Counted from the first letter of the stretch, positions 1 through 64,000 are shown. The stretch: 64,000 nucleotides of DNA from Candidatus Multivoradales bacterium (GCA_965248925.1 CBDFLE010000005.1:384001-448000), one strand, 5' to 3'. Program-made: numbers and translations. The notes: generated by a model not told the origin, from the letters alone.

Positions 1-776
1 TCGATTTCAAGCTCAAGAACGCCACCAAGGAGCCGGTAGACTACCTCTGGTACGTCGGCGATTTCGCCTCCTTCAATCCCGATTGCCAAGAAATCAGCCG
101 CCTGGTCGCCCGCATTCTCGAGCAAGCGGGCCTGGATTTCGGCATCCTCTACGAAAAAGAACGCTCGGCGGGTAACGATGTCCGCCGGGTCGGCGAGGAA
201 GGACTGTTCGAGTCCCTGGCGGAGCAAAACGCGGCAACCCTGGAGGAGTGCGAGTTCGAACGCCTCTTCACCACCGATCCCCACACCTTTAACACGCTCA
301 AGAACGAGTATGGACCCTACAAAGGGCAGTTTGATCAGATCGAGCACTACTCGACCCTGTTGCTCGAACTGATCAACCAGGGCACCTTGAAGGTGAATAG
401 CCTCCTCGGAGGCCGCGCCACCTACCACGATCCCTGCTACCTGGGGCGCTACAACGGTGGTTTCGACGCGCCGCGAGGGGTGATCGAGGCTTGTGGTGTC
501 GAGCTGGTGGAAATGCCGCGCAACCGCGAGAACTCATTCTGCTGCGGTGCCGGCGGCGGCCGCATTTGGATGAAAGATCACGATGACATGAGCGAACGGC
601 CGAGCGAAAACCGAATTCGCGAAGCTCTCGAACTGGGCGATGTCGACACTTTCGTCGTCGCCTGTCCCAAGGATCTAACGATGTACCGAGATGCCATCAA
701 GACCTCAGGCAACGAGGGCAAGATCGTGGTCAAAGACATCGCCGACCTGGTCGCCGAGGCGATCGGGCTCGACTAG
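1..776 (+). CDS. HdrD/FadF-like Fe-S oxidoreductase with CCG domains, 5'-truncated by the window edge
   Basis: Frame is open from nt 3 (DFKLKNATKEPVDYLWYVGDFASF...) into ORF 360..776. Second CCG domain has YHDPC, CCGAGGG and VACPKD. First CCG domain is Cys-degenerate (YVGD, ERSAG, TTDPH). Confidence 0.8.
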   Translation, partial: DFKLKNATKEPVDYLWYVGDFASFNPDCQEISRLVARILEQAGLDFGILYEKERSAGNDVRRVGEEGLFESLAEQNAATLEECEFERLFTTDPHTFNTLKNEYGPYKGQFDQIEHYSTLLLELINQGTLKVNSLLGGRATYHDPCYLGRYNGGFDAPRGVIEACGVELVEMPRNRENSFCCGAGGGRIWMKDHDDMSERPSENRIREALELGDVDTFVVACPKDLTMYRDAIKTSGNEGKIVVKDIADLVAEAIGLD

Positions 777-851
777 ATTCGAAGCGGCGGAAGGGGCAGC
801 AGTGGATTTAGGGCACAGCAGCCCCGGTTTCGAGACCCCGGCGGTCGGGTC

Positions 852-1877
852 ATGACCCTGAGTGTCATCGATGGCGGCACCCTCAGCGCCTGGCGATCAC
901 AAGCTCTGTGGCACGGCATTGCCGCATCCATGCAGACCACCAGCCCCGCGACCCTGTCCTTCTGTCGTCCCGCCGAAGCCTACGTTGGTATTGGCTATCA
1001 TCGCCGCCTCGACGAGATCGATGTCGCTCGATGCGCTGAGCTGGACCTGCCGATCATCCGTCGTCAGATTGGTGGTGGGCCGGTATATCTAGATCAGGAT
1101 CAACTTTTCTTTCAACTCACCTTGCCCGCCGCCGACGCTCCGCGACGAGTTGATCGCCTCTATCAGCAATTCCTCGACCCAGCGGTCCACGCCCTGAAGC
1201 GCCTGGGGATTGCCGCCCATCGCAATGGTTTCAACGACCTGGCGGTCGCGGGGCGTAAGATTTCCGGAACCGGCGCCGGTCAGATCGGCGATGGGGTTAC
1301 CGTGGTGGGCAACATTCTCTTTCGTTTTTCGCACCAGCGAATGGTGGAGGTTTTGTCCTTGCCGAGTGCCCGCATGCGCCGCGAGTGTCTGCGGTTGATG
1401 CGTCGCCATGTCACTTCCCTGGCCGCCGAGGGAGCGGCGGAGTTGAGCCCAGCTGAGGCCAAATCGTCATTGATCGAAGCATTCAGCGGGGCTCTCGGCA
1501 AGTCCGCGGTGACCGCATCCTTGAGCCCGCGACAGCAAGATTCGATCGCTGAGTGGGAGGTGCGCTTTCGGGACACCAGCTGGCGCGCCGGGGTGGCGCG
1601 GCCGAAGCCGGCGCGGCGCCAGGTCAAGATCAGCACCGATGCCTGGCTCTTCGCCACGCCGGGTGAGCGGCCGTGGGTCGAAGTGTCGATCGTCGGTGGG
1701 CAGATTGCTCATCTGAGCCTCGAACAAGGACCCTGGAACGGTACCGCCACGGCGATGCAAGGTGCCCTAGCCGGCCAACCGGCAGAGGCGCGGAATCTAG
1801 AACAATGTTTGGCCCCCTTCGGCGACGATGGGCGCCAATTGCTCGATCTATTACTGCCGGGTCTCGACAACAATTGA
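852..1877 (+). CDS. Lipoate-protein ligase family protein (BPL/LplA/LipB fold)
   Basis: Motifs IIRRQIGGGPVYLD and NDLAVAGRKISGTG; adjacent to a GcvH-like gene. Confidence 0.85.
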   Translation: MTLSVIDGGTLSAWRSQALWHGIAASMQTTSPATLSFCRPAEAYVGIGYHRRLDEIDVARCAELDLPIIRRQIGGGPVYLDQDQLFFQLTLPAADAPRRVDRLYQQFLDPAVHALKRLGIAAHRNGFNDLAVAGRKISGTGAGQIGDGVTVVGNILFRFSHQRMVEVLSLPSARMRRECLRLMRRHVTSLAAEGAAELSPAEAKSSLIEAFSGALGKSAVTASLSPRQQDSIAEWEVRFRDTSWRAGVARPKPARRQVKISTDAWLFATPGERPWVEVSIVGGQIAHLSLEQGPWNGTATAMQGALAGQPAEARNLEQCLAPFGDDGRQLLDLLLPGLDNN

Positions 1878-1901
1878 CCTGAAAGTTGATTTGGAGAAGT
1901 G

Positions 1902-2363
1902 ATGAAAGCCAACATCTTGATGGAGATTGGGTCCTACCGGGTCGCCAGCGACCGGGCCTACGATCGCGACAACCATATGTGGGTCCTCGACCTAGCGTCG
2001 CGGCGGGTGCGTTGCGGTTTCGATCCGTTGGGTAGCGAAACCACGGGCGATATCGTCGCCCTTTCCTTCGCCCCGCTGGGCACCGAGCTGAGCCGCGGAG
2101 GCGAATTCGGCAGTCTCGAAGCGGCCAAATTCGTCGGTCCGCTAGTGGCGCCGATCGCCGGCAAAGTGGTGGCCCACAATGACGCCGTGCTGGCCAATCC
2201 AGGACTGATAAATCGTGATCCCTTGGGCCAGTGGTTGATCGAGATCGAGCTGGCGGCAGAGCGCGCCTCCTGTGACGAGTTGCTCGAAGACCCAGCGGAA
2301 ATTCGCAGCTGGTTCGCGGCAGAGGTCGAACGATTCGAACGCCAGGGCGCGTTGGCCCAATGA
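1902..2363 (+). CDS. GcvH-like lipoyl carrier protein (LbpA/H-protein family)
   Basis: GSLEAAKFVGPLVAPIAGKVVAHN with the lipoyl Lys; INRDPLGQWL; GGAG RBS at 1893-1896. Confidence 0.88.
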   Translation: MKANILMEIGSYRVASDRAYDRDNHMWVLDLASRRVRCGFDPLGSETTGDIVALSFAPLGTELSRGGEFGSLEAAKFVGPLVAPIAGKVVAHNDAVLANPGLINRDPLGQWLIEIELAAERASCDELLEDPAEIRSWFAAEVERFERQGALAQ

Positions 2364-3376
2364 GCGAGCTGCTCAAAGTAGTCGACACGGTGGCCGACAC
2401 CGCGGTCGAGGCGACGGCGCAACCACTGCGGCCACCGGCGATCGCCACCGCGGGCATGCAGCTGCGCCGGCAGCGGTTTGGCGACCAGATCGAGTTTTAC
2501 GCGCCTGGCCTCAAACGCTGGCAGACCGCTGAGTGGAAGCCCGAGCGTGCCCACCGTTTTCTGCCGATCAGCGTCACCGGCACCTCCTGCGGGCTGAGCT
2601 GTGACCACTGCGAAACCAAAGTTCTACAAGGCATGATCACCGTCTCGCCAGAGAAGGGCCTGTTCAACACCGCCGCCGAGCTTCAGTCGCAAGGCACCGA
2701 GGGCATCCTGGTGTCGGGAGGGTCGAATAAGGACGGCGGCGTACCCCTGCTGCCCCATGTCGACGACATGCGGCGAGTGCGCGAAGAGCTCGGCATGAAG
2801 GTCATCGTCCACTCCGGAGTGGTGTCACCGAAGTTGGCCCGAGGCTTGGCCGAGGCCGAGGTCGAAGGCGTGATGCTCGACATCATCGGCGCTGATGAGA
2901 CCATCGATCAGGTTTACCATCTGGATCTCAAGGCGGCGGATTTCGAGCGTTCGCTCGAGCTACTGTCGGCGCGGCAGATGCGGATCATCCCGCACATCGT
3001 CATCGGCCTTCACTACTCTCAGTTGCTCGGTGAATGGAAAGCCCTGGAGATGATTCGCCGCTATCCGGTGTCGACCTTGATTCTGGTGGTCCTGACCCCG
3101 CTGATGGGCACCCGCATGGGGCACCTGCCCCCACCACCGCTGGCCGAAGTGACGGACTTTTTAGCTCATGCACGGCAACAGATGCCAGAGATTCCGGTCA
3201 ACCTGGGCTGCGGCCGGCCCTTGGGGCAGATGAAAGTCGACCTCGACCGCGCCGCCATCGACCACGGCCTGAACGGCATCGCCTATCCCGCCGATGGCAT
3301 CATCGAATACGCCGCGGCGAGCGGCCTCGAACCCTCCTTCTACGAATACTGCTGCTCCCTCACCTGGACCCACTGA
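2360..3376 (+). CDS. lipS1: Radical SAM lipoyl synthase subunit LipS1-like
   Basis: CGLSCDHC (CX3CX2C), LGCGRP and C-terminal YCCS match the GC(M/A)R and CC motifs of LipS1; ATGA overlap with the carrier gene. Confidence 0.8.
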   Translation: MSELLKVVDTVADTAVEATAQPLRPPAIATAGMQLRRQRFGDQIEFYAPGLKRWQTAEWKPERAHRFLPISVTGTSCGLSCDHCETKVLQGMITVSPEKGLFNTAAELQSQGTEGILVSGGSNKDGGVPLLPHVDDMRRVREELGMKVIVHSGVVSPKLARGLAEAEVEGVMLDIIGADETIDQVYHLDLKAADFERSLELLSARQMRIIPHIVIGLHYSQLLGEWKALEMIRRYPVSTLILVVLTPLMGTRMGHLPPPPLAEVTDFLAHARQQMPEIPVNLGCGRPLGQMKVDLDRAAIDHGLNGIAYPADGIIEYAAASGLEPSFYEYCCSLTWTH

Positions 3377-3392
3377 CCCAAGGCGCGAGGCG

Positions 3393-4541
3393 GTGACCAG
3401 CAAACTCTCTCAATACCTGCGCGACCCCTTGCTGGGTGAGCTGTGGCGGCAAGTCAGGCAAGCCGGATCTCTCAAGTCGATCTCCCTCGACCTCACCCAC
3501 GCTTGCAATATCCGCTGCAGCGGCTGTTACTTCTTCGGCGAGGGGATGGATCAGCATCGGGCGCCAGCGAATGAAGGGGTTTTCGAGGAGTTTCTCGCCC
3601 GAGAGAAGGCGCGGGGCACCAATTTTGTCACCGTGGTGGGCGGCGAGCCGAGCCTGATGCTCGGCCGGTTGAAAAAGATCTACGATGGATTCTGGATGAA
3701 CGTGGCCACCAACGGACTGCGCAAGATCCCGCACGAGGGCTTCGAGCAGATGCCGATCGGGGTTTCAGTCTGGGGCAGCCCGGAAACAGATAAACAGCTG
3801 CGGGGCAGCGGCAAGATCGATATCTTCGCGGCCGCTCTCGATAACTACCGCGACGATCCGCGGGCTTTCTTTTACTACACCGTGGCGCCCGGCGACGCGC
3901 GGGAGATCCCGGAAGTGGTCGAGCGCTGTGTGGAGAACGGCAACCGGGTGTTATTCAATTTCTTTGGCGACCTCCGGGCCGGGGCCGATGGCAAGGCAGA
4001 TTTTTCCGCCGTGCAGAGGGAGATCGAAGAAGCCATCCGTCGCCATCCCAAGAGTATCCTGATCACCTCCTACTTGAGCCGGGTGGTCACTTCCGGACGC
4101 CTCTACGATCAGCAGTGGGGTTGGGAGGTCTGTACCAGCGTCACCGCCGATCATCAGGTCAACGCCTGGCGCATCGCCAACGGCAATCCCTACAACCCCC
4201 ACTTTCGGGCCTACAACGCCGATTTGCTTTCGACCCGTCGTTGTTGCACTGGGATCGATCGTGATTGCTCCAGCTGTTTCGATGTTTGGGAACGTTTTTC
4301 CTGGGTCATGATCAACCTCCGCCAACACCTGGCCAGTGAGCAGAAATTTACCTGCTGGCTCACCACCATGTATCTCTTCTACCTGATCAACCGGATTGTC
4401 GATGTCGAGCAAGGAATGGCTCTGCTGCCAGAGATTCACCAGCGCCTCGAAGGTTTGCTGCCGCGAGCCCATCCCACCGGTTTGAGTCCCGCTGGCAGCC
4501 ACCGTTCATCCCCTGACCTCAATAGGCCGGCAGCATGCTGA
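3393..4541 (+). CDS. Radical SAM protein with Cys-rich C-terminal auxiliary-cluster motif
   Basis: CNIRCSGC, VGGEP, VATNG, RRCCTGIDRDCSSC; GTG start at 3393 after GAGG. Confidence 0.8.
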   Translation: MTSKLSQYLRDPLLGELWRQVRQAGSLKSISLDLTHACNIRCSGCYFFGEGMDQHRAPANEGVFEEFLAREKARGTNFVTVVGGEPSLMLGRLKKIYDGFWMNVATNGLRKIPHEGFEQMPIGVSVWGSPETDKQLRGSGKIDIFAAALDNYRDDPRAFFYYTVAPGDAREIPEVVERCVENGNRVLFNFFGDLRAGADGKADFSAVQREIEEAIRRHPKSILITSYLSRVVTSGRLYDQQWGWEVCTSVTADHQVNAWRIANGNPYNPHFRAYNADLLSTRRCCTGIDRDCSSCFDVWERFSWVMINLRQHLASEQKFTCWLTTMYLFYLINRIVDVEQGMALLPEIHQRLEGLLPRAHPTGLSPAGSHRSSPDLNRPAAC

Positions 4542-5719
4542 GCAGCGCCAAGAGCAAAGTCTGGCGCTACTTGAGCGATGACGAGGTAGGTGCCGCGGCA
4601 GGTCTCGCCGCCGACGAGGCCCTGATGCTGGGCTACGGTCGAGCAGGCTCGGCAGAGAGTAGAGCGGCCCTGCGCCTCTACACCTACCGTCCCCACTGCG
4701 CCCTCGTAGGTCGCTATCAGATCGTCGAGCAGGAGGTTGACCTCGAGCGTTGCGCTGCCCTCGGCATCGAAGTTGGACGGCGCCCCACCGGCGGCGGCGC
4801 GATCATCATGGGTCCCGCTCAGCTCGGTGTAGCGATCGCCGCATCAGCCTTGGCCGAACGGACTCCCCGCCAAGCTCTCCAGCACTTCGCCGCCGGGATT
4901 CTCGCCAGCTTGGCTGAGTTGGGTATCGAGGCCAGCTTCCGTTCCAAGAACGATCTCGAAGTCGGTGGCCGGAAGATTGCCGGCCTCGGCATCTATCTCG
5001 ACCCCCGCGGTGCGCTGCTCTTTCACTCCAGCATCTTGGTAGATCTGGAGATCGAAGCAATGCTGGCAGTACTCAAGATCCCCGGCGCCAAGCTGTCGGA
5101 CAAGGCGGTGAGCAGGGTAGAGGAGAGGCTGACCACGGTTTCCCGAGAAATCGGCCAGCAGCTGCAAGCAGCAGACATTCGCCAGCAGATAGCCGGCGCG
5201 CTGGCTCGCCACTTTGATATTGAGCTGCACCCATCCTGCTTGTCTCCCGTCGAGATCGAGCGCTACCAAGAGCTGGTCGAGCTTTACACCAGCGAGGCTT
5301 GGCTGCATCCTGCGAGCCCCCGCCGCGACGCCCAGGGCCGAGCGACTCTGAAGACTCCGGCGGGCCTGCTGCGAATCCACGTCGGTGTTCACGGCGGAGT
5401 GCTCAAGAGCGTTTTGTTGGCCGGCGATTACAACCTCTTGCCCGCCGGTATCGCTCGTCTCGAAAGCGCTCTCAAGTGGTGCCGAGCCGAGCCGCGAGTG
5501 ATCGCCGAGGTTAGCGAGCGATGTTTAGATCACGAAGACTTGGCGATCGCGCCGACGAAGGTGGCGGCGGCGATCTCAAAAGCAGTTGCGCGAGCGGTAC
5601 GTCTGGGCCAGCGTTCCTATCCCAGACGCGAGGCCGGATCTTGTTATTTCCCTGAGTCCGAGACCATGCCGCCTCCAGCTGAGACGGCCGAGGAGAGGAG
5701 AAGCCATGACCCTGGTTGA
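4535..5719 (+). CDS. Lipoate-protein ligase with C-terminal LplB-like domain (Lpl(AB)-like)
   Basis: ADEAL, GRRPTGGGAI, KNDLEVGGRKIAGLG, LFHSS; C-terminal KTPAGLL...GDY accessory domain. Confidence 0.85.
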   Translation: MLSSAKSKVWRYLSDDEVGAAAGLAADEALMLGYGRAGSAESRAALRLYTYRPHCALVGRYQIVEQEVDLERCAALGIEVGRRPTGGGAIIMGPAQLGVAIAASALAERTPRQALQHFAAGILASLAELGIEASFRSKNDLEVGGRKIAGLGIYLDPRGALLFHSSILVDLEIEAMLAVLKIPGAKLSDKAVSRVEERLTTVSREIGQQLQAADIRQQIAGALARHFDIELHPSCLSPVEIERYQELVELYTSEAWLHPASPRRDAQGRATLKTPAGLLRIHVGVHGGVLKSVLLAGDYNLLPAGIARLESALKWCRAEPRVIAEVSERCLDHEDLAIAPTKVAAAISKAVARAVRLGQRSYPRREAGSCYFPESETMPPPAETAEERRSHDPG

Positions 5720-6872
5720 ACTTGGTGAGACCCCAGCGAGTGTCGGGCAAGTCAGTCCCGATTGGGTGCGGATCAGCTACGCCAGCGCCTTGGCGCTGCG
5801 CTTGAAGTCGGGAAAATTCACCCGACCCTTCGATTTCGGCGGCATCAATCTGCTGCTGAGTTACGACGAAGGTTGTCAATCAGATTGCGGTTTCTGCGGT
5901 TTGGCTCGTTCGCGGCAGGGAGAATACGTCGACAAGAGTTTCATCCGCGTCGAATGGCCGATGGTCTCCACCGACCAACTGATCGATCGCATGGTACAGC
6001 ACCAAGATCAGCTGACTCGCCTATGCATCTCGATGGTCACCCACGGCTACGCCTACCGCGACACCCTAGAAATCACCCGTCGCATCCGCAGCCGGGTCAA
6101 CACCCCTTTATCCTTGCTAGTAGCGCCGCCGACCCTCAACGAAGAACGCCTGCGAACCCTCAAAGAAGCCGGCGCCGAGATGATCGGCATCGGTCTCGAC
6201 GCGGTCACCGAAGGTCTCTTCCGTTCCATCCGCTCAGACGTACCCAAAGGCGGTTTACGCTGGGACAACTACTGGAATATTGTCAATCTGGCGCGCGACA
6301 TCTACGGCCCCTGGAAAGTCAACTGCCACACCCTGGTGGGCCTGGGCGAGACCGACTACGACCTGATGGAGATTTTCGAACGGCTGCTCAACCGCCAGAT
6401 CTACTCCTACCTCTTCTGCTTCAATCCCGAGCCCGACTCGCGCATGGCCGATCATCCCAAGAGTTCCGTCAGCCGCTGGCGCCGCATTCAGCTAGCCAAA
6501 TTCCTCCTCGAAGAATGCGGCCTAGAAGCCTCGGCCTTCGATTACGACGACGATGGCGCCCTAACCCGCATTAACGCCCCAAGCGACCTGGTAGAGCAGG
6601 TTGTCCACGACGGCTACGCCTTCCTGACCAACGGCTGCCCCAGCTCCGGCGGCGAGCCCGGCTGCACCCGACCGATGGGCAGCTGGCGGCCGAGTGAAGC
6701 GCCACGGGATTATCCTTGGCAACCTACCGATGCCGATCGGGTGGCAGTTCGGGAGCAGCTCGATTTGGAGCAGATCCTACGGCCGGGTGGGGGGCCGACG
6801 AGGCCTCCCGAGTGTTGGGCGCCACCGGTGGCGGGACGGCCGGCAATGGGTGATGTGGACCTTGGCCAGTAG
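5706..6872 (+). CDS. lipS2: Radical SAM lipoyl synthase subunit LipS2-like
   Basis: CQSDCGFC, FIRVEWP and TNGCPSSGGEPGCTRP (TXGCP...CXRP LipS2 motif); GAGGAG RBS at 5695-5700. Confidence 0.8.
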   Translation: MTLVELGETPASVGQVSPDWVRISYASALALRLKSGKFTRPFDFGGINLLLSYDEGCQSDCGFCGLARSRQGEYVDKSFIRVEWPMVSTDQLIDRMVQHQDQLTRLCISMVTHGYAYRDTLEITRRIRSRVNTPLSLLVAPPTLNEERLRTLKEAGAEMIGIGLDAVTEGLFRSIRSDVPKGGLRWDNYWNIVNLARDIYGPWKVNCHTLVGLGETDYDLMEIFERLLNRQIYSYLFCFNPEPDSRMADHPKSSVSRWRRIQLAKFLLEECGLEASAFDYDDDGALTRINAPSDLVEQVVHDGYAFLTNGCPSSGGEPGCTRPMGSWRPSEAPRDYPWQPTDADRVAVREQLDLEQILRPGGGPTRPPECWAPPVAGRPAMGDVDLGQ

Positions 6873-7698
6873 CTGCCTTGAAACGACCTCTAAGACCAGT
6901 TGGTATCTATGACTAGAGAATCTACCTGGTACGAAACCGAGAGCAGTGACAGTGGCTCACTAAGAACGGGAGAAGAGAAGCTCTCAGTGGGCGACCGAGT
7001 CCTGATAGATGGCGAAACGAGGCCGCGGAGGGTTACCCATGTAATGGGATCTTACCGAAGAGGGTGGTTTGCCACTTTCAGAGGAGAAGGTCCGGTCCCT
7101 CAAGGGGCGGTCAGGTGGAGTGTCGTTGAGCGATCTGGATCTGAGAGGCAACCGACAGATGCTTCGAGGCTTGAGGAACGGATCGTTGTCTCCCCGCCAA
7201 AGGAGGCCCAAGTCGCCGAATCAGATAGACTCCAGATAGCGAAAATTACAGCGCGAAAGGCCGTCATTGTAGCGGTGATTACCGCCATCTCTGGGATCCT
7301 TGTAGGTATTGTGTCAGGATATCAGTCGGGGCGATCTGCTCAAGCGGATACAAAGCAGCATTGGATTACTCTTAAGCCTGTGGTTGCAGAGCCGTTTGAA
7401 GTAGGTAGCGCTGTGAGAGTGATCGTTCTCGCGAATAGCCAGGCATATTCCTATCCCAGTCGCGCAGTGTGGGCTGATATTGGCCCAAGAATGTCGAGGG
7501 AAACATTCCCCTTGCCGGTTGACACTGCCGAATACCGATTTCGCTTCGAAGTGTTTTATCGCAGGGCCGACGGCTCGAAAGTGCTGTATACAAGCCAAGA
7601 GGTCCATGAAATCAGCACTTCGGAAATAAGTAAGACCTCGCCCCGCCCCACCTGGACAGATTGGCCTCAGTCGGGTAGCGAGTTGCGTCGTTCGGCGG

Positions 7699-9234
7699 TC
7701 AATCGCCGGGAATGGCCGGCAGGGTGACGGTGCCGGGTTTTTCGAGAGCGGCCCGAGTCGCCTTGAGCAGGTACGCGTAGGGCTCATCGCCGGCAAGCTT
7801 GGCGCTCTCGGTGAGGCTGTAGAGGATCGCCGCGACCTCGGTTCCCCGCTTGGAGCGCGACCCGTAGTGGTTCTTGCGTCCGATGACGACGCCTCGCAGC
7901 TCCCGCTCTGCAAGGTTGTTGTCGAGGGGAATTAGGGGGTTTTCAAGAAAACGCGTTAGCCCTTTCCAATGGCCGAGCAGGTAGTTGACTGCCTTGCCCA
8001 ATCCGCTGCGCGGCAGGGCTACGGGTCTGGTCTCCATAGCCCAAGCTTGCAGCTTTTTGAGAATGGGCCCGGAGTGCTCGGCGCGCAGCTTCAGGCGCAG
8101 ATCCAGAAGCTCTTGCGGCTCCGGAACTTGGATAGCCGGTACCTTCCGCTCCACTTTGAAAAGATCGCTGATCATGTCCAGCGCTTGACCACAGTGTTTC
8201 GGGTAGTTGTGCTCTGCGTCGGCGAATTTTCTTCGTGCGTGTGCCCAGCAGTGGGCCAGTGTGAATCCAGGACCGGCGCGGGATGCCGACTGATCGTCCC
8301 TCTTGGCCTCACTCTTGGCCAGAGCCTTGTAGGCCGAGTATCCGTCGCACACCACGATGCCCTGATAACCAGAGAGGATCGACCTGGCAGATTTTTCCGA
8401 GCGAGTTCCGCACAATCGATAGAACACCGCCTGCCGATTGGCCACGCTCCACACCCACCACTTGGAATTTTCTTGACGAGTCACCAGCCGCCAGTGAGTC
8501 TCGTCGGCGTGGACCACCGGAGCCATGAGCACCTTGTCATGCAGAGCCAGGTAGCTCGGCGTCAGCACCCTGGCCAAAGCTTCGATCTGGTCCCACAGAG
8601 TCTGCGAGCTGACGTTCAGCCCTTCCCGCGCCATGCTTCGGCTCTGGCGCTCAAGAGGTGCATGGTCAAGGTATTTGCTGATTGCCACCTCGACCGCGAA
8701 CTCTGGTGCATAGCGCCCTCCAGGGATCAGCTTTGGCAGCGCTGGCGCCGTGACCACTGCCGCGTTGCAGCGACAGCGATACTTCTGACGCTGGTGCTTG
8801 ACCATGATGAAGTGTCGCCGGACTACGGAGATCTCGTCGGAATCTTCCGTCTGATCACCCATCGGCTGAAGGGAGCCGTCGCAGGTCGGGCAAACCTGCT
8901 CTGCAATGGGTAGCTCGAGGAGTTTCTCGACCACTGGCAGCAAGGGCTGCGGAGTCGGCCCGTGGCCGGTCTGCGGCTTACGCTCCGACGCTGGGGTCCG
9001 CGTCCTGGGGCGTTTCTCCGAGGACGGGCCGAAGATCTTTCGCTCGCGTTGAGCGAGAATCTCCTGCAGTTGCTCAAGCTCAAGTTGCAGGGTAGCAGCG
9101 CCGGCCCCTGCAAGATGTGCGTTGCTAACTATCAGATTCTTGATGCGCTCGTGCAGGTGTCGATTCTCGCGATCGAGCAGCAGCGCAATTTGACGCAGAA
9201 CGTCGGGGCGCTGTTCGTTCTCGATCCGAAGCAT
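7699..9234 (-). CDS. tnpC: IS66 DDE transposase TnpC
   Basis: FGPSSEK, CPTC..CRC zinc finger, HADET, CDGY, CWAHARRKF, DNNLAERELR. Confidence 0.95.
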   Translation of the reverse strand: MLRIENEQRPDVLRQIALLLDRENRHLHERIKNLIVSNAHLAGAGAATLQLELEQLQEILAQRERKIFGPSSEKRPRTRTPASERKPQTGHGPTPQPLLPVVEKLLELPIAEQVCPTCDGSLQPMGDQTEDSDEISVVRRHFIMVKHQRQKYRCRCNAAVVTAPALPKLIPGGRYAPEFAVEVAISKYLDHAPLERQSRSMAREGLNVSSQTLWDQIEALARVLTPSYLALHDKVLMAPVVHADETHWRLVTRQENSKWWVWSVANRQAVFYRLCGTRSEKSARSILSGYQGIVVCDGYSAYKALAKSEAKRDDQSASRAGPGFTLAHCWAHARRKFADAEHNYPKHCGQALDMISDLFKVERKVPAIQVPEPQELLDLRLKLRAEHSGPILKKLQAWAMETRPVALPRSGLGKAVNYLLGHWKGLTRFLENPLIPLDNNLAERELRGVVIGRKNHYGSRSKRGTEVAAILYSLTESAKLAGDEPYAYLLKATRAALEKPGTVTLPAIPGD

Positions 9235-9240
9235 GCGTCT

Positions 9241-9269
9241 ATTATAGATCAGAAATCAGGCTGCGTCAG
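9241..9269 (-). promoter_or_regulatory. Putative internal sigma70 promoter for tnpC (leaderless)
   Basis: Minus strand CTGACG-17bp-TATAAT, ending 6 nt before the tnpC ATG at 9234. Confidence 0.5.
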
Positions 9270-9630
9270 CAACCTTTTTCCTCACAAATAGGGGCGGCGA
9301 GAGCCTCATCTTTCCGATCAGCTTGCTGCCCTCCAAGAACAAGGCCAGCTCACTCATAGTCAGCCGCAGCCGGTCCTCTTCCCGTTCGCGCCACAGACAG
9401 GCAAACCGCCCCTGCTCGAGCCGCTTGCTGTAGACACAGAGCCCGGTACCGTCCCAGACCAGAACCTTCGCGAGGGTTTGCGCCCGATTGACGAATAGGA
9501 ACAGATCGCCTGAGAGAGGGTCTTGGTCAAGCTCGCCGGTCACCAGACCCGAGAGACCGTCGAACCCCTTGCGGAGGTCGGCAGGCGCACCGAAGGCGTA
9601 GACGCTGACCCGGCGGGTCGAGCCGATCAT
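9256..9630 (-). CDS. tnpB: IS66 accessory protein TnpB
   Basis: DLRKGFDGL, DPLSGDLFLFVNR, KVLVWDGTG, KRLEQGRF. Confidence 0.93.
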   Translation of the reverse strand: MIGSTRRVSVYAFGAPADLRKGFDGLSGLVTGELDQDPLSGDLFLFVNRAQTLAKVLVWDGTGLCVYSKRLEQGRFACLWREREEDRLRLTMSELALFLEGSKLIGKMRLSPPLFVRKKVADAA

Positions 9631-10001
9631 CCGAGCGCTTCCAGCAGCAATGCCACGTCGGCCAGAGCCAGGCCCTCCACGCGGTGGCCAGCGACAGTCA
9701 CCAGGACCAAGCCCTCTCGATGGCTTCGATTCATGATTGCTACTTCGTCGGCCTCTACGACTTCGACCGCCCGCAGCTGAATCGGCCTCGGCGGCGCTGC
9801 CTCGATCCAGCGGCGGAGCGTGTCGACGCCGACTCCCAAAGCAGCGGCCACCCGGCCCAACCGATCGCCGTTGGACTGCGCTTCCAAAGCAACTTCCACG
9901 GCTTCTGCCCGAAGGGAAGCCGGATACCGACATCCGCGGCCTGGGCGGCAGCCAAAGTAGACCTCGACCTGATGACGAAAGCTCGCAATTCGTTGTTCCA
10001 T
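9627..10001 (-). CDS. tnpA: IS66 accessory HTH protein TnpA
   Basis: YPASLRAEAV...VAAALGVGVDTLRRW HTH; AAAGGAGG RBS; ATGA overlap with tnpB. Confidence 0.85.
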   Translation of the reverse strand: MEQRIASFRHQVEVYFGCRPGRGCRYPASLRAEAVEVALEAQSNGDRLGRVAAALGVGVDTLRRWIEAAPPRPIQLRAVEVVEADEVAIMNRSHREGLVLVTVAGHRVEGLALADVALLLEALG

Positions 10002-10355
10002 AACGGTTCCTCCTTTTGAGGAATCACCATGCAACAGATCCGGCCGCTTGGCCAGACGGGGCGCGGCGATGTCTTACGGAAATAAAGGGATCTGCGGAAA
10101 GAGAGTACAGAGTTTACCCTCTAGATCAGGATTTCGTTCGGGGCTCTCAGGGTCCGGATCATGGCACGCCTCAACTTACAGTTGTCTACGAGGCCCGGTA
10201 ATGAAGCTTCAAGTTGAACAGCGTCCAGCTCAATTCGCCGACTGGCGTCGTGAATCTGCCACACGGGCCTTGCACAGCACGGCGCTAGACTCCATGGTCA
10301 GTATGCCCAGCTCAAAGTGCCCGTTCAGGGTACCATCCAACTCGTAGCTCTGCCT

Positions 10356-10525
10356 CCCGGTCGGAACCTTGCGGCCTTGGTGTCCTGTTACGAGGCGGAG
10401 GTTCTCGAGGTCACGCCGGGCGAGATTGCGGACGCCTGCGAACGACTCGGAAGCAGCTCGGAAGTCGACGGCTTTCGAGTCCAGGTCGGGCATCGGCTGC
10501 TCATCGAGATCTCGATCATAAGACT
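10356..10525 (-). pseudogene. Internal fragment of an AlbA_2/RecG-C-like ATP-binding regulator
   Basis: DEQPMPDLDSKAVDFRAASESF...LENLRLVTGHQGRKVPT resembles the mid-region of this family; both ends are missing. Confidence 0.5.
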
Positions 10526-10604
10526 GCTGCGGTTCTTGAGATTGGGCGCTTCTTCGGCGGACCATCCCAGCACGACACACGCAGCAGTGCTGTTCCGCGT
10601 GCCG

Positions 10605-10910
10605 TCAGGCTGCTCCGCGCTGAGGCATTGGGGAACACCTGACTCCAACTTTGATTCCAGCGCGAGCGAGCATGTCTACGAGGGAGTCGATGCTGAAGAG
10701 ATCGATCCGGCCGCGCACCAGGTTGCTGATCCGCGGTTGGGACACGCCGAGCAGCTGGGCTGCATTGGCCTGAGTTAGGCCCTGGTCCTGGATCATCTTG
10801 TGGATAGTGAACATCAGGGACGAGCGCACTTCGAGGTGCGCCGCCTCTTCCTCGTCGAAGCCCAAGTCCGAGAAGACGTTGCCGCTGGAAGGGGTGACCT
10901 GGTCTTTCAT
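10605..10910 (-). CDS. XRE/HigA-like antitoxin
   Basis: SSGNVFSDLG...GLTQANAAQLLGVSQPRISNLVRG...FSIDSL; lies downstream of a RelE-like gene. Confidence 0.88.
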   Translation of the reverse strand: MKDQVTPSSGNVFSDLGFDEEEAAHLEVRSSLMFTIHKMIQDQGLTQANAAQLLGVSQPRISNLVRGRIDLFSIDSLVDMLARAGIKVGVRCSPMPQRGAA

Positions 10911-10932
10911 CGTTTTTCTTGCTCCAGCTGCG

Positions 10933-11268
10933 TTACTTGGCTCTGACTCGTCGTGCTCGGAGGAGGGTTCGATACCGGTTTCGACCAACTTCGAGATCAC
11001 GGGTCGGAGTCCGTCGGGATTTTTTCTCGAAACAGTGAAGAGCATAGACGGCTTCTTCAAACTTCGCGACCTAGAAAACACGGTGCTCTGTGGCCGTGTG
11101 AATCCGTATCTCGTATACGCCTCTACCGACTTCGGGCATGGGCTTCCAGTCCTCGGCCTCGAGACCCAGCTGAACCAGGTGCAAGTTGTGGCCCCCAATT
11201 CTGCGAGCATCCTCCGGAAAGGCTCGAAGGTCTGCGAGCGCCGAGCCGATCCAGAGTAGGGGTTTCAC
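10933..11268 (-). pseudogene. RelE/HigB (Gp49-like) toxin with internal TAG
   Basis: VKPLLWIGSALADL...DWKPM...GVYEIRI..EHRVF*VAKFEEAVYALHCFEKKSRRT...; stop at 11071-11073 in an otherwise full-length frame. Confidence 0.85.
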
Positions 11269-11278
11269 GGCTAAGGAT

Positions 11279-11306
11279 ATTATACAAGAATCAGTATAGC
11301 AGGCAA
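11279..11306 (-). promoter_or_regulatory. higBA promoter with palindromic operator
   Basis: Minus strand TTGCCT-16bp-TATAAT; inverted repeat TATAC-N8-GTATA at 11281-11298. Confidence 0.6.
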
Positions 11307-11314
11307 GTCTCGAA

Positions 11315-11342
11315 CCCAGACAACGTGCCCCAGACAACGTGC
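11315..11342. repeat. 14-bp tandem duplication CCCAGACAACGTGC x2
   Basis: Directly visible between the two divergent TA promoters. Confidence 0.7.
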
Positions 11343-11486
11343 CACCCGACTCGTACTCTCTTGATTTCAACAAGTTACGCAGTGGTTAGGACGCTGGCGA
11401 CCGCATCTCTGTACTGTTCACCTTGCCACCCAGCTCGGCAGTGCCACGCCTAGTCACCAATAGGACCGGTCATGTAGACTGGATTC

Positions 11487-11735
11487 ATGAGAAGCTTGAC
11501 TGCAACAGACTTCAAGGCTAGGTGCTTGGCGATTCTCGATGAGGTCGCTGAGACCGGCGAACCGATCACCATCTCCAAGCGTGGTAAAGCCGTGGTCCAG
11601 CTGTTCCCGGCAATAAGATCTGAGGCTGAGTATCCGCAGTTCAGCCTGCGCGGAACGGTGAAGGATATTGGCGACATCATCGAACCCACGATTCCTGCTG
11701 CTGATTGGGACGCCGAACGCGGCAAGCTCCTTTGA
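11487..11735 (+). CDS. Phd/YefM-family antitoxin
   Basis: ATDFKARCLAILDEVAETGEPITISKRGKAVV; TAGACT -10 ends 6 nt before the ATG. Confidence 0.9.
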   Translation: MRSLTATDFKARCLAILDEVAETGEPITISKRGKAVVQLFPAIRSEAEYPQFSLRGTVKDIGDIIEPTIPAADWDAERGKLL

Positions 11736-12127
11736 AGTTTCTGCTCGACACCCACGTCCTGGTCTGGTGGGTCGAGGGCGGTTCGCGACTGTCGGCTGAG
11801 CAGCAGGAGGTTCTTGCCACCGCCTCGCAGACCCGGCCGTTGTTGGTGTCGGAGATCAGCTTGTGGGAGATCGCCAACCTGGTCGATCTGGGGAGGCTCG
11901 AACTCAAGCTGCCACTGCTGGAGTGGCTGTCGCGAGCGAGCGCACCGCCCCTGGTGCGCCGGCTTGGGCTCTCGCCCCAAGTTGCGGCCGAGGTCGTAGC
12001 GCTGCCGGATAGCTTTCATCGCGACCCGGCTGATCGTATTCTGGTGGCTACCGCGAAGGTTCACGGCGCAACTTTGGTGACCAAAGATCGCCAGATCATC
12101 TCTGCGGGTATCGTTGCCACTCTCTGA
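11732..12127 (+). CDS. vapC: VapC PIN-domain toxin
   Basis: LLDTHVLVW, SEISLWEI, HRDPADRILVATA, LVTKD; TTGA overlap with the antitoxin. Confidence 0.9.
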   Translation: MKFLLDTHVLVWWVEGGSRLSAEQQEVLATASQTRPLLVSEISLWEIANLVDLGRLELKLPLLEWLSRASAPPLVRRLGLSPQVAAEVVALPDSFHRDPADRILVATAKVHGATLVTKDRQIISAGIVATL

Positions 12128-12174
12128 GGCTTCTATCACGGCCTCCAGATTCGGCCGAGGGTCATTGGCATTCT

Positions 12175-13662
12175 TCAACTCTTCAAACGCCCCAGCACCA
12201 ACTCCTCTGTGGTCGCCGCCGCTGCCAAGGCGTCGTCGTGGGTGATCAACACCAGGGCACCGGGATAGGCCACCAACATATCTTGTAAGCGCTCGATCGA
12301 TGGCAGGTCGAGGTGATTGGTGGGCTCATCGAGCAAGACCACCCATACCCGATGACCGAGTCCCCAAGCTAGCTCGAGTTTGCGGGCTTCGCCCGGCGAG
12401 GGCCGCTCGGTGAGGAGCAAACGCTGGGGATCGCAGCCGAGGGCGGCGACCAATTCCAGCACCCTGCCACGTTGATCGGAGGGCAGACGATGGAGTTCTG
12501 CTAGGCGCTGGTGGGCTGCTTGGGCCGTGAGTTCTTGGGGCAGATAGAGCATCCGTCTTAGGCCGGGGCCGCCGCTGTCGAGCAAGGCCCGCAGCAGGGT
12601 GCTCTTGCCTGAGCCGTTGGCGCCGGCCAGGCGCAACCGCGTGTGGCGCTCGATGGTCAGCTGGACGTTGCGCTGCAACACTCGGTCGCCCGCCCGCAGC
12701 TCGGCAGTGGAGACGCTCAGCAGCCGACGGACGGGGGCGGGCTCGAAATCGACAAAGAAGGCACTGCCTTTCGAGCGCTCTATCTTGAAACTTGCCAGCT
12801 TATGGCACTGGCGATCGAGTTCGCGATTGAGGATGCCGACCTGGCGCCCGAGGCGTCCTTCGGCCACTCTCACCCGGTTCTTGGCGGTCACCGAACGAGC
12901 ATCGCTATCGCGGCGCCCCTTCATCCGACCGCGGGCGCTGATCTTGCCTTTGGCTGATTGTTGTTGGCGTTGTTTGTCCACTAACCGCCGGCGGCTCTTG
13001 CGTTGTTCTTTGCTCACCCGATCGTAGGCATCGAAGGTTGCTTGCCTCGCGTCCTGCCAAACCTGGCGCGCAGCGCTGTAGGGCAAGGCCAAGTGGCGCA
13101 GCTCGCCTCCCGCCAAGCGGAGAGTGGCTGAGCACAAATGGTCGAGAACCTGGCGATCGTGAGACACCAAGATCCCAATGCCGTGAAACCGGCTCAGAGC
13201 CTCGATCAATAACTCGCGTCCCTGGCGATCAAGGTGATTGGTAGGCTCGTCAAGTAGGAGCAGGTCAGGCTCGGTGTAAAGCGCCGCGCCGACCTGCCAG
13301 CGTTTGCGCTCACCGGGGGAGAGGGTGTCCCAACGGTCGAGGTCAGTGGGCTCGAGGCACAGCTGGCCGCGTAGTCGTTGGGCGTCGCCCCGCCAAGCCC
13401 AGGCGAATTCGTCGATACCGGGCGGCAGGTGATCCACCCGCTGTTCACAAAGGCCCACGCGAGCCGTCCGGGGCTCCACCCGCACGGCTCCACGCTGCGC
13501 TCGCAAGGCACCGCTGAACAAGCGCAGCAAGGTGCTCTTGCCACAGCCGTTGGCTCCCACCACGCAGGTCCATCCGGCGGTCAAGTGGCAGGTGGCATCC
13601 TTCAACAACGACACGCGGTCGTCGTACGCAAAACACAACTTTTCCAGATGTAAAGAAAGCAC
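12175..13662 (-). CDS. ABC-F family ATP-binding protein
   Basis: Two NBDs ([18 protein letters not shown], two [10 protein letters not shown]), basic interdomain linker, no TM segments. Confidence 0.9.
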
Positions 13663-14173
13663 GGGTGCTCCCGAGTAGGGTGCCGAGGATCGAACTGGTT
13701 CGGATATCGAACGCTATCGGTCCCCTGGATCCACCTGGCAGTGGTCCGGCACCGGATGAGGCCGTCAGGGCTTCGTCAACTCAGGATTTCTGGCGCAACC
13801 CGTTATTCTCCGAGATTGTGCGCTCGTTGCGAGGCGGGCGCCGTGGGGGATCTTGTGCCGCGAGGCGAGCAACCGGTTGGATTCCTCGGTTGCGTTACTA
13901 CGGTCATCCACGGTAGCACGGGGTCCCTTGAGCCGCCACCCCCCCCCCACCATGGATATACCTTCCCTAACGTCAGCTCCTACGTGAAACCACTGCTGGT
14001 CGACATCGGCGGCAGATGGTCTGTTTCGCAGCTGTGTTCAACCGCCGGACAAGCACCGGATCGGTGCCATAGCTTGGTCTTGCGAGCCGCTTGATTGCAG
14101 CCAAAATCAAGGCCGGGTATACGGCGACTTCTGATGAGTTCGCTGCGACTGTCGCGACCATCAAACCTTTGAA

Positions 14174-14275
14174 TTGACTCTGGAAATAGGACTCGTTCTC
14201 GGCATTCTGGCCGCTGAAATTGTGCTCTTCGTCACCGACATGGTGCGGCTCGATGTGGTGCGCTGATGGTGCTGC
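14174..14275 (+). pseudogene. N-terminal remnant of an SLC13-type permease
   Basis: LTLEIGLVLGILAAEIVLFVTDMVRLDVV, frameshift, ALMVLL, then truncation. Confidence 0.5.
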
Positions 14276-14567
14276 TTAGGGTTGTCCCAGGTCGGCGAAC
14301 ACATTGCCGCTGGGTTCCTGAATGTCGTGGGGCATCTAGATCCCCTTCTTGGACGGTCGAAATATCGCGAGGGCTTGCAGGCGATTTCGGCCCAGTTCCA
14401 GGTCGGTATGGCGCGTCTGTTGGCTCTTCTTCTCGAAGGCATGCAGGACGTAGATCGCCTCATCGAACTCCGCAATGTAGAGCAGCTGGCGTTCGAGTCG
14501 GCCGCGGATAGTCAATGAGCTTCTTCGTGGGAAGCGAGGGGTGACCCGGTAGAGGGCTTGGCTTCAT
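14276..14567 (-). pseudogene. Second, degenerate higBA-like TA remnant
   Basis: Toxin C-half LLYIAEFDEAIYVLHAFEKKSQQTRHTDLELGRNRL (stop 14336-14338) is followed by antitoxin start MPHDIQEPSGNVFADLGQP* (14335-14276). Confidence 0.75.
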
Positions 14568-14754
14568 GCTCAGGCTCTCGATACAACTCCAGAGTTCTGG
14601 TTGAATCTCCAGCAGAATCACGACTTGGCGCTGAATCGGCCGAGTAGAATGATGCTGCCACCGCGCGCGTCAGGGTGAGGAGGCCGGCCGCTGGCCCTTG
14701 GCTGTTTCGCCCTTGTGATGTTGGTGCTGCCGCTTCGTTTCTTAGCGATTCTGA

Positions 14755-15231
14755 CTAACCCCGCACCCCAGCCTGTTTGCAGAGGTGGCGATAGTGCCCG
14801 GCCTCAACCGGCTGTACCGACAGGCGCTGGCCCTTCTTGATCACCAACATGCCGTCGAGCTTGGGGTCGTCTTTGAGGTCTTGCAGCGGGATCAGCTCTG
14901 CGAACTTGGCCAGGAACTTGATGTCGACCACCATCCAGCGTGGGTTGTCGGGGGCAGATTTGGGGTCGTGGTATTTGCTCTTGGGGTCGAATTGGGTGGG
15001 GTCGGGGTAGGCCTCGGCGCAGACTTCGGCCAAGCCCACCAGGCCGGGGGGCTTGGCGTTGGAATGGTAATAGAGCACTCGGTCGCCAAGTTTGATGTCG
15101 TCGCGGATCAGGTTGCGGGCCTGGTAGTTGCGCACTCCGTCCCACAAGGTCGAGCCGTCGCGCTCCAGGTCGTCGATGGAATAGTCGGAGGGCTCACTCT
15201 TGAACAACCAGTAGTGGCGCTTTCGGGCCAT
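14755..15231 (-). CDS. EVE domain protein
   Basis: YWLFKSEP, WDGVRNYQARN, YYHSN, RLSVQPV. Confidence 0.92.
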   Translation of the reverse strand: MARKRHYWLFKSEPSDYSIDDLERDGSTLWDGVRNYQARNLIRDDIKLGDRVLYYHSNAKPPGLVGLAEVCAEAYPDPTQFDPKSKYHDPKSAPDNPRWMVVDIKFLAKFAELIPLQDLKDDPKLDGMLVIKKGQRLSVQPVEAGHYRHLCKQAGVRG

Positions 15232-15261
15232 GACGGTTCCTCCAGGAATCTAGTTTGCAGG

Positions 15262-16242
15262 CTAGGCAGACAACGCCATGCCGAAGTTGGCGGCATAGCG
15301 CTGATGGAATTCTTCGACCGTGTAGCGGTGATTCTGTGGTCCGTGATGCTCGATGGCGAAGGCGGCGGTAACGCTGCCCATCCGACCGCAAGTCTCCAGG
15401 TCGCGCCCTTGCACCAGTCCAGCGACGAAGCCACTGCGGAAGGCATCGCCCGCGCCCGTTGGATCGATCACATCGGAGATCTTTGCCGCCGTCACTTCGA
15501 TGGCAGCCTCACCGCGGCGCTGAATGCGGCTGCCGTCGGCGCCGAGGGTGACGATGACCATGTTGACCAGGTCGAAGAGGTCTTCGCCGGACTTGCCGGT
15601 CTTCTGCTGAAAGACAGCGTATTCGTAATCATTGACCACCAGTGCGGCGGCTCCCTGGGCCGCTTTGGTAAGCGGCCCGCCGTCCATGGCGGTGACCTGG
15701 AAAGACGGATCGAACAGGCAAGGCAGGCCGATCTGGCGCGCTTCACGGCAGTGGCGCACCATGGCCACTGGATCGTCTGGGGCGACGATTACCAAGGCTG
15801 CCCGGTCGCCAGCCAGCTCGCTGAGGCTGAGTTCGGCGGCGTGGGGCATGGCGCCGACGTAGAAGCCGGTGATTTGGTTGTTGGACTGATCGGTAGTGAT
15901 GTGGCAGGAGGCGGTGGGCTCATCGGCGACGGTATGAATCGCTTCGACGTCGATACCCTCGCCGATCAGCCATTGGCGGTATTCGTCGAAATCGTTGCCG
16001 GCGGCGGCAATGATCCGTGCCTCCTGGCCGAGCAGCGCCAGGCTATAGGCAATATTCGCCGCGCATCCGCCGCGTTGCTTGCGCATCTCCTTGACCAGGA
16101 AGGAGATGCTGATGGCGTGGATCTTCTCCGGCAGGATGTGATCCTTGAAGAAACCGGGAAAGGTCATGATGTTGTCGTAGGCCAGCGACCCGGTGACGAT
16201 CACCTGGCCGTCCGCACGAACGTCGAGCGCTGGTTGGGACAC
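15262..16242 (-). CDS. PfkB-family nucleoside/adenosine kinase-like protein
   Basis: GSLAYD, GGCAANIAY, FDPSFQ, VNDYE, DPTGAGDAFRSG. Confidence 0.88.
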   Translation of the reverse strand: MSQPALDVRADGQVIVTGSLAYDNIMTFPGFFKDHILPEKIHAISISFLVKEMRKQRGGCAANIAYSLALLGQEARIIAAAGNDFDEYRQWLIGEGIDVEAIHTVADEPTASCHITTDQSNNQITGFYVGAMPHAAELSLSELAGDRAALVIVAPDDPVAMVRHCREARQIGLPCLFDPSFQVTAMDGGPLTKAAQGAAALVVNDYEYAVFQQKTGKSGEDLFDLVNMVIVTLGADGSRIQRRGEAAIEVTAAKISDVIDPTGAGDAFRSGFVAGLVQGRDLETCGRMGSVTAAFAIEHHGPQNHRYTVEEFHQRYAANFGMALSA

Positions 16243-16331
16243 GCTAGGAAGCTCCTGATGTGGGTCGGGTTCGTTGGGGAACGGTAGGGTGGGCTGACGA
16301 CAGCGGCACCGATTGTCTCAGATCCGTGCCC

Positions 16332-17501
16332 TCAAGGCAAAGGGGGCGGCGGCGGAATTGAGTCGTCGTTGCGGGTCATCACTACCAGAGTAAGGTCATC
16401 GTCTTGTTGGCGTTGGCCACGGTGCTTGGTGGCAGCCGCCAGCAGGCGGTCGTGGAGCAGCTCGGCCGGGCCGCCAAAGCCGACTTGCTGGTGCAGTCGA
16501 TCGAAGCCGAAGGAGTCATCGTTGGCGCCGCCGAGCCCCTCGGGGAGGCCGTCGCTGTAGATCACCAGGGAGTCGCCAGGGCACAGCTCGGCGCGCTCGC
16601 CAAGGCGCTCCACCCCCCGCTTCATACCCAGCGGCAGGGCGCCTTTTCCGAGTTCCTGCAAGCGGCCGTCGGCACGCCGTAGCACCGGAAAAGGATGGCC
16701 GGCACAGCCGAAATAGAGCTCGCCGGTGCGCGGATCGAGGACGCTGTAGAAGAGGGTCATGAACGCCCTCCGGCCCCCGGTCCGGCAGAGGACCCGGTCG
16801 AGCATCTCGAGAACCGCCGTCGGTTGTGGATCGAGGTCGACGGCGGTGCGTAGGGTGGCGCTGGTGATCGCCATCACCAGCCCGGCGGAAATGCCGTGGC
16901 CGCTGGCATCACCAACGGCGATGACCATGCGACCATCGCTCAAGGGAATGAAGTCGTAGTAATCACCGCCGATCTCCGCCGCCGTGCAGTAGGAATGGCA
17001 GAGCTGCCAGCCAGGCATTAGGGGTGGACCCACCGGCAGCAACTCGCGTTGCAGTTGGCGAGCGACTTCGAGTTCGTCGCGCACCCTCACTCGATCGACC
17101 AGCTCCAATGCCAACAGCAGAGTCAGACCAGAGATCGAGCAGAGAAACCACAGCGGCGAGGAGTCGATGATGATCCGGGTGGGGCCGAGGGTTATGTCGA
17201 GGTCGAAAAATCCTAGCAGTGGAATCAGCAGGGCGAGGGAGAAGAGTAAGCGCCGCGCTGGTGAGAGCTTGAACGCCAGGCCGGTGAGAAAGGCTCGCAG
17301 CCGGCCGGGCAGGGCAGTGAAGAAGTCCTCTGGCTCGGCCCGCGGATCGTTGCCCGACAGCGAAGTATAGGCACGGGCCGTTTCTTCCGACAGCAGCCGG
17401 CGCAGTTCTCCGCCATCGAAGCCGTCGGTGTAGCTGCGGCCAAAAGCTTGGGCGCGTTGGGCCTGGTCGAGCAGACGCTGGCGCAGAGGGAGTTTCTTCA
17501 T
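16332..17501 (-). CDS. PP2C/SpoIIE (RsbU-like) phosphatase with N-terminal membrane anchor
   Basis: GGDYYD, GDASGHG, AGHP, YSDGL, DDLT; two TM segments. Confidence 0.9.
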   Translation of the reverse strand: MKKLPLRQRLLDQAQRAQAFGRSYTDGFDGGELRRLLSEETARAYTSLSGNDPRAEPEDFFTALPGRLRAFLTGLAFKLSPARRLLFSLALLIPLLGFFDLDITLGPTRIIIDSSPLWFLCSISGLTLLLALELVDRVRVRDELEVARQLQRELLPVGPPLMPGWQLCHSYCTAAEIGGDYYDFIPLSDGRMVIAVGDASGHGISAGLVMAITSATLRTAVDLDPQPTAVLEMLDRVLCRTGGRRAFMTLFYSVLDPRTGELYFGCAGHPFPVLRRADGRLQELGKGALPLGMKRGVERLGERAELCPGDSLVIYSDGLPEGLGGANDDSFGFDRLHQQVGFGGPAELLHDRLLAAATKHRGQRQQDDDLTLVVMTRNDDSIPPPPPLP

Positions 17502-17551
17502 CTCTGGGTGGTCATCGTATCAATGCTGCATACGCAGGCGATGAGAATCGG

Positions 17552-17580
17552 TTGACGCTCCTCTTCTGGGCCGCTAGCCT
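17552..17580 (+). promoter_or_regulatory. Putative sigma70 promoter giving a leaderless transcript of the queuosine-precursor transporter
   Basis: TTGACG-17bp-TAGCCT, 7 nt before ATG 17588; no SD sequence. Confidence 0.55.
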
Positions 17581-17587
17581 GCCGCCC

Positions 17588-18337
17588 ATGAACCAGGCTG
17601 AGCTGCTGACTGAGATTCCCGTGGGCAACGCCCTGGCGGTACGCCGAGAACGGGTCTTCTTGGTCCTCGCTGGGCTTTTTCTGGGTTCGATGACGATGCT
17701 CAACATCCTTGGTGTTACGCGCTTCCTCGACCTCAGCTTCAGTTTTTTTGGCCGCCAGATCCCGATGCCTCTGGCGGTAGGCGTTTTGCCCTATCCGATC
17801 ACCTTTCTCTGTACCGACTTCATTTCCGAGATCTACGGCCGGCGGCGGGCCAATTTCCTGGTCTGGGTGGGATTGGGGTTGAACTGCTGGCTCGCCTTGA
17901 TTCTCTGGCTGGGAGGGCTGTTGCCGGGCTTTGACCAGCCGATTGCCGACGCCAGCGGGCGGCTGCCGCTGTTTTTCGAGATCCAGCGCTTGAGCCTGGG
18001 GGCGATTGTCGCTTCGATGGTCGCCTACCTGGTGGCCCAGCTATGTGACGTCCACCTGTTTCATTTTTGGAAACGGCTCACCGGCGGCCGGCATCTGTGG
18101 TTGCGCAACAACGGTTCGACCATGGTCAGCCAGCTGATCGACTCGTTCTGCGTCATCACCATCACCCACTTCTTCTCCCACTCGCTGCCGATCGAAGAGG
18201 CACTGCCGATCTGGCCGCAGCTGTGGACCTTCATCCTCACCGGCTACGTCTTCAAGGTGCTGGCGGCGGCGGCGGATACGCTGCCGTTCTACTATGGCAC
18301 CGCCTGGCTGCGGCGATATTTGCAGGTGGGGCAGTGA
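17588..18337 (+). CDS. yhhQ: Queuosine precursor transporter (YhhQ/VUT family)
   Basis: YPITFLCTDFISEIYG, ASMVAYLVAQLCD, LWLRNNGSTMVSQLID, DTLPFY. Confidence 0.88.
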   Translation: MNQAELLTEIPVGNALAVRRERVFLVLAGLFLGSMTMLNILGVTRFLDLSFSFFGRQIPMPLAVGVLPYPITFLCTDFISEIYGRRRANFLVWVGLGLNCWLALILWLGGLLPGFDQPIADASGRLPLFFEIQRLSLGAIVASMVAYLVAQLCDVHLFHFWKRLTGGRHLWLRNNGSTMVSQLIDSFCVITITHFFSHSLPIEEALPIWPQLWTFILTGYVFKVLAAAADTLPFYYGTAWLRRYLQVGQ

Positions 18338-18353
18338 TGTGGGCAAAGTCGTA

Positions 18354-18893
18354 ATGGGAAGATCCCGACTCTATCCATGGCTCTTTGCGCTGCTGGCCGG
18401 GGCTGCTGTGCTGTTGCTGGTGGGGCGTTGTAGTGGACCCGAAGCGGAGGTCCGGCGACGCCTCGATGAGTTGGCCGAGCTGCTTTCCAAGGAAGGCGCC
18501 GAGAGCGCTCTTGAACAGGCCGCCAAGGGGCGGCGGCTGGGGAGTTTCTTCAGCCGCAGTTTCAGTGTTGACTTGGGCGAATATGGCCGAGTCGATAGAG
18601 TTGGTGAGGTCGCGCGCTTAGCTGCCGGCTACCGCCAGCGCTATGACCGCATGGAGGTGGTCTTCAAGGATCCGGAAACAGTGGTGACGGGCGACATCGC
18701 GACGACCGTGGTGCTCGCTGCGGTGTCCGCCCGAGAGATCGGTCTTGGTAGACAAGAACGCTACAGCTTGCGTCTTGAATGGCGTCGCGAAGGCGGCGAA
18801 TGGCGCCTTTCCCAGCTGCTGCTGTTGCAAGAGTTAGCGGGGTCGGCCCGGCGCCAATTGCCAGGCCGGCCGCTTACTCGCGGCAGGGACTAA
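18354..18893 (+). CDS. Membrane-anchored NTF2/SnoaL-like hypothetical protein
   Basis: N-terminal hydrophobic anchor; C-terminal LEWRREGGEWRL typical of NTF2-like folds. Confidence 0.55.
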   Translation: MGRSRLYPWLFALLAGAAVLLLVGRCSGPEAEVRRRLDELAELLSKEGAESALEQAAKGRRLGSFFSRSFSVDLGEYGRVDRVGEVARLAAGYRQRYDRMEVVFKDPETVVTGDIATTVVLAAVSAREIGLGRQERYSLRLEWRREGGEWRLSQLLLLQELAGSARRQLPGRPLTRGRD

Positions 18894-19514
18894 CTATTTA
18901 TTGCGGATTGCCCCCCACTAGCTCGAGATCGAAGGCGAGTCCAGCGGTCTCGGTGGCATGGCGGTGGACCTCGACCTCTAGCGAATTCTCGCCAATTTGC
19001 AGGTCGCTAGCGGCGATTGGAAACCCAATGTAGAGTCCCAGTGGCCGCCTCGTGGGTAATGCCAGGGTGCAGCGATCCACTGTCGCAGGCAGCGGTGGCA
19101 TGAAGGCACGTAGAACCTCCACGCCGTTGATGTAGACGACTGCTCCATCGTCTGCCAGCAGGAAAAGATTGTAGCTGGCGTAGGCGTTGGGATCCGAAAC
19201 CTGGAAGTCCCGCCTGAAGTAGACCGTCCGCCGCTGCTCTTCCTCGTCGTCACAGAACGCTTCCGGTGCATCTGTGTCGACCGCAGAGGTGGCGGCGCAG
19301 GCTTCCGGGTCGTCCGGGCCACAGGTCGGGCCCGACGGGCCGAACGTGGCGGTGTTGCCAAAAGGAGCTTCGCTCTTATCCCAACCGGACTCTTTGTACG
19401 CTTCTTCGAACCACTGACGAAGACTATTGTCCAGCACTGCTGTCCAAGATAACTCTGACTGAAGCCTGAGTGGCCGGAATGTGTCAATGAAAGTGAGACA
19501 CTTTCTTCTGGGAA

Positions 19515-20636
19515 TTAGTACGGAATCGGTAGTGGCTCCGGCACCATCGCTTTCAGCGAGGGCGCGCAGCCAGGGGTCTCGCCTGGTGCGTCGTTGTGTA
19601 CGCGGTGTGTCACTACGTTCTCGGTATCGACTGGGTCAGTGCTGGCGGCGGTGGTCGGCGGGTTGATCCAGACCTTGTCACTGGGCTCCGGCAAAGCCGG
19701 CGCTCGCCGCTTGAAGCGGCTTGGATGAGCGGCTGAGGCGGCGGCGAGGACTTCTCGACGTTGCTCCAGTACTGAGGCCGTGAGGCCGTAGTGGACGGTC
19801 TCTGGCGTCAACAAGCCGAGTCCTGTGTGGTAGTGCTGCGTGTTGTACCAGCCGATGAACGAGCGGCAGAATGCTCGTGCATCTTCCAGTGATCCGAAGC
19901 GGTCGGGAAAGCTCGGATGGTACTTGAGCGTCTTGAACTGGGCCTCAGAGAACGGATTGTCGTTGCTCGTGTAGGGCCGGTTCAGCGACCGTGTCATCCC
20001 GAGATCGGCCAGCAGTAGAGCCACTGGCTTGGATGTCATGCTCGAACCGCGGTCCGAGTGCAAGGTAAGTCGATCTCGCTCAACACCTTGCTTCTCAACA
20101 CTGTCGGCGATCAACCGCTTCGCGAGCCCTCCGGACTCGCGGCAGGCGAGCATCCAGCCGACGATGTAGCGGCTGAAGACGTCCAGAATTACGTAAAGGT
20201 AGTAGTGGGTCCACTTCACCGGGCCCTTGAGCTTGGTGATGTCCCACGACCACACCTCGTTCGGCCCTGTGGCCAGCAGTTCGGGCTTGGTGTAGTTGGG
20301 ATGACGCCGCTGACGGCGTCGCTCGCGCAGCTCGCCCTCAGACTCCAGGACCCGGTACATGGTGCGCACCGAGCAGATATGGCGCTGATCCTCGTCCAGC
20401 AGCGCCGCCCAGACTTGACGCGGCGAGCGGTCGACGAAGCGCTCCGAGTGCAACACATCGAGGACCTCCTGGCGTTCAGCGGGCGTCAATGCCAGCGGCG
20501 GTCGAGGCCGCGTTGATAGCTGCGGCCCTGCGCTCTGCTGCCGACGGCGGCGATAGAAAGTGGCTCTGGGGACCGCCAAGGCGACGCAGGCTGCTTGCAC
20601 CCCCACCGTCTCGGCCAGCGGCGCCACAGCGCTCAT
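19515..20636 (-). CDS. IS3-like DDE transposase OrfB
   Basis: WSWDITKL, LHSDRGSSM, NDNPFSEAQFKTLK. Confidence 0.92.
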   Translation of the reverse strand: MSAVAPLAETVGVQAACVALAVPRATFYRRRRQQSAGPQLSTRPRPPLALTPAERQEVLDVLHSERFVDRSPRQVWAALLDEDQRHICSVRTMYRVLESEGELRERRRQRRHPNYTKPELLATGPNEVWSWDITKLKGPVKWTHYYLYVILDVFSRYIVGWMLACRESGGLAKRLIADSVEKQGVERDRLTLHSDRGSSMTSKPVALLLADLGMTRSLNRPYTSNDNPFSEAQFKTLKYHPSFPDRFGSLEDARAFCRSFIGWYNTQHYHTGLGLLTPETVHYGLTASVLEQRREVLAAASAAHPSRFKRRAPALPEPSDKVWINPPTTAASTDPVDTENVVTHRVHNDAPGETPGCAPSLKAMVPEPLPIPY

Positions 20637-21046
20637 GGCTGGCTCTCGCTCGGCTCGATCCCTAGCAGCCGGGAAAGTTTTTTTTGGACATCGATGATCG
20701 TCTCGGCTTTGTACAGCTGATGCTTGAGCCGGGCATTCTCACGCTCAAGCTCCGCGACGCGGCGGGCCTCGGCAGAGACCGGTCGACGCTTGCGACCGCG
20801 CTTCTTCGACAGACCGGCCAGAGCTCCCGTGTCGCGCTGACGGCGCCACGTCGACAGTAGCGAGGAATACAGACCCTCCTGGCGAAGCAGGGCGCCAATC
20901 TCGCCGGGCTTGCTACAGGCGTCGGCGGCCTGGACGATGCGCAGCTTGTACGACGCGCTGTACCGCCGCCGCTTCGCCTTCTCAGCTACCTCGGGATCTG
21001 GTCGGTCAGCACCCATATCTCGCAGCTCGTGGCTTGGACTCGCCAT
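20633..21046 (-). CDS. IS3-like OrfA (HTH plus coiled coil)
   Basis: RRRYSASYKLRIV..GALLRQEGLYSS; A8C slippery run at 20678-20685 leads into the open -1 frame of orfB. Confidence 0.88.
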   Translation of the reverse strand: MASPSHELRDMGADRPDPEVAEKAKRRRYSASYKLRIVQAADACSKPGEIGALLRQEGLYSSLLSTWRRQRDTGALAGLSKKRGRKRRPVSAEARRVAELERENARLKHQLYKAETIIDVQKKLSRLLGIEPSESQP

Positions 21047-24000
21047 GGTGATTGCTCTCCACACCCTCACTAATTTCTCGGTACTTGAGTGTCTCACTTA
21101 CATTGGCACAGAGGGGGCCCGTGAAATGGGTCTTGAGGGGCACTGAAGGGCACTGAGTGAGGTCAAGGTCTCCATTTCTCAAGAAACCAGCTGTCCAAGA
21201 CCCGGCAGGTCTAGTTGGAAATGCTCCGGTGCTGTGTTCTCTGGTGGTGTCCCGAACGGTTCATCGAGCCAATCGCGCAAGTCCCGATAAGTGAAGAGGT
21301 TCAGTCGTAGCATCGATGCAAGATTCGAAAATGACCACCCCGCCTTGGAGATTATCTTGGACAGCAGTGCGAGTAGTTGATGCGATAGTCGTCGCTTTTG
21401 TCTGCGGTTACTGCGTTGTCGTGATCGTGATTTCCAGAGACCAAGATCAGCGGAATCGACTTGTCGAGTCGGCCGATCCGGTCAAAGAAGGTGTCGCGCT
21501 GCAGCTGATTGTTACGGCTGTTGGTCATATCGCCGACGATGGCTACGAAGGCTGGTTGTAGAGCGTTGGCCCTGTCCACCGCGCGGTCGAGTTGTCGCGC
21601 TTCGAGCAGATAGGGGTCGGCCTTGGGCTTTAAGACACCAAATTGAGGGTCGGCGATGATCATGAAGGAGAAGGTTCCCTGGTACTTGGTGACCTGAGTG
21701 CATGCGCATCGGGTCTCTGATCCTTTGTCAGCAGGCGTTGGCTAGTGCTCAGCTGCCGGGGATCGATGCTCAAGGAGAAGAACCAATCCCCCAGGTCCCA
21801 CTCAGTACCGCCTCCGGCCTGCTCGGGCACCAGGTATTCGAGCCGGTCGTCGACCCCGTCGAGCCACAAGCCCTTGCCACGGTAGCCACCGGCGGCAATC
21901 GGCTCGGCGCGGGCGCCGCCCAGCAGGTAGCCAAACGCGGGTAGGTTCCAGCGTGTCGCGGCGGCGTAGTTGGCGATGTGGGCGGGGAATTGGAAGCCCT
22001 CCCCATCCACCCGACCGGTGTAGACAAAACCATCCTGAAAGCGCCCAGCGTCGGGACGAGTAGCGTTGATTGCCACACCCATCGAGGCGACGATCAGCGC
22101 CGCCGGATCGGTGACATCGTCAAACGCCACCTCGTCGGTCTGCCCCTGGGACGACAACTGCCACACCACCTCCCGCGGCCGGTCGGGCCGCAGATCTGGG
22201 TCGAAGGAGAACTGGTTCTCAAGCGAGTTGATCAAGGTTCGGGCTGAGGGCCCCACCTCGCTGCCCGCCGGTACATCACTGTAGAGGCGTAGCAGTCGAT
22301 GGAATGGGGCGCCCATGGGCACAGTGGCGTCGACATTGTTGTTGCGTGAATCGGGACTGAACATCTTGCCCTGAGTCCATAGCCCGACCAGGGTGAGCCC
22401 GACCCGTGGCAGGTGGTCGGTGAGGTCTTCGACTTCTTGCCGGGTCGTGGGATGCAGCGGTTGGTTGCCGTTGCATGAGCCGCCGCAGGGAATCTGCGCC
22501 TGGGTGCCGTAGAAGGGATGGCCCACGACCTCGAACTTCTCCCGCGCGACCTCATTCTCATCAACATAGAACAAGGTCGATTGACCGAGCATGAACATCA
22601 GATTGTCGCCATCGCGGTCGATCCAGGGGTAGCCGGCCCGAACCTGATGGTTGCCAGGCACGCTGGGCGACAGTTCCTGGTTCTCGAAGTCCCGCAGGGG
22701 GAACTTGGCGACGCCGTAATCCGCCATCAGCGGGTCGTCGTGCATTTCGTAGATGTGATTGAACGACGACCACTGGCTGATGTCGCAAGCCTCCTCGCTC
22801 TGCGGTATCACCGAGTAGCGAATCATGCCGTCCCCCTGGATGACCAATAGCCGGCCGTCGCCAGTGATGTTGGGTTCGAGAATCTGTCGCGGCTCACCGG
22901 CTGGGAAGGGCGCTATCTGTGGGCTGCTGAGGACCTGCACGTCGACGACGAGGGCGCGGTTGGTCAGCGAATTGACGCCGTTGGTGCCGGCCCGCTTGGG
23001 ATTGGCCACCACCACCCGCACTGGTGTCGCCCACAGCTCGTCTTGGGTGCCGGTGTCGTAAACAGTGACCACGACCAGGTTGTAGCAATCATGGTCACCG
23101 CTACTCGACGGGTTGCCGCTGGCGTCGCAGGCCGAGGGATTGCTCTGCCGGCCGGGAACGCTCTGCTGCCGGTTGACTTGGGCGAAGGGGCCGCTACCTT
23201 GGTGAGGATCACAGAGGGCGGTTGATCGGCCCTCGAAGGCGCCGCCGCTGGTGGTGATGGCGTGGAAGGCGGTCGCGCCTACATCAAAGCCATAGAGCGA
23301 GCCCCAGGATCCCTCCTCGTAGCTGCGGTCCTTGCCAGGCAGCTGCTGCTGACTGATGGGCCGGTCGAAGATCTCCGGCGTCTGCACGCGGAATTGCAGC
23401 CCCGCGCCTTGTTGCACCACGAGCAAGCGACCGTCGAAGGATAAGGAGCGGTTGCTGGCCAATGAAGTGTGGACCCGCGCGGCTTGGTATTTCAGCGTCG
23501 CGCCGCCTTGGCCGCTGCTGAGATCGAGCTGGCGGTCGAGCACATCCAGCGGCAACGCTGGTGATTGGGGCAGTACCGAGTTGGCGTTCCACGGCAACTG
23601 CGGCTCAACGCAGCCGACTCTGACTTTGGTGCCCTTCTCGCTGGGGCCGAAACCGCCTCTCAAGGTGCTGTCCTCAGTTTGGCAGAGAGACGCCATGGCT
23701 TGGCGGCAAGCGGTCGAGACCGTGGTCGAGGAAAGATCGCAGCCAGCGACCAGATTCTCGACATCGGCCACTGACTCTAAGAAGGTGGTTCCAGCGCTGT
23801 CCTTGACGCAGGCGACCACGGCGATCGTTGAGTTCTGCTCCTGGGGTCCGAAACCGGTGGAGAAGCCCACCTGGTCGTTACAAAAGCGGTGGATTGCGAC
23901 GCTACATTTTCGGTTTGCTTGCGCTGAGTTACAGCCGTTGAAATAGCCCTGGAGCACTTCATGTTTGGGCGAGAAGGTGAGGGCCGCCGACGGCGTCACA

Positions 24001-24560
24001 CAGGTGATGTCGACTAAGTTGAAATCGCCACTGTTCTCGACTCCCCAGCCACTGACATGTCCTTTGGCGGTGCAGAAGCGGTGGATGCCGGTATTGCATC
24101 CCTGGCTGGTCAGCGCTGCGCCGGTGCCGCAAGGGGAGGGTGGCCGCCATCGTCCAAACAGCCATTCAGATCCGCCAGGCAAGCACGGTCGATCTGGTAT
24201 TCCACCGCTGCGATATTGCTGTAGACGGTGTCGAAGTCGTTAGCGCCGAATGGCGTGGCGGTGGCTGCCGTGGTGGCCGTGAGAAAAGCTGACAAAGAAG
24301 TGAAGACCAAGGATGAATGACGCATAGACCTCATGGATTGACTCCCTACCGTTGAAGTGCTCCTGCTGCCGGACCGGCTAGCGAAGATGCTGCGAGGACA
24401 CTCGAACGCAAGCTTGGGGCCAAGTGGGTCGCCGTCTTCAATGAGTTGATAACAAGGGAGTTACCAGGGAAGGGGCGGCTGGATGTTGGAACGACGACGG
24501 GCTGCACGGCGGCGTGCAGCCCGTAAGTCAAACCGTGCAACTGGAAGGGGGAAGCGAGGG

Positions 24561-26615
24561 TCAGATCAAATCAGCGTCGGTCATCACCTCGACCGTCGCC
24601 GGGCCGTCGTAGGCCAGGGCGCGGTCGATGGCCTTGAGCAGCTGGCCGGTTTCTTCGACGCGAATTCCCAAGCCGCCGCAGGAGGTGACGTAGTCGGCGA
24701 TGTTGGGATTGGTCAAGCCGGTTTGCCACACCGACCAATGGCCGGCTTTCTGCTCTTTGCTGATCTTGCCCAGCTCGTTGTTATTGAGCAGCACATGGGT
24801 AATGTTCATGCCGTGTCGCACGGCGGTGTTGACTTCCCACGGATATTGGCCGAAGCCGCCGTCGCCGGTGACGCAGACGATTGGCCGGTCGGCGAACTGC
24901 CGCCAGAATGCGTCTTTGCTCAGGCGGTGGGCGCGGCTCGCCGCCCAGGCACCCATTGCCGCCGGGTAGCCGAAACCGATCGAGCCCAGATAGCCCGACA
25001 TCAGCACCGCCTGGCGGCCGCTGGCTTCGAAGTAGCGGCCGAAGCTGTAGGTGTTGTTGCCGACGTCGACGGCGATGATCGCGTCGGCCGGGATGCGCCT
25101 GTTCATGGCGTCGAAGACCGCTATCGAGCTGACCCCTTCTGAGGAGGTGTCGCGCAAGCGGCTGCTCTTCTCGGCGCGCCAGATTTGCCAACGCTCGGCA
25201 ATCTCGGATCGCTGGTCGATGGCTGAGTGGTGGCCGCCTACGGCGGCGAGCATCTCCTGGGCGGTCTCGCCGATCTCCCCCCACAGTGGACAGTCGATGG
25301 CGTGGAAGCGGGCCAGCTGGCCGCGGTCGTTGTCGACTTGGATGGTGGGTTTCTTGGGGGTGATGCCGGTGTGGTTGCTGAAGGAAGCGCCGAACACCAG
25401 CAGGGCATCGCACTCGTTCATGAACCAGCTGGCGATCGGCGTGCCGGAGCGGCCGAGCACGCCACCGCCCTGGGGATGGCCGAGGCGGTCGGGCATTTGC
25501 GGATCAGGGCAGTCGCCGAGGATGCCCTTGGCTTTGAAAGTGGTCAGCACCGGGCAACACAGTTCCTCGGCCAGGGCCAGCACCGCCGTCATTTCGAAGC
25601 GGGCACCGTGACCGACGACGATCAGCGGACGCCGGGCGCCGCGCAGCAGCTCAACGGCCGCGGCTAGCTGGTCGGCCGGTGGTCGGATGCGGACATCGCC
25701 CAAGCGGCCTTCACTGCTGCCGGCCTTGGCGTCTGGCGCTGCCGGTTGGGTCTGGGTGTCATCGGGAAAGATAATGTGCGCCACCTGACGTTCGATCAAT
25801 GAGGTCTTGATCGCCAAGCCCATCAGCTCGGCATGGTTCGAGCCCGGCAAGCAGATGTGGCTGAAGGCGGTCACCGCGGAGAAGGCATCTTTGAGCGGCA
25901 GCTCCTGGAAAGCACCCGGTCCGAAGACCTGCTGGGTCACCTGGCCGGTCAGGGCGAGCAAGGGTGCCCGGTCGACCTTGGCATCCCAGCAGCCGGTGTA
26001 GAGGTTGGTGGCACCCGGTCCGGCGATGGTCAGGCAGGCCGCCGGCCGGCCAGTGAGTTTGCCGAAAGCGCTGGCGGCGAAGGCGGCGGCGCCCTCGTGG
26101 CGGATGGCGATGAACTCCAACTCCTCGACCTCACAACGGCGGCGGATGGCATCGGCCAAGCCGAGATTGGAGTGCCCGACCATGCCGAAGACGTGGGTCA
26201 TGCCCCAGCCCACCATGGTCTCGGCCATCACGTCGGTGACGGTCCGCTGATGCTCGCCGATTTCTTCCAGGCCGACGTAAACATCGCCGTTGCGTATCTG
26301 CACCGGATAGGTTGGCACCCCGTCGTCGTAGCCTCCCGGCGGCTTGCCGGTCAGCGGGTCGAAATCCCAACCATGCCAGGGACAGCGCAGATAGCAGTCG
26401 CCCTGATCGTCGCATTCGATCGAACCTTCGCCGAGGGGCCCCCCTTGGTGCGGACAGTGGTTGTCGAGGGCCGACCATTTGCCATTGACATGGGTCAGGC
26501 AGACTTGCAGCACTGAATCCTGCCGGCTGATGCTGACAGTCTTCACCCGGCCGTCGGGCAGATCCTCGACGCGGCCGACCTTGTGCCAAGTGATTTCGAT
26601 GGTGCTTTGGGGCAT
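24561..26615 (-). CDS. Rieske-fused thiamine-diphosphate enzyme (pyruvate oxidase/ALS family)
   Basis: Rieske CPHQGG and CPWHGW; RHEGAAAFAA; TGDGGF...LLNNN ThDP motif. Confidence 0.9.
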   Translation of the reverse strand: MPQSTIEITWHKVGRVEDLPDGRVKTVSISRQDSVLQVCLTHVNGKWSALDNHCPHQGGPLGEGSIECDDQGDCYLRCPWHGWDFDPLTGKPPGGYDDGVPTYPVQIRNGDVYVGLEEIGEHQRTVTDVMAETMVGWGMTHVFGMVGHSNLGLADAIRRRCEVEELEFIAIRHEGAAAFAASAFGKLTGRPAACLTIAGPGATNLYTGCWDAKVDRAPLLALTGQVTQQVFGPGAFQELPLKDAFSAVTAFSHICLPGSNHAELMGLAIKTSLIERQVAHIIFPDDTQTQPAAPDAKAGSSEGRLGDVRIRPPADQLAAAVELLRGARRPLIVVGHGARFEMTAVLALAEELCCPVLTTFKAKGILGDCPDPQMPDRLGHPQGGGVLGRSGTPIASWFMNECDALLVFGASFSNHTGITPKKPTIQVDNDRGQLARFHAIDCPLWGEIGETAQEMLAAVGGHHSAIDQRSEIAERWQIWRAEKSSRLRDTSSEGVSSIAVFDAMNRRIPADAIIAVDVGNNTYSFGRYFEASGRQAVLMSGYLGSIGFGYPAAMGAWAASRAHRLSKDAFWRQFADRPIVCVTGDGGFGQYPWEVNTAVRHGMNITHVLLNNNELGKISKEQKAGHWSVWQTGLTNPNIADYVTSCGGLGIRVEETGQLLKAIDRALAYDGPATVEVMTDADLI

Positions 26616-26621
26616 GGAAGG

Positions 26622-27926
26622 TTACTCCTGCGAAATGGGCTCGTCCTGGAGGACGCTTTTTCGGACTGGGTGGTCGGCCATCGCGGCTTCGGGAACGGTG
26701 CGATGGGTACGGGTGAAAATGCGGGTCAGGGGCGCCGCGGTCATGCCATGGGCTAGCACGCTGAGCAGGACGGTGAGCATCACCACCTCGACAATCTCTT
26801 CACTGTGCGGCACATGCAGCTCTTCGAGCAGCAGAATGGCGAAGAGGATCGAAGCTAGCCCACGGGGGCCAAACCAGCCGATGTAGAGCTTGGTCGAGCG
26901 GTCGTAGCCCGAGCCGAGCAGGGCCAGCGCCACCGGCAGCATGCGGATCACTGTCAAACTGAGCAGGGCATAGATCCAAGCCGACAGCGGCGCGCTGGCC
27001 AGCGTTGGCCCGGCGATCACCAGGCCAACCAGGAAGAAGGTCACCAACATCAGTAGTTGTGCCTCGGCTTCGGCGAAGTCCCATAGGCAGGAGCAGATCT
27101 CCTTTGAGGTGTTGCCCAACACCAGGCCAGCGACAAAGGTGGCGATGAAGCCATTGCCGCCGATCGCCGAAGCGCCGGTGTAGGCGATCAGCGCGATGGC
27201 CAGCCCGGCGATCTCCTGGTAGGCGTGGCTCATTGCTCGGTGGCGTAGCGCCAAGCCCATGGCGGCGGCCGCCAACATGCCGATCCCCAACCCGGCCAGA
27301 GGGCCGAGGAGGATCTGTTTGGCGACAAAACTAAAGCAATGCAGCGGGGTCATGATCTCTTCGTTGACCATCTGGCCGATGCTGGCCAGTGAGGCGAAGA
27401 TCACCACTAGCGGTACGGCGATGCCATCGTTAAGGCCGCTCTCAGCGCTGAGCCCCTGGCGAATGGGCAAGGGAACCGCCTTGCTCGATACCACCGCTTG
27501 GCCCAGGGCGGCGTCGGTGGGGGCCAGGATGGCGCCGATCAGGGCCATCTCCCAGGGACCCAGACCAGGCACCAGAGGCGCCGCCGCGGCCGCGCCCAGG
27601 GCGACGGTCAAGGGCATGCCGATCGACAGCAAGCGCAGCGGCAGGCCAGCGCCGCGGCGCAGCGCGCCGACATCGATCTGTGCCGCGTCGGTGAACAGCA
27701 CGACAATCAGGGTGAGCTCGCCAAGCAGATGGATCACCGGCTCCAGATGCTTGCCATCGCCAAAGGGAGAGGGGATACCGAACATCTCCAGCACCTGGGG
27801 CGCCAGCAGCATGCCGAAGCCGACGAAGGCCAGTGGCGGGGTGATCACGCCGTGCCCTAGCCGACGCGATAACAAGCCAAAGCCGAAAATCAGAATGGCC
27901 AGCGTGAGCATCGCGGTTTCTTGCAT
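26622..27926 (-). CDS. Cation:proton antiporter (CPA1/NhaP-like)
   Basis: LAPTDAAL, ESGLNDG, WFGPRGLAS; many TM helices. Confidence 0.9.
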   Translation of the reverse strand: MQETAMLTLAILIFGFGLLSRRLGHGVITPPLAFVGFGMLLAPQVLEMFGIPSPFGDGKHLEPVIHLLGELTLIVVLFTDAAQIDVGALRRGAGLPLRLLSIGMPLTVALGAAAAAPLVPGLGPWEMALIGAILAPTDAALGQAVVSSKAVPLPIRQGLSAESGLNDGIAVPLVVIFASLASIGQMVNEEIMTPLHCFSFVAKQILLGPLAGLGIGMLAAAAMGLALRHRAMSHAYQEIAGLAIALIAYTGASAIGGNGFIATFVAGLVLGNTSKEICSCLWDFAEAEAQLLMLVTFFLVGLVIAGPTLASAPLSAWIYALLSLTVIRMLPVALALLGSGYDRSTKLYIGWFGPRGLASILFAILLLEELHVPHSEEIVEVVMLTVLLSVLAHGMTAAPLTRIFTRTHRTVPEAAMADHPVRKSVLQDEPISQE

Positions 27927-27988
27927 TCGCCCTCCTGGGTGGTTGCGATCAATCTCTTCAAAGTCTCGGGTCGGGCATGGCGACCCGA

Positions 27989-29614
27989 TCAGCCACCAGC
28001 GTAGGACACTCCGGTGAGATCCGCCAATTCTCGTTTCCAGCTGCTCAGGTCATTGATCGAAAAGCCACTCAGGGAGTCGTGGCCACAAGCCCGCGCCAAC
28101 ACTTCGAGCAGCTCGGTGGAAGCAGCAAAGAAGCGAGCCAAGCGCTGCGCCGACGAATCGATCAGCAAGCGGGCGCGCAGGTTTGGCTTCTGGGTGGCGA
28201 TGCCCACTGGACAATTGTTGGTGTTGCAGGCCCGCATGCCGAGGCAGCCGATCGCTTGCAAGGCGGCGTTGGAGAGGGCGATGGCATCGGCGCCGAGGGC
28301 CAGCGCCTTGGCGAAGTCGGCCGGGGTGCGCAGACCGCCGGTGATCACCAAAGTGGTGTCGGGGCTGACCTTATCCAGGTGACGACGGGCGCGCCCCAGA
28401 GCCGGAATGGTCGGCACCGAGATGTTGTCGCGGAAGATCAATGGCGCGGCGCCGGTGCCGCCGCCACGGCCATCGAGAATGATGTAGTCGGCCGAAGCTG
28501 CGAGCGCGAAGTCGATATCGGCCTCGATGTGCTGGGCACTGAGCTTGAAGCCGATCGGAATACCACCAGTTATTTCTCGCACCTGGTCGGCAACTTGCTG
28601 GAAGTCTGCTGGGGTGTGGAGATCGGCGAAGGTGGCCGGGCTGATCGCCGGCGTGCCCTCGGGGATGCCCCGAACTTCGGCGATCACGGCGTCGACTTTC
28701 GTTCCCGGCAGATGGCCGCCGGTGCCGGTCTTGGCCCCCTGGCCGCCCTTGAAATGAAACGCCTGGCACTTCGCCACCTTGTCCAGCGAATAACCGAAGC
28801 GTGCCGAAGCCAGCTCGTAGAAGTAGCGGCTGTTGGCCGCTTGCTCCTGCGGCAGCATGCCCCCTTCGCCCGAGCAGATGCCGGTGCCAGCCAACTCGGC
28901 GCCCTGAGCCAGAGCGGTCTTGGCTTCCGCCGACAGGGCGCCGAAGCTCATGTCGCTGACGAATAGAGGGATGTCGAGGATGAGGGGTTTTGCGGCCCGT
29001 GGGCCGATCACCACCTGGGTGTCTACCGGCTCTTCGTCGAGCAGCGGTTGGGTGGCCATCTGTGCGGTGAGGATCTGCAAGTCGTTCCAGCTCGGCAGAT
29101 CTTGGCTTGGTACGCCCATGGCGCCGCTGGGGCCGTGATGACCGAATATCTTCAGACCGTTCTTAGCCAGCTCCTGAATTAGACCGACATGGGGCTCTTC
29201 GACGGCGCCGTGGTGGTCTTGGTAGAGGCCGAGGTATCCCTCGCGGTCGTAGGCTTGGGGATGAATCTTCGCCCAGGCGGCGATCTCGTTCTCATCCACC
29301 CACACCGTGTCATCATCAATCCAAGCGGTGAATTTCCGCAACACCTCAGAGTCTTTGTATTCACTGACCCCGGTGTCGTAGCGATAGTCCCACCCGTGCA
29401 GGCCGCAAATCAAGTTGTCCCCTTCAACGTGGCCATCAGACATCAGCGCGCCGCGGTGCAGGCAGCGGCCGTAGAGCACCGACACCGCATCGTCGTAGCG
29501 GATGACCACCAGGTCGACATTGGCCACCAGGGCGTAGAGAGGTTGGCGATCGGCCAGCTCAGTCCAGGTGGCGACTTTGGCGGCCGAACGAGCCGCGGGT
29601 TGTCCTTCAGCCAT
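27989..29614 (-). CDS. Rieske-fused FMN-binding glutamate synthase family protein
   Basis: Rieske CLHRG and CGLHGW; DMSFGALS, SGEGG, KGGQGAKTGTGGHL, CLGMRACNTNNCP. Confidence 0.9.
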   Translation of the reverse strand: MAEGQPAARSAAKVATWTELADRQPLYALVANVDLVVIRYDDAVSVLYGRCLHRGALMSDGHVEGDNLICGLHGWDYRYDTGVSEYKDSEVLRKFTAWIDDDTVWVDENEIAAWAKIHPQAYDREGYLGLYQDHHGAVEEPHVGLIQELAKNGLKIFGHHGPSGAMGVPSQDLPSWNDLQILTAQMATQPLLDEEPVDTQVVIGPRAAKPLILDIPLFVSDMSFGALSAEAKTALAQGAELAGTGICSGEGGMLPQEQAANSRYFYELASARFGYSLDKVAKCQAFHFKGGQGAKTGTGGHLPGTKVDAVIAEVRGIPEGTPAISPATFADLHTPADFQQVADQVREITGGIPIGFKLSAQHIEADIDFALAASADYIILDGRGGGTGAAPLIFRDNISVPTIPALGRARRHLDKVSPDTTLVITGGLRTPADFAKALALGADAIALSNAALQAIGCLGMRACNTNNCPVGIATQKPNLRARLLIDSSAQRLARFFAASTELLEVLARACGHDSLSGFSINDLSSWKRELADLTGVSYAGG

Positions 29615-29808
29615 CGAGATCCTCCAGCAGTGCGGGTCTTGAGGTGTGTGCCTAGAAGAAGGTACACCGATCTTCATGGTGGCGCAACTAAGTCGAACAG
29701 CTGAGCGGGGTCCATGTGGGTAGTCTGATCGTGGTCTTCGCTACGTCTAGATTCAAGAGAAGGTCCGTGCCGCGGCTAAGAGCGGATGGGTCGAGCAGCC
29801 AACTCGTT

Positions 29809-30663
29809 TCAGTCGATCACTGTGATTCCCAGGCGCCGGCAAACTTCCGGCAGCAGGTTCTCGGCTGCCGCGGTCAGCGAGTGCAGTGCCGGGTGGCCAA
29901 CCTGCGCGCCGCCGGGATCGACCACGTAGAGCGGCACCTGCCGCTGGATTCCGTGTTGCAAGAATAGTTCGGTCACACCGACGGCGAAGGAAGTGCCGAT
30001 AAAGAGGCCCAGATCCATGGTCGCTGCGGCCTCTTGCACCCGATCCCACTGATAGTCCTGGTGCTCGCCGTAGAATTCGTCGAACCACAGCACATGCTGG
30101 CGCAGGGTCGAGCCGCAAGCCGGGCAATTGGGGATGAGCTCGGTAGATGGATTCGCCTGGAAGGCGGCGACATCGAATTCAGAGCGGGGTAGCGACCCTG
30201 CGGGAGCTCCGTAGGGGCAGCCGGGGTGCGGACAGCGGATGCGGTCGGCGCTGCCGTGGACCTTCACCAACTCACGAGAGCCAGCGTCTTCGTGCAGGGT
30301 GTCGACGTTCTGGGTCACCAACACGAACCGTCCCCCGCGAGCCAGCTGCCAACGCTCCAGCGCCGCCAGGGCATAGTGGGCCGGATTGGGCTCGGCGTCG
30401 AGAACCTGGCCGAAGCGGCTCAAATACCAGAGCCAACTCTCCACCGGGTCCTGTTGAAAGAAGCGGAAAGTACCGAGTTCGGTGACATCCTGCTTCCATA
30501 CCGCACCCCGATCACTGCCGCGAAACGTGGCGATACCGCTAGCCAGGCTGACCCCAGCACCGGTAACCACCACCAGATGGCCAGTGCCAAGGTCAGCGAG
30601 GGCCTTGCTCAGGGTTTGACTGTGTCGATCAGGACCCTCTTGATCTGACGATTGCTTCAACAT
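29809..30663 (-). CDS. Sir2/CobB-family NAD-dependent deacylase
   Basis: TGAGVSLASGIATFRG, TQNVDTLH, VHGS, Zn-binding Cys pairs, VLWFDE, IGTS. Confidence 0.9.
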   Translation of the reverse strand: MLKQSSDQEGPDRHSQTLSKALADLGTGHLVVVTGAGVSLASGIATFRGSDRGAVWKQDVTELGTFRFFQQDPVESWLWYLSRFGQVLDAEPNPAHYALAALERWQLARGGRFVLVTQNVDTLHEDAGSRELVKVHGSADRIRCPHPGCPYGAPAGSLPRSEFDVAAFQANPSTELIPNCPACGSTLRQHVLWFDEFYGEHQDYQWDRVQEAAATMDLGLFIGTSFAVGVTELFLQHGIQRQVPLYVVDPGGAQVGHPALHSLTAAAENLLPEVCRRLGITVID

Positions 30664-30843
30664 ATCTCGGGTCGCTCCTCAGGCCGACTTTATCGCTTGC
30701 GACGCCTGGGGGGTTGCCGTGGTAGCCCTAGGGAAGGAACTCAAGGGCCTGGTTTACGTACAGACCCTTGTCCCAGCCATGACCCACTGAGGAGCGCTCG
30801 GTTCGAGATCCGCTTGACCAGCCGCTCGCGAAAGTCGAGAACG

Positions 30844-33000
30844 ATGCTTCGAAGCTATCCAACACTCCATACCCTGATCTGCTGCTGGCTGCTCCTCTCC
30901 GGGGCGGCAGCGGCTGATAGTCCCACGCCGCCTAGCATTGCCGCCGTGGCGATCGACACCGAGCTGACCCCGGATGGGGTGCTCGACGAAGCTGCTTGGC
31001 AGCGCGCGCCGGCGAGTTCGGGCTTTGTCCAGCGGCGGCCAGCGGAGGGGGCGGTGGCGACTGAGGACACCGAGTTTCGGGTGCTGTTTAGCTCGACGAC
31101 TCTTTATGTCGGCATTCGGGCCTTTGATCGACAGCCGGAAGCGCTGATTGCCCGCGAGCTACGCCGCGACGGGGCCTTGTTTCGCGACGATGGCCTGGTG
31201 GTGCTGCTCGATACTTTTCACGACCAACGCAACTCCTTCTTCTTCGAGACCAACCCGCTGGGTGCGCGCACCGATTCGCTGATCACCGATGAAGGCAACG
31301 ACGTCAATTTCGAGTGGGATGGAGTGTGGCAGGTCGGCACCCAAGTCGATAGCCAAGGCTGGACCGCCGAGTATGCGATTCCATTCTCCACCTTGCGCTA
31401 CAACCCCGGCGACACCACCTGGGGCCTGCAAATCCGACGTTACATTCGGCACAAGAATGAGATCACTTTCTGGGCGCCCTTGCTGCTCGATGCCAACATT
31501 TTTCGGGTTTCGCTCTTTGGCGACCTGACCGACCTGCGGCCACCCAAACGCGGTCTCGGCCTCGGGATCGAGCCTTTCGTGACCGCTAATATCAGCGAGT
31601 TCGAGGGCGCGCCGCGGGACGAAGAGAGCGATGTTGGGCTCGACATAAAATGGGGGCTAACTCGAAATCTCACCCTCGATCTGACTTACAACACTGACTT
31701 CGCCGAAGTCGAAGCCGACGCTTTGCAAGTCAACTTGACCCGCTTTCCCCTCTTCTTTCCGGAGAAGCGAGACTTCTTTCTCGAGAATGCCGGGGTCTTC
31801 AAATTCGGTCCAGGAGCGCCCCAGCTGGGACTGTTTTTTTCGCGCCGAATCGGCATCGATGGCGGTCGCCAAGTGCCTCTCGACTTGGGGGCACGCTTGA
31901 CTGGGCGGGTCGGTCCTTGGACCCTGGGCCTGCTTGAGGTGCTGACTGAGGATCTTGCCGCCGAAGATGGCGCGGAGGCGGTGCCGAAGACCAGCTGGTC
32001 GGTGGCGCGGATCAAGCGCGATCTCGGCCAGCGCTCGAACGTCGGGGCGATGCTCACCCAGCGCGATCCCAGTGGCGGCGATAGCGACCGCAGTTGGGGT
32101 ATCGATCTCAATCTCAACCCCACCAAACGCCTCAAGCTGACCGCTTTTGCCGCCGGCACTGAGGGCAACGAAACCCAGGATACCGCCGCCGGCGCCAGTG
32201 CTCGCTGGCAGAGTTCGGTGTGGGAAGTGAGCGCCGCTGCCAAGGAGATCGGTGACGACTTCGCACCCGCCATGGGTTTTGTATCCCGCCGCGGCGTGCG
32301 GCGTTACGACACCTATGTCAAGTGGGCGCCGCGGACCGCGGGAAAAGGTGCGATCGAGAGCTTTTTTTTCGACTTGAGAACCAACATGTTCACCGACTTG
32401 GAGGGTCGGATCGAAAGCCGGACCATCGACTATAACCCCTTTGGCATTCGCTGGAAGCAGGGGCATTTCTTTACCTTCTTCGGCAATCTTCGCCGCGAAC
32501 GCCTGACCGAGCCGTTCGAGATTTCCGACGGCGTGTTGATCGCGCCGGGGGACTATCACTTCGAGGATTTCGGCGCCTTCTTCTCCTCCGACGGCAGCCG
32601 CCCGCTGTCGATCGAAACCTCTGCTTTTGGCGGTAGCTTCTACGACGGCGACCGCCTGTCAGGACAGTTCACCCTGCTATTCCGGCCCAGCAAGCATCTA
32701 TTCTCCGAGACCAGCTGGTCCTACAACGACATTGATTTGCCGGCCGGTGAGTTTTCAACCGAGTTGATCCGTCAGCGCATCTCGGTGCCGATCAACCCTG
32801 ATCTGCAGATCAACGCCTTCGTCCAATACAGTGATGCCCAGGACCTCACCGCCCTCAATCTGCGCCTGCGTTGGATCTACCGCCCCGGCTCCGACCTCTT
32901 CGTGGTCTACAACCAGACCTGGGATGCTCCCGGCCTCAGCCAGCTGAGCCCCCGCGATCGGCAGCTGTCCGTCAAGTGGACCTATCTGCTGCAGCGCTGA
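30844..33000 (+). CDS. CBM9-like/DUF5916 outer-membrane beta-barrel protein
   Basis: Signal peptide; DGVLDEAAW, WTAEYAIPF, NTDFAEVEAD, FFPEKRDFFLE, FFSRRIG; C-terminal KWTYL. Confidence 0.85.
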   Translation: MLRSYPTLHTLICCWLLLSGAAAADSPTPPSIAAVAIDTELTPDGVLDEAAWQRAPASSGFVQRRPAEGAVATEDTEFRVLFSSTTLYVGIRAFDRQPEALIARELRRDGALFRDDGLVVLLDTFHDQRNSFFFETNPLGARTDSLITDEGNDVNFEWDGVWQVGTQVDSQGWTAEYAIPFSTLRYNPGDTTWGLQIRRYIRHKNEITFWAPLLLDANIFRVSLFGDLTDLRPPKRGLGLGIEPFVTANISEFEGAPRDEESDVGLDIKWGLTRNLTLDLTYNTDFAEVEADALQVNLTRFPLFFPEKRDFFLENAGVFKFGPGAPQLGLFFSRRIGIDGGRQVPLDLGARLTGRVGPWTLGLLEVLTEDLAAEDGAEAVPKTSWSVARIKRDLGQRSNVGAMLTQRDPSGGDSDRSWGIDLNLNPTKRLKLTAFAAGTEGNETQDTAAGASARWQSSVWEVSAAAKEIGDDFAPAMGFVSRRGVRRYDTYVKWAPRTAGKGAIESFFFDLRTNMFTDLEGRIESRTIDYNPFGIRWKQGHFFTFFGNLRRERLTEPFEISDGVLIAPGDYHFEDFGAFFSSDGSRPLSIETSAFGGSFYDGDRLSGQFTLLFRPSKHLFSETSWSYNDIDLPAGEFSTELIRQRISVPINPDLQINAFVQYSDAQDLTALNLRLRWIYRPGSDLFVVYNQTWDAPGLSQLSPRDRQLSVKWTYLLQR

Positions 33001-33136
33001 GCGATTGATTCCTACAGCCGAAGGGCGACTCTCTGGCGGGTTTCTTCTCATCGAGTGGAACACAATCCTCTTCCATCTCGTCATTTAGGACAGAGGGGAA
33101 GTACTGTCCGTTCGCCGCTGAGGAGACCTGCTGTCA

Positions 33137-34474
33137 ATGACTCTAGAGACTGCCGATTCCGCTAGCTTCTTCTGGCGCCTGCTGCTGATCGCATCCTTGA
33201 TTGCCGCCATCGTGTCGCTTTGGACGACCGGTGCCGGCTTGAGTCGTTATGTGGCAATACCGCTGGCCTGGGCGCTGGCGGCGGCGGTGCAGCTGGGGCT
33301 GTTTGGCCTAGCATGGTTGATCGGTGTAGGCCATTCTCGCCAGCGGCTGTGGATCTCCTTACTCTACTTCGCGACCATGCTGTTCTCAGTCACCTTCAGC
33401 TACGTCACCTTGCAGAGCGAGCTCACCGAGCGTATCCGGCCGGCCGAGGCTCAGCGGCGGTTGCTCGATGTCAGCCGCCAAGTGGTATCCGATCTCGCGC
33501 ACCAGCTCACCGCCGCCAGCCAGCAGCGCGACGATCTGGAGCTGCGTCTGGCGGGCTGGCTTGAGATGGAGCGCGGCAATGGCTGGGCAACCAGCACCTG
33601 CGAGGCCGAGGACCACTGTTATCTGGCGGGCGTCTGCCAGCGTATTCGCCAGCGCATCGGCGTCTGGGAGGGCTCTTCCGGCCGGACCTACCGCGAAGGC
33701 CCCGGTGAAGCGCTGATCTACGGCGCCCTCGAAGCTGAGCTTGGTAGCCTGCGCCAGCTCGGCGAGCGGCTGGCTGAGTATCGCCTCGGAGTGGCCACCG
33801 AGGACGGTGTGTTGGCGGCGGGGATCGACAATTGGCAGCGCTTGGCGCGGCTCGATCTGCTCCTCGGTCGCTTGCCGAGCGCCGACCTCGAGGCGGTCAC
33901 TTGCCAGGCTGCGGCGCTCCCCAGCCTGCCGTCCTACAGCGACCACGCCCGCGACGCCGCGTCCAGTGACGAGCAACCGGTCTATGCCTGGCTCGACCTG
34001 CAACGCTTGTTGAGCTCTGCCGAGCCCCTCGGTCGCGAGGACTATCCGACGCTCTTCGCTCTGGCGCTGGCTCTGTTCATCGACCTATTCGTGCTCGCCG
34101 TGGCCCTCGGTGCTTCCGAGGTCGGCCGTCGGGGTCGCGGGGTGGCCATGTTGGGTGCCGCACCGAAAGGCTGGCAAGAAGCAGTCGTGGACGATGTCGA
34201 CGGCTGGCTTGGGGCTTCCCTGGAGCGTGGAGAGCAGGGCAGCGACAGTCGCCAGCAGCTGCTCAGCAGCTTGCTCGACGCGATCTCATTCGACCGCCGT
34301 GGTCAGGCACACTTGCTACCCGAGGATCCGTCCCAACACCGCTTCGCCCGGCTACTCGTCGGCTGCCGGGCGGCGACGCCGCGGGCCTTCATACGCCTCG
34401 GTCGGGTGGGCCAGCGCTTCGACCTAGAAGAATGGGTGCTGCCCGCTCTGGCCCAGGCGGCCCAGCGCAGCTGA
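33137..34474 (+). CDS. Hypothetical membrane protein (3 N-terminal TMs, helical domain, further TM)
   Basis: 445-aa ORF with GAGGAG RBS and host-like codon usage. Confidence 0.7.
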   Translation: MTLETADSASFFWRLLLIASLIAAIVSLWTTGAGLSRYVAIPLAWALAAAVQLGLFGLAWLIGVGHSRQRLWISLLYFATMLFSVTFSYVTLQSELTERIRPAEAQRRLLDVSRQVVSDLAHQLTAASQQRDDLELRLAGWLEMERGNGWATSTCEAEDHCYLAGVCQRIRQRIGVWEGSSGRTYREGPGEALIYGALEAELGSLRQLGERLAEYRLGVATEDGVLAAGIDNWQRLARLDLLLGRLPSADLEAVTCQAAALPSLPSYSDHARDAASSDEQPVYAWLDLQRLLSSAEPLGREDYPTLFALALALFIDLFVLAVALGASEVGRRGRGVAMLGAAPKGWQEAVVDDVDGWLGASLERGEQGSDSRQQLLSSLLDAISFDRRGQAHLLPEDPSQHRFARLLVGCRAATPRAFIRLGRVGQRFDLEEWVLPALAQAAQRS

Positions 34475-34541
34475 GCAAGAGCCGGCACCAACCGCCGCTG
34501 GTGGCGTTAGCCTTGCCACAGGGCTGGCGAGTAGTTCCCGT

Positions 34542-34587
34542 TTGACAACTGGCCCCCGACTGGCTATGGTCACTTGGCCATGACTAT
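34542..34587 (+). promoter_or_regulatory. vapBC promoter and operator
   Basis: TTGACA-17bp-TATGGT; imperfect inverted repeat ATGGTCA..TGACTAT overlapping the -10 and start codon. Confidence 0.65.
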
Positions 34588-34897
34588 GAAAATCCCAAAC
34601 AAAGAGACCCTCAAAAATTCGCCGCCTGACTCGCGCCACACGGTTGCGACTGGTTGTAACGACGCCTATCCCCCTCTCGATCCACGGATAGCGGCCGGTG
34701 AGTTCAAAGCCAAGTGCTTGAGCATGATCGACGAGGTTGCCGAGACCGGCGCCGCCTACGTCATCACCAAGCGCGGCAAACCGATGGCGCGGCTGGTGCC
34801 CCTGGCTGAGCAGGAGCCCGCGGACCTGCTGGGCAGTGTGCTGTTCGAGGACGATCTTGTGTCGCCGATCGGTGAGCCCTGGGATGCAGAACAGTGA
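34580..34897 (+). CDS. Phd/YefM-family antitoxin
   Basis: IAAGEFKAKCLSMIDEVAETGAAYVITKRGKPMARL; exact start uncertain. Confidence 0.88.
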   Translation: MTMKIPNKETLKNSPPDSRHTVATGCNDAYPPLDPRIAAGEFKAKCLSMIDEVAETGAAYVITKRGKPMARLVPLAEQEPADLLGSVLFEDDLVSPIGEPWDAEQ

Positions 34898-35280
34898 TTG
34901 TGCTCGACACCCACGCCTGGATCTGGTGGACCTCGGCCCCCGACCGGCTGTCGAATGGCGCCCGCCGGGCGATTGATGAGGCTACCGCTCTCGGGGTGTC
35001 GGTGATCAGCTGCTGGGAGGTGGCCATGCTGGTCACCAAAGGGCGCTTGGGACTCGATCGTGGGGTTGATCTGTGGGTGCGCCAAGCCTTGGCCCGGCCG
35101 CGGGTGCGGCTGCTCGAGATTACGCCCAAGATCGCCGTTCAAGCCGCGGAGTTGAAAGGCAAAATCCCGGGCGACCCGGCCGATCGATTGATCACCGCCA
35201 CCTCGCTGGCGCGGCGCGCAGCGCTGATCACCCGCGACCGGATCTTGACAGACTACTCAGAGTTGAGGACGGTTTGGTAA
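34894..35280 (+). CDS. vapC: VapC PIN-domain toxin
   Basis: IVLDTHAWIW, SVISCWEV, GDPADRLITAT, LITRD. Confidence 0.9.
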   Translation: MIVLDTHAWIWWTSAPDRLSNGARRAIDEATALGVSVISCWEVAMLVTKGRLGLDRGVDLWVRQALARPRVRLLEITPKIAVQAAELKGKIPGDPADRLITATSLARRAALITRDRILTDYSELRTVW

Positions 35281-35356
35281 GGCTAGGGCTTGTCAGGGGC
35301 TAGCAAGTCATTTCGTACGGTCCGGTGATCGACGAAAACCTAGCTTCTCAGCCGAT

Positions 35357-38300
35357 TCAGAACAGCCGGGCGATGGCTGTCAGCACCTTTTCTGGGTTCA
35401 GCCGGTCCGGTAGATCTTCGGCTTCGTAGAGGGCGTAACCTTCAACGAAGCGAAACCGTTCGAGTGCTTCGGGATCACCCATGACGTAGCCCTCGGAGGT
35501 CCAGGCCAGGTGATGGCCTTTGCGGTCCGACCAGAGGTGAGCCACCGGCTGGAGCAGCCTATCTTCGGCCGAGAACTCGGAAACAGCATACAGGCTCAAC
35601 ACACCATCTCTCCGGCCAATCACTAGTGCCCGACTGCTGGGGAGCCACGCTAGCGACGAAGGCGTGCTATCGAGCAGAGCGTCGGCCACCCTTCGGCCGG
35701 TCGTCGGGTTCCATAGTTTAACGGTTTTGTCAGAGGAGGCAGAAGCGAGGGTCTTGCCGTCCGGGCTGAAAGCAACGGCGCGGACTGGCCGTTTGTGTTG
35801 TTCGAGTGAGTGGATGAGCTTTGCGCGGCTTGGGTTCCATAGTTTGACGGTGTTGTCATGGGATGCAGAAGCGAGGGTCTTGCCGTCCGGGCTGAAAGCA
35901 ACGGCGGTGACCCAACCGTTGTGTTGTTCGAGTGAGTGGATGAGCTTTGCGCGGCTTGGGTTCCATAGTTTGACGGTGTTGTCATGGGATGCAGAAGCGA
36001 GGGTCTTGCCGTCCGGGCTGAAAGCAACGGCGCGGACCCAATCGTTGTGTTGTTCGAGTGAGCGGATGAGCTTTGCGCGGCTTGGGTTCCATAGTTTAAC
36101 GGTGTTGTCATGGGATGCAGAAGCGAGGGTCTTGCCGTCCGGGCTGAAAGCAACGGCGGTGACCCAACCGTTGTGTTGTTCGAGTGAGTGGATGAGCTTT
36201 GCGCGGTTTGGGTTCCATAGTTTGACGGTGTTGTCATGGGAGGCAGAAGCGAGGGTCTTGCCGTCCGGGCTGAAAGCAACGGCGGTGACTGGCCGTTTGT
36301 GTTGTTCGAGTGAGTGGATGAGCTTTGCGCGGCTTGGGTTCCATAGTTTGACGGTGTTGTCATGGGATGCAGAAGCGAGGGTCTTGCCGTCCGGGCTGAA
36401 AGCAACGGCGGTGACCCAACCGTTGTGTTGTTCGAGTGAGTGGATGAGCTTTGCGCGGCTTGGGTTCCATAGTTTGACGGTGTTGTCATTGGATGCAGAA
36501 GCGAGGGTCTTACCGTCCGGGCTGAAAGCAACGGCGGTGACCCAACCGTTGTGTTGTTCGAGTGAGCGGATGAGCTTTGCGCGGCTTGGGTTCCATAGTT
36601 TAACGGTTTTGTCATCGGAGGCTGAAGCGAGGGTTTTGCCGTCCGGGCTGAAAGCAACGGCGGTGACTGGCCGTTTGTGTTGTTCGAGTGAGTGGATGAG
36701 CTTTGCGCGACTTGGGTTCCATAGTCTAACGGTTTTGTCATTGGATGCAGAAGCGAGGGTCTTGCCGTCCGGGCTGAAAGCAACGGCGGTGACCCAACCG
36801 TTGTGTTGTTCGAGTGAGTGGATGAGCTTTGCGAGGCTTGGGTTCCATAGTTTGACGGTGTTGTCGTGGGATGCAGAAGCGAGGGTCTTGCCGTCCGGGC
36901 TGAAAGCAACGGCGGTGACTGGCCGTTTGTGTTGTTCGAGTGAGTGGATGAGCTTTGCGCGGCTTGGGTTCCATAGTTTGACGGTGTTGTCATGGGATGC
37001 AGAAGCGAGGGTCTTGCCGTCCGGGCTGAAAGCAACGGCGGTGACTGGCCGTTTGTGTTGTTCGAGTGAGTGGATGAGCTTTGCGCGGCTTGGGTTCCAT
37101 AGTTTGACGGTGTTGTCATTGGAGGCTGAAGCGAGGGTCTTTCCGTCCGGGCTGAATGCAAGTGACTTAACGGAGCCGCGATGTGCGGTGAGGCTGCTGA
37201 GCAGTGTGCCGGCGAGGGTATCCCAGAGGAGGATGGAACCCTCGGCTCCTGCGCTCGCCAGGATAGGCTCCTGAGGGTGGTAGGCCAATGCAAGGACTCT
37301 TCCTTGGTGGCCGTCTTTCAGCAGCGGCCGAAGGCCGCCAAAATGGCCGGTGCGCGCGGCCGGTAGGCCGCGCGCACCGAGTAGGGCGGTACCCAAGGTG
37401 CGCCTGGGCTCAAATCGCGCATCGCTCAGATCCGCTCCGGAGAACCGAGCGAAGCCAAGGTCGGCGGCCCGCAGGTCCGCACGCCGCAGATCCGCATGCC
37501 GCAGATCGGCGTGATCGAGACTTGCTCCGCCGAGGTTGGCGTCCGAGAGGTCGGCGCCTCGCAGGTCGGCCGAACTCAGGTCCGCCGAAGAAAGATTGGC
37601 ATCTAGCTTGGCACCTTGTAGCTGCGCCTGGCGCAAGTTGGCCTGCTTGAGGGATGCTTGAATCAAGTAGGCACCGCGCAGATCGGCGCCCTGCAAATCG
37701 CCTTGCTCCAGTCGCATTGGCCTGGAACCCATCGCTGCTTGGTGGAGGGCCGCCATCTCCCGTTGCACCGCCGCGAGATCGATCTCCTCTTCAGCCGCCC
37801 GGTCGCGAGGAGTGTCCGCTGGCAGGGCGCGGTCGCGGGCCAAAAAGTAGAGCAAGCGCAGGGCGTTCTCGCTGACTCGTTGCCGGTAGTCGCCCGCCAG
37901 CACCGCGCCGGCGAGTTTGGGGATGTTCTCGGCCTCCGGCCAACGCAAGAGGAAGAGCGCCACCTCGCGGGTCAGGGGTTTCAGATCGAGCACCGTGGCA
38001 TCGTCCTGCGCCAAGCCCTCCCGCACGGTGACCGCGACGAAATACTCCAGAAAAGAACGATGGATGAAGCGGTAATAGCCGCGGCTGTCGCGATGCAGGA
38101 AGAGGGCGGTGCGCACCTCGTAGTCGACCCTTTCCTTGTCCAGGTAGGAGAGTTCGCGTTTGACCCGATAGAAGTCGAGCGCCTTTTCGGCCAGCTCCTC
38201 GTAGTGAACTTCCTGCCGCGAGGCGTCCCACAGCATGCGCGCCAGGTAGTGGACCAGGGCGACCTTATGCTCTCGGGTGAGGGTCAGGCGCAGGTCATTA

Positions 38301-40498
38301 TGCTCGAACCACTTCTCGCAGTAGGCCTCGTAGAGGTCGGCGATCGATAGCGGAGCACCCTGGGCTCGCTCGACCGCCACCGCCAACGATTTGACGATCA
38401 GCTTGAGCAGGAAAGGTCGCTTGGCGAGATCGTCGAGATTGTAGGCGGCCTGGATCGTCCCCTTCAGCTCTTGCCAGTCGCCTGGCGGCGGTACCGCCTT
38501 TTGCAAGTAGACGTCGATCTGCGCCTGCTCGAACTCGCGCAGGTAGGCGATCTGGGCGCCGGGGCGTTCCCGCAAGATCTCGTAGAGGGCGGTAGCGCCA
38601 GCGGTGGAGCGCTCGGCGCCCGCTACTCCCAGCTGCTGAACCTCCTCGGGCTGGTCGCGAAAGTAGTGGGTCCGGCAGGTGAGAATCACTTTCGCCTCAC
38701 CCTCGACGGCGCGCAACATCTGGCGCAGGTTCTCGGCGTAGTGGCCGGGCTCGGTGTAAGCAATGGTCTCGTCGAAACCATCGAAGATCAGCACCAAATG
38801 GCCGGCGCGGTTCAAGAACAGCATTGCTTGTGGGTTGAACGACCGGGTAGAGAGTCGCTGGAAGTGATGGTTCAGCAGATTCTCGAGAGTCACCGTAGTC
38901 GAGCCGCTCTCGCGCAGGTCGATTAGCACCGGCGCTCGCTGGTCAGGATCCTGCTGGTGAGCCAGTGCCAGCAAACAGGCCAGGCGCTGGCAGAAGCTGC
39001 TCTTGCCGACCCCGAAGTCACCCAGCAGGGTCAAGACGCCGGAGGCCGGTTCCTCAAGCCAGGCGAGGACGCTCTCGGTCAGCCCGCGTGGCTTGACCAC
39101 CTCCCCTGGCCTGATATCTCGCTGCCAGACCGCCTCCTGCTCGACATAGAGCCGTTCGAGGTCGGTGCCCTGGAAATCGCGGATAGCTTGGTCGAGAGTG
39201 GGGGAGAGGTCGACCAGTGAACGCCGTAGCTCCTTGAAGCTCTTGAGCTCGACGAACAGCTCTTCAGCTACCGCACGTGCGTTGTTGGCGAACCCCTCAC
39301 GTGCGACCAAGATGGCTTGGTAGCGGCGCTTATCGTGCCGGCTGGCGGTCTCCACCTTGCGCGAGAATTTCACGACGTCGTCGATTCCCACCTTGCGCTT
39401 AGTGTCTTTGCACTCCACTAGAGCGTAGGTGGTGATCGGTCCCTGCAACTCCAAGCGCACGTCGAACTGCCGATCCAAGGTCTTGTCGTCCACCTCCGCC
39501 CGGTAGCCGAGCAGGCGGAACAGTTCGGCGACTTTTTCCTCGAAGCTCTTGGCGCGCTGAAGAATCTCTCGCCGGTCGTCCGCGGTGAGGCCGGGACGAA
39601 GCTGCCTTTCATCGCGGTCTTCATCGGCCTCAGCTAAGACTGAGGCACGCTCGCGCGTGAGCATGTCGAGGAGCGGTTGGTATTGGTCTCGGAGGTCTTC
39701 AGCGCTGCCCCCATCCAGGCTGGGTATCGCATCGGTCAGCAGCAGCGGAGGGTGCAGTGGTAGCTGCAGATTGGGTCCGAGGCCCGCCGCTCTCAGCTGG
39801 TCCAACTTGCTGTCCTTCAGTGCTTCGAGGTGCTTGTCTCCCGCCACCTCGGGAACCATGTTGGCCAGCAGGAATACCTTGATCTCGCCGTGCTTGCGGC
39901 GCTGCGCCTTGATCGCCGCGTGAGCTTGCCTGATTCCCTGGAGGTTCTGCTCATTGAGGTTGAAGACGATCACTACCAGGTCGGGGAGGATCAGCGTACT
40001 GATTGCGCCAAGGTCGGTAAGACCGGTTCGGGCGTCGATCAGCAAGTACTCGTAGCCGAGGTCGTCCAACAGGTGCTGCGCGATGCGCAGGAAGAAGGCG
40101 CCGCCCATCTCCCCATCTGCCAACAAGGGTTGCCAATCGATGCCGGCAAAGCGCTCGCGGTATCCCTGGTCGAAGGGGCAGGGGAGTAGAAAGTCGAGCC
40201 TGCCCCGGTTCTTGGCCAAGCCATCGGGTAGGTCCAGGCTGACGATTGAGCTTTTCAGCAAATCGAAAGGCACTTCCCGGCATTTCCCTGCCACGAACGC
40301 TTGGATAAGGTCTAGGGTGCCGCTCTCGAGCTTCTTGTCGACCTTGCGAAGTGCCGGGATACGCTGCATTCCGGGCGCTTCGAGATCCAGGTCCCAAACC
40401 AGGACTGAGTGGCCGCGTCCAGCCAGCTGAGCCGCCGTTTCGACCAGCGAGTGGGTGCGGCCCACGCCGCCTTTGAACGAGTAGAAAGTGACGATCAT
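35357..40498 (-). CDS. NLR-like STAND protein: ParA/MinD-like ATPase + Mrr-like restriction endonuclease + NACHT + pentapeptide + WD40
   Basis: FYSFKGGVGRT and LIDARTG; FEEKV..FDV..VECK; GDFGVGKS, IFDGFDE, LTCR, FIHRSFLEYF; ADLxx repeats; 14 WD40 blades. Confidence 0.9.
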   Translation of the reverse strand: MIVTFYSFKGGVGRTHSLVETAAQLAGRGHSVLVWDLDLEAPGMQRIPALRKVDKKLESGTLDLIQAFVAGKCREVPFDLLKSSIVSLDLPDGLAKNRGRLDFLLPCPFDQGYRERFAGIDWQPLLADGEMGGAFFLRIAQHLLDDLGYEYLLIDARTGLTDLGAISTLILPDLVVIVFNLNEQNLQGIRQAHAAIKAQRRKHGEIKVFLLANMVPEVAGDKHLEALKDSKLDQLRAAGLGPNLQLPLHPPLLLTDAIPSLDGGSAEDLRDQYQPLLDMLTRERASVLAEADEDRDERQLRPGLTADDRREILQRAKSFEEKVAELFRLLGYRAEVDDKTLDRQFDVRLELQGPITTYALVECKDTKRKVGIDDVVKFSRKVETASRHDKRRYQAILVAREGFANNARAVAEELFVELKSFKELRRSLVDLSPTLDQAIRDFQGTDLERLYVEQEAVWQRDIRPGEVVKPRGLTESVLAWLEEPASGVLTLLGDFGVGKSSFCQRLACLLALAHQQDPDQRAPVLIDLRESGSTTVTLENLLNHHFQRLSTRSFNPQAMLFLNRAGHLVLIFDGFDETIAYTEPGHYAENLRQMLRAVEGEAKVILTCRTHYFRDQPEEVQQLGVAGAERSTAGATALYEILRERPGAQIAYLREFEQAQIDVYLQKAVPPPGDWQELKGTIQAAYNLDDLAKRPFLLKLIVKSLAVAVERAQGAPLSIADLYEAYCEKWFEHNDLRLTLTREHKVALVHYLARMLWDASRQEVHYEELAEKALDFYRVKRELSYLDKERVDYEVRTALFLHRDSRGYYRFIHRSFLEYFVAVTVREGLAQDDATVLDLKPLTREVALFLLRWPEAENIPKLAGAVLAGDYRQRVSENALRLLYFLARDRALPADTPRDRAAEEEIDLAAVQREMAALHQAAMGSRPMRLEQGDLQGADLRGAYLIQASLKQANLRQAQLQGAKLDANLSSADLSSADLRGADLSDANLGGASLDHADLRHADLRRADLRAADLGFARFSGADLSDARFEPRRTLGTALLGARGLPAARTGHFGGLRPLLKDGHQGRVLALAYHPQEPILASAGAEGSILLWDTLAGTLLSSLTAHRGSVKSLAFSPDGKTLASASNDNTVKLWNPSRAKLIHSLEQHKRPVTAVAFSPDGKTLASASHDNTVKLWNPSRAKLIHSLEQHKRPVTAVAFSPDGKTLASASHDNTVKLWNPSLAKLIHSLEQHNGWVTAVAFSPDGKTLASASNDKTVRLWNPSRAKLIHSLEQHKRPVTAVAFSPDGKTLASASDDKTVKLWNPSRAKLIRSLEQHNGWVTAVAFSPDGKTLASASNDNTVKLWNPSRAKLIHSLEQHNGWVTAVAFSPDGKTLASASHDNTVKLWNPSRAKLIHSLEQHKRPVTAVAFSPDGKTLASASHDNTVKLWNPNRAKLIHSLEQHNGWVTAVAFSPDGKTLASASHDNTVKLWNPSRAKLIRSLEQHNDWVRAVAFSPDGKTLASASHDNTVKLWNPSRAKLIHSLEQHNGWVTAVAFSPDGKTLASASHDNTVKLWNPSRAKLIHSLEQHKRPVRAVAFSPDGKTLASASSDKTVKLWNPTTGRRVADALLDSTPSSLAWLPSSRALVIGRRDGVLSLYAVSEFSAEDRLLQPVAHLWSDRKGHHLAWTSEGYVMGDPEALERFRFVEGYALYEAEDLPDRLNPEKVLTAIARLF
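35706..37158 (-). repeat. Intragenic tandem array of near-identical 126-bp WD40 units (12 copies of the core)
   Basis: GGGCTGAA recurs every 126 bp from 35763 to 37149; unit QHxxxVxAVAFSPDGKTLASASxDxTVKLWNPSRAKLIHSLE. Confidence 0.97.
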
Positions 40499-41349
40499 GC
40501 GGCTTTGGCGGTGTTAGACCAAGCCTGGCTCAGCGGCTTTTCAGGTGACAGGTTGCGAAGACGGTCATCATCGTCTTTGGCTTCGGCTGCTGCTACCACC
40601 CGCCGGTCGGAATTGCTCGGCGAGGCGGCCGTGTCGCGACTACAGATCGCGGTGGCCAATTGACTCGCCACCCAATCAGAGGGTGCGCCAAGCACTCGCA
40701 GTTCGCTTGCGACTTGTTGAGAGTTGTTGAGAGCCTTCGGCGAGTGCAGTAATTCCACCAAGTGCTCGACCCACGAAGGGCGGAAGCGCTCTTCGGCGAT
40801 CTCTCGCCCCTCCGGCCCCAATTCAATCTCCACCGTCCGGCCGACTCGTCTGCGAAGAATCAAATCGCCTTCTTCCAGCGTCCGCAGCAGATGGGAGAAG
40901 TTGGAGTCGGAGATACCCACTCGTTTCCGCAGGAGGGCGCGTTGGACAGGCCCATCTGCCGCCACCAGAATGCTCAGAATCTTCTCTCCGTGGCCAGAGG
41001 TGCCGCGCAGAAGGGTGTCGGTGAAGACCGGGTCAGAGCGCCGAGCTCCTTCGGTCAACAATTCGCAGTAGCCGTGCCAGGCGCCGTGGATGACGGGATC
41101 CAGGCCGCGAAGGACTTCTCCGACTTTGGAACTCAGCAGGCGAGCGAGCTGAAGAGCCTCGTCGAGTGCTTGGGCCCGAGTACCGACCTTGAGGAGCCAA
41201 AGCGCGCGCCCGATCAGCAGGCCATCGAGGGCATCGACCCGCTCACGGCGAGGATCGGCGACGAGCGCTTCGAAATCACCTCGAACCTCTGCGAAAGGAA
41301 CCTCTTGTAGGCCCGTAAGATCCAAACTCGGAAGAGAAGAATTCTGCAT
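40495..41349 (-). CDS. Winged-HTH (MarR/ArsR-like) protein with extra helical domains
   Basis: KILSIL..LRKRVGISDSNFSHLLRTLEEGDLILRRRVGRTVEIELGPEG; ATGA overlap with the NLR gene. Confidence 0.75.
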   Translation of the reverse strand: MQNSSLPSLDLTGLQEVPFAEVRGDFEALVADPRRERVDALDGLLIGRALWLLKVGTRAQALDEALQLARLLSSKVGEVLRGLDPVIHGAWHGYCELLTEGARRSDPVFTDTLLRGTSGHGEKILSILVAADGPVQRALLRKRVGISDSNFSHLLRTLEEGDLILRRRVGRTVEIELGPEGREIAEERFRPSWVEHLVELLHSPKALNNSQQVASELRVLGAPSDWVASQLATAICSRDTAASPSNSDRRVVAAAEAKDDDDRLRNLSPEKPLSQAWSNTAKAA

Positions 41350-41412
41350 GGGTGCTCCAATCCGATGAGCAGCAGGGAGTAGCCGCTTGAAGAAAGCGGC
41401 AAGAGTCTGGTG

Positions 41413-41442
41413 ATAATACTTGAATCCACTTTCAATTGTCTA
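41413..41442 (-). promoter_or_regulatory. Putative promoter of the wHTH-NLR operon with operator palindrome
   Basis: Minus strand TAGACA-18bp-TATTAT; TTGAA-N6-TTCAA (41420-41435) in the spacer. Confidence 0.55.
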
Positions 41443-41463
41443 GGGGACGGCAAGCACAGTCGA

Positions 41464-42948
41464 TCAGCGCAAGGCGAAGTAGAGGTAGCGCTCGGTGCGT
41501 TCGACGGTGGTCGAGCTGCCCCGCGGGGCAGTCAAGTCGGTCACCTTCTCCCTCCGCCCGGAGGGTCGATGATCGACTTCGGACCGCCGCTCCGAGCCCA
41601 ACCGGATAAAGCTCGATTGGTCCTTGTGCGCTTGCTTGGCGCCCTTACCTGTGGTTGCGAACCAGCGGTTGCAGACGAAGCTGCTCACCCACCTCTGTCG
41701 CCAGTACTGGCGGGCGGCCTCTCGATGTGCGCTGGTTGTCGGGCTGAGCGATGGCACTAGAAAGATGGTGCCGTGGCATTCGTTGAGGGAATTTCGGAGC
41801 GTGTCGTGAAACAGATCCAAACAGATCAGCGGTACCAGGTTGCCCAGTGGCGATTCGAGCACTGAGATGACATGACCTACATCCACTCTCTCGCCGATCT
41901 GGCCATCTGGGCGTTGGTGGATGAAATTGGTGAGTTTGCGATGGCGGTGCTGCTCTCTGCCATCAGGTCCGAGCAGGATGGCTTCGTTGAGGTCATTGTC
42001 CTTCTCAGATTGTGAGCGGTGGCAAGTACCGGCTAGGATCAGAAGGGGCCAGTTTGAGGACGGCGTCCCGGCAAGGTCTCGTTGGATGGCCGTGAGGGTC
42101 GCCGGGGGTATGGAAAGTTCCGGCAGGATCAAGAAGGTCGCTTCAAGCTGGCGGGCGATGCCGATCGCCTCCAGGGCCTCGGCGGTCAGATCATCTTCTT
42201 GCTCGACCTCTGCTAGACGAATCGGGTTAAAGCCGCCAGGCTTGGGGAGCGCTTCGGTCAAGCGGGCTCCGGTGTAGGTGATGTCCGTAGTGAAGGGCCA
42301 GAGTAGTACTGAGAAGTGCTTTCTTTCCCATTCTCTGAGCATCCGCAGATGTAGCTCAGGTGTTGCCCAAGCTCGTCGCCCCTGGCTGCTTCGGCCTTCG
42401 ATCCGCCGACCACGTATAGGTGCCGTCGGCACCGCCATGTGGAATGAGCAGTAAGGAAAGAGTGACAGGGCGTCGCCCTGCTTGACTGAAGGCGGATTTG
42501 AGCGGGGATTTTGGAGCAAGTGATCTGAAATCCAGTTATTTCGCGTCTTGAGCAGGAACGGGGCACCCTCCACCCCGGGGAGTTCCAAGCTGCCAAGAGC
42601 GCGCGGATGCTCTTGCCTCAGGTCCCTGTCGAGCCTCTTGAGCCAGCGCAGGGCCAGCAGGTCGAACTGGGTAGAGTCGGTGAGCAGGCCGCGAAGCTCA
42701 GAACTTGCTTTGGCGGCGTGATTTGGACAAGGGCCAGGGTGGCCGTACGGCTTGAGGGAGTGGGGCTCTTCCTCGAGTTCCCGGAGGTGGTTTTCCGTCT
42801 CGGCAAGCCCGCTGCGGCCGAAGAAATCCCACAGCAAGATGAAGACGCTGGCCGCGGTTGGCCTGGGAAGTTGATCGATCTGTCGCAGGAGTATTCGGCG
42901 AAACATACCAGGCAGCTTGAAGAGAAGCATAAAGGCCAAGTAGGGCAA
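41464..42948 (-). CDS. Carbon-nitrogen hydrolase (nitrilase-like) domain protein with novel N-terminal region
   Basis: ILPELS (Glu), NEAILL, HRKL (Lys), LICLD (Cys), FVCN; start codon uncertain. Confidence 0.75.
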   Translation of the reverse strand: MPYLAFMLLFKLPGMFRRILLRQIDQLPRPTAASVFILLWDFFGRSGLAETENHLRELEEEPHSLKPYGHPGPCPNHAAKASSELRGLLTDSTQFDLLALRWLKRLDRDLRQEHPRALGSLELPGVEGAPFLLKTRNNWISDHLLQNPRSNPPSVKQGDALSLFPYCSFHMAVPTAPIRGRRIEGRSSQGRRAWATPELHLRMLREWERKHFSVLLWPFTTDITYTGARLTEALPKPGGFNPIRLAEVEQEDDLTAEALEAIGIARQLEATFLILPELSIPPATLTAIQRDLAGTPSSNWPLLILAGTCHRSQSEKDNDLNEAILLGPDGREQHRHRKLTNFIHQRPDGQIGERVDVGHVISVLESPLGNLVPLICLDLFHDTLRNSLNECHGTIFLVPSLSPTTSAHREAARQYWRQRWVSSFVCNRWFATTGKGAKQAHKDQSSFIRLGSERRSEVDHRPSGRREKVTDLTAPRGSSTTVERTERYLYFALR

Positions 42949-43052
42949 GCCCTATCAAATGGCTCAAAAGCAAGAAGAAAGCGCGAGGTTGTATCTTAGC
43001 AAATTCTTGGCAACTTACCGTTTTACCCTGCCTGCCCTAGCCCTCGTCTCCC

Positions 43053-45590
<2,538 letters not shown>

Positions 45591-45766
45591 GCTGTGACTC
45601 TCTCTCGGCTAGGGTCGACGAATTCTGGGAATCTTCTGTCCAGACTTGGTGGGTGGGGGCTCGGTCGTGGGAAGATTGGGCAGGATAGCAAGCGTGGTGC
45701 AATTGGGACAAGCCCACGCCGCGGGCTCCAGCGAACCGACCCGCCATCACCGATGACGCGAACCTC

Positions 45767-47383
45767 ATGACTCTCTTCGTCTCCAGACTGCCACCGCTGA
45801 GCCTGCTCTGTTTGACAGGCCTCGTGCTGGGGGTTTTCGCTGCCGGCTGGCCGATGGCCGAAGCGGCTACCGGCGAGGGGTCGTTCGTCGACTCTGTAGA
45901 GGTGCGAGTGGTGGAGATTCAGGTAGCCGTGCGGCAGCGGGGAAAGCACTTCGGTGGATTGGCAGCGGCGGATTTTCGCCTCCAAGTTGACCGTCGGCAG
46001 GTGGCGATCGATCACTTTGCCGAAGTCGGCTCCGGATCTGAGAGGGCTGCTGAGCCAGCGGCTACCGACTATTTGGTATTCATCGACGATTACTACTCGA
46101 TTAGCGCCGATCGCAACCGTCTATTGCGCAACCTGGCTGGTCAGTTAGCAGCTCTGGGTAAGGCTGACCGCTTGGCGTTGGTGGCTTTTGACGGTCGCAA
46201 GCTAGTGCAGCTGTGCCCTTGGAGTCGATCTCTGGATGAAATCCAGGCGGCCGTGGAGAGGGCCGTGCGGCGCCCCAGCTTTGGCCTGCGCCTAGTTGCC
46301 GAGCGGCGCCGTGTCGATGCCCTACGGGGCTCCTTGGACGGCGACCTGCGGCGTGATTTTGCCGGCATCGGTTTTCGCGGCAGCCGTCTTAGTCCCGGCA
46401 GCGGTCAGCTCGAGCCGTTTGGCACCGCGCCCCAGATGCGGCGGACGGTACGGGCCGCGGCAGCGGCTCTGCGGGCCTACGCGAGTCGCGACAATCGTCA
46501 AGTTCTGATGCTCTTGGCGGGTGCTTGGCCGGTGTGTGACGATCGTTTCGACGATGGCGGCTGCGACGGCGGTGGGCCGCTGGCTGATAGCTCGACCCTG
46601 CGCCGCTTGTTTGCCCCATTGATCGACGATGCCAACCGCCTGGGCTTCACCCTGTATCCGATCGACGCTGCCGGGATCGGGCGCAGTTTTGGCGGCGTGG
46701 GCGGTCGAGTCGGGGCGACGGTGGCGCGGCTGCGGGAGGATCGCTTTGAAGATGCTCTGGTCCAGCTGGCGGTTAAGACCGGCGGTCGTGCCTGGATCGA
46801 TGGCGGAGGGCTGCGCGCGCTGGAGCGCACCGCTGAGGATAGCCGCTCGTTCTACTCCCTGGGCTTCGTGCCCAACTGGCAAGCTGACGATAGCTCGCAC
46901 CGGCTTCGGGTCGAGGTTGCGGGGCGCGCTTTGCAAGTGCGGTCGCGGCGCGGCTTTTTCGACCTGTCGCGCTCCGCTGCTGTTGACCTGCGGGTCGAGC
47001 AGGCACAATTTTTTGAACGGCAAGTGGCCGGGGCGGGTGAGCTGGGAGTAGAACTTGGACCGCCGCGTGCGGCTGGCCGTGGGCGCCAGCTTCGCTCTCT
47101 GCTAGTACGTCTGCCGCTGGCGATGATCACTCTCACACCCGGCACAGCGGGTTGGAATGCCAAGCTTGAGCTGCGCGTTGCTGTCAGTAGCGCCAAGGGG
47201 CCACTCGACGATTTACCGATCACAACCCTCGAGGTGCGGCGTTCGGCGGCTCCCCGGCAAGGCGAGACCTGGGTCGGAGAAGGCGAGCTGCGCCTACCCC
47301 AAGACACTCGCCGGCTGTGGGTGACGGTTTTCGATCCGTTGTCCGGAGACCTTTTTTCTCGGCTGCTCGAAATCGTCCCCTAG
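45767..47383 (+). CDS. Secreted VWA-domain protein (acidobacterial type)
   Basis: Signal peptide; SVEVRVVEI..GLAAADF; LVAFD; LAVKTGG; YSLGF. Confidence 0.8.
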   Translation: MTLFVSRLPPLSLLCLTGLVLGVFAAGWPMAEAATGEGSFVDSVEVRVVEIQVAVRQRGKHFGGLAAADFRLQVDRRQVAIDHFAEVGSGSERAAEPAATDYLVFIDDYYSISADRNRLLRNLAGQLAALGKADRLALVAFDGRKLVQLCPWSRSLDEIQAAVERAVRRPSFGLRLVAERRRVDALRGSLDGDLRRDFAGIGFRGSRLSPGSGQLEPFGTAPQMRRTVRAAAAALRAYASRDNRQVLMLLAGAWPVCDDRFDDGGCDGGGPLADSSTLRRLFAPLIDDANRLGFTLYPIDAAGIGRSFGGVGGRVGATVARLREDRFEDALVQLAVKTGGRAWIDGGGLRALERTAEDSRSFYSLGFVPNWQADDSSHRLRVEVAGRALQVRSRRGFFDLSRSAAVDLRVEQAQFFERQVAGAGELGVELGPPRAAGRGRQLRSLLVRLPLAMITLTPGTAGWNAKLELRVAVSSAKGPLDDLPITTLEVRRSAAPRQGETWVGEGELRLPQDTRRLWVTVFDPLSGDLFSRLLEIVP

Positions 47384-47479
47384 CTACCGGGTGAAGACTT
47401 ATGATGATGGCATGCTCTCCAACAGTTGCAGGAACCTAGCCGTTGACGACGCCCAGCGTGAGGAGCGGCACGGAGATTA

Positions 47480-49183
47480 ATGATGAGAAAGACTTCGCAC
47501 CAGACCTGGCACTTGTTTCGGCCGCTGTCGTTTCAGTCGCAATCGCTTCGAGGAGTGCGCTACTCCGTGCTCGGCATCCTGCTCTTGGCCACCGTCGGTT
47601 TGATCATGCCGGCCGCCGGCCAAGAGGAGTTGCCCGGAGTTTTCGGCGAGGTCGTCGACGTGCGGGTTGTCAACCTCGAAGTGGTGGTGACCGATAAGGA
47701 CGGAGTGCGGGTCGGTGGTTTAGGCGCGGACGATTTTCGCCTCACCGTGGACGGTGACGAAGTGACTGTCGAGTATTTCACCGAGGTGCTGGGCGGCTCG
47801 GCGGTAGACCAGGATCTGGCTGCCGGCGCGACCTTGCCGGCGTTGGCGCCGGGCGAGGACGTGGGCACCAGCTACTTGGTGTTCGTCGATGAATTCTTCA
47901 CTATTGCGCCGCATCGCAACCGGGTCTTCGATTCTCTGGTCGATCAGCTTCCCCTGTTGGGGCCTGAGGATCGCATGGCGGTGGTGGCATTCGACGGTAC
48001 CCGGTTGGAAATGTTGAGCAGTTGGAGCGGCTCGCAGTCAGCCCTCGAGCGGGTCTACCAAAAAGCCCGTGAGCGGCCCTCCCATGGCCTGAAACGGCGC
48101 GCCGAACGGCGGGTGTACGAGGCGAACCGCCGTTTTGGCGCCAGCAACGGGGGCTTGCCTGGGCTTTCTAGCCGTCTTGACATCGAGGAGCGGCAGCAGG
48201 TGGATCTGGTTCAGGGCCAAGTGCAGCGGGTGGTGTTGGCGGCGGCGGCGGCGCTGCGAGGGTTTGCCAACCCGCCGGGGCGCAAGGTCATGCTGTTGCT
48301 CTCTGGCGGCTGGCCTTACAACCCGGCAATGTGGGTCACCAGCGATCCGTCGCGGGCGATCTTCGCCGCCGGTTTCATCGACGGTCAGGACCTTTACCGG
48401 CCGTTGATCGAGACCGCCAATCGGCTCAGTTACACTCTCTATCCGGTCGATGTGCCGGGGGTGATCGAGTCGGGGATTAGCGCTGACAATCGTGGTCTCA
48501 CCGATCAGGTGGCGCAGGCCGATTTGCTGGTCGACCGTGAGCGGGAGGAGCAAACGGCGCTGATCCAGATCGCCACCAAAACGGGTGGACGGGCGCTGAT
48601 CAACGCCGCTAACAAGCATGCTCTTGAGATTGCCGTAGAAGATACTCGCAGCTACTATTGGCTCGGCTTCACCCCCAATTGGCGGGGCGACGACGAAGAG
48701 CATAAGGTGCGGGTGCGGCCGCGGCGCAAGGGTCTGAAAATGCGTTCGCGCAAGAGCTTCTCTGATCTGTCGCGCAATCGCGAGGTGACCATGATGGTCG
48801 AATCCTCGCTGCTATTTGGCAATCCTCCAAGCGCCTCGCCCCTGGGAGTCGAATTCAGCCGCGGCCGGCGTGCCGGCCACGGCAAGGCGTTGGTCTCGCT
48901 GAAAATCACCATCCCCCTGACAGAACTGACCTTCTTGCCCCAGGGAGATGAGTGGGTAGCTTCGACAGAGCTGCGCATCGCGGTGTTGGACGAGGACGGT
49001 TCGACCTCGGAAGTGCCAGTGATTCCGCTGCAAATGCGTGGCGCCGGACCGCCGGCGGCGGGAGCCACCGCGAGTTATTCGACGCAGGTGAGGATGCGCA
49101 AGAAACGCCACGACTTGGTGGTGTCGCTCTACGACGTTGCCTCGGGCAAGATTCTCTCTAATCGGTTGTCGGTGCATCCTTGA
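47480..49183 (+). CDS. Secreted VWA-domain protein (paralogue of the upstream gene)
   Basis: VDVRVVNLEVVVTDKDG, GRKVMLLLSGG, IATKTGG, YYWLGF. Confidence 0.85.
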   Translation: MMRKTSHQTWHLFRPLSFQSQSLRGVRYSVLGILLLATVGLIMPAAGQEELPGVFGEVVDVRVVNLEVVVTDKDGVRVGGLGADDFRLTVDGDEVTVEYFTEVLGGSAVDQDLAAGATLPALAPGEDVGTSYLVFVDEFFTIAPHRNRVFDSLVDQLPLLGPEDRMAVVAFDGTRLEMLSSWSGSQSALERVYQKARERPSHGLKRRAERRVYEANRRFGASNGGLPGLSSRLDIEERQQVDLVQGQVQRVVLAAAAALRGFANPPGRKVMLLLSGGWPYNPAMWVTSDPSRAIFAAGFIDGQDLYRPLIETANRLSYTLYPVDVPGVIESGISADNRGLTDQVAQADLLVDREREEQTALIQIATKTGGRALINAANKHALEIAVEDTRSYYWLGFTPNWRGDDEEHKVRVRPRRKGLKMRSRKSFSDLSRNREVTMMVESSLLFGNPPSASPLGVEFSRGRRAGHGKALVSLKITIPLTELTFLPQGDEWVASTELRIAVLDEDGSTSEVPVIPLQMRGAGPPAAGATASYSTQVRMRKKRHDLVVSLYDVASGKILSNRLSVHP

Positions 49184-49278
49184 TTGAGCTTGGGCCTATA
49201 ATGCGCCAGCTTGTGGCACCGGTGGTCGACTCTTAGAGGTCTGCCGCCGCTAGATTCACTTCTTCGAGAGAGCCTCCG

Positions 49279-50640
49279 ATGATGCGCGAATGGAGTCCTG
49301 ATTCTTGGCGCCGGCTGAGCGCCCAACAACAGCCGACCTACGCTGATAGCGCGGAACTTGAGCGCGTTTTCCAGCAACTCGCTGACCTGCCGCCGCTGGT
49401 TACCTCGTGGGAAATCGAGTCGCTCAGATCGCAGCTTGCTGAAGCTGCGGCCGGCCAGAGGTTTCTGCTGCAAGGCGGCGATTGTGCCGAGGTCTTCGAA
49501 GAGTGTCGGTCTTCGGTGATCGCCAATAAGCTGAAGATCTTGTTGCAGATGAGCTTGGTGTTGGTGCATGGGGGCAAACGGCGGGTGATTCGCGTCGGTC
49601 GCTTCGGCGGGCAGTACGCCAAACCGCGGTCGAGTGATTTCGAGACTCGCGAGGGCGTCAAGTTGCCCAGTTACCGCGGCGATCTGGTCAATGGCATCGC
49701 CTTTGATTGCGCCTCGCGGCGGCACGATCCCCAGCGCCTGTTGCGCGGCTATGAACGTTCTGCCCTGACCCTCAATTTCATTCGCTCGCTGATCGATGGT
49801 GGTTTTGCCGACCTGCACCACCCCGAGTATTGGGATGTGGATTTCGTCAAGCACTCGCCGCTGGCGGAGGAATATCAGCGGATGGTGGAGTCGATCGGCG
49901 ATTCGCTGCGCTTCATGGAGTCCCTAGCCGGCCGTCACGTGGGGCAAATCGATCGGGTCGATTTCTTCACTAGCCACGAGGGCCTGCTGTTGCACTACGA
50001 AGAAGCCCAGACCCGACAGGTGCCGCATCGCGAGGGCTGGTACAACTTGGCTGCCCACATGCCTTGGATCGGCATGCGCACTTTGAGCAGCGAAAGCGCG
50101 CATGTCGAGTATTTTCGTGGCATCGAGAACCCGATCGGCATGAAAGTCGGACCGGGCCTTGATCCGGCCGCTCTGGTCGAGCTGCTGAACTTGGTTAATC
50201 CGCGCAATGAGGCCGGTCGCATCACCCTGATCTGCCGCTTTGGAGCGGCCGGTATTGGTGCTGCCTTACCGCCCTTGATCGAGGCTGTAGAACGAGCCGG
50301 GAAGACGGTTCTATGGTGCTGCGATCCGATGCACGGCAACACCCAGAAAACTCGCGACGGCATCAAGACCCGACGTTTTGAAGACATTTTGAGCGAACTG
50401 GAAACCGCTTTCGAGATCCATGCCGAGCATGACACCTACCTGGGCGGCGTACATTGCGAACTCACCGGTGAGAACGTCACCGAATGCACCGGCGGCGCCC
50501 GTGGCTTGTCGGACGAAGGGCTCAGAGAGTCTTACCAGACCTTCGTCGATCCGCGGCTTAACTACGAGCAAGCCTTGGAAATTGCCATGATAATCGCCCG
50601 GCGAATGCAGCATATGAACAAGCGCAGCAAAGTCGGCTGA
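49279..50640 (+). CDS. Class II DAHP synthase (3-deoxy-7-phosphoheptulonate synthase)
   Basis: LLQGGDCAE, GQYAKPRS, FTSHEGL, DPMHGNT, DPRLN; TATAAT at 49197-49202 upstream. Confidence 0.95.
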   Translation: MMREWSPDSWRRLSAQQQPTYADSAELERVFQQLADLPPLVTSWEIESLRSQLAEAAAGQRFLLQGGDCAEVFEECRSSVIANKLKILLQMSLVLVHGGKRRVIRVGRFGGQYAKPRSSDFETREGVKLPSYRGDLVNGIAFDCASRRHDPQRLLRGYERSALTLNFIRSLIDGGFADLHHPEYWDVDFVKHSPLAEEYQRMVESIGDSLRFMESLAGRHVGQIDRVDFFTSHEGLLLHYEEAQTRQVPHREGWYNLAAHMPWIGMRTLSSESAHVEYFRGIENPIGMKVGPGLDPAALVELLNLVNPRNEAGRITLICRFGAAGIGAALPPLIEAVERAGKTVLWCCDPMHGNTQKTRDGIKTRRFEDILSELETAFEIHAEHDTYLGGVHCELTGENVTECTGGARGLSDEGLRESYQTFVDPRLNYEQALEIAMIIARRMQHMNKRSKVG

Positions 50641-50670
50641 CGCGGACCCCGCCCGAGGAGGAGAAAGGCA

Positions 50671-51636
50671 ATGTTGCGACAGGCTCGGTTCCTGGTTCTC
50701 ACCGTGTTGATGTTGTTTTCGTGGGCCTGTGGCCAGCAGGCCGAGCAAGCCTCGGTGCCTGGCAGCAGCGCCGAGCTGCCCGCTCCGCCTGCCTCTCCGC
50801 CGGTCTCTCTGCAAGCTGCTCTCGAGCAAGCGCTGGAGGTAGGGTGGCAGGATCTGCGTATCGACATCAGCCGTCGCGGGGATGCCGGCCTGGAGTTTCT
50901 CGAGATTTTCTCCAGCGGCGTAGCCATCTGGGATGGGGAGCGTCAGATCGTGCTGCCAGAGGGCGCGCTCCGGCAAGCTCTGGGTGCCTTTCACAAGAGC
51001 GGTTTTGCTGCGTTGCCAAGGCTGCTCGAGAGAGGTGGGGCGGAGGCCGCCAAACGGGTGCGATGCCGCGTTTTGATCGAGCTGGACGGAGCCAGCGAGG
51101 AAGTCATCCTGTTGAAGAAGGAAGCACCGATGGAGGCTTTGCTGACCCTTGCCGACGACCTTTTCGCGCTGGCTCGGCCGGCGGTTGCGGAGGGCCGTGG
51201 CGCGGCGGATCTGGCGACCGGTCTAGAGCTGGTGGCGGCTGGCGAGCTGGCGCCGGAAGTTCTGCGCTTGCTGGCCCATCGCAAACCCGAACTTGGCCAG
51301 CAGGGAGAGGGCTGGGTGCTCAATATCCGTGGGGCTCGGGCTACCGTCCGGCGGTTCTCCTCGACTTCTGGCTACGGTCCACCGCAGCCGCTGGAGCTAT
51401 CCACCGAGCAGTTGGTGGAACTCAGTCGGGCGCTCGGCGCCGCCCGCTTCTGGGAACTGCCCACCAATGTGGTGGCTGCGGGCTACAGCGAACTCAAAGT
51501 GAGCCTGTTCAATCATCAGTCGGCGGTGGTGGCGCGCACCTTTTCCGGCCGCGATGCCGCCGAAGAGGTCGAGAATCGGAGCCGGCTGGAGAGCTGTTTC
51601 GCCATTCTCGATCGCTTCCTCGAAGAGTCGGACTAG
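50671..51636 (+). CDS. Hypothetical lipoprotein
   Basis: Lipobox-like FSWAC after a hydrophobic stretch; GAGGAG RBS. Confidence 0.7.
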   Translation: MLRQARFLVLTVLMLFSWACGQQAEQASVPGSSAELPAPPASPPVSLQAALEQALEVGWQDLRIDISRRGDAGLEFLEIFSSGVAIWDGERQIVLPEGALRQALGAFHKSGFAALPRLLERGGAEAAKRVRCRVLIELDGASEEVILLKKEAPMEALLTLADDLFALARPAVAEGRGAADLATGLELVAAGELAPEVLRLLAHRKPELGQQGEGWVLNIRGARATVRRFSSTSGYGPPQPLELSTEQLVELSRALGAARFWELPTNVVAAGYSELKVSLFNHQSAVVARTFSGRDAAEEVENRSRLESCFAILDRFLEESD

Positions 51637-51692
51637 CCTTCGGGCGCGGCAGATTCAGGGCTGACTAGTAGGGTAGCGTGCCCTGCGGAGGC

Positions 51693-53411
51693 TCAATCAC
51701 TGTCGCTATCGTCTTTGGCTCCCGAGTTACAGCCAGGAAGCCGGAACGAGCACACTCTGGTCTTGAAGTCGAAGCTACCGTCGACGTCGTAGTACTCGTT
51801 GGTGTACCAGAACTCACAGCCGTTCTTGGGATCGATGCTGAGCGCGGAATAGTCGCCCCAGCGATTGCCCGAGTTGATCTGCGAGCCGGTACCAGCGTGG
51901 CATTCGACCTCGACCCCCATCTCGCCTGCCGGGTCGCCAGCCAGTCGGCCGGTGTAGCGCACCGAGGGGAAGGTGCTAAGACTGGAGACGCTGTAGCCGA
52001 TGGCGATATTGCCTTTCTTGTCCTTGGCGATCGATCCCATCCAGCGGTTCTCACCGTCGGCAGGTGCATAGGTGCCTTCCTGGAAGATGGTCCACGGGCT
52101 GCCATTGAAGCTGCGCAGCTCGACCCAACGTTGACCGGCGATACCGCCACCCGCATTGACATCGTGAATCACCACGATCGAGTCGCCACCCCCGGGCTGA
52201 TTGTTGCCGCCGGTCCACTGCGCTCGATACATGGTGTTGATGTCGAGTACATCGAGACCGTTGCCGGAAGCGACGGTACCCGGAGCGGGCTGGTCGATAC
52301 AGTTGCGGCCCAGGCAGATGTTCTTATCGAAGCCGGTGCTGGGGACCAGGCCGAGACTGTTGAAGATCGAGTTGGCCGGGGTGTCGAAGTCGGCCAGGAA
52401 CTCCCACAAGAAATAGCCGTCCGGGCCAACGCCGGTACCGAGTAGCTGGTCGTCGAAGGCCTGCACGTAGACATTAGGCTGATCCTTCTTGGGTTTCTTG
52501 TTGAGTTCCCAATGCGACGGCTGAATGCCGAAGTGGACCGGTGCGGAGCCGGTGAAGGGGAGGAAGGCCTTGACCGCTGAGGCCGGCGCTCCGCTGAGCA
52601 TGGCATCGCGCTCGAAGGCTACCGCGCTGGCGGCGACGAAGAAGAAGCCGAACCCAGGGAAGAACTCAAACTCGTTGAAGGAGGCGTAGTAGCCATTGCG
52701 CCACAGGCCAATCTTCGGGTAGTCGTTGAGCGCTGCGATACCGCCGAACACCGGTGTCGAGACCACGAAGTCGTAGAGGAAGTAGGCCCCCAGCGGATCG
52801 CTGGTCTGCGACACGGCGAAGCATTGGTGACTGTTCAAGTTGGCGTCGATGAGGGCGAATTGGCTGAACACCCAGCGCTTTGCGTCATGGTCGTAGAGCA
52901 CGATCGGATCGCCGCTGTTGGTGACTTCGCAGAACGAGCCACTGCCGGCGAAGAAGATGTTATTAGGGAGCGGGCCGAGCACGCTCGAGCCATCGGCTTT
53001 GGAGAAGATTTCGAAGACGATGTTATTCATCTGGGCGTAGAAGTCGCGACCCACATCGCCGTTGGTGTCTGGCGGGACGATCAGAATGCCCGTCAGCACC
53101 CCGTTGTCGGCGTCAGTTGTGCCTTCGAAGCTCAGCCGCGGCGCCCCGGGAGTGGTCGCTGACTTCGAGGCCGCCAGCTGCCGCAGCGGGTCCTGGGCAA
53201 GGCTGACGGTCTTCGGACGCTCGATCTCCACCTCGTAAAGCGGAATCTCGATGCTGTCTACGCTCTTCTGAACAACACTGCGGGCCTGCTTGGCGAGTTC
53301 CGACAGCGGTACCGATTCTCCTTGGTAGACCGACTCGTAGACCGCCGGTGTGGCGGCGACGAAGCTGGCGCAAAACGCTAACAAGGTGGAAATTAAGCCC
53401 AGTTTCTTCAT
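51693..53411 (-). CDS. Secreted hypothetical protein (PPD/GDP/RWGDY family, probably beta-propeller-like)
   Basis: Signal peptide; PPDTNGDVG, GDPIVLYD, DYPKIG, RWMGS, RWGDY. Confidence 0.8.
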   Translation of the reverse strand: MKKLGLISTLLAFCASFVAATPAVYESVYQGESVPLSELAKQARSVVQKSVDSIEIPLYEVEIERPKTVSLAQDPLRQLAASKSATTPGAPRLSFEGTTDADNGVLTGILIVPPDTNGDVGRDFYAQMNNIVFEIFSKADGSSVLGPLPNNIFFAGSGSFCEVTNSGDPIVLYDHDAKRWVFSQFALIDANLNSHQCFAVSQTSDPLGAYFLYDFVVSTPVFGGIAALNDYPKIGLWRNGYYASFNEFEFFPGFGFFFVAASAVAFERDAMLSGAPASAVKAFLPFTGSAPVHFGIQPSHWELNKKPKKDQPNVYVQAFDDQLLGTGVGPDGYFLWEFLADFDTPANSIFNSLGLVPSTGFDKNICLGRNCIDQPAPGTVASGNGLDVLDINTMYRAQWTGGNNQPGGGDSIVVIHDVNAGGGIAGQRWVELRSFNGSPWTIFQEGTYAPADGENRWMGSIAKDKKGNIAIGYSVSSLSTFPSVRYTGRLAGDPAGEMGVEVECHAGTGSQINSGNRWGDYSALSIDPKNGCEFWYTNEYYDVDGSFDFKTRVCSFRLPGCNSGAKDDSDSD

Positions 53412-53993
53412 TGAAAGTACCTCTCTATGCTACAAATGACACACTTCTGCCGGCAACAATGGGCCCCGGTATCTCTCGAGAATTTGGCGTCCAAGGATAG
53501 GAATGCAAATTCCCCATAAGAAAAGAGGAGGCCCAATGCTAAGTCGTTATTGCCGCGACGGCAAGCGGCGCCAGGCCTGGGGCTGGGGAACCGCAGATCG
53601 CAGAGATTTCTTTAAAGCCAAAGGAGATGCGAGAGATGCCGAGGTAGCCGGTAGCTCAAAAAGTGCGATGGCCAACGGGCCTGGAGGCCACGACTAGAGT
53701 CCGATTTCTTGGTTGGACAGTGCGCCAGGCCAAGCCTGGGTGAGGCTTAGAACCGCCCCAGCCCCGAAGATGGGGTCAGGGAACTCCAGAGCCGACGAAC
53801 GCCGGATAGATAGCTGAAACAGCGGTGAGCTTTAGAAGGTAGGCCCCTCGGCGACCCCCCAGACTATACAGGGGCAGTAATCAGTGGTCTTCAAGGCCCG
53901 GCCTATGCGCCGCGGTCCTGGCCAGAGCCCCCCGTAGAGTTTTCGATGAAATCACGCTGAAAAAGCTGCACTCCCGAGGGTGCGAGAGCCTAG

Positions 53994-55151
53994 CTAGAAG
54001 GGTGTCGAGTTGCCGAGTTCGGAATCGACTACATCTTGCTGCTGCCGAACCAGATCGATCTCCCGCGCCAGCTGATCGAGAGCGGCGTTGTGCTGTGCCA
54101 GTTGTAGGCTGTCCGCGGCCCGCTGGGCCTCTTCACCGGCACCAGCTTGGCGGTAGGCTCCGATGGCGTCAGCGTAGCGCTTCTGAGCTTCGAAGACATA
54201 GCCCAGTTGTTTCCACACTCGAGGTAAGTGCTGCGCTCCGGGACCGGCTTTCAGACTGGCCCGCAGCCAACTCTCCGCTGGCGTCTATTGCTCCAGCAGG
54301 GCCGCTTCACGGCCGGCGTAGAAGTCTAACAACCAGCTGTCGGGCTGTTGCGCCGCGGCGGCCAAGAAGGTTTCGAGGGCCAAAGCGTGTTCGCCGGCGC
54401 AGGTCTGCGCCTCTCCCAGCAGGCGCCAGCGCCCGGGGCTGGCCTCGAGCGCCAGAGCATCGGCGGCCACCTGGGCGGCTCGCTGGCAGATGTCGCCCTT
54501 GGCGGGTCGGATAGCCGCCAGGCCATGGCGGTGCAATGCTCTGGCCAGTAGCTCGACCAAGGCGGCGTCGGTGGGCTGGCGCTTGACCGCTCGTTCAAAT
54601 AGTGAAACGGCGGCAGCCGGGTTATCGCTGTCCAGCCAGACGCGGCCCAACAGCCCGTCCAGGCGACCGTCGCCAGCCAGCGCTGCTGCTGCTTCCAACA
54701 CGGGAGCGGCCAGTGCGGGTTGGCGAAGCTGCGCCAGGGCCTTGCCGCGGGTGCTGAGCACGCCTAGCTTCTGGGTTGGGTTCAGCTTATCGAGTTGGAA
54801 GCTAGCGAGCAGGTCTTCCGTGGCTTGGGCATCGCCGAATAGCAGCAACGCCTGGGCGAGGGCGAGTACGCCATCGGCGTTCTCAGGGGCCAGGCGGTAG
54901 GCGCTGCGTAGAGCAACCAGAGCGTCCTGGGTACGGTTGGCCCGTAACAAAGTCTGACCCAGCATCAGATGTCCGCCGGACCAGTCTGGCAAGCGCGAAG
55001 TGACTCTGTTGAAGGAGACTTCAGCGGCCTCCAGGTCGCCGTTCTTGAAGGCGCTGATTCCGCTCTGCCAGTCGTCTCCGCTGGCGCCGCTGTGGATCAG
55101 AGTGAGAAAGAGAAAAATGAAGATAGAGCGTACGAACTTGTTGCCGAACAT
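53994..55151 (-). pseudogene. Secreted TPR protein with internal TAG
   Basis: ORF 54285..55151 continues in frame past TAG (54285-54287) as TPAESWLRASL..VWKQLGYVFEAQKRYADAIGAY to 53994. Confidence 0.7.
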
Positions 55152-55323
55152 GGACTTTCCTTTCCGCCTTGAGGCGTCCTTATCGAAGGTGAGAACGGCG
55201 CTGCTCGCGACCTCTAATTAGTTACTTAGACCGGCCTCCTCTGGATTTGGTTCCAGAAATCTCGCAGCGCAGCTGAGCGGAGGGTCTTGCAGCAGCTATT
55301 GCGGGTCGGCCAAAATAGCGGTG

Positions 55324-56982
55324 ATGAGTGATGTCCCTGCAAGTAGCGGTGCCCGCCGAGTCGCCCTCGGTATCTTGGCGAGCCGGGTTTTGGGTCTCGG
55401 TCGGGGAGTGGTCTTGGCCTACCTGTTCGGCTCGGGAGCGCTCACCGATGCCTGGAACACGGCAATGCGGATTCCCAATGCGCTGCAAAATCTGCTCGGC
55501 GAGCAGGCGATTTCGGCGGCCTTTATCCCGGTCTACAGCAAGTTCTTGGCAGCAGGTCGCGAGGACGACGCGCGACGCTTAGCCGGGGCGATCCTCGGCT
55601 TGATGTTGGCGGCGGTGGCGACGCTGGTCTTGGCCGGCGTGCTGCTGGCGCGGTGGATCGTTGCGCTGACCGCGACCGGTTTTCTCGACGACTCGCTGCA
55701 GGTCGGCGCCGGGCAAACCGGATTCGACCGTTTCGAGCTGGTGGTCACCGCCACCCGCTTCATTTTTCCAATGGCCGGCTGCATGGTGTTGTCGGCTTGG
55801 GCTTTAGGGGTGCTCAACAGCCATCGCCGGTTTTTCTTGCCCTATGTGGCGCCGACCCTGTGGAGTGCCGCGATACTCACCGCGTTGATCGGCGCCGCGG
55901 CGCGCAATGGACATTTGCTCGACCCACAGCTAGCGCCCGTGGCGGAGTTGGAAAGCTGGATGATGGCCGGATTGGCCGGCGCCGCGGTTGGCGGCTTATT
56001 GCAATTGTTGGTGCAACTGCCGACCGTGTTGCGGTTATCGCCTGGGTTGCGCCCTTCCTTGGCGCTCGCTGCGCCTGGAGCGCGACGGGTGTTGAGGGCC
56101 TTTGCCCCTGCCTTGGCCGGACGCGGGGTGGTGCAATTGTCGCTCTACCTCAATATCTGGATGGCGAGCTTTCTGAGTCGCGGCTCGGTGGCGGTGTTGG
56201 GCTTTGCCGCCCCCCTTTTCAGCTTGCCGCTGTCGGTATTCGGCATGTCGGTGGCGGCCGCTGAGCTGCCCGAACTGGCCCGCCGCGGGGAGCACCACGG
56301 GGCGGGTGACCTGGCGCGGCGGATTGATCAGGCCTTGCGCCGTTCTCTCTTCTTGATCGTGCCGGCGGCGGTGGGCCTGGCTGCCTTTGGATTGCTGGCA
56401 GTGGGGCTGCTCTATGAGCGTGGCCAATTCGGAGTTGACGATCGCTGGCAAGCCTACGCGGTTTTGTGCGGCTACCTGTTTGGCTTGCCCGCATCGGCGG
56501 CCTCTCGCCTGTTGCAAAACACGTTCTTTGCCCTTGGCGATACTCGGACGCCTGCACGGATCGCCCTCGGCCGTTTGTTCTTTGTCGCCCCGGTGGGTGC
56601 CAGCCTGATGCTTTGGCTGGATGGTCTCGAAGTTGGCGCGGTGTTCGGTCTAGGGGAGGTCGGGGCTTTGGCGCCGCTGACCCTCGGTGCCTTGGGCCTG
56701 AGCAGCGCCGATGGCTTGGCGGCCTGGTTCGAGCTTGGCTTGTTGCGGCACCGGTTGGCACAGCGCTTGCCCGCAGTCGGCCTGCCGGTGCGCTATTTCC
56801 TCGAACGCTTGTCTTTGGCCCTCCTCCTCACCTTGCCCTGCTTCGCGCTGTGGGCGGTGTTGCCGGCTTGGCCAGTGGCGGTGATCGCGATGATCGTGCT
56901 GCCCACTTACGCCGCGAGTTACCTGGGACTAGCCCGTCTGCGGCAGTCTCCGGAGCTTGCCGGCTGGTTGCGACGGGGCTGA
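55324..56982 (+). CDS. murJ: Lipid II flippase MurJ
   Basis: SRVLGL, RIPNALQNLLGE, SAAFIPVY, FFALGDTRTP; many TM segments. Confidence 0.93.
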   Translation: MSDVPASSGARRVALGILASRVLGLGRGVVLAYLFGSGALTDAWNTAMRIPNALQNLLGEQAISAAFIPVYSKFLAAGREDDARRLAGAILGLMLAAVATLVLAGVLLARWIVALTATGFLDDSLQVGAGQTGFDRFELVVTATRFIFPMAGCMVLSAWALGVLNSHRRFFLPYVAPTLWSAAILTALIGAAARNGHLLDPQLAPVAELESWMMAGLAGAAVGGLLQLLVQLPTVLRLSPGLRPSLALAAPGARRVLRAFAPALAGRGVVQLSLYLNIWMASFLSRGSVAVLGFAAPLFSLPLSVFGMSVAAAELPELARRGEHHGAGDLARRIDQALRRSLFLIVPAAVGLAAFGLLAVGLLYERGQFGVDDRWQAYAVLCGYLFGLPASAASRLLQNTFFALGDTRTPARIALGRLFFVAPVGASLMLWLDGLEVGAVFGLGEVGALAPLTLGALGLSSADGLAAWFELGLLRHRLAQRLPAVGLPVRYFLERLSLALLLTLPCFALWAVLPAWPVAVIAMIVLPTYAASYLGLARLRQSPELAGWLRRG

Positions 56983-57132
56983 TCCGTGGCCAGGGGCAGG
57001 GCGCTGGCCGGCTGGGGCGAGCGGCCAGAACCCTACCGCTGGCGGGTCGTAAAGTAGACTGTAGACTGACGACCTGCCGTAGTCGTCCGGCGGCGACGGT
57101 AGAGGAGGCTTCCAACTCACAGGAGGTTCGCC

Positions 57133-58290
57133 TTGCTGACCAGCATCCCCGGCAAGAGGCTGTTGTTTCTCACCACTGTCTCGGTGATGGTGGCGGTGTC
57201 TATCACCAGCTGCAGCTCGGTCGGTCGCCGCAGCTTGCAGCACGATGAGGTCGTCGCCCGCGATCTTCGGCAACGGGGACTCGATCCCAAGCAGATCATT
57301 TTGCCCTTTGGCCTGACCGATGAGATGCGCCAATGGGCGATCGACAACGTCTTGCCCGAGGTCTCTCGCTTTGACCAGTTGGACGATTTGCGCGTGAGTC
57401 TTCTCGACCCGGGGCAGATGAGCTTGGAATACGAGTGGGGCTACACCGGCACCGCGATCGAGGTTTTCGAGCAACGTCGCGCCAACTGCCTGGCCTTCAC
57501 CAACTTATTTGTCGGACTCGCTCGAGAACTGGGCATTTCGGTGTATTTCATGCTCATCGATGATTTTGAGACTTACCGCAAGCAGCGCGACTTGGTGGTG
57601 GTCTCAGACCATGTGGCGGTGGGATTCGGCGCCCCGGTGGAGCGCAAGATCTACGATTTCTCGGAGAACCCGCCAGAGAACTACCGCCAGACCAAGCCGA
57701 TCTCAGACCTGACCGCGATCGCTATGTACCATTCAAATCGTGGTGCCGAACTGCTCGCCAGCGGGGCGATTGGCGCCGGTATTCACTGGTTGGAGACGGC
57801 AGTGCAGATCGATCCCGAGTTGGCCAATGCCTGGGTCAATCTGGGAGTGGCCCTACGCCGAGTAGGGGAGCGGGGCCAGGCTGAAGAGAAGTACAAGAAG
57901 GCGCTGGAGATTAATCCACGTCTCTATTCGGCCTACCACAATCTGGCGTCTCTGTTACGTCTGGAAGATCGTGAGCAAGAAGCCGAAGCTTACGAGCAGG
58001 CGCTGGGCAACTCGCCCAACCGCAATCCCTTTACTTACCTTGCTTTGGGCGATATCAGTCTGGATAACGGCGAGGTCGAGCGGGCCGAGCGCTTCTACCG
58101 TCGGGCTGTCAATCTGGCGACCGACAACGCGGAAGTCTACGCGGCTCTCGGCCAACTGGCGGTTTCGACCGGTGATCTACGCACCGCGCGGCGGATGCTG
58201 CGCCGGGCGCAGCGCATCAACCAGGCCGATCTCCGCACACAGCGGCTCGCCGAGTTGCTGGAGAAGGCAGCTACTGACCAGCAGGGCTAG
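57133..58290 (+). CDS. Lipoprotein with transglutaminase-like domain and C-terminal TPRs
   Basis: Lipobox ITSC; ANCLAF..DHVAV..IYDF putative Cys-His-Asp triad; TPR AWVNLG; AGGAGG RBS. Confidence 0.75.
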   Translation: MLTSIPGKRLLFLTTVSVMVAVSITSCSSVGRRSLQHDEVVARDLRQRGLDPKQIILPFGLTDEMRQWAIDNVLPEVSRFDQLDDLRVSLLDPGQMSLEYEWGYTGTAIEVFEQRRANCLAFTNLFVGLARELGISVYFMLIDDFETYRKQRDLVVVSDHVAVGFGAPVERKIYDFSENPPENYRQTKPISDLTAIAMYHSNRGAELLASGAIGAGIHWLETAVQIDPELANAWVNLGVALRRVGERGQAEEKYKKALEINPRLYSAYHNLASLLRLEDREQEAEAYEQALGNSPNRNPFTYLALGDISLDNGEVERAERFYRRAVNLATDNAEVYAALGQLAVSTGDLRTARRMLRRAQRINQADLRTQRLAELLEKAATDQQG

Positions 58291-58369
58291 CCGCGGGGCT
58301 CGTGCCAAGATGCATTCTGGCTATCGCCCGGGGTGATCGCGCGGCGCAGGCTAGAATGCGCCTGCACTC

Positions 58370-60628
58370 ATGGTTGCCCGCGCAAAAACATGGCGCTTGT
58401 GTATCGACACCGGCGGCACCTTCACCGACTGTCTGGCGGTTGACCCGCAGGGTGGTCGGCGGCGAGCGAAAATACTTAGCAGTAGCACTTTCCGGGCGCG
58501 AGTTCGCCAGGCTAGGGCACCTCGCCGGTTGACTTTCGCGGCTTCCTGGCAGGCGCCGATAGACTTCTTGCGCGGTGGCCGGCTGCGTTGGTTACAGCGC
58601 GACGAGCCGCCGCTGGCGGTCGTCGGCTCGCGGTCGGATGAGCTGCTGACCGCAGAAGAACTACCGCTCGATTTGCAGCCGGGGGAGCGTTTCGAAGTCG
58701 CTTTCGAGGAAGAGGCGCCGGTGTTGGCGGCCCGTTGGTTGACCGGTACTGCTGGCGGCTGTGCCTTGCCGCCGATCGACTTGCGATTGGCGACCACCCG
58801 CGGCACCAACGCCTTGTTGCAGCGCAGAGGCGCGCCTACGGCGCTGTTTATCACCCGTGGCTTCGCTGATTTGTTGCGCATCGGCAGCCAGCAGCGACCT
58901 GACCTCTTTGCTCTCGATATTGTTCGTCCGGCGCCTCTCTACAGCGCAGTGGTAGAAGTCGACGAGCGCCTGGCGGCGGATGGTTCGGTGGTGCGAGCGC
59001 TCGATCTCGAGTCGCTGGGTGCGCGCTCGGCGGAGCTCCTGGACGCGGGTCTTACCAGCGCCGCCGTGGCTCTACTGCATAGCTATCGCAATCCGGCGCA
59101 CGAAGAGAGGCTCAGTGAGCACCTCCGCGCCTTGGGCTGGCCGCAGGTCTCGGCTTCGGCGGCCTTGTCGCCGACGGTGAAGATCTTGCCGCGAGCCGAG
59201 ACCGCGGTGGTGGATGCCTTTTTGGCGCCCATTGTCGGTGACTATCTGCGACAAGTGGGGGCGGCGGTGAACGGCCAGCTACAGGTCATGACCAGTGCCG
59301 GAGGCCTGAGCCGGACGGACACTTTCCGCGCTTGCGACAGCCTGCTGTCGGGACCGGCGGGGGGGGTGGTGGGGGCGGCGGCCTGTGGCATCGCCAACGG
59401 CTACCGGCGCTTGCTCGCTTTCGACATGGGAGGCACCTCGACCGATGTGTCCCGCTTTGACGGCGATTTCGAGTATCGGTTCGAACATCAGGTCGGCGAT
59501 GCCAGGGTAGCGGCGCCAGCACTTTACATCGAGACGGTGGCGGCCGGCGGCGGGTCGGTGTGCTGGCTCGATGGCCAGCAATTGAAAGTAGGTCCGCAAA
59601 GCGCCGGGGCCGATCCCGGCCCTGCTTGCTATGGCGCCGGCGGGCCGCTGACCCTGACGGATGTCAATCTCTTGCTCGGCCGGCTGGCGCTGGAGAGATT
59701 TCCGATCCCGGTCGAGCCGCTGGCGGCGCGCCAGGCCCTCGACCCGTTGCTGGAATCCTGCAGCGGCGAACCCGTTCCCAAGATGGCTGCAGAGCGAGTG
59801 CTCGCCGGCCTGTTGGAGATCGCCAACGAGCGCATGGCCGATGCCATTCGTCAAGTATCGGTCGGTCGCGGATTCGATCCTCGGCAGCACGCTTTGGTGG
59901 CGTTTGGCGGCGCTGGCGGCCAGCACGCCTGCGCCCTGGCCGAGTTGCTTGCTATCGAGCGGGTGCTGTTGCCGGCCGAGGCCGGCCTACTGAGTGCCCT
60001 GGGTCTGGGCGAGGCGCGCCTGGAACGCTTTGCCCATCGGCAAGTTCTGCGGCCACTGGCGGAGGTCGAGAACGAGCTGCCAGGCCTGCTGGCTGAGCTT
60101 GATCAGCAGGCCCGGGCCGAGGTGGTGGCTGCCGGGGTAGCTGCTGAGCGAGTCAGTGTCCGCCGACGGTTGGGGTTGCTGCGGTTGCTGGGTCAGGAGA
60201 GCACCTTGGAAATCGAGCTCGGACCACTGGCGACCGGCGGCGAGCCGGCGGTGGAGTTTGCCCAGGCCTACCAGCAGATATATGGCTATCCGCCTCCTCG
60301 GCGACCGATCGAGGTGGAGTCCTTGCGGGTCGTGGCTAGCGAGATCGCGCCGCCGACTGGTCCTTGCCCTGAACCTCCAGCGGCGGTCCAGCAAATGGCC
60401 AAGACAAGCGGTTCCCAGCGGGTTTTCGTTGCCGGTGCTTGGCGCTCGGTGGCGACTTTTTGGCGGCCTGACTTGCAGATCGGCGAGTGGCTCGACGGTC
60501 CGGCGATGGTGTTCGAGCCGCACGCCACCTTGTTGGTGGAGAACGGTTGGCGAGCGCGGGTCAGTGGCGACTGCACCTTGGTGCTCGAAAATCACGCCGT
60601 GTTGGAACTAGGGAAAACGGCGCGATGA
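58370..60628 (+). CDS. Hydantoinase A / 5-oxoprolinase ATP-binding subunit
   Basis: IDTGGTFTD, SGPAGG, FDMGGTSTD, GPQSAGADPGPACY. Confidence 0.92.
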   Translation: MVARAKTWRLCIDTGGTFTDCLAVDPQGGRRRAKILSSSTFRARVRQARAPRRLTFAASWQAPIDFLRGGRLRWLQRDEPPLAVVGSRSDELLTAEELPLDLQPGERFEVAFEEEAPVLAARWLTGTAGGCALPPIDLRLATTRGTNALLQRRGAPTALFITRGFADLLRIGSQQRPDLFALDIVRPAPLYSAVVEVDERLAADGSVVRALDLESLGARSAELLDAGLTSAAVALLHSYRNPAHEERLSEHLRALGWPQVSASAALSPTVKILPRAETAVVDAFLAPIVGDYLRQVGAAVNGQLQVMTSAGGLSRTDTFRACDSLLSGPAGGVVGAAACGIANGYRRLLAFDMGGTSTDVSRFDGDFEYRFEHQVGDARVAAPALYIETVAAGGGSVCWLDGQQLKVGPQSAGADPGPACYGAGGPLTLTDVNLLLGRLALERFPIPVEPLAARQALDPLLESCSGEPVPKMAAERVLAGLLEIANERMADAIRQVSVGRGFDPRQHALVAFGGAGGQHACALAELLAIERVLLPAEAGLLSALGLGEARLERFAHRQVLRPLAEVENELPGLLAELDQQARAEVVAAGVAAERVSVRRRLGLLRLLGQESTLEIELGPLATGGEPAVEFAQAYQQIYGYPPPRRPIEVESLRVVASEIAPPTGPCPEPPAAVQQMAKTSGSQRVFVAGAWRSVATFWRPDLQIGEWLDGPAMVFEPHATLLVENGWRARVSGDCTLVLENHAVLELGKTAR

Positions 60629-62220
60629 GTCACCACGCTCAGCAGCCCGAGGCGGTGGCCTTGGAGTTGTTCACCAACCGCTTCGCGGCCATCGCCGCCG
60701 AAATGGGCGAGGTGCTTCGGCGCACCGCCCTGTCGACCAACATTCGCGATCGGCTTGACTTCTCATGTGCCTTGCTCGATCGCGCGGGGCGACTGGTAGT
60801 CAACGCGCCGCATATTCCGGTGCATCTGGGCGCCCTCGGCCCTTGCGTGCGGGCGGTTGCCAGTCACCTCGAACTCGGCCCGGGTGATTCGGCGGTCACC
60901 AACCATCCGGCCTTCGGCGGCTCTCACCTGCCCGATGTGACGGTGATCACGCCGGTCGATGTGGCTGGCCAGCGGGTGGGCTGGGTTGCCAACCGTGCCC
61001 ACCACGCCGAGATCGGCGGCTGCCGTCCGGGTTCGATGCCGCCGGCTGCGACCTGTTTGGCGGAAGAGGGGGTGGTGATTCCCCCTCTGCGCCTGGTGCG
61101 TGGGGGCGAGGCTCGTTGGCGGGCCGTCGAGGAGTTGCTGGGTGGCGGCCGCTGGCCATCCCGGGCCGTGGCTGAAAACCTGGCCGATCTGAGCGCCGCC
61201 CTGGCGGCCAACCAGCGCGGCGTGGCGGCGCTTACCAAGCTGGTCGAAGAGCATGGCGGTAAGACCGTCAGCCAGTACCTGGACGCCTTGCGCAACAGCG
61301 CCGCCGAGCGCTTGCGAGCGGCGCTCGCCAAGCTACCGTCGGGGCGTCTCGAAGCGACCGAGAGGCTCGACGACGGCACCCCCATCCGGGTTGCGATCAC
61401 TATTGACGGCGATCGCGCTACGGTTGACTTCAGCGGCTCAGGGGCGGTGCACCCCGGCAATTTGAATGCGCCCCGAGCGGTGTCGCGCAGCGCCGTTCTC
61501 TACTGTCTACGCTTGCTGCTGGCCCAGCCCCTGCCGCTCAACGAGGGACTCCTCGAGCCCATCGACCTGATTTTTGAGCAGGGAATTCTCGATCCGCCCT
61601 TCAGCGGTGATCCGGCGAGCGACCCAGCGGTCGTGGGAGGCAACGTAGAGACTTCGCAGCGAATCGTCGACACTCTGCTCAAAGCGCTCGACCTGGCTGC
61701 CGGCAGCCAGGGTACGATGAACAACCTGCTCTTCGGCAATGACCGGTTCGGCTATTACGAGACGGTTTGCGGCGGTGCCGGCGCGGGGCCGGGATTCGCT
61801 GGTGCCAGCGCCGTCCACACTCACATGACCAACACCCGGATCACCGACCCGGAGGTGCTCGAGTCGCGCTATCCGGTACGCCTCGAGAGCTTTGCCTTGC
61901 GTCCTGGAAGTGGCGGCCGGGGTCGATACTCTGGTGGCGACGGAGTACGCCGTGAAATGCTCTTTCTTGAACCGATAGAGTTCTCCCTACTCAGCCAGCA
62001 TCGGCGTGAGCGCCCTTATGGAAGCCACGGTGGTGAACCTGGGGCGCTGGGCCGTCAGCGGCTGATCCGCGCTGACGGTAGCGAGGAAGAACTGGCTGGC
62101 ATCGCGCAGGCAGATTTGCGGCCAGGAGATCGACTCTTGCTAGAGACTCCGGGTGGCGGCGGTTGGGGCCGGTTTGATGAGGATGAGCAAGAGCCGCGAA
62201 GAAAGGAGGGCGCCGAATGA
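60625..62220 (+). CDS. Hydantoinase B / 5-oxoprolinase subunit
   Basis: [36 protein letters not shown]; ATGA overlap. Confidence 0.92.
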
Positions 62221-63524
62221 AGAAGAGTCAGAAGCGAATGTCCTCAGTGCTCACCGGCGCGGTGATTTCAGCCGCCTTTCTCGGTCCCGGCACGGTCACC
62301 ACCGCCGCCCGCGCCGGTGCCGCTCACGGCTTGAGCTTGCTCTGGGCGCTGGCCTTCTCGACCGCCGCCTGTTTGATTCTGCAAGAGGCTAGCGCGCGCA
62401 TGACGTTGCGCTCGGGCTTACCTCTTGGCAAGGCCCTTCGGCAGCGATTCGAGCAGGGCGCCGGCTCGACGTTGGTGCTGATCGTCGTCCTGGGAGCGGT
62501 AGTTTTGGGCTGTGCCGCCTACGAGGCAGGCAATATTCTCGGCGGTGTTGCCGGCGCCGGACTTGCCGTGGGATGGAGTCGCGCCAGCCTGACTCTGCTC
62601 TGTGGCGCAGGCGCGGGTTTGTTGTTGTGGCTAGGCAGCCTGCGGGTGGTGACCGCTGTGTTGGCTGCCCTAGTGGCAGTAATGGGCGCTGTCTTCATGC
62701 TCACCGCGGTGCTGTTGCGACCTGCCGTGGGCGAATTACTCGCTGGTCTCGTGCGACCGGTGCTGCCGAGTGGCTCTGGTCTGTTGGTCCTGGCTTTGAT
62801 CGGCACTACGGTGGTGCCTTACAACCTCTTCTTGGGTTCTGGCTTGGCGCGAGGCCAGGACTTGCGAGCTACTCGTTGGGGCCTGGTTGTGGCGATTGTT
62901 CTCGGCGGTTTGATCTCCATGGCGGTAGTGGTGGTCGGCACCGCGGTGGGCGATACATTCAGCTACCGAGCCCTGGCGGAAGTGCTGAGCGAGCGGCTTG
63001 GAGATTGGGCTCGCGGGCTTTTCGCGGCGGGGTTGTTCGCGGCAGGATTCAGCTCCGCGGTGACCGCGCCGCTGGCGGCGGCGATGACCGCGCGCAGCAT
63101 CTTCGAGTGTCAGGGAGGGCCGGCTTGGGGTCCGCGTTCAGCCCGCTATCGCGGGGTGTGGCTGGGAGTGTTGCTGACCGGGGTGGGTTTCGGCCTGAGC
63201 GGTGTGCGGCCAGTGCCGGCGATTGTGCTGGCGCAGGCGCTCAATGGTTTGTTACTGCCGTTGGTGGCGGTCTTCCTCCTGCTGGCGATCAACGACCGCC
63301 GAAGGATGGGGGAGGCGATCAACGGTCGCTGGGCCAATCTGTTGACCGCGGGGGTGGTGTGGATCACCTTGGTGCTCGGGTTCCGTGGTCTGGCGGGTGC
63401 GGCGAGCACGAGTTTTGGCTTGCAGGTTGCCGATCGCCACTTGCTGTTGGCCGGGGGCATCACTGCCCTGCTGCTGGCTTGGCCGGTGGCGCGAGCGCTA
63501 GTCGCCGGGCGCCGCAGTACTTAG
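62217..63524 (+). CDS. Nramp-family (YcsG-like) transporter
   Basis: AAFLGPGTVTT, QEASAR, GNILG, IGTTVVPYNLFL. Confidence 0.85.
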   Translation: MKKSQKRMSSVLTGAVISAAFLGPGTVTTAARAGAAHGLSLLWALAFSTAACLILQEASARMTLRSGLPLGKALRQRFEQGAGSTLVLIVVLGAVVLGCAAYEAGNILGGVAGAGLAVGWSRASLTLLCGAGAGLLLWLGSLRVVTAVLAALVAVMGAVFMLTAVLLRPAVGELLAGLVRPVLPSGSGLLVLALIGTTVVPYNLFLGSGLARGQDLRATRWGLVVAIVLGGLISMAVVVVGTAVGDTFSYRALAEVLSERLGDWARGLFAAGLFAAGFSSAVTAPLAAAMTARSIFECQGGPAWGPRSARYRGVWLGVLLTGVGFGLSGVRPVPAIVLAQALNGLLLPLVAVFLLLAINDRRRMGEAINGRWANLLTAGVVWITLVLGFRGLAGAASTSFGLQVADRHLLLAGGITALLLAWPVARALVAGRRST

Positions 63525-64000
63525 GGACGACTCTGACGCTGAACCTCGTAGACCGCCAGCGCGGCCGCGGTGGAGAGGTTGAGCGAGCGCACCGGTCCGC
63601 CGAGCATGGGGATGGCGATCAGCCGCTCTTGGTACTGCTGCCGCAATGCCGCGGAGAGACCGCGGCTTTCACTGCCGAAAATCAGCACGCTATTCGCAGG
63701 GTAGGTCGGTTGCCAATAGTCCCGTTGGCCTTCGCCACTGAAAAAGTACGGTCTGCCGAGCTGCTGCAGGGTGCTTTCGAACTCTGCCCATCCGGACCAG
63801 ATTTTAGGTTGGACGTGTTGCCAGTAATCGAGACCGGCGCGGCGTAGGCGATGTTCCGCCAGCGAGAAACCCAGCGGCCGGATCAAGTGCAATTGGGCGC
63901 CTACCGCCAGGCACGTACGGCCGATGTTGCCGCTGTTCCAGGGAATCTCTGGCTCGACGAGCACGATGTGCAGCGAGTCGTTCTGGGGAATAGGGGAATT
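63521..64000 (-). CDS. trmL: tRNA (cytidine(34)-2'-O)-methyltransferase, 5'-truncated by the window edge
   Basis: HIVLVEPEIPWNSGNIGR, RRAGLDYW, FGSESRGL, RSLNLS. Confidence 0.92.
   Translation of the reverse strand, partial: NSPIPQNDSLHIVLVEPEIPWNSGNIGRTCLAVGAQLHLIRPLGFSLAEHRLRRAGLDYWQHVQPKIWSGWAEFESTLQQLGRPYFFSGEGQRDYWQPTYPANSVLIFGSESRGLSAALRQQYQERLIAIPMLGGPVRSLNLSTAAALAVYEVQRQSRP

Follow-up and report, generated by a model that had tools for sequence, protein, structure and literature searches.

Three genes downstream of leuS

Positions 35357–42948 of the window, the whole stretch of 64,000 nucleotides that was analysed, carry three genes for a nitrilase-fold protein, a winged-helix (wHTH) protein and a 1713-aa NLR; these genes and all window features described below are located on the minus strand. 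The trio lies 3´ of leuS (43053–45590; Pfam leucyl-tRNA synthetase editing domain, E 2.4e-64) in the same orientation. The nitrilase-superfamily gene, nit, occupies an ORF at 41464–42948 (Pfam CN_hydrolase, E 4.1e-8, 33.3 bits against a cut-off of 23.2) and is followed by the wHTH gene (284 aa; 40495–41349; Pfam DUF7343, E 2.5e-6, 27.7 bits against 27.6) and the NLR gene (P0001; 35357–40498), which was delineated by ORF calling and domain searches. The tetranucleotide ATGA (40495–40498) holds both the stop codon of wHTH and the start codon of the NLR, which overlap. Gene calls and direct reading of the sequence thus confirm the co-oriented arrangement and the overlap that the original prediction had described. 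Of 12 loci with readable ends for both genes, eight show wHTH and NLR overlapping by 4 or 1 nt, and the remaining four have 4 to 27 nt between them.

The likely start of nit is the ATG at 42930, which yields 488 aa (P0005); the longer ORF opens with TTG at 42948. The protein comprises an N-terminal helical domain (residues 1–115; 42586–42930) and a nitrilase fold (residues 116–488; 41467–42585). The catalytic triad, which spans 41821–42120, is formed by Glu271 in ILPELSI (42118–42120), Lys332 in RHRKLTN (41935–41937) and Cys370 in PLICLDL (41821–41823), and is invariant in 26/26 close relatives and in all 40 sequences of a wide alignment (A6). The AlphaFold model (pLDDT 89.8, pTM 0.92) best matches Nit2 omega-amidases and nitrilases in Foldseek (prob 1.00, E 1.6e-10, TM (target) ~0.6), and a PDB profile search retrieves Nit2/Nit3 (E 1.3e-4).

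The wHTH protein contains N-terminal helices (residues 19–103), an ArsR/MarR-type winged helix (residues ~107–190; 40780–41031) and C-terminal helices that run into a disordered tail. Its NCBIfam match, an ArsR/SmtB subfamily (E 7.5e-6), lies under the family cut-off. The structure model (pLDDT 78.4) resembles HlyU, CzrA and SmtB in Foldseek (prob 1.00, E 6e-3 to 4e-2, TM (target) ~0.7). Complex prediction weakly suggests a contact between nit and the wHTH protein: the pair scores 0.34 (runs 0.34, 0.22 and 0.39), and the best of three controls scores 0.02. At least 68% of contacts are shared between the runs, and the partner pLDDT is at least 74. In calibration, the mark was reached by 58/80 solved complexes and 2/110 mismatched pairs, and those at the mark with scores of 0.60 or below comprise 7 of those 80 solved complexes and both mismatches.

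The NLR is composed, in order, of a KGGVGR ParA-like domain, an Mrr-type PD-(D/E)xK nuclease, a NACHT NTPase, pentapeptide repeats, about 13 WD40 blades and a small C-terminal domain; NCBIfam and Pfam matches together with the motifs bear out the architecture first proposed, from the ParA-like domain through nuclease and NACHT to WD40. The ParA/MinD-like domain (residues 2–194; 39917–40495) matches the NCBIfam model for the 'KGGVGR-motif variant AAA ATPase' (NF047398) with 118.7 bits against a cut-off of 90. Its motifs are KGGVGR (40457–40474), DLD (40385–40393) and LLIDART (40025–40045); K9-G-G-V-G-R14, D36, D38 and D155 are invariant in 8/8 sequences, and FYS[FY]KGGVGR[ST] also occurs in 7/7 further loci read. 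The original prediction had referred to both Walker A lysines. The P-loop of this domain (KGGVGR-T) instead carries Arg at the canonical Walker A position, and its sole Lys is the 'signature' Lys.

The nuclease (residues 317–426; 39221–39550; Pfam Mrr_cat, E 8.2e-11) also matches NA-iREase1 in Pfam (E 5.3e-7) and the ZorD Mrr-like nuclease in PADLOC (E 3.4e-7). Its catalytic residues E320 in FEE (39536–39544), D346 in FDV (39458–39466) and E362-C-K364 (39407–39415) are invariant in 8/8 sequences, and ECKD is present in all five further NLRs that reach the nuclease region. NA-iREase1 models a 'NACHT-associated inactive REase', and this match counts against the conflict reading given below, although the catalytic residues are present. 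The NACHT core (residues 489–623; 38630–39034; Pfam E 1.7e-10, 41.4 bits against 26.7) has an intact Walker A motif, LGDFGVGKS with Lys499 (38999–39025), and a Walker B motif, LVLIFDGFD (38771–38803), both of them invariant; GD[FY]G[VST]GK[ST] recurs in 5/5 further NLRs. A NACHT-associated helical region extends to about residue 900 and is followed by the pentapeptide repeats (residues ~907–1045; 37364–37780; Pfam Pentapeptide, E 2.5e-25).

The propeller region of about 13 blades (35579–37320; Pfam WD40, 13 stretches) largely coincides with a tandem array found by Tandem Repeats Finder (35706–37161; direct-repeat family D1), in which 11 of the blades fall and which contains 11.6 copies of a 126-bp unit with 93% nucleotide matches. 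The blades of the sensor are thus nearly identical and their array was amplified recently. Amino-acid differences between blades cluster at unit positions 16–18 (KRP or NGW), 10, 20, 36 and 38; the few variable residues come after the His in each blade's GH-like dipeptide or sit close to the Asp in the S-x-D-x-T turn. The corresponding arrays show 89% matches in locus L002 and 81% in L049, and 77% or none in L004 and L006. WD40 is the least conserved part of the NLR, with 31–43% identity compared with 50–63% for NACHT. The C-terminal domain (residues 1641–1713, ~75 aa; 35360–35578) is conserved in six loci (tblastn, 41–57% identity), and a Pfam search with it returned no family match.

Conservation and genomic setting of the trio

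Eighteen loci were gathered by two collection scans that started from nit relatives, and include near-duplicates (L001/L009, L003/L004, L012/L013 and L015/16/17). The wHTH gene is located 3´ of nit in 16/18; of the other two, one contig stops 6 bases past the match (L005) and one match covers 65 residues only (L018). A complete KGGVGR-REase-NACHT-pentapeptide-WD40 gene comes next in seven of the 18. All inspected full-length nit relatives with sufficient downstream DNA are followed by a wHTH gene, usually with a FYS[FY]KGGVGR[ST] gene after it. Missing linkage of nit and wHTH to STAND genes would have told against the original prediction; the linkage was found in the window and about 12 further distinct loci, and the order of the trio persists down to 20–35% protein identity.

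Searches across genome samples gave the same picture. The ParA-REase N-terminus was detected at E <= 1e-50 in 5/401 genomes (class of G401), and nit-like and wHTH genes lie directly upstream of the NLR in all five. Distant nit genes align with hhalign probabilities of 98.3–98.8% and the distant wHTH gene with 88.9%, and the distant NLRs share the ParA, Mrr_cat and NACHT architecture. With a wide nit profile, full-length nit was found in 8/386 sampled genomes of one acidobacterial class; all eight have the order nit, wHTH, KGGVGR gene, and REase and NACHT are seen in six, one more being undecidable at a contig end. Four additional nit/NLR pairs in the protein database are on contigs of identical size (8931, 45430, 352202 and 14885). 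The three genes are a conserved unit, the linkage of which is real and old; the arrangement is far beyond chance because it recurs in many independent loci.

The unit is not uniform along its length. Several loci (L007, L009, L010, L054, L012/13 and L015–17) lack the REase-NACHT-WD40 part or have it truncated or replaced. In L010, nit and wHTH accompany a ParA-like protein of 514 aa whose motif is the canonical KGGVGKS, and in L054 a 662-aa KGGVGRS protein, each without REase or NACHT; in L012/13 and L015–17 nit and wHTH are present and no ParA or NLR gene was found. The constant core is therefore nit, wHTH and the ParA-like domain rather than NACHT, which reverses the initial emphasis on the ParA-like domain and the nitrilase as accessory parts. 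L002 has a broken NLR and L009 a truncated one; in L007 the NLR has been replaced, but a remnant of its C-terminal domain persists (13516–13752). In L048, wHTH and the NLR stay open and nit is the broken gene. Such decay of NLR and nit copies is typical of conflict genes, a reading that the WD40 turnover also supports.

The flanks of 10 loci encode housekeeping functions by Pfam (ALAD, TilS, FtsH-type M41+AAA, Lnt, thiamine synthesis, glycosidases), and neighbourhoods vary by lineage, with leuS here and MOSC/DUF6503 in five others. No defence-island context was detected by PADLOC and Pfam in 100 flank ORFs from these loci, which speaks against a classic defence role; among the 25 of 65 PADLOC families listed, each matches one ORF and is generic (kinase model set, sigma-54 activator, AAA). 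The only defence-like neighbour within the window is a Phd/PIN pair. Neither a tRNA gene nor flanking direct repeats were found at the locus, searches of 72,556 plasmid records and of the viral contigs returned no copy, and the system is single-copy within its own 8-Mb genome; these results, too, weigh against defence. It recurs in many soil bacteria, in large host genomes (5.6–10.6 Mb) and with a patchy distribution, being detected in 1/401 genomes of a phylum sample with a close nit profile and in 8/386 of the class sample with the wide one.

Relation to described systems

Applied to the trio, PADLOC models return single-domain matches only, to seven families at E <= 0.1, and no account of these three genes together came up in literature searches. 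The earlier view that the combination belongs to no named system is thus upheld.

Avs proteins, reportedly described by Gao et al. in 2022, are STAND NTPases that combine a nuclease at the N-terminus with a sensor of repeats at the C-terminus. None of the seven families matched by PADLOC is an Avs family. In the window, the NTPase is a NACHT, the sensor is WD40 plus pentapeptide instead of TPR-like, and two obligate-looking partner genes are present. The ligand-driven oligomerisation that activates the Avs nuclease (for context, PMC13581612) is the model borrowed here for the NLR.

Similar in architecture are NACHT proteins of the bNACHT25 type, which in the available text of Kibby et al. (10.1101/2022.07.19.500537) have an N-terminal Mrr-like REase, a central NACHT and a C-terminal sensor, like the window NLR. 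That text counts REase among the DNase effectors of bacterial NACHT proteins, bNACHT25 having a predicted Mrr-like one, and beta-propellers and pentapeptide repeats among their sensors. It classes both as 'antigen-receptor type' and the window NLR has both; a 'hybrid' class with a small additional C-terminal domain also fits. The domain key of its architecture figure lists CN-hydrolase and HTH. As far as these text descriptions allow comparison, the window differs in being a conserved three-gene operon, in the additional KGGVGR ParA-like domain 5´ of the nuclease, and in having the nitrilase fold on a protein of its own, which carries an N-terminal domain as well.

STAND ATPases that carry recently amplified WD40 propellers have been tied to bacterial innate immunity (10.1101/2022.03.13.484165). 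As in those systems, the window has a STAND ATPase with nearly identical blades of 42 residues attached (11.6 copies, 93% nucleotide matches), an operon-like setting and relatives with frameshifts or in-frame stops (L002). Their partner is another STAND protein, which bears TIR or caspase domains, whereas nit and the wHTH protein are the partners in the window; the lineage also differs, the window type occurring in Acidobacteriota and others. The ternary vWA-MoxR/VMAP systems and AP-ATPases, as presented in the accessible part of Kaur et al. (2020; PMC7159879), are likewise multi-gene, highly regulated, STAND-linked and found in large genomes, and include MinD/ParA-like domains, predicted inactive, as effector-side modules and AP-ATPase fusions. 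FxSxx-COOH-system TPR proteins with a KGGVGR domain occur among our distant matches (P0134, P0135). The window has no MoxR, vWA or VMAP, its NTPase is a NACHT, and nitrilase-fold and wHTH partners are not described in that part of Kaur et al. (PMC7159879).

By fold and sequence, nit is nearest to the Nit2/Nit1 omega-amidase branch, with which it shares the E-K-C triad. It differs in its low identity (11–18%), in the additional 115-residue helical domain and in a locus that lacks metabolic context. The original prediction raised DRT1 for comparison. With DRT type 1, and with other reverse transcriptases of defence that are fused to a nitrilase, nit has in common a nitrilase-superfamily domain in a defence-associated setting. 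The similarity is weak and generic (PADLOC RTasNitrilase, E 3.8e-4; RT_UG5-nitrilase, E 0.025), the locus has no reverse transcriptase, and nit is a separate family with its own N-terminal helical domain.

A proposed conflict system and its alternatives

The trio is a real, so far undescribed multigene variant of NLR/STAND conflict systems, for which we infer the mechanism. With about even confidence, we read it as one system that most likely serves defence against phages or mobile elements, or another form of non-self recognition, with DNA cleavage as its end. Following Avs and bNACHT25, a ligand bound at the WD40 and pentapeptide part would release NACHT-driven oligomerisation, and the oligomers would juxtapose the Mrr nuclease domains and switch on DNA cleavage. 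With its signature Lys kept and Arg in the P-loop, the ParA-like domain is likely to bind but not turn over nucleotide, and may be a dimerisation or nucleoid-tethering module; the prediction that KGGVGR-variant ParA/MinD-like domains are inactive, in the part of Kaur et al. (2020; PMC7159879) available, counts against this overall reading. The nit and wHTH proteins would be cognate partners in control of the NLR, with wHTH acting as a repressor or adaptor produced in step with it, and the nit enzyme by supplying or removing an amide-bond signal that licenses the system.

The constancy of the core admits another reading, which we consider unlikely although it is the best placed of the alternatives. 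The primary system would be a DNA-bound module of nit, wHTH and the ParA-like KGGVGR protein, to which REase-NACHT-WD40 was added later as a dispensable part. The wHTH protein would be ParB-like or a repressor for the ParA-like pseudo-ATPase, and nit the real catalytic output or input, such as a toxin-like amidase checked by wHTH or a sensor of an amide metabolite. Only nit and wHTH are common to all readable loci (16/18), and they occur in 8/8 nit genomes of the class sample; the pair stands alone in L012/13 and L015–17, and is intact despite NLR loss in L007 and L009; the ParA-like proteins of L010 and L054 lack REase and NACHT, the wide nit family runs to 590 clusters (E <= 1e-30), a large number, and the weakly predicted nit-wHTH contact also fits. 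However, the ParA-like domain is fused to REase-NACHT in most inspected loci (7/18 first loci; 6/8 class genomes, one more being undecidable), and NLR remnants are kept in L007 and L009, so that the three-gene form came first there. In L048 it is nit that is broken while wHTH and NLR are open, and the stop/start overlap argues that wHTH acts with the NLR.

Alternatively, nit and wHTH would be no more than a transcriptional switch for the NLR gene, in which wHTH represses the operon until a stress signal lets nit inactivate it by amide-bond cleavage or deamidation and the NLR rises; this we regard as rather improbable. Repressor/hydrolase pairs such as CapH/CapP of CBASS and ImmR/ImmA offer analogues, and the nitrilase-superfamily members Nta1 and Lnt act on protein N-termini, but to our knowledge such pairs use metalloproteases, not nitrilase folds. 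The ArsR/MarR repressor type of the wHTH domain, its strongly conserved recognition-helix region (SESHLSH.LRDLEEADL) and the weakly predicted contact would suit a switch. So would a sigma-70-like promoter match in the 114-bp nit-wHTH spacer (TAGACA-18 nt-TATTAT, 10/12; 41413–41442), a site that is a lead and no finding, since 2 such matches occur in 8.3 kb against 1.4 expected. Against it, a comparison of the regions 5´ of nit from 17 loci found no operator motif in common (even the best 9-mers are confined to three loci), a spacer search found no inverted repeat in the two window spacers, and nit and wHTH persist in L012/13 and L015–17 without an NLR to regulate. Both proteins also bear additional helical domains, which together with the translational coupling speak for a role that is structural and not just transcriptional.

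Comparably improbable is a chromosomal signalling or programmed-cell-death module for host use in large-genome soil bacteria, for example in kin recognition or a developmental, starvation or DNA-damage response, for which the lineage-specific housekeeping neighbourhoods, the absence of mobile-element marks in the plasmid, viral, tRNA and direct-repeat searches, and the large genomes would speak. Kaur et al. (2020) and Kibby et al. (2022) tie many similar STAND systems to multicellular or complex bacteria, and fungal NACHT proteins of self/non-self recognition such as HET-E/D, which are mentioned there, also have near-identical WD40 blades with few variable sites. The patchy distribution (1/401 and 8/386 genomes) counts against such a host function, frequent pseudogenisation and sensor turnover better suit an accessory, conflict-driven gene than a core developmental one, and the intact nuclease effector implies a destructive output.

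Linkage of the three genes across genomes

The three genes follow leuS (43053-45590, minus strand; Pfam) directly and in the same orientation. The first, nit, is a nitrilase-superfamily gene (ORF 41464-42948, minus strand) with a likely start at the ATG at 42930, and the recorded protein (P0005) is 488 aa long. The second encodes a small winged-helix protein (wHTH; 40495-41349, minus strand, 284 aa). The third encodes a protein of 1713 aa (35357-40498, minus strand), here called NLR, in which a KGGVGR-type ParA-like domain, an Mrr-type nuclease (REase), and NACHT, pentapeptide and WD40 regions follow one another. This co-oriented arrangement, the ATGA in which the wHTH stop overlaps the NLR start, and the domain coordinates of the original prediction were all confirmed when the sequence was read again. 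An overlap of 4 or 1 nt between the wHTH stop and the NLR start is observed in 8 of 12 loci; in the remaining loci, the two genes are separated by 4 to 27 nt.

A search for close nit relatives returned 25 other proteins among 5.8 billion, and two collection scans yielded 18 loci (L001-L018). The wHTH gene directly follows nit in 16 of these (tblastn); the two exceptions are a locus that reaches the contig end (L005) and one in which the match is a 65-residue fragment (L018). A full ParA-REase-NACHT-pentapeptide-WD40 gene comes next in seven of the 18 (L002, L003, L004, L006, L008, L011 and L014). Several loci are near-duplicates (L001/L009, L003/L004, L012/L013 and L015/16/17), so the independent lineages are fewer than 18. 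A search with the alignment of the NLR N-terminus (residues 1-480) gave matches at E <= 1e-50 in five of the 401 genomes from the class to which G401, a Thermoanaerobaculaceae MAG, belongs, and nit-like and wHTH genes are located directly upstream of the NLR in all five. In three of the five, the NLR shares only about 30-37% identity with that of the window, and its nit and wHTH neighbors emerge only when profiles are compared (hhalign, 98.3-98.8% for nit and 88.9% for wHTH). The distant NLRs retain the ParA-like, Mrr_cat and NACHT domains together with the motifs KGGVGR, ECKD and GDYGTGK[ST]. A wide nit profile matched 13 of 386 genomes at E <= 1e-20, in 15 places; eight places include the N-terminal domain, and the other seven comprise the nitrilase part only, within longer ORFs. 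The order nit, wHTH and FYS[FY]KGGVGR[ST] gene was observed in all eight full-length places. REase and NACHT are seen in six of the eight; of the other two, one lies at a contig end (G1053) and one carries a 662-aa KGGVGR protein without NACHT (G1061). Four additional nit/NLR pairs come from source contigs of exactly equal size in the protein database, which is a weak substitute for a neighborhood check. Thus, the predicted linkage of the nitrilase and winged-helix genes to KGGVGR/STAND genes recurs by three independent routes (nit, the NLR N-terminus and the wide nit profile), and the trio is one unit.

The composition of this unit varies between loci. L007 keeps nit and wHTH, and the place of the NLR is taken by a 419-aa peptidase-C25-like ORF (12291-13550; weak, E 6e-5), beside which 78 aa of the NLR C-terminal domain survive as a remnant. 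L010 encodes a ParA-like protein with a canonical KGGVGKS and without NACHT, and L012/13 and L015-17 contain nit and wHTH with no ParA or NLR gene detected. Just the back half of the NLR is left in L009; the NLR of L002 is split by frame changes and stops, for which an assembly error is also possible; and the nit gene of L048, a further relative, has changed frame and no longer includes the stretch that bears the catalytic Lys and Cys. From this variation and decay, nit and wHTH emerge as the constant pair and the ParA-like domain as nearly constant; the REase-NACHT-sensor part occurs often but has proved dispensable in evolution. The emphasis shifts to nit, wHTH and the ParA-like domain as the core.

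Three other candidates were rejected. leuS is ruled out as a member of the unit, since it was not detected at any of the 18 other loci. The DUF6503 and MOSC genes upstream of L002, L003, L004, L005 and L007 represent local synteny of related genomes and are absent from the window. Horizontal transfer between phyla is ruled out because the genome of the window, an acidobacterium, belongs to the same phylum as G401: phylum samples drawn around each of the two genomes yielded the same hits with the same coordinates.

Features of the encoded proteins

The nit protein carries an additional helical domain (residues 1-115) beside its nitrilase part. The latter matches CN_hydrolase with E 4.1e-8 (33.3 bits vs a cut-off of 23.2; Pfam), and an AlphaFold model built from 26 relatives (pLDDT 89.8, pTM 0.92) has Nit2 omega-amidases and nitrilases as its closest PDB folds (Foldseek, probability 1.00, E 1.6e-10). 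Nit2/Nit3 are also the nearest solved relatives by sequence, with a weak match (profile search, E 1.3e-4). The triad Glu271-Lys332-Cys370 is unchanged in all 26 close relatives and in 40/40 sequences of the wide alignment, and the fold match together with this triad identifies nit as a member of the nitrilase superfamily. Compared with the nitrilase types of DRT, the likeness is limited to a weak similarity of the nitrilase domain (PADLOC), and a reverse transcriptase domain is absent from all three proteins (Pfam). Among 1.84 billion cluster representatives (50% identity), the wide profile matches 590 clusters at E <= 1e-30, and 2442 when the threshold is relaxed to E <= 1e-10. Of the best 150 clusters, most align over almost the full length of the profile, and a few are fragmentary and align with its later part only. 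The nearest Protein Atlas clusters are unnamed 'hypothetical protein' sets, in which CN_hydrolase is found on 11% and MarR/HTH_24 on 12-15% of the members, values that serve as leads only.

The wHTH protein contains an ArsR/MarR-type winged helix (residues ~107-190), which is flanked by helical regions, and a disordered C-terminal tail. The fold is recovered with a probability of 1.00 and a TM (target) of ~0.7, at an E of only 6e-3 to 4e-2 (Foldseek). Its DUF7343 score is barely at the cut-off (27.7 vs 27.6; Pfam) and its ArsR subfamily score lies under it (25.7 vs 55; NCBIfam). Between its helical N-terminal part and that of nit, hhalign detects no homology (probability 0.4%). Prediction of the nit-wHTH complex gave a score of 0.34, compared with 0.02 for the highest of three controls, and at least 68% of the contacts agree between runs, with a partner pLDDT of at least 74. 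For calibration, 58 of the 80 solved complexes and 2 of the 110 mismatched pairs attain the contact mark; at scores of 0.60 or below, only seven of the 80 and both of the mismatches do. The modeled interface thus hints weakly at a direct contact. A common operator motif 5´ of nit was not found among the 17 loci compared, and inverted repeats are absent from both spacers of the trio in the window.

The NLR begins with the KGGVGR-variant ParA/MinD-like domain (residues 2-194). It scores above the curated cut-off of NCBIfam NF047398, 'KGGVGR-motif variant AAA ATPase' (118.7 bits vs 90), and contains the motif itself, and canonical ParA, MinD and partition models score far under their cut-offs (NCBIfam). 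In the P-loop (KGGVGR-T), Arg replaces the canonical Lys, unchanged in 8/8 and in 7/7 further loci, and the deviant Walker A KGGxGK[ST] with both lysines is not present. The domain retains its signature Lys, a DxD motif and an Asp resembling that of Walker B. A ParA/MinD-like ATPase had originally been proposed at this position; the domain is there, and with its P-loop Arg it is not an ordinary ParA ATPase. MinD/ParA-like domains of this sort in conflict systems were predicted to be inactive by Kaur et al. (2020; PMC7159879). A PDB sequence search with the profile of the NLR N-terminus gave no match.

The predicted Mrr-type PD-(D/E)xK nuclease follows at residues 317-426 (Pfam Mrr_cat, E 8.2e-11, 42.5 bits vs 21). 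Its residues E320, D346, E362 and K364 are unchanged in 8/8 sequences, and the catalytic residues are also kept in 5/5 further sequences read. The NACHT domain (residues 489-623; Pfam, E 1.7e-10, 41.4 bits vs a cut-off of 26.7) has normal motifs, with Walker A GDFGVGKS, which is kept in 5/5 further NLRs, and Walker B LVLIFDGFD. The protein thereby displays the tripartite layout of NACHT-clade STAND proteins, with an N-terminal effector (Mrr_cat), an NTPase (NACHT) and a C-terminal repeat sensor.

The sensor part comprises pentapeptide repeats (residues ~907-1045; Pfam, E 2.5e-25), a WD40 region of ~13 blades (residues ~1060-1640; Pfam) and a C-terminal domain of ~75 aa with no Pfam match. The WD40 region is encoded by a tandem array (35706-37161) of 11.6 copies with a period of 126 bp and 93% nucleotide matches. 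Eleven blades are near-identical, differing mainly at unit positions 16-18 (KRP or NGW), 10, 20, 36 and 38, which directly follow the His of the GH-like dipeptide or surround the Asp within the S-x-D-x-T turn. In WD40 structures, residues at such positions line the top, ligand-binding face. Arrays also occur in the relatives L002 (89%, 12 copies, with in-frame stops), L049 (81%, 10.2 copies) and L004 (77%, 1.9 copies), and none was found in L006. Near-identical 42-residue blades, at the nucleotide level, on a STAND NTPase are the features of WRAP-like propellers, and the arrays of the window and its relatives match the published description of recently amplified propellers on STAND ATPases, a group linked there to bacterial innate immunity (10.1101/2022.03.13.484165). 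Across the array (35500-37500), GC content is lowered to 0.565-0.60 and GC skew increased to 0.23-0.32; both shifts reflect the composition of the amplified 126-bp unit and do not point to foreign DNA.

Relation to known systems and proposed mechanism

No PADLOC model of a defined system matched over most of its length. Seven families were found at E <= 0.1, all partial, including HEAT-ARM_XIII on the WD40 region, PDC-M28B on residues 3-63, ZorD (Mrr) on residues 316-428, PDC-S02, PDC-S28 and PtuA (E 0.06). PADLOC-DB presumably includes Avs and bNACHT models. The term 'KGGVGR' is unmatched in a full-text literature search, and the trio is not described in the text searched; the figures and supplementary tables of Kibby et al. 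and Kaur et al. may already show the clade or its gene neighborhood. The domain key of the NACHT architecture figure of Kibby et al. (10.1101/2022.07.19.500537) includes CN-hydrolase, HTH, REase, pentapeptide and beta-propeller; the same authors report that bacterial NACHT genes are only rarely located in operons, which are poorly conserved, and tie the toxicity of bNACHT25 to a predicted Mrr-like REase effector. The combination had been put forward as unnamed, and it stays so. The PADLOC matches are to single domains and no paper describing the trio was found; we therefore class the locus as a previously undescribed multigene form within NLR/STAND conflict systems, neither a categorically new system nor a member of a named one.

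We give even chances to the reading of the locus as an NLR-type conflict system. In such a system, the WD40 and pentapeptide part would be the sensor, NACHT the switch and the Mrr nuclease the effector. Avs proteins are the model for ligand-driven oligomerization that activates DNA cleavage, and by analogy with Avs and bNACHT25, ligand binding would drive oligomerization of the NLR and switch on its nuclease. The KGGVGR domain may be a nucleotide-binding, non-cycling module for dimerization or DNA tethering. The case for a joint action of nit and wHTH with the NLR comes from the deep co-conservation, the translational coupling and the intact triad; the two may be regulators, adaptors or a second effector. 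Overall, the original interpretation is borne out in part: the module is real, conserved and unnamed, and its immune role and the roles of the parts are what we infer.

A more specific proposal, which we consider improbable, holds that NLR activation requires enzymatic licensing. The nit protein would then be an obligate catalytic partner that makes or removes an amide-bond mark on wHTH, on the NLR, or on a small molecule read by the WD40/pentapeptide part. The ParA-like pseudo-ATPase and wHTH would keep the complex on the nucleoid, and the Mrr nuclease would fire only after both signals. If true, licensing would be a new signaling chemistry for STAND/NLR immunity, and a widespread one because the nit family extends to 590 clusters at E <= 1e-30.

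NLR-related proteins of bacteria are generally regarded as single-gene sensors with a built-in effector; in this locus, two partner genes have stayed linked to an NLR across a deep evolutionary distance. One partner is a nitrilase-fold enzyme with an intact catalytic triad, and we know of no role for this fold in NLR signaling. If the trio works together, it would be a tractable, regulated, multi-component bacterial NLR, and it would provide a first function for a sizeable uncharacterized family that joins a nitrilase fold to a helical domain, as well as for the KGGVGR ParA-like domain, which is widely annotated by NCBI. Each step of the locus is open to clean point mutants.

Distribution and genomic surroundings

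About 84 of the 119 other proteins among the matches listed for the NLR N-terminus cover at least 89% of residues 1-480, the sources named for some of them include Thermoanaerobaculia, Planctomycetes, Aminicenantes, Syntrophobacteraceae, Ramlibacter, Competibacteraceae, Rhodocyclaceae and Magnetococcales, and some are labeled 'KGGVGR-motif variant AAA ATPase' by NCBI. Occurrence is patchy, and the close nit profile matched only the window's own genome among the 401 of the phylum sample. This ~8-Mb genome (96.9% complete, 6 contigs) holds a single copy of the system and no second cassette; the sole other match of the close profile is a 569-aa CN-hydrolase ORF, in the nitrilase part only. A second KGGVGR-domain protein (contig C6, 648488-651184, plus strand; 131 bits, above the NF047398 cut-off; ~898-aa open frame) matches the ParA-like part of the N-terminal alignment only, and no nit or wHTH relative is located elsewhere in the genome. 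Among plasmids, 19 records match the ParA-like part only, none covers 80% of NLR residues 1-480, and nit is unmatched. Pattern matches were obtained in viral contigs, where neither nit nor the NLR N-terminus has a relative. The stretch is present in 4 sequencing runs from one sample of one study, and no RNA run is among those listed.

The flanks do not resemble a defense island: among 100 non-overlapping ORFs from 10 loci, with one ORF per family shown, the PADLOC matches are generic, and Pfam identifies ALAD, TilS, an FtsH-type protease, Lnt, thiamine synthesis, glycosidases, a sigma-54 activator and a kinase. In the L012/L013 lineage, which has no NLR, a 156-aa dual-specificity-phosphatase-like ORF (L012, 9944-10414, E 1.5e-6) directly follows wHTH and is succeeded by an asparaginase gene. 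No tRNA gene or flanking direct repeats were found at the locus in the window. Three ORFs on the plus strand (33137-34474, 45767-47383 and 47480-49183; 445, 538 and 567 aa) match no Pfam family at E <= 0.001. A SIR2-family protein (29809-30663, minus strand, 284 aa, E 9.3e-30) adjoins a 782-aa DUF5916/CBM9 protein (30652-33000) and is probably a housekeeping deacetylase; SIR2 is found in defense systems too. A Phd/YefM-type antitoxin ORF (107 aa, E 2.3e-7), whose end overlaps a PIN-domain (VapC-like) ORF (128 aa, E 3.4e-18), is located at 34574-35280 on the plus strand, and the two ORFs run toward the 3´ end of the convergent NLR gene.
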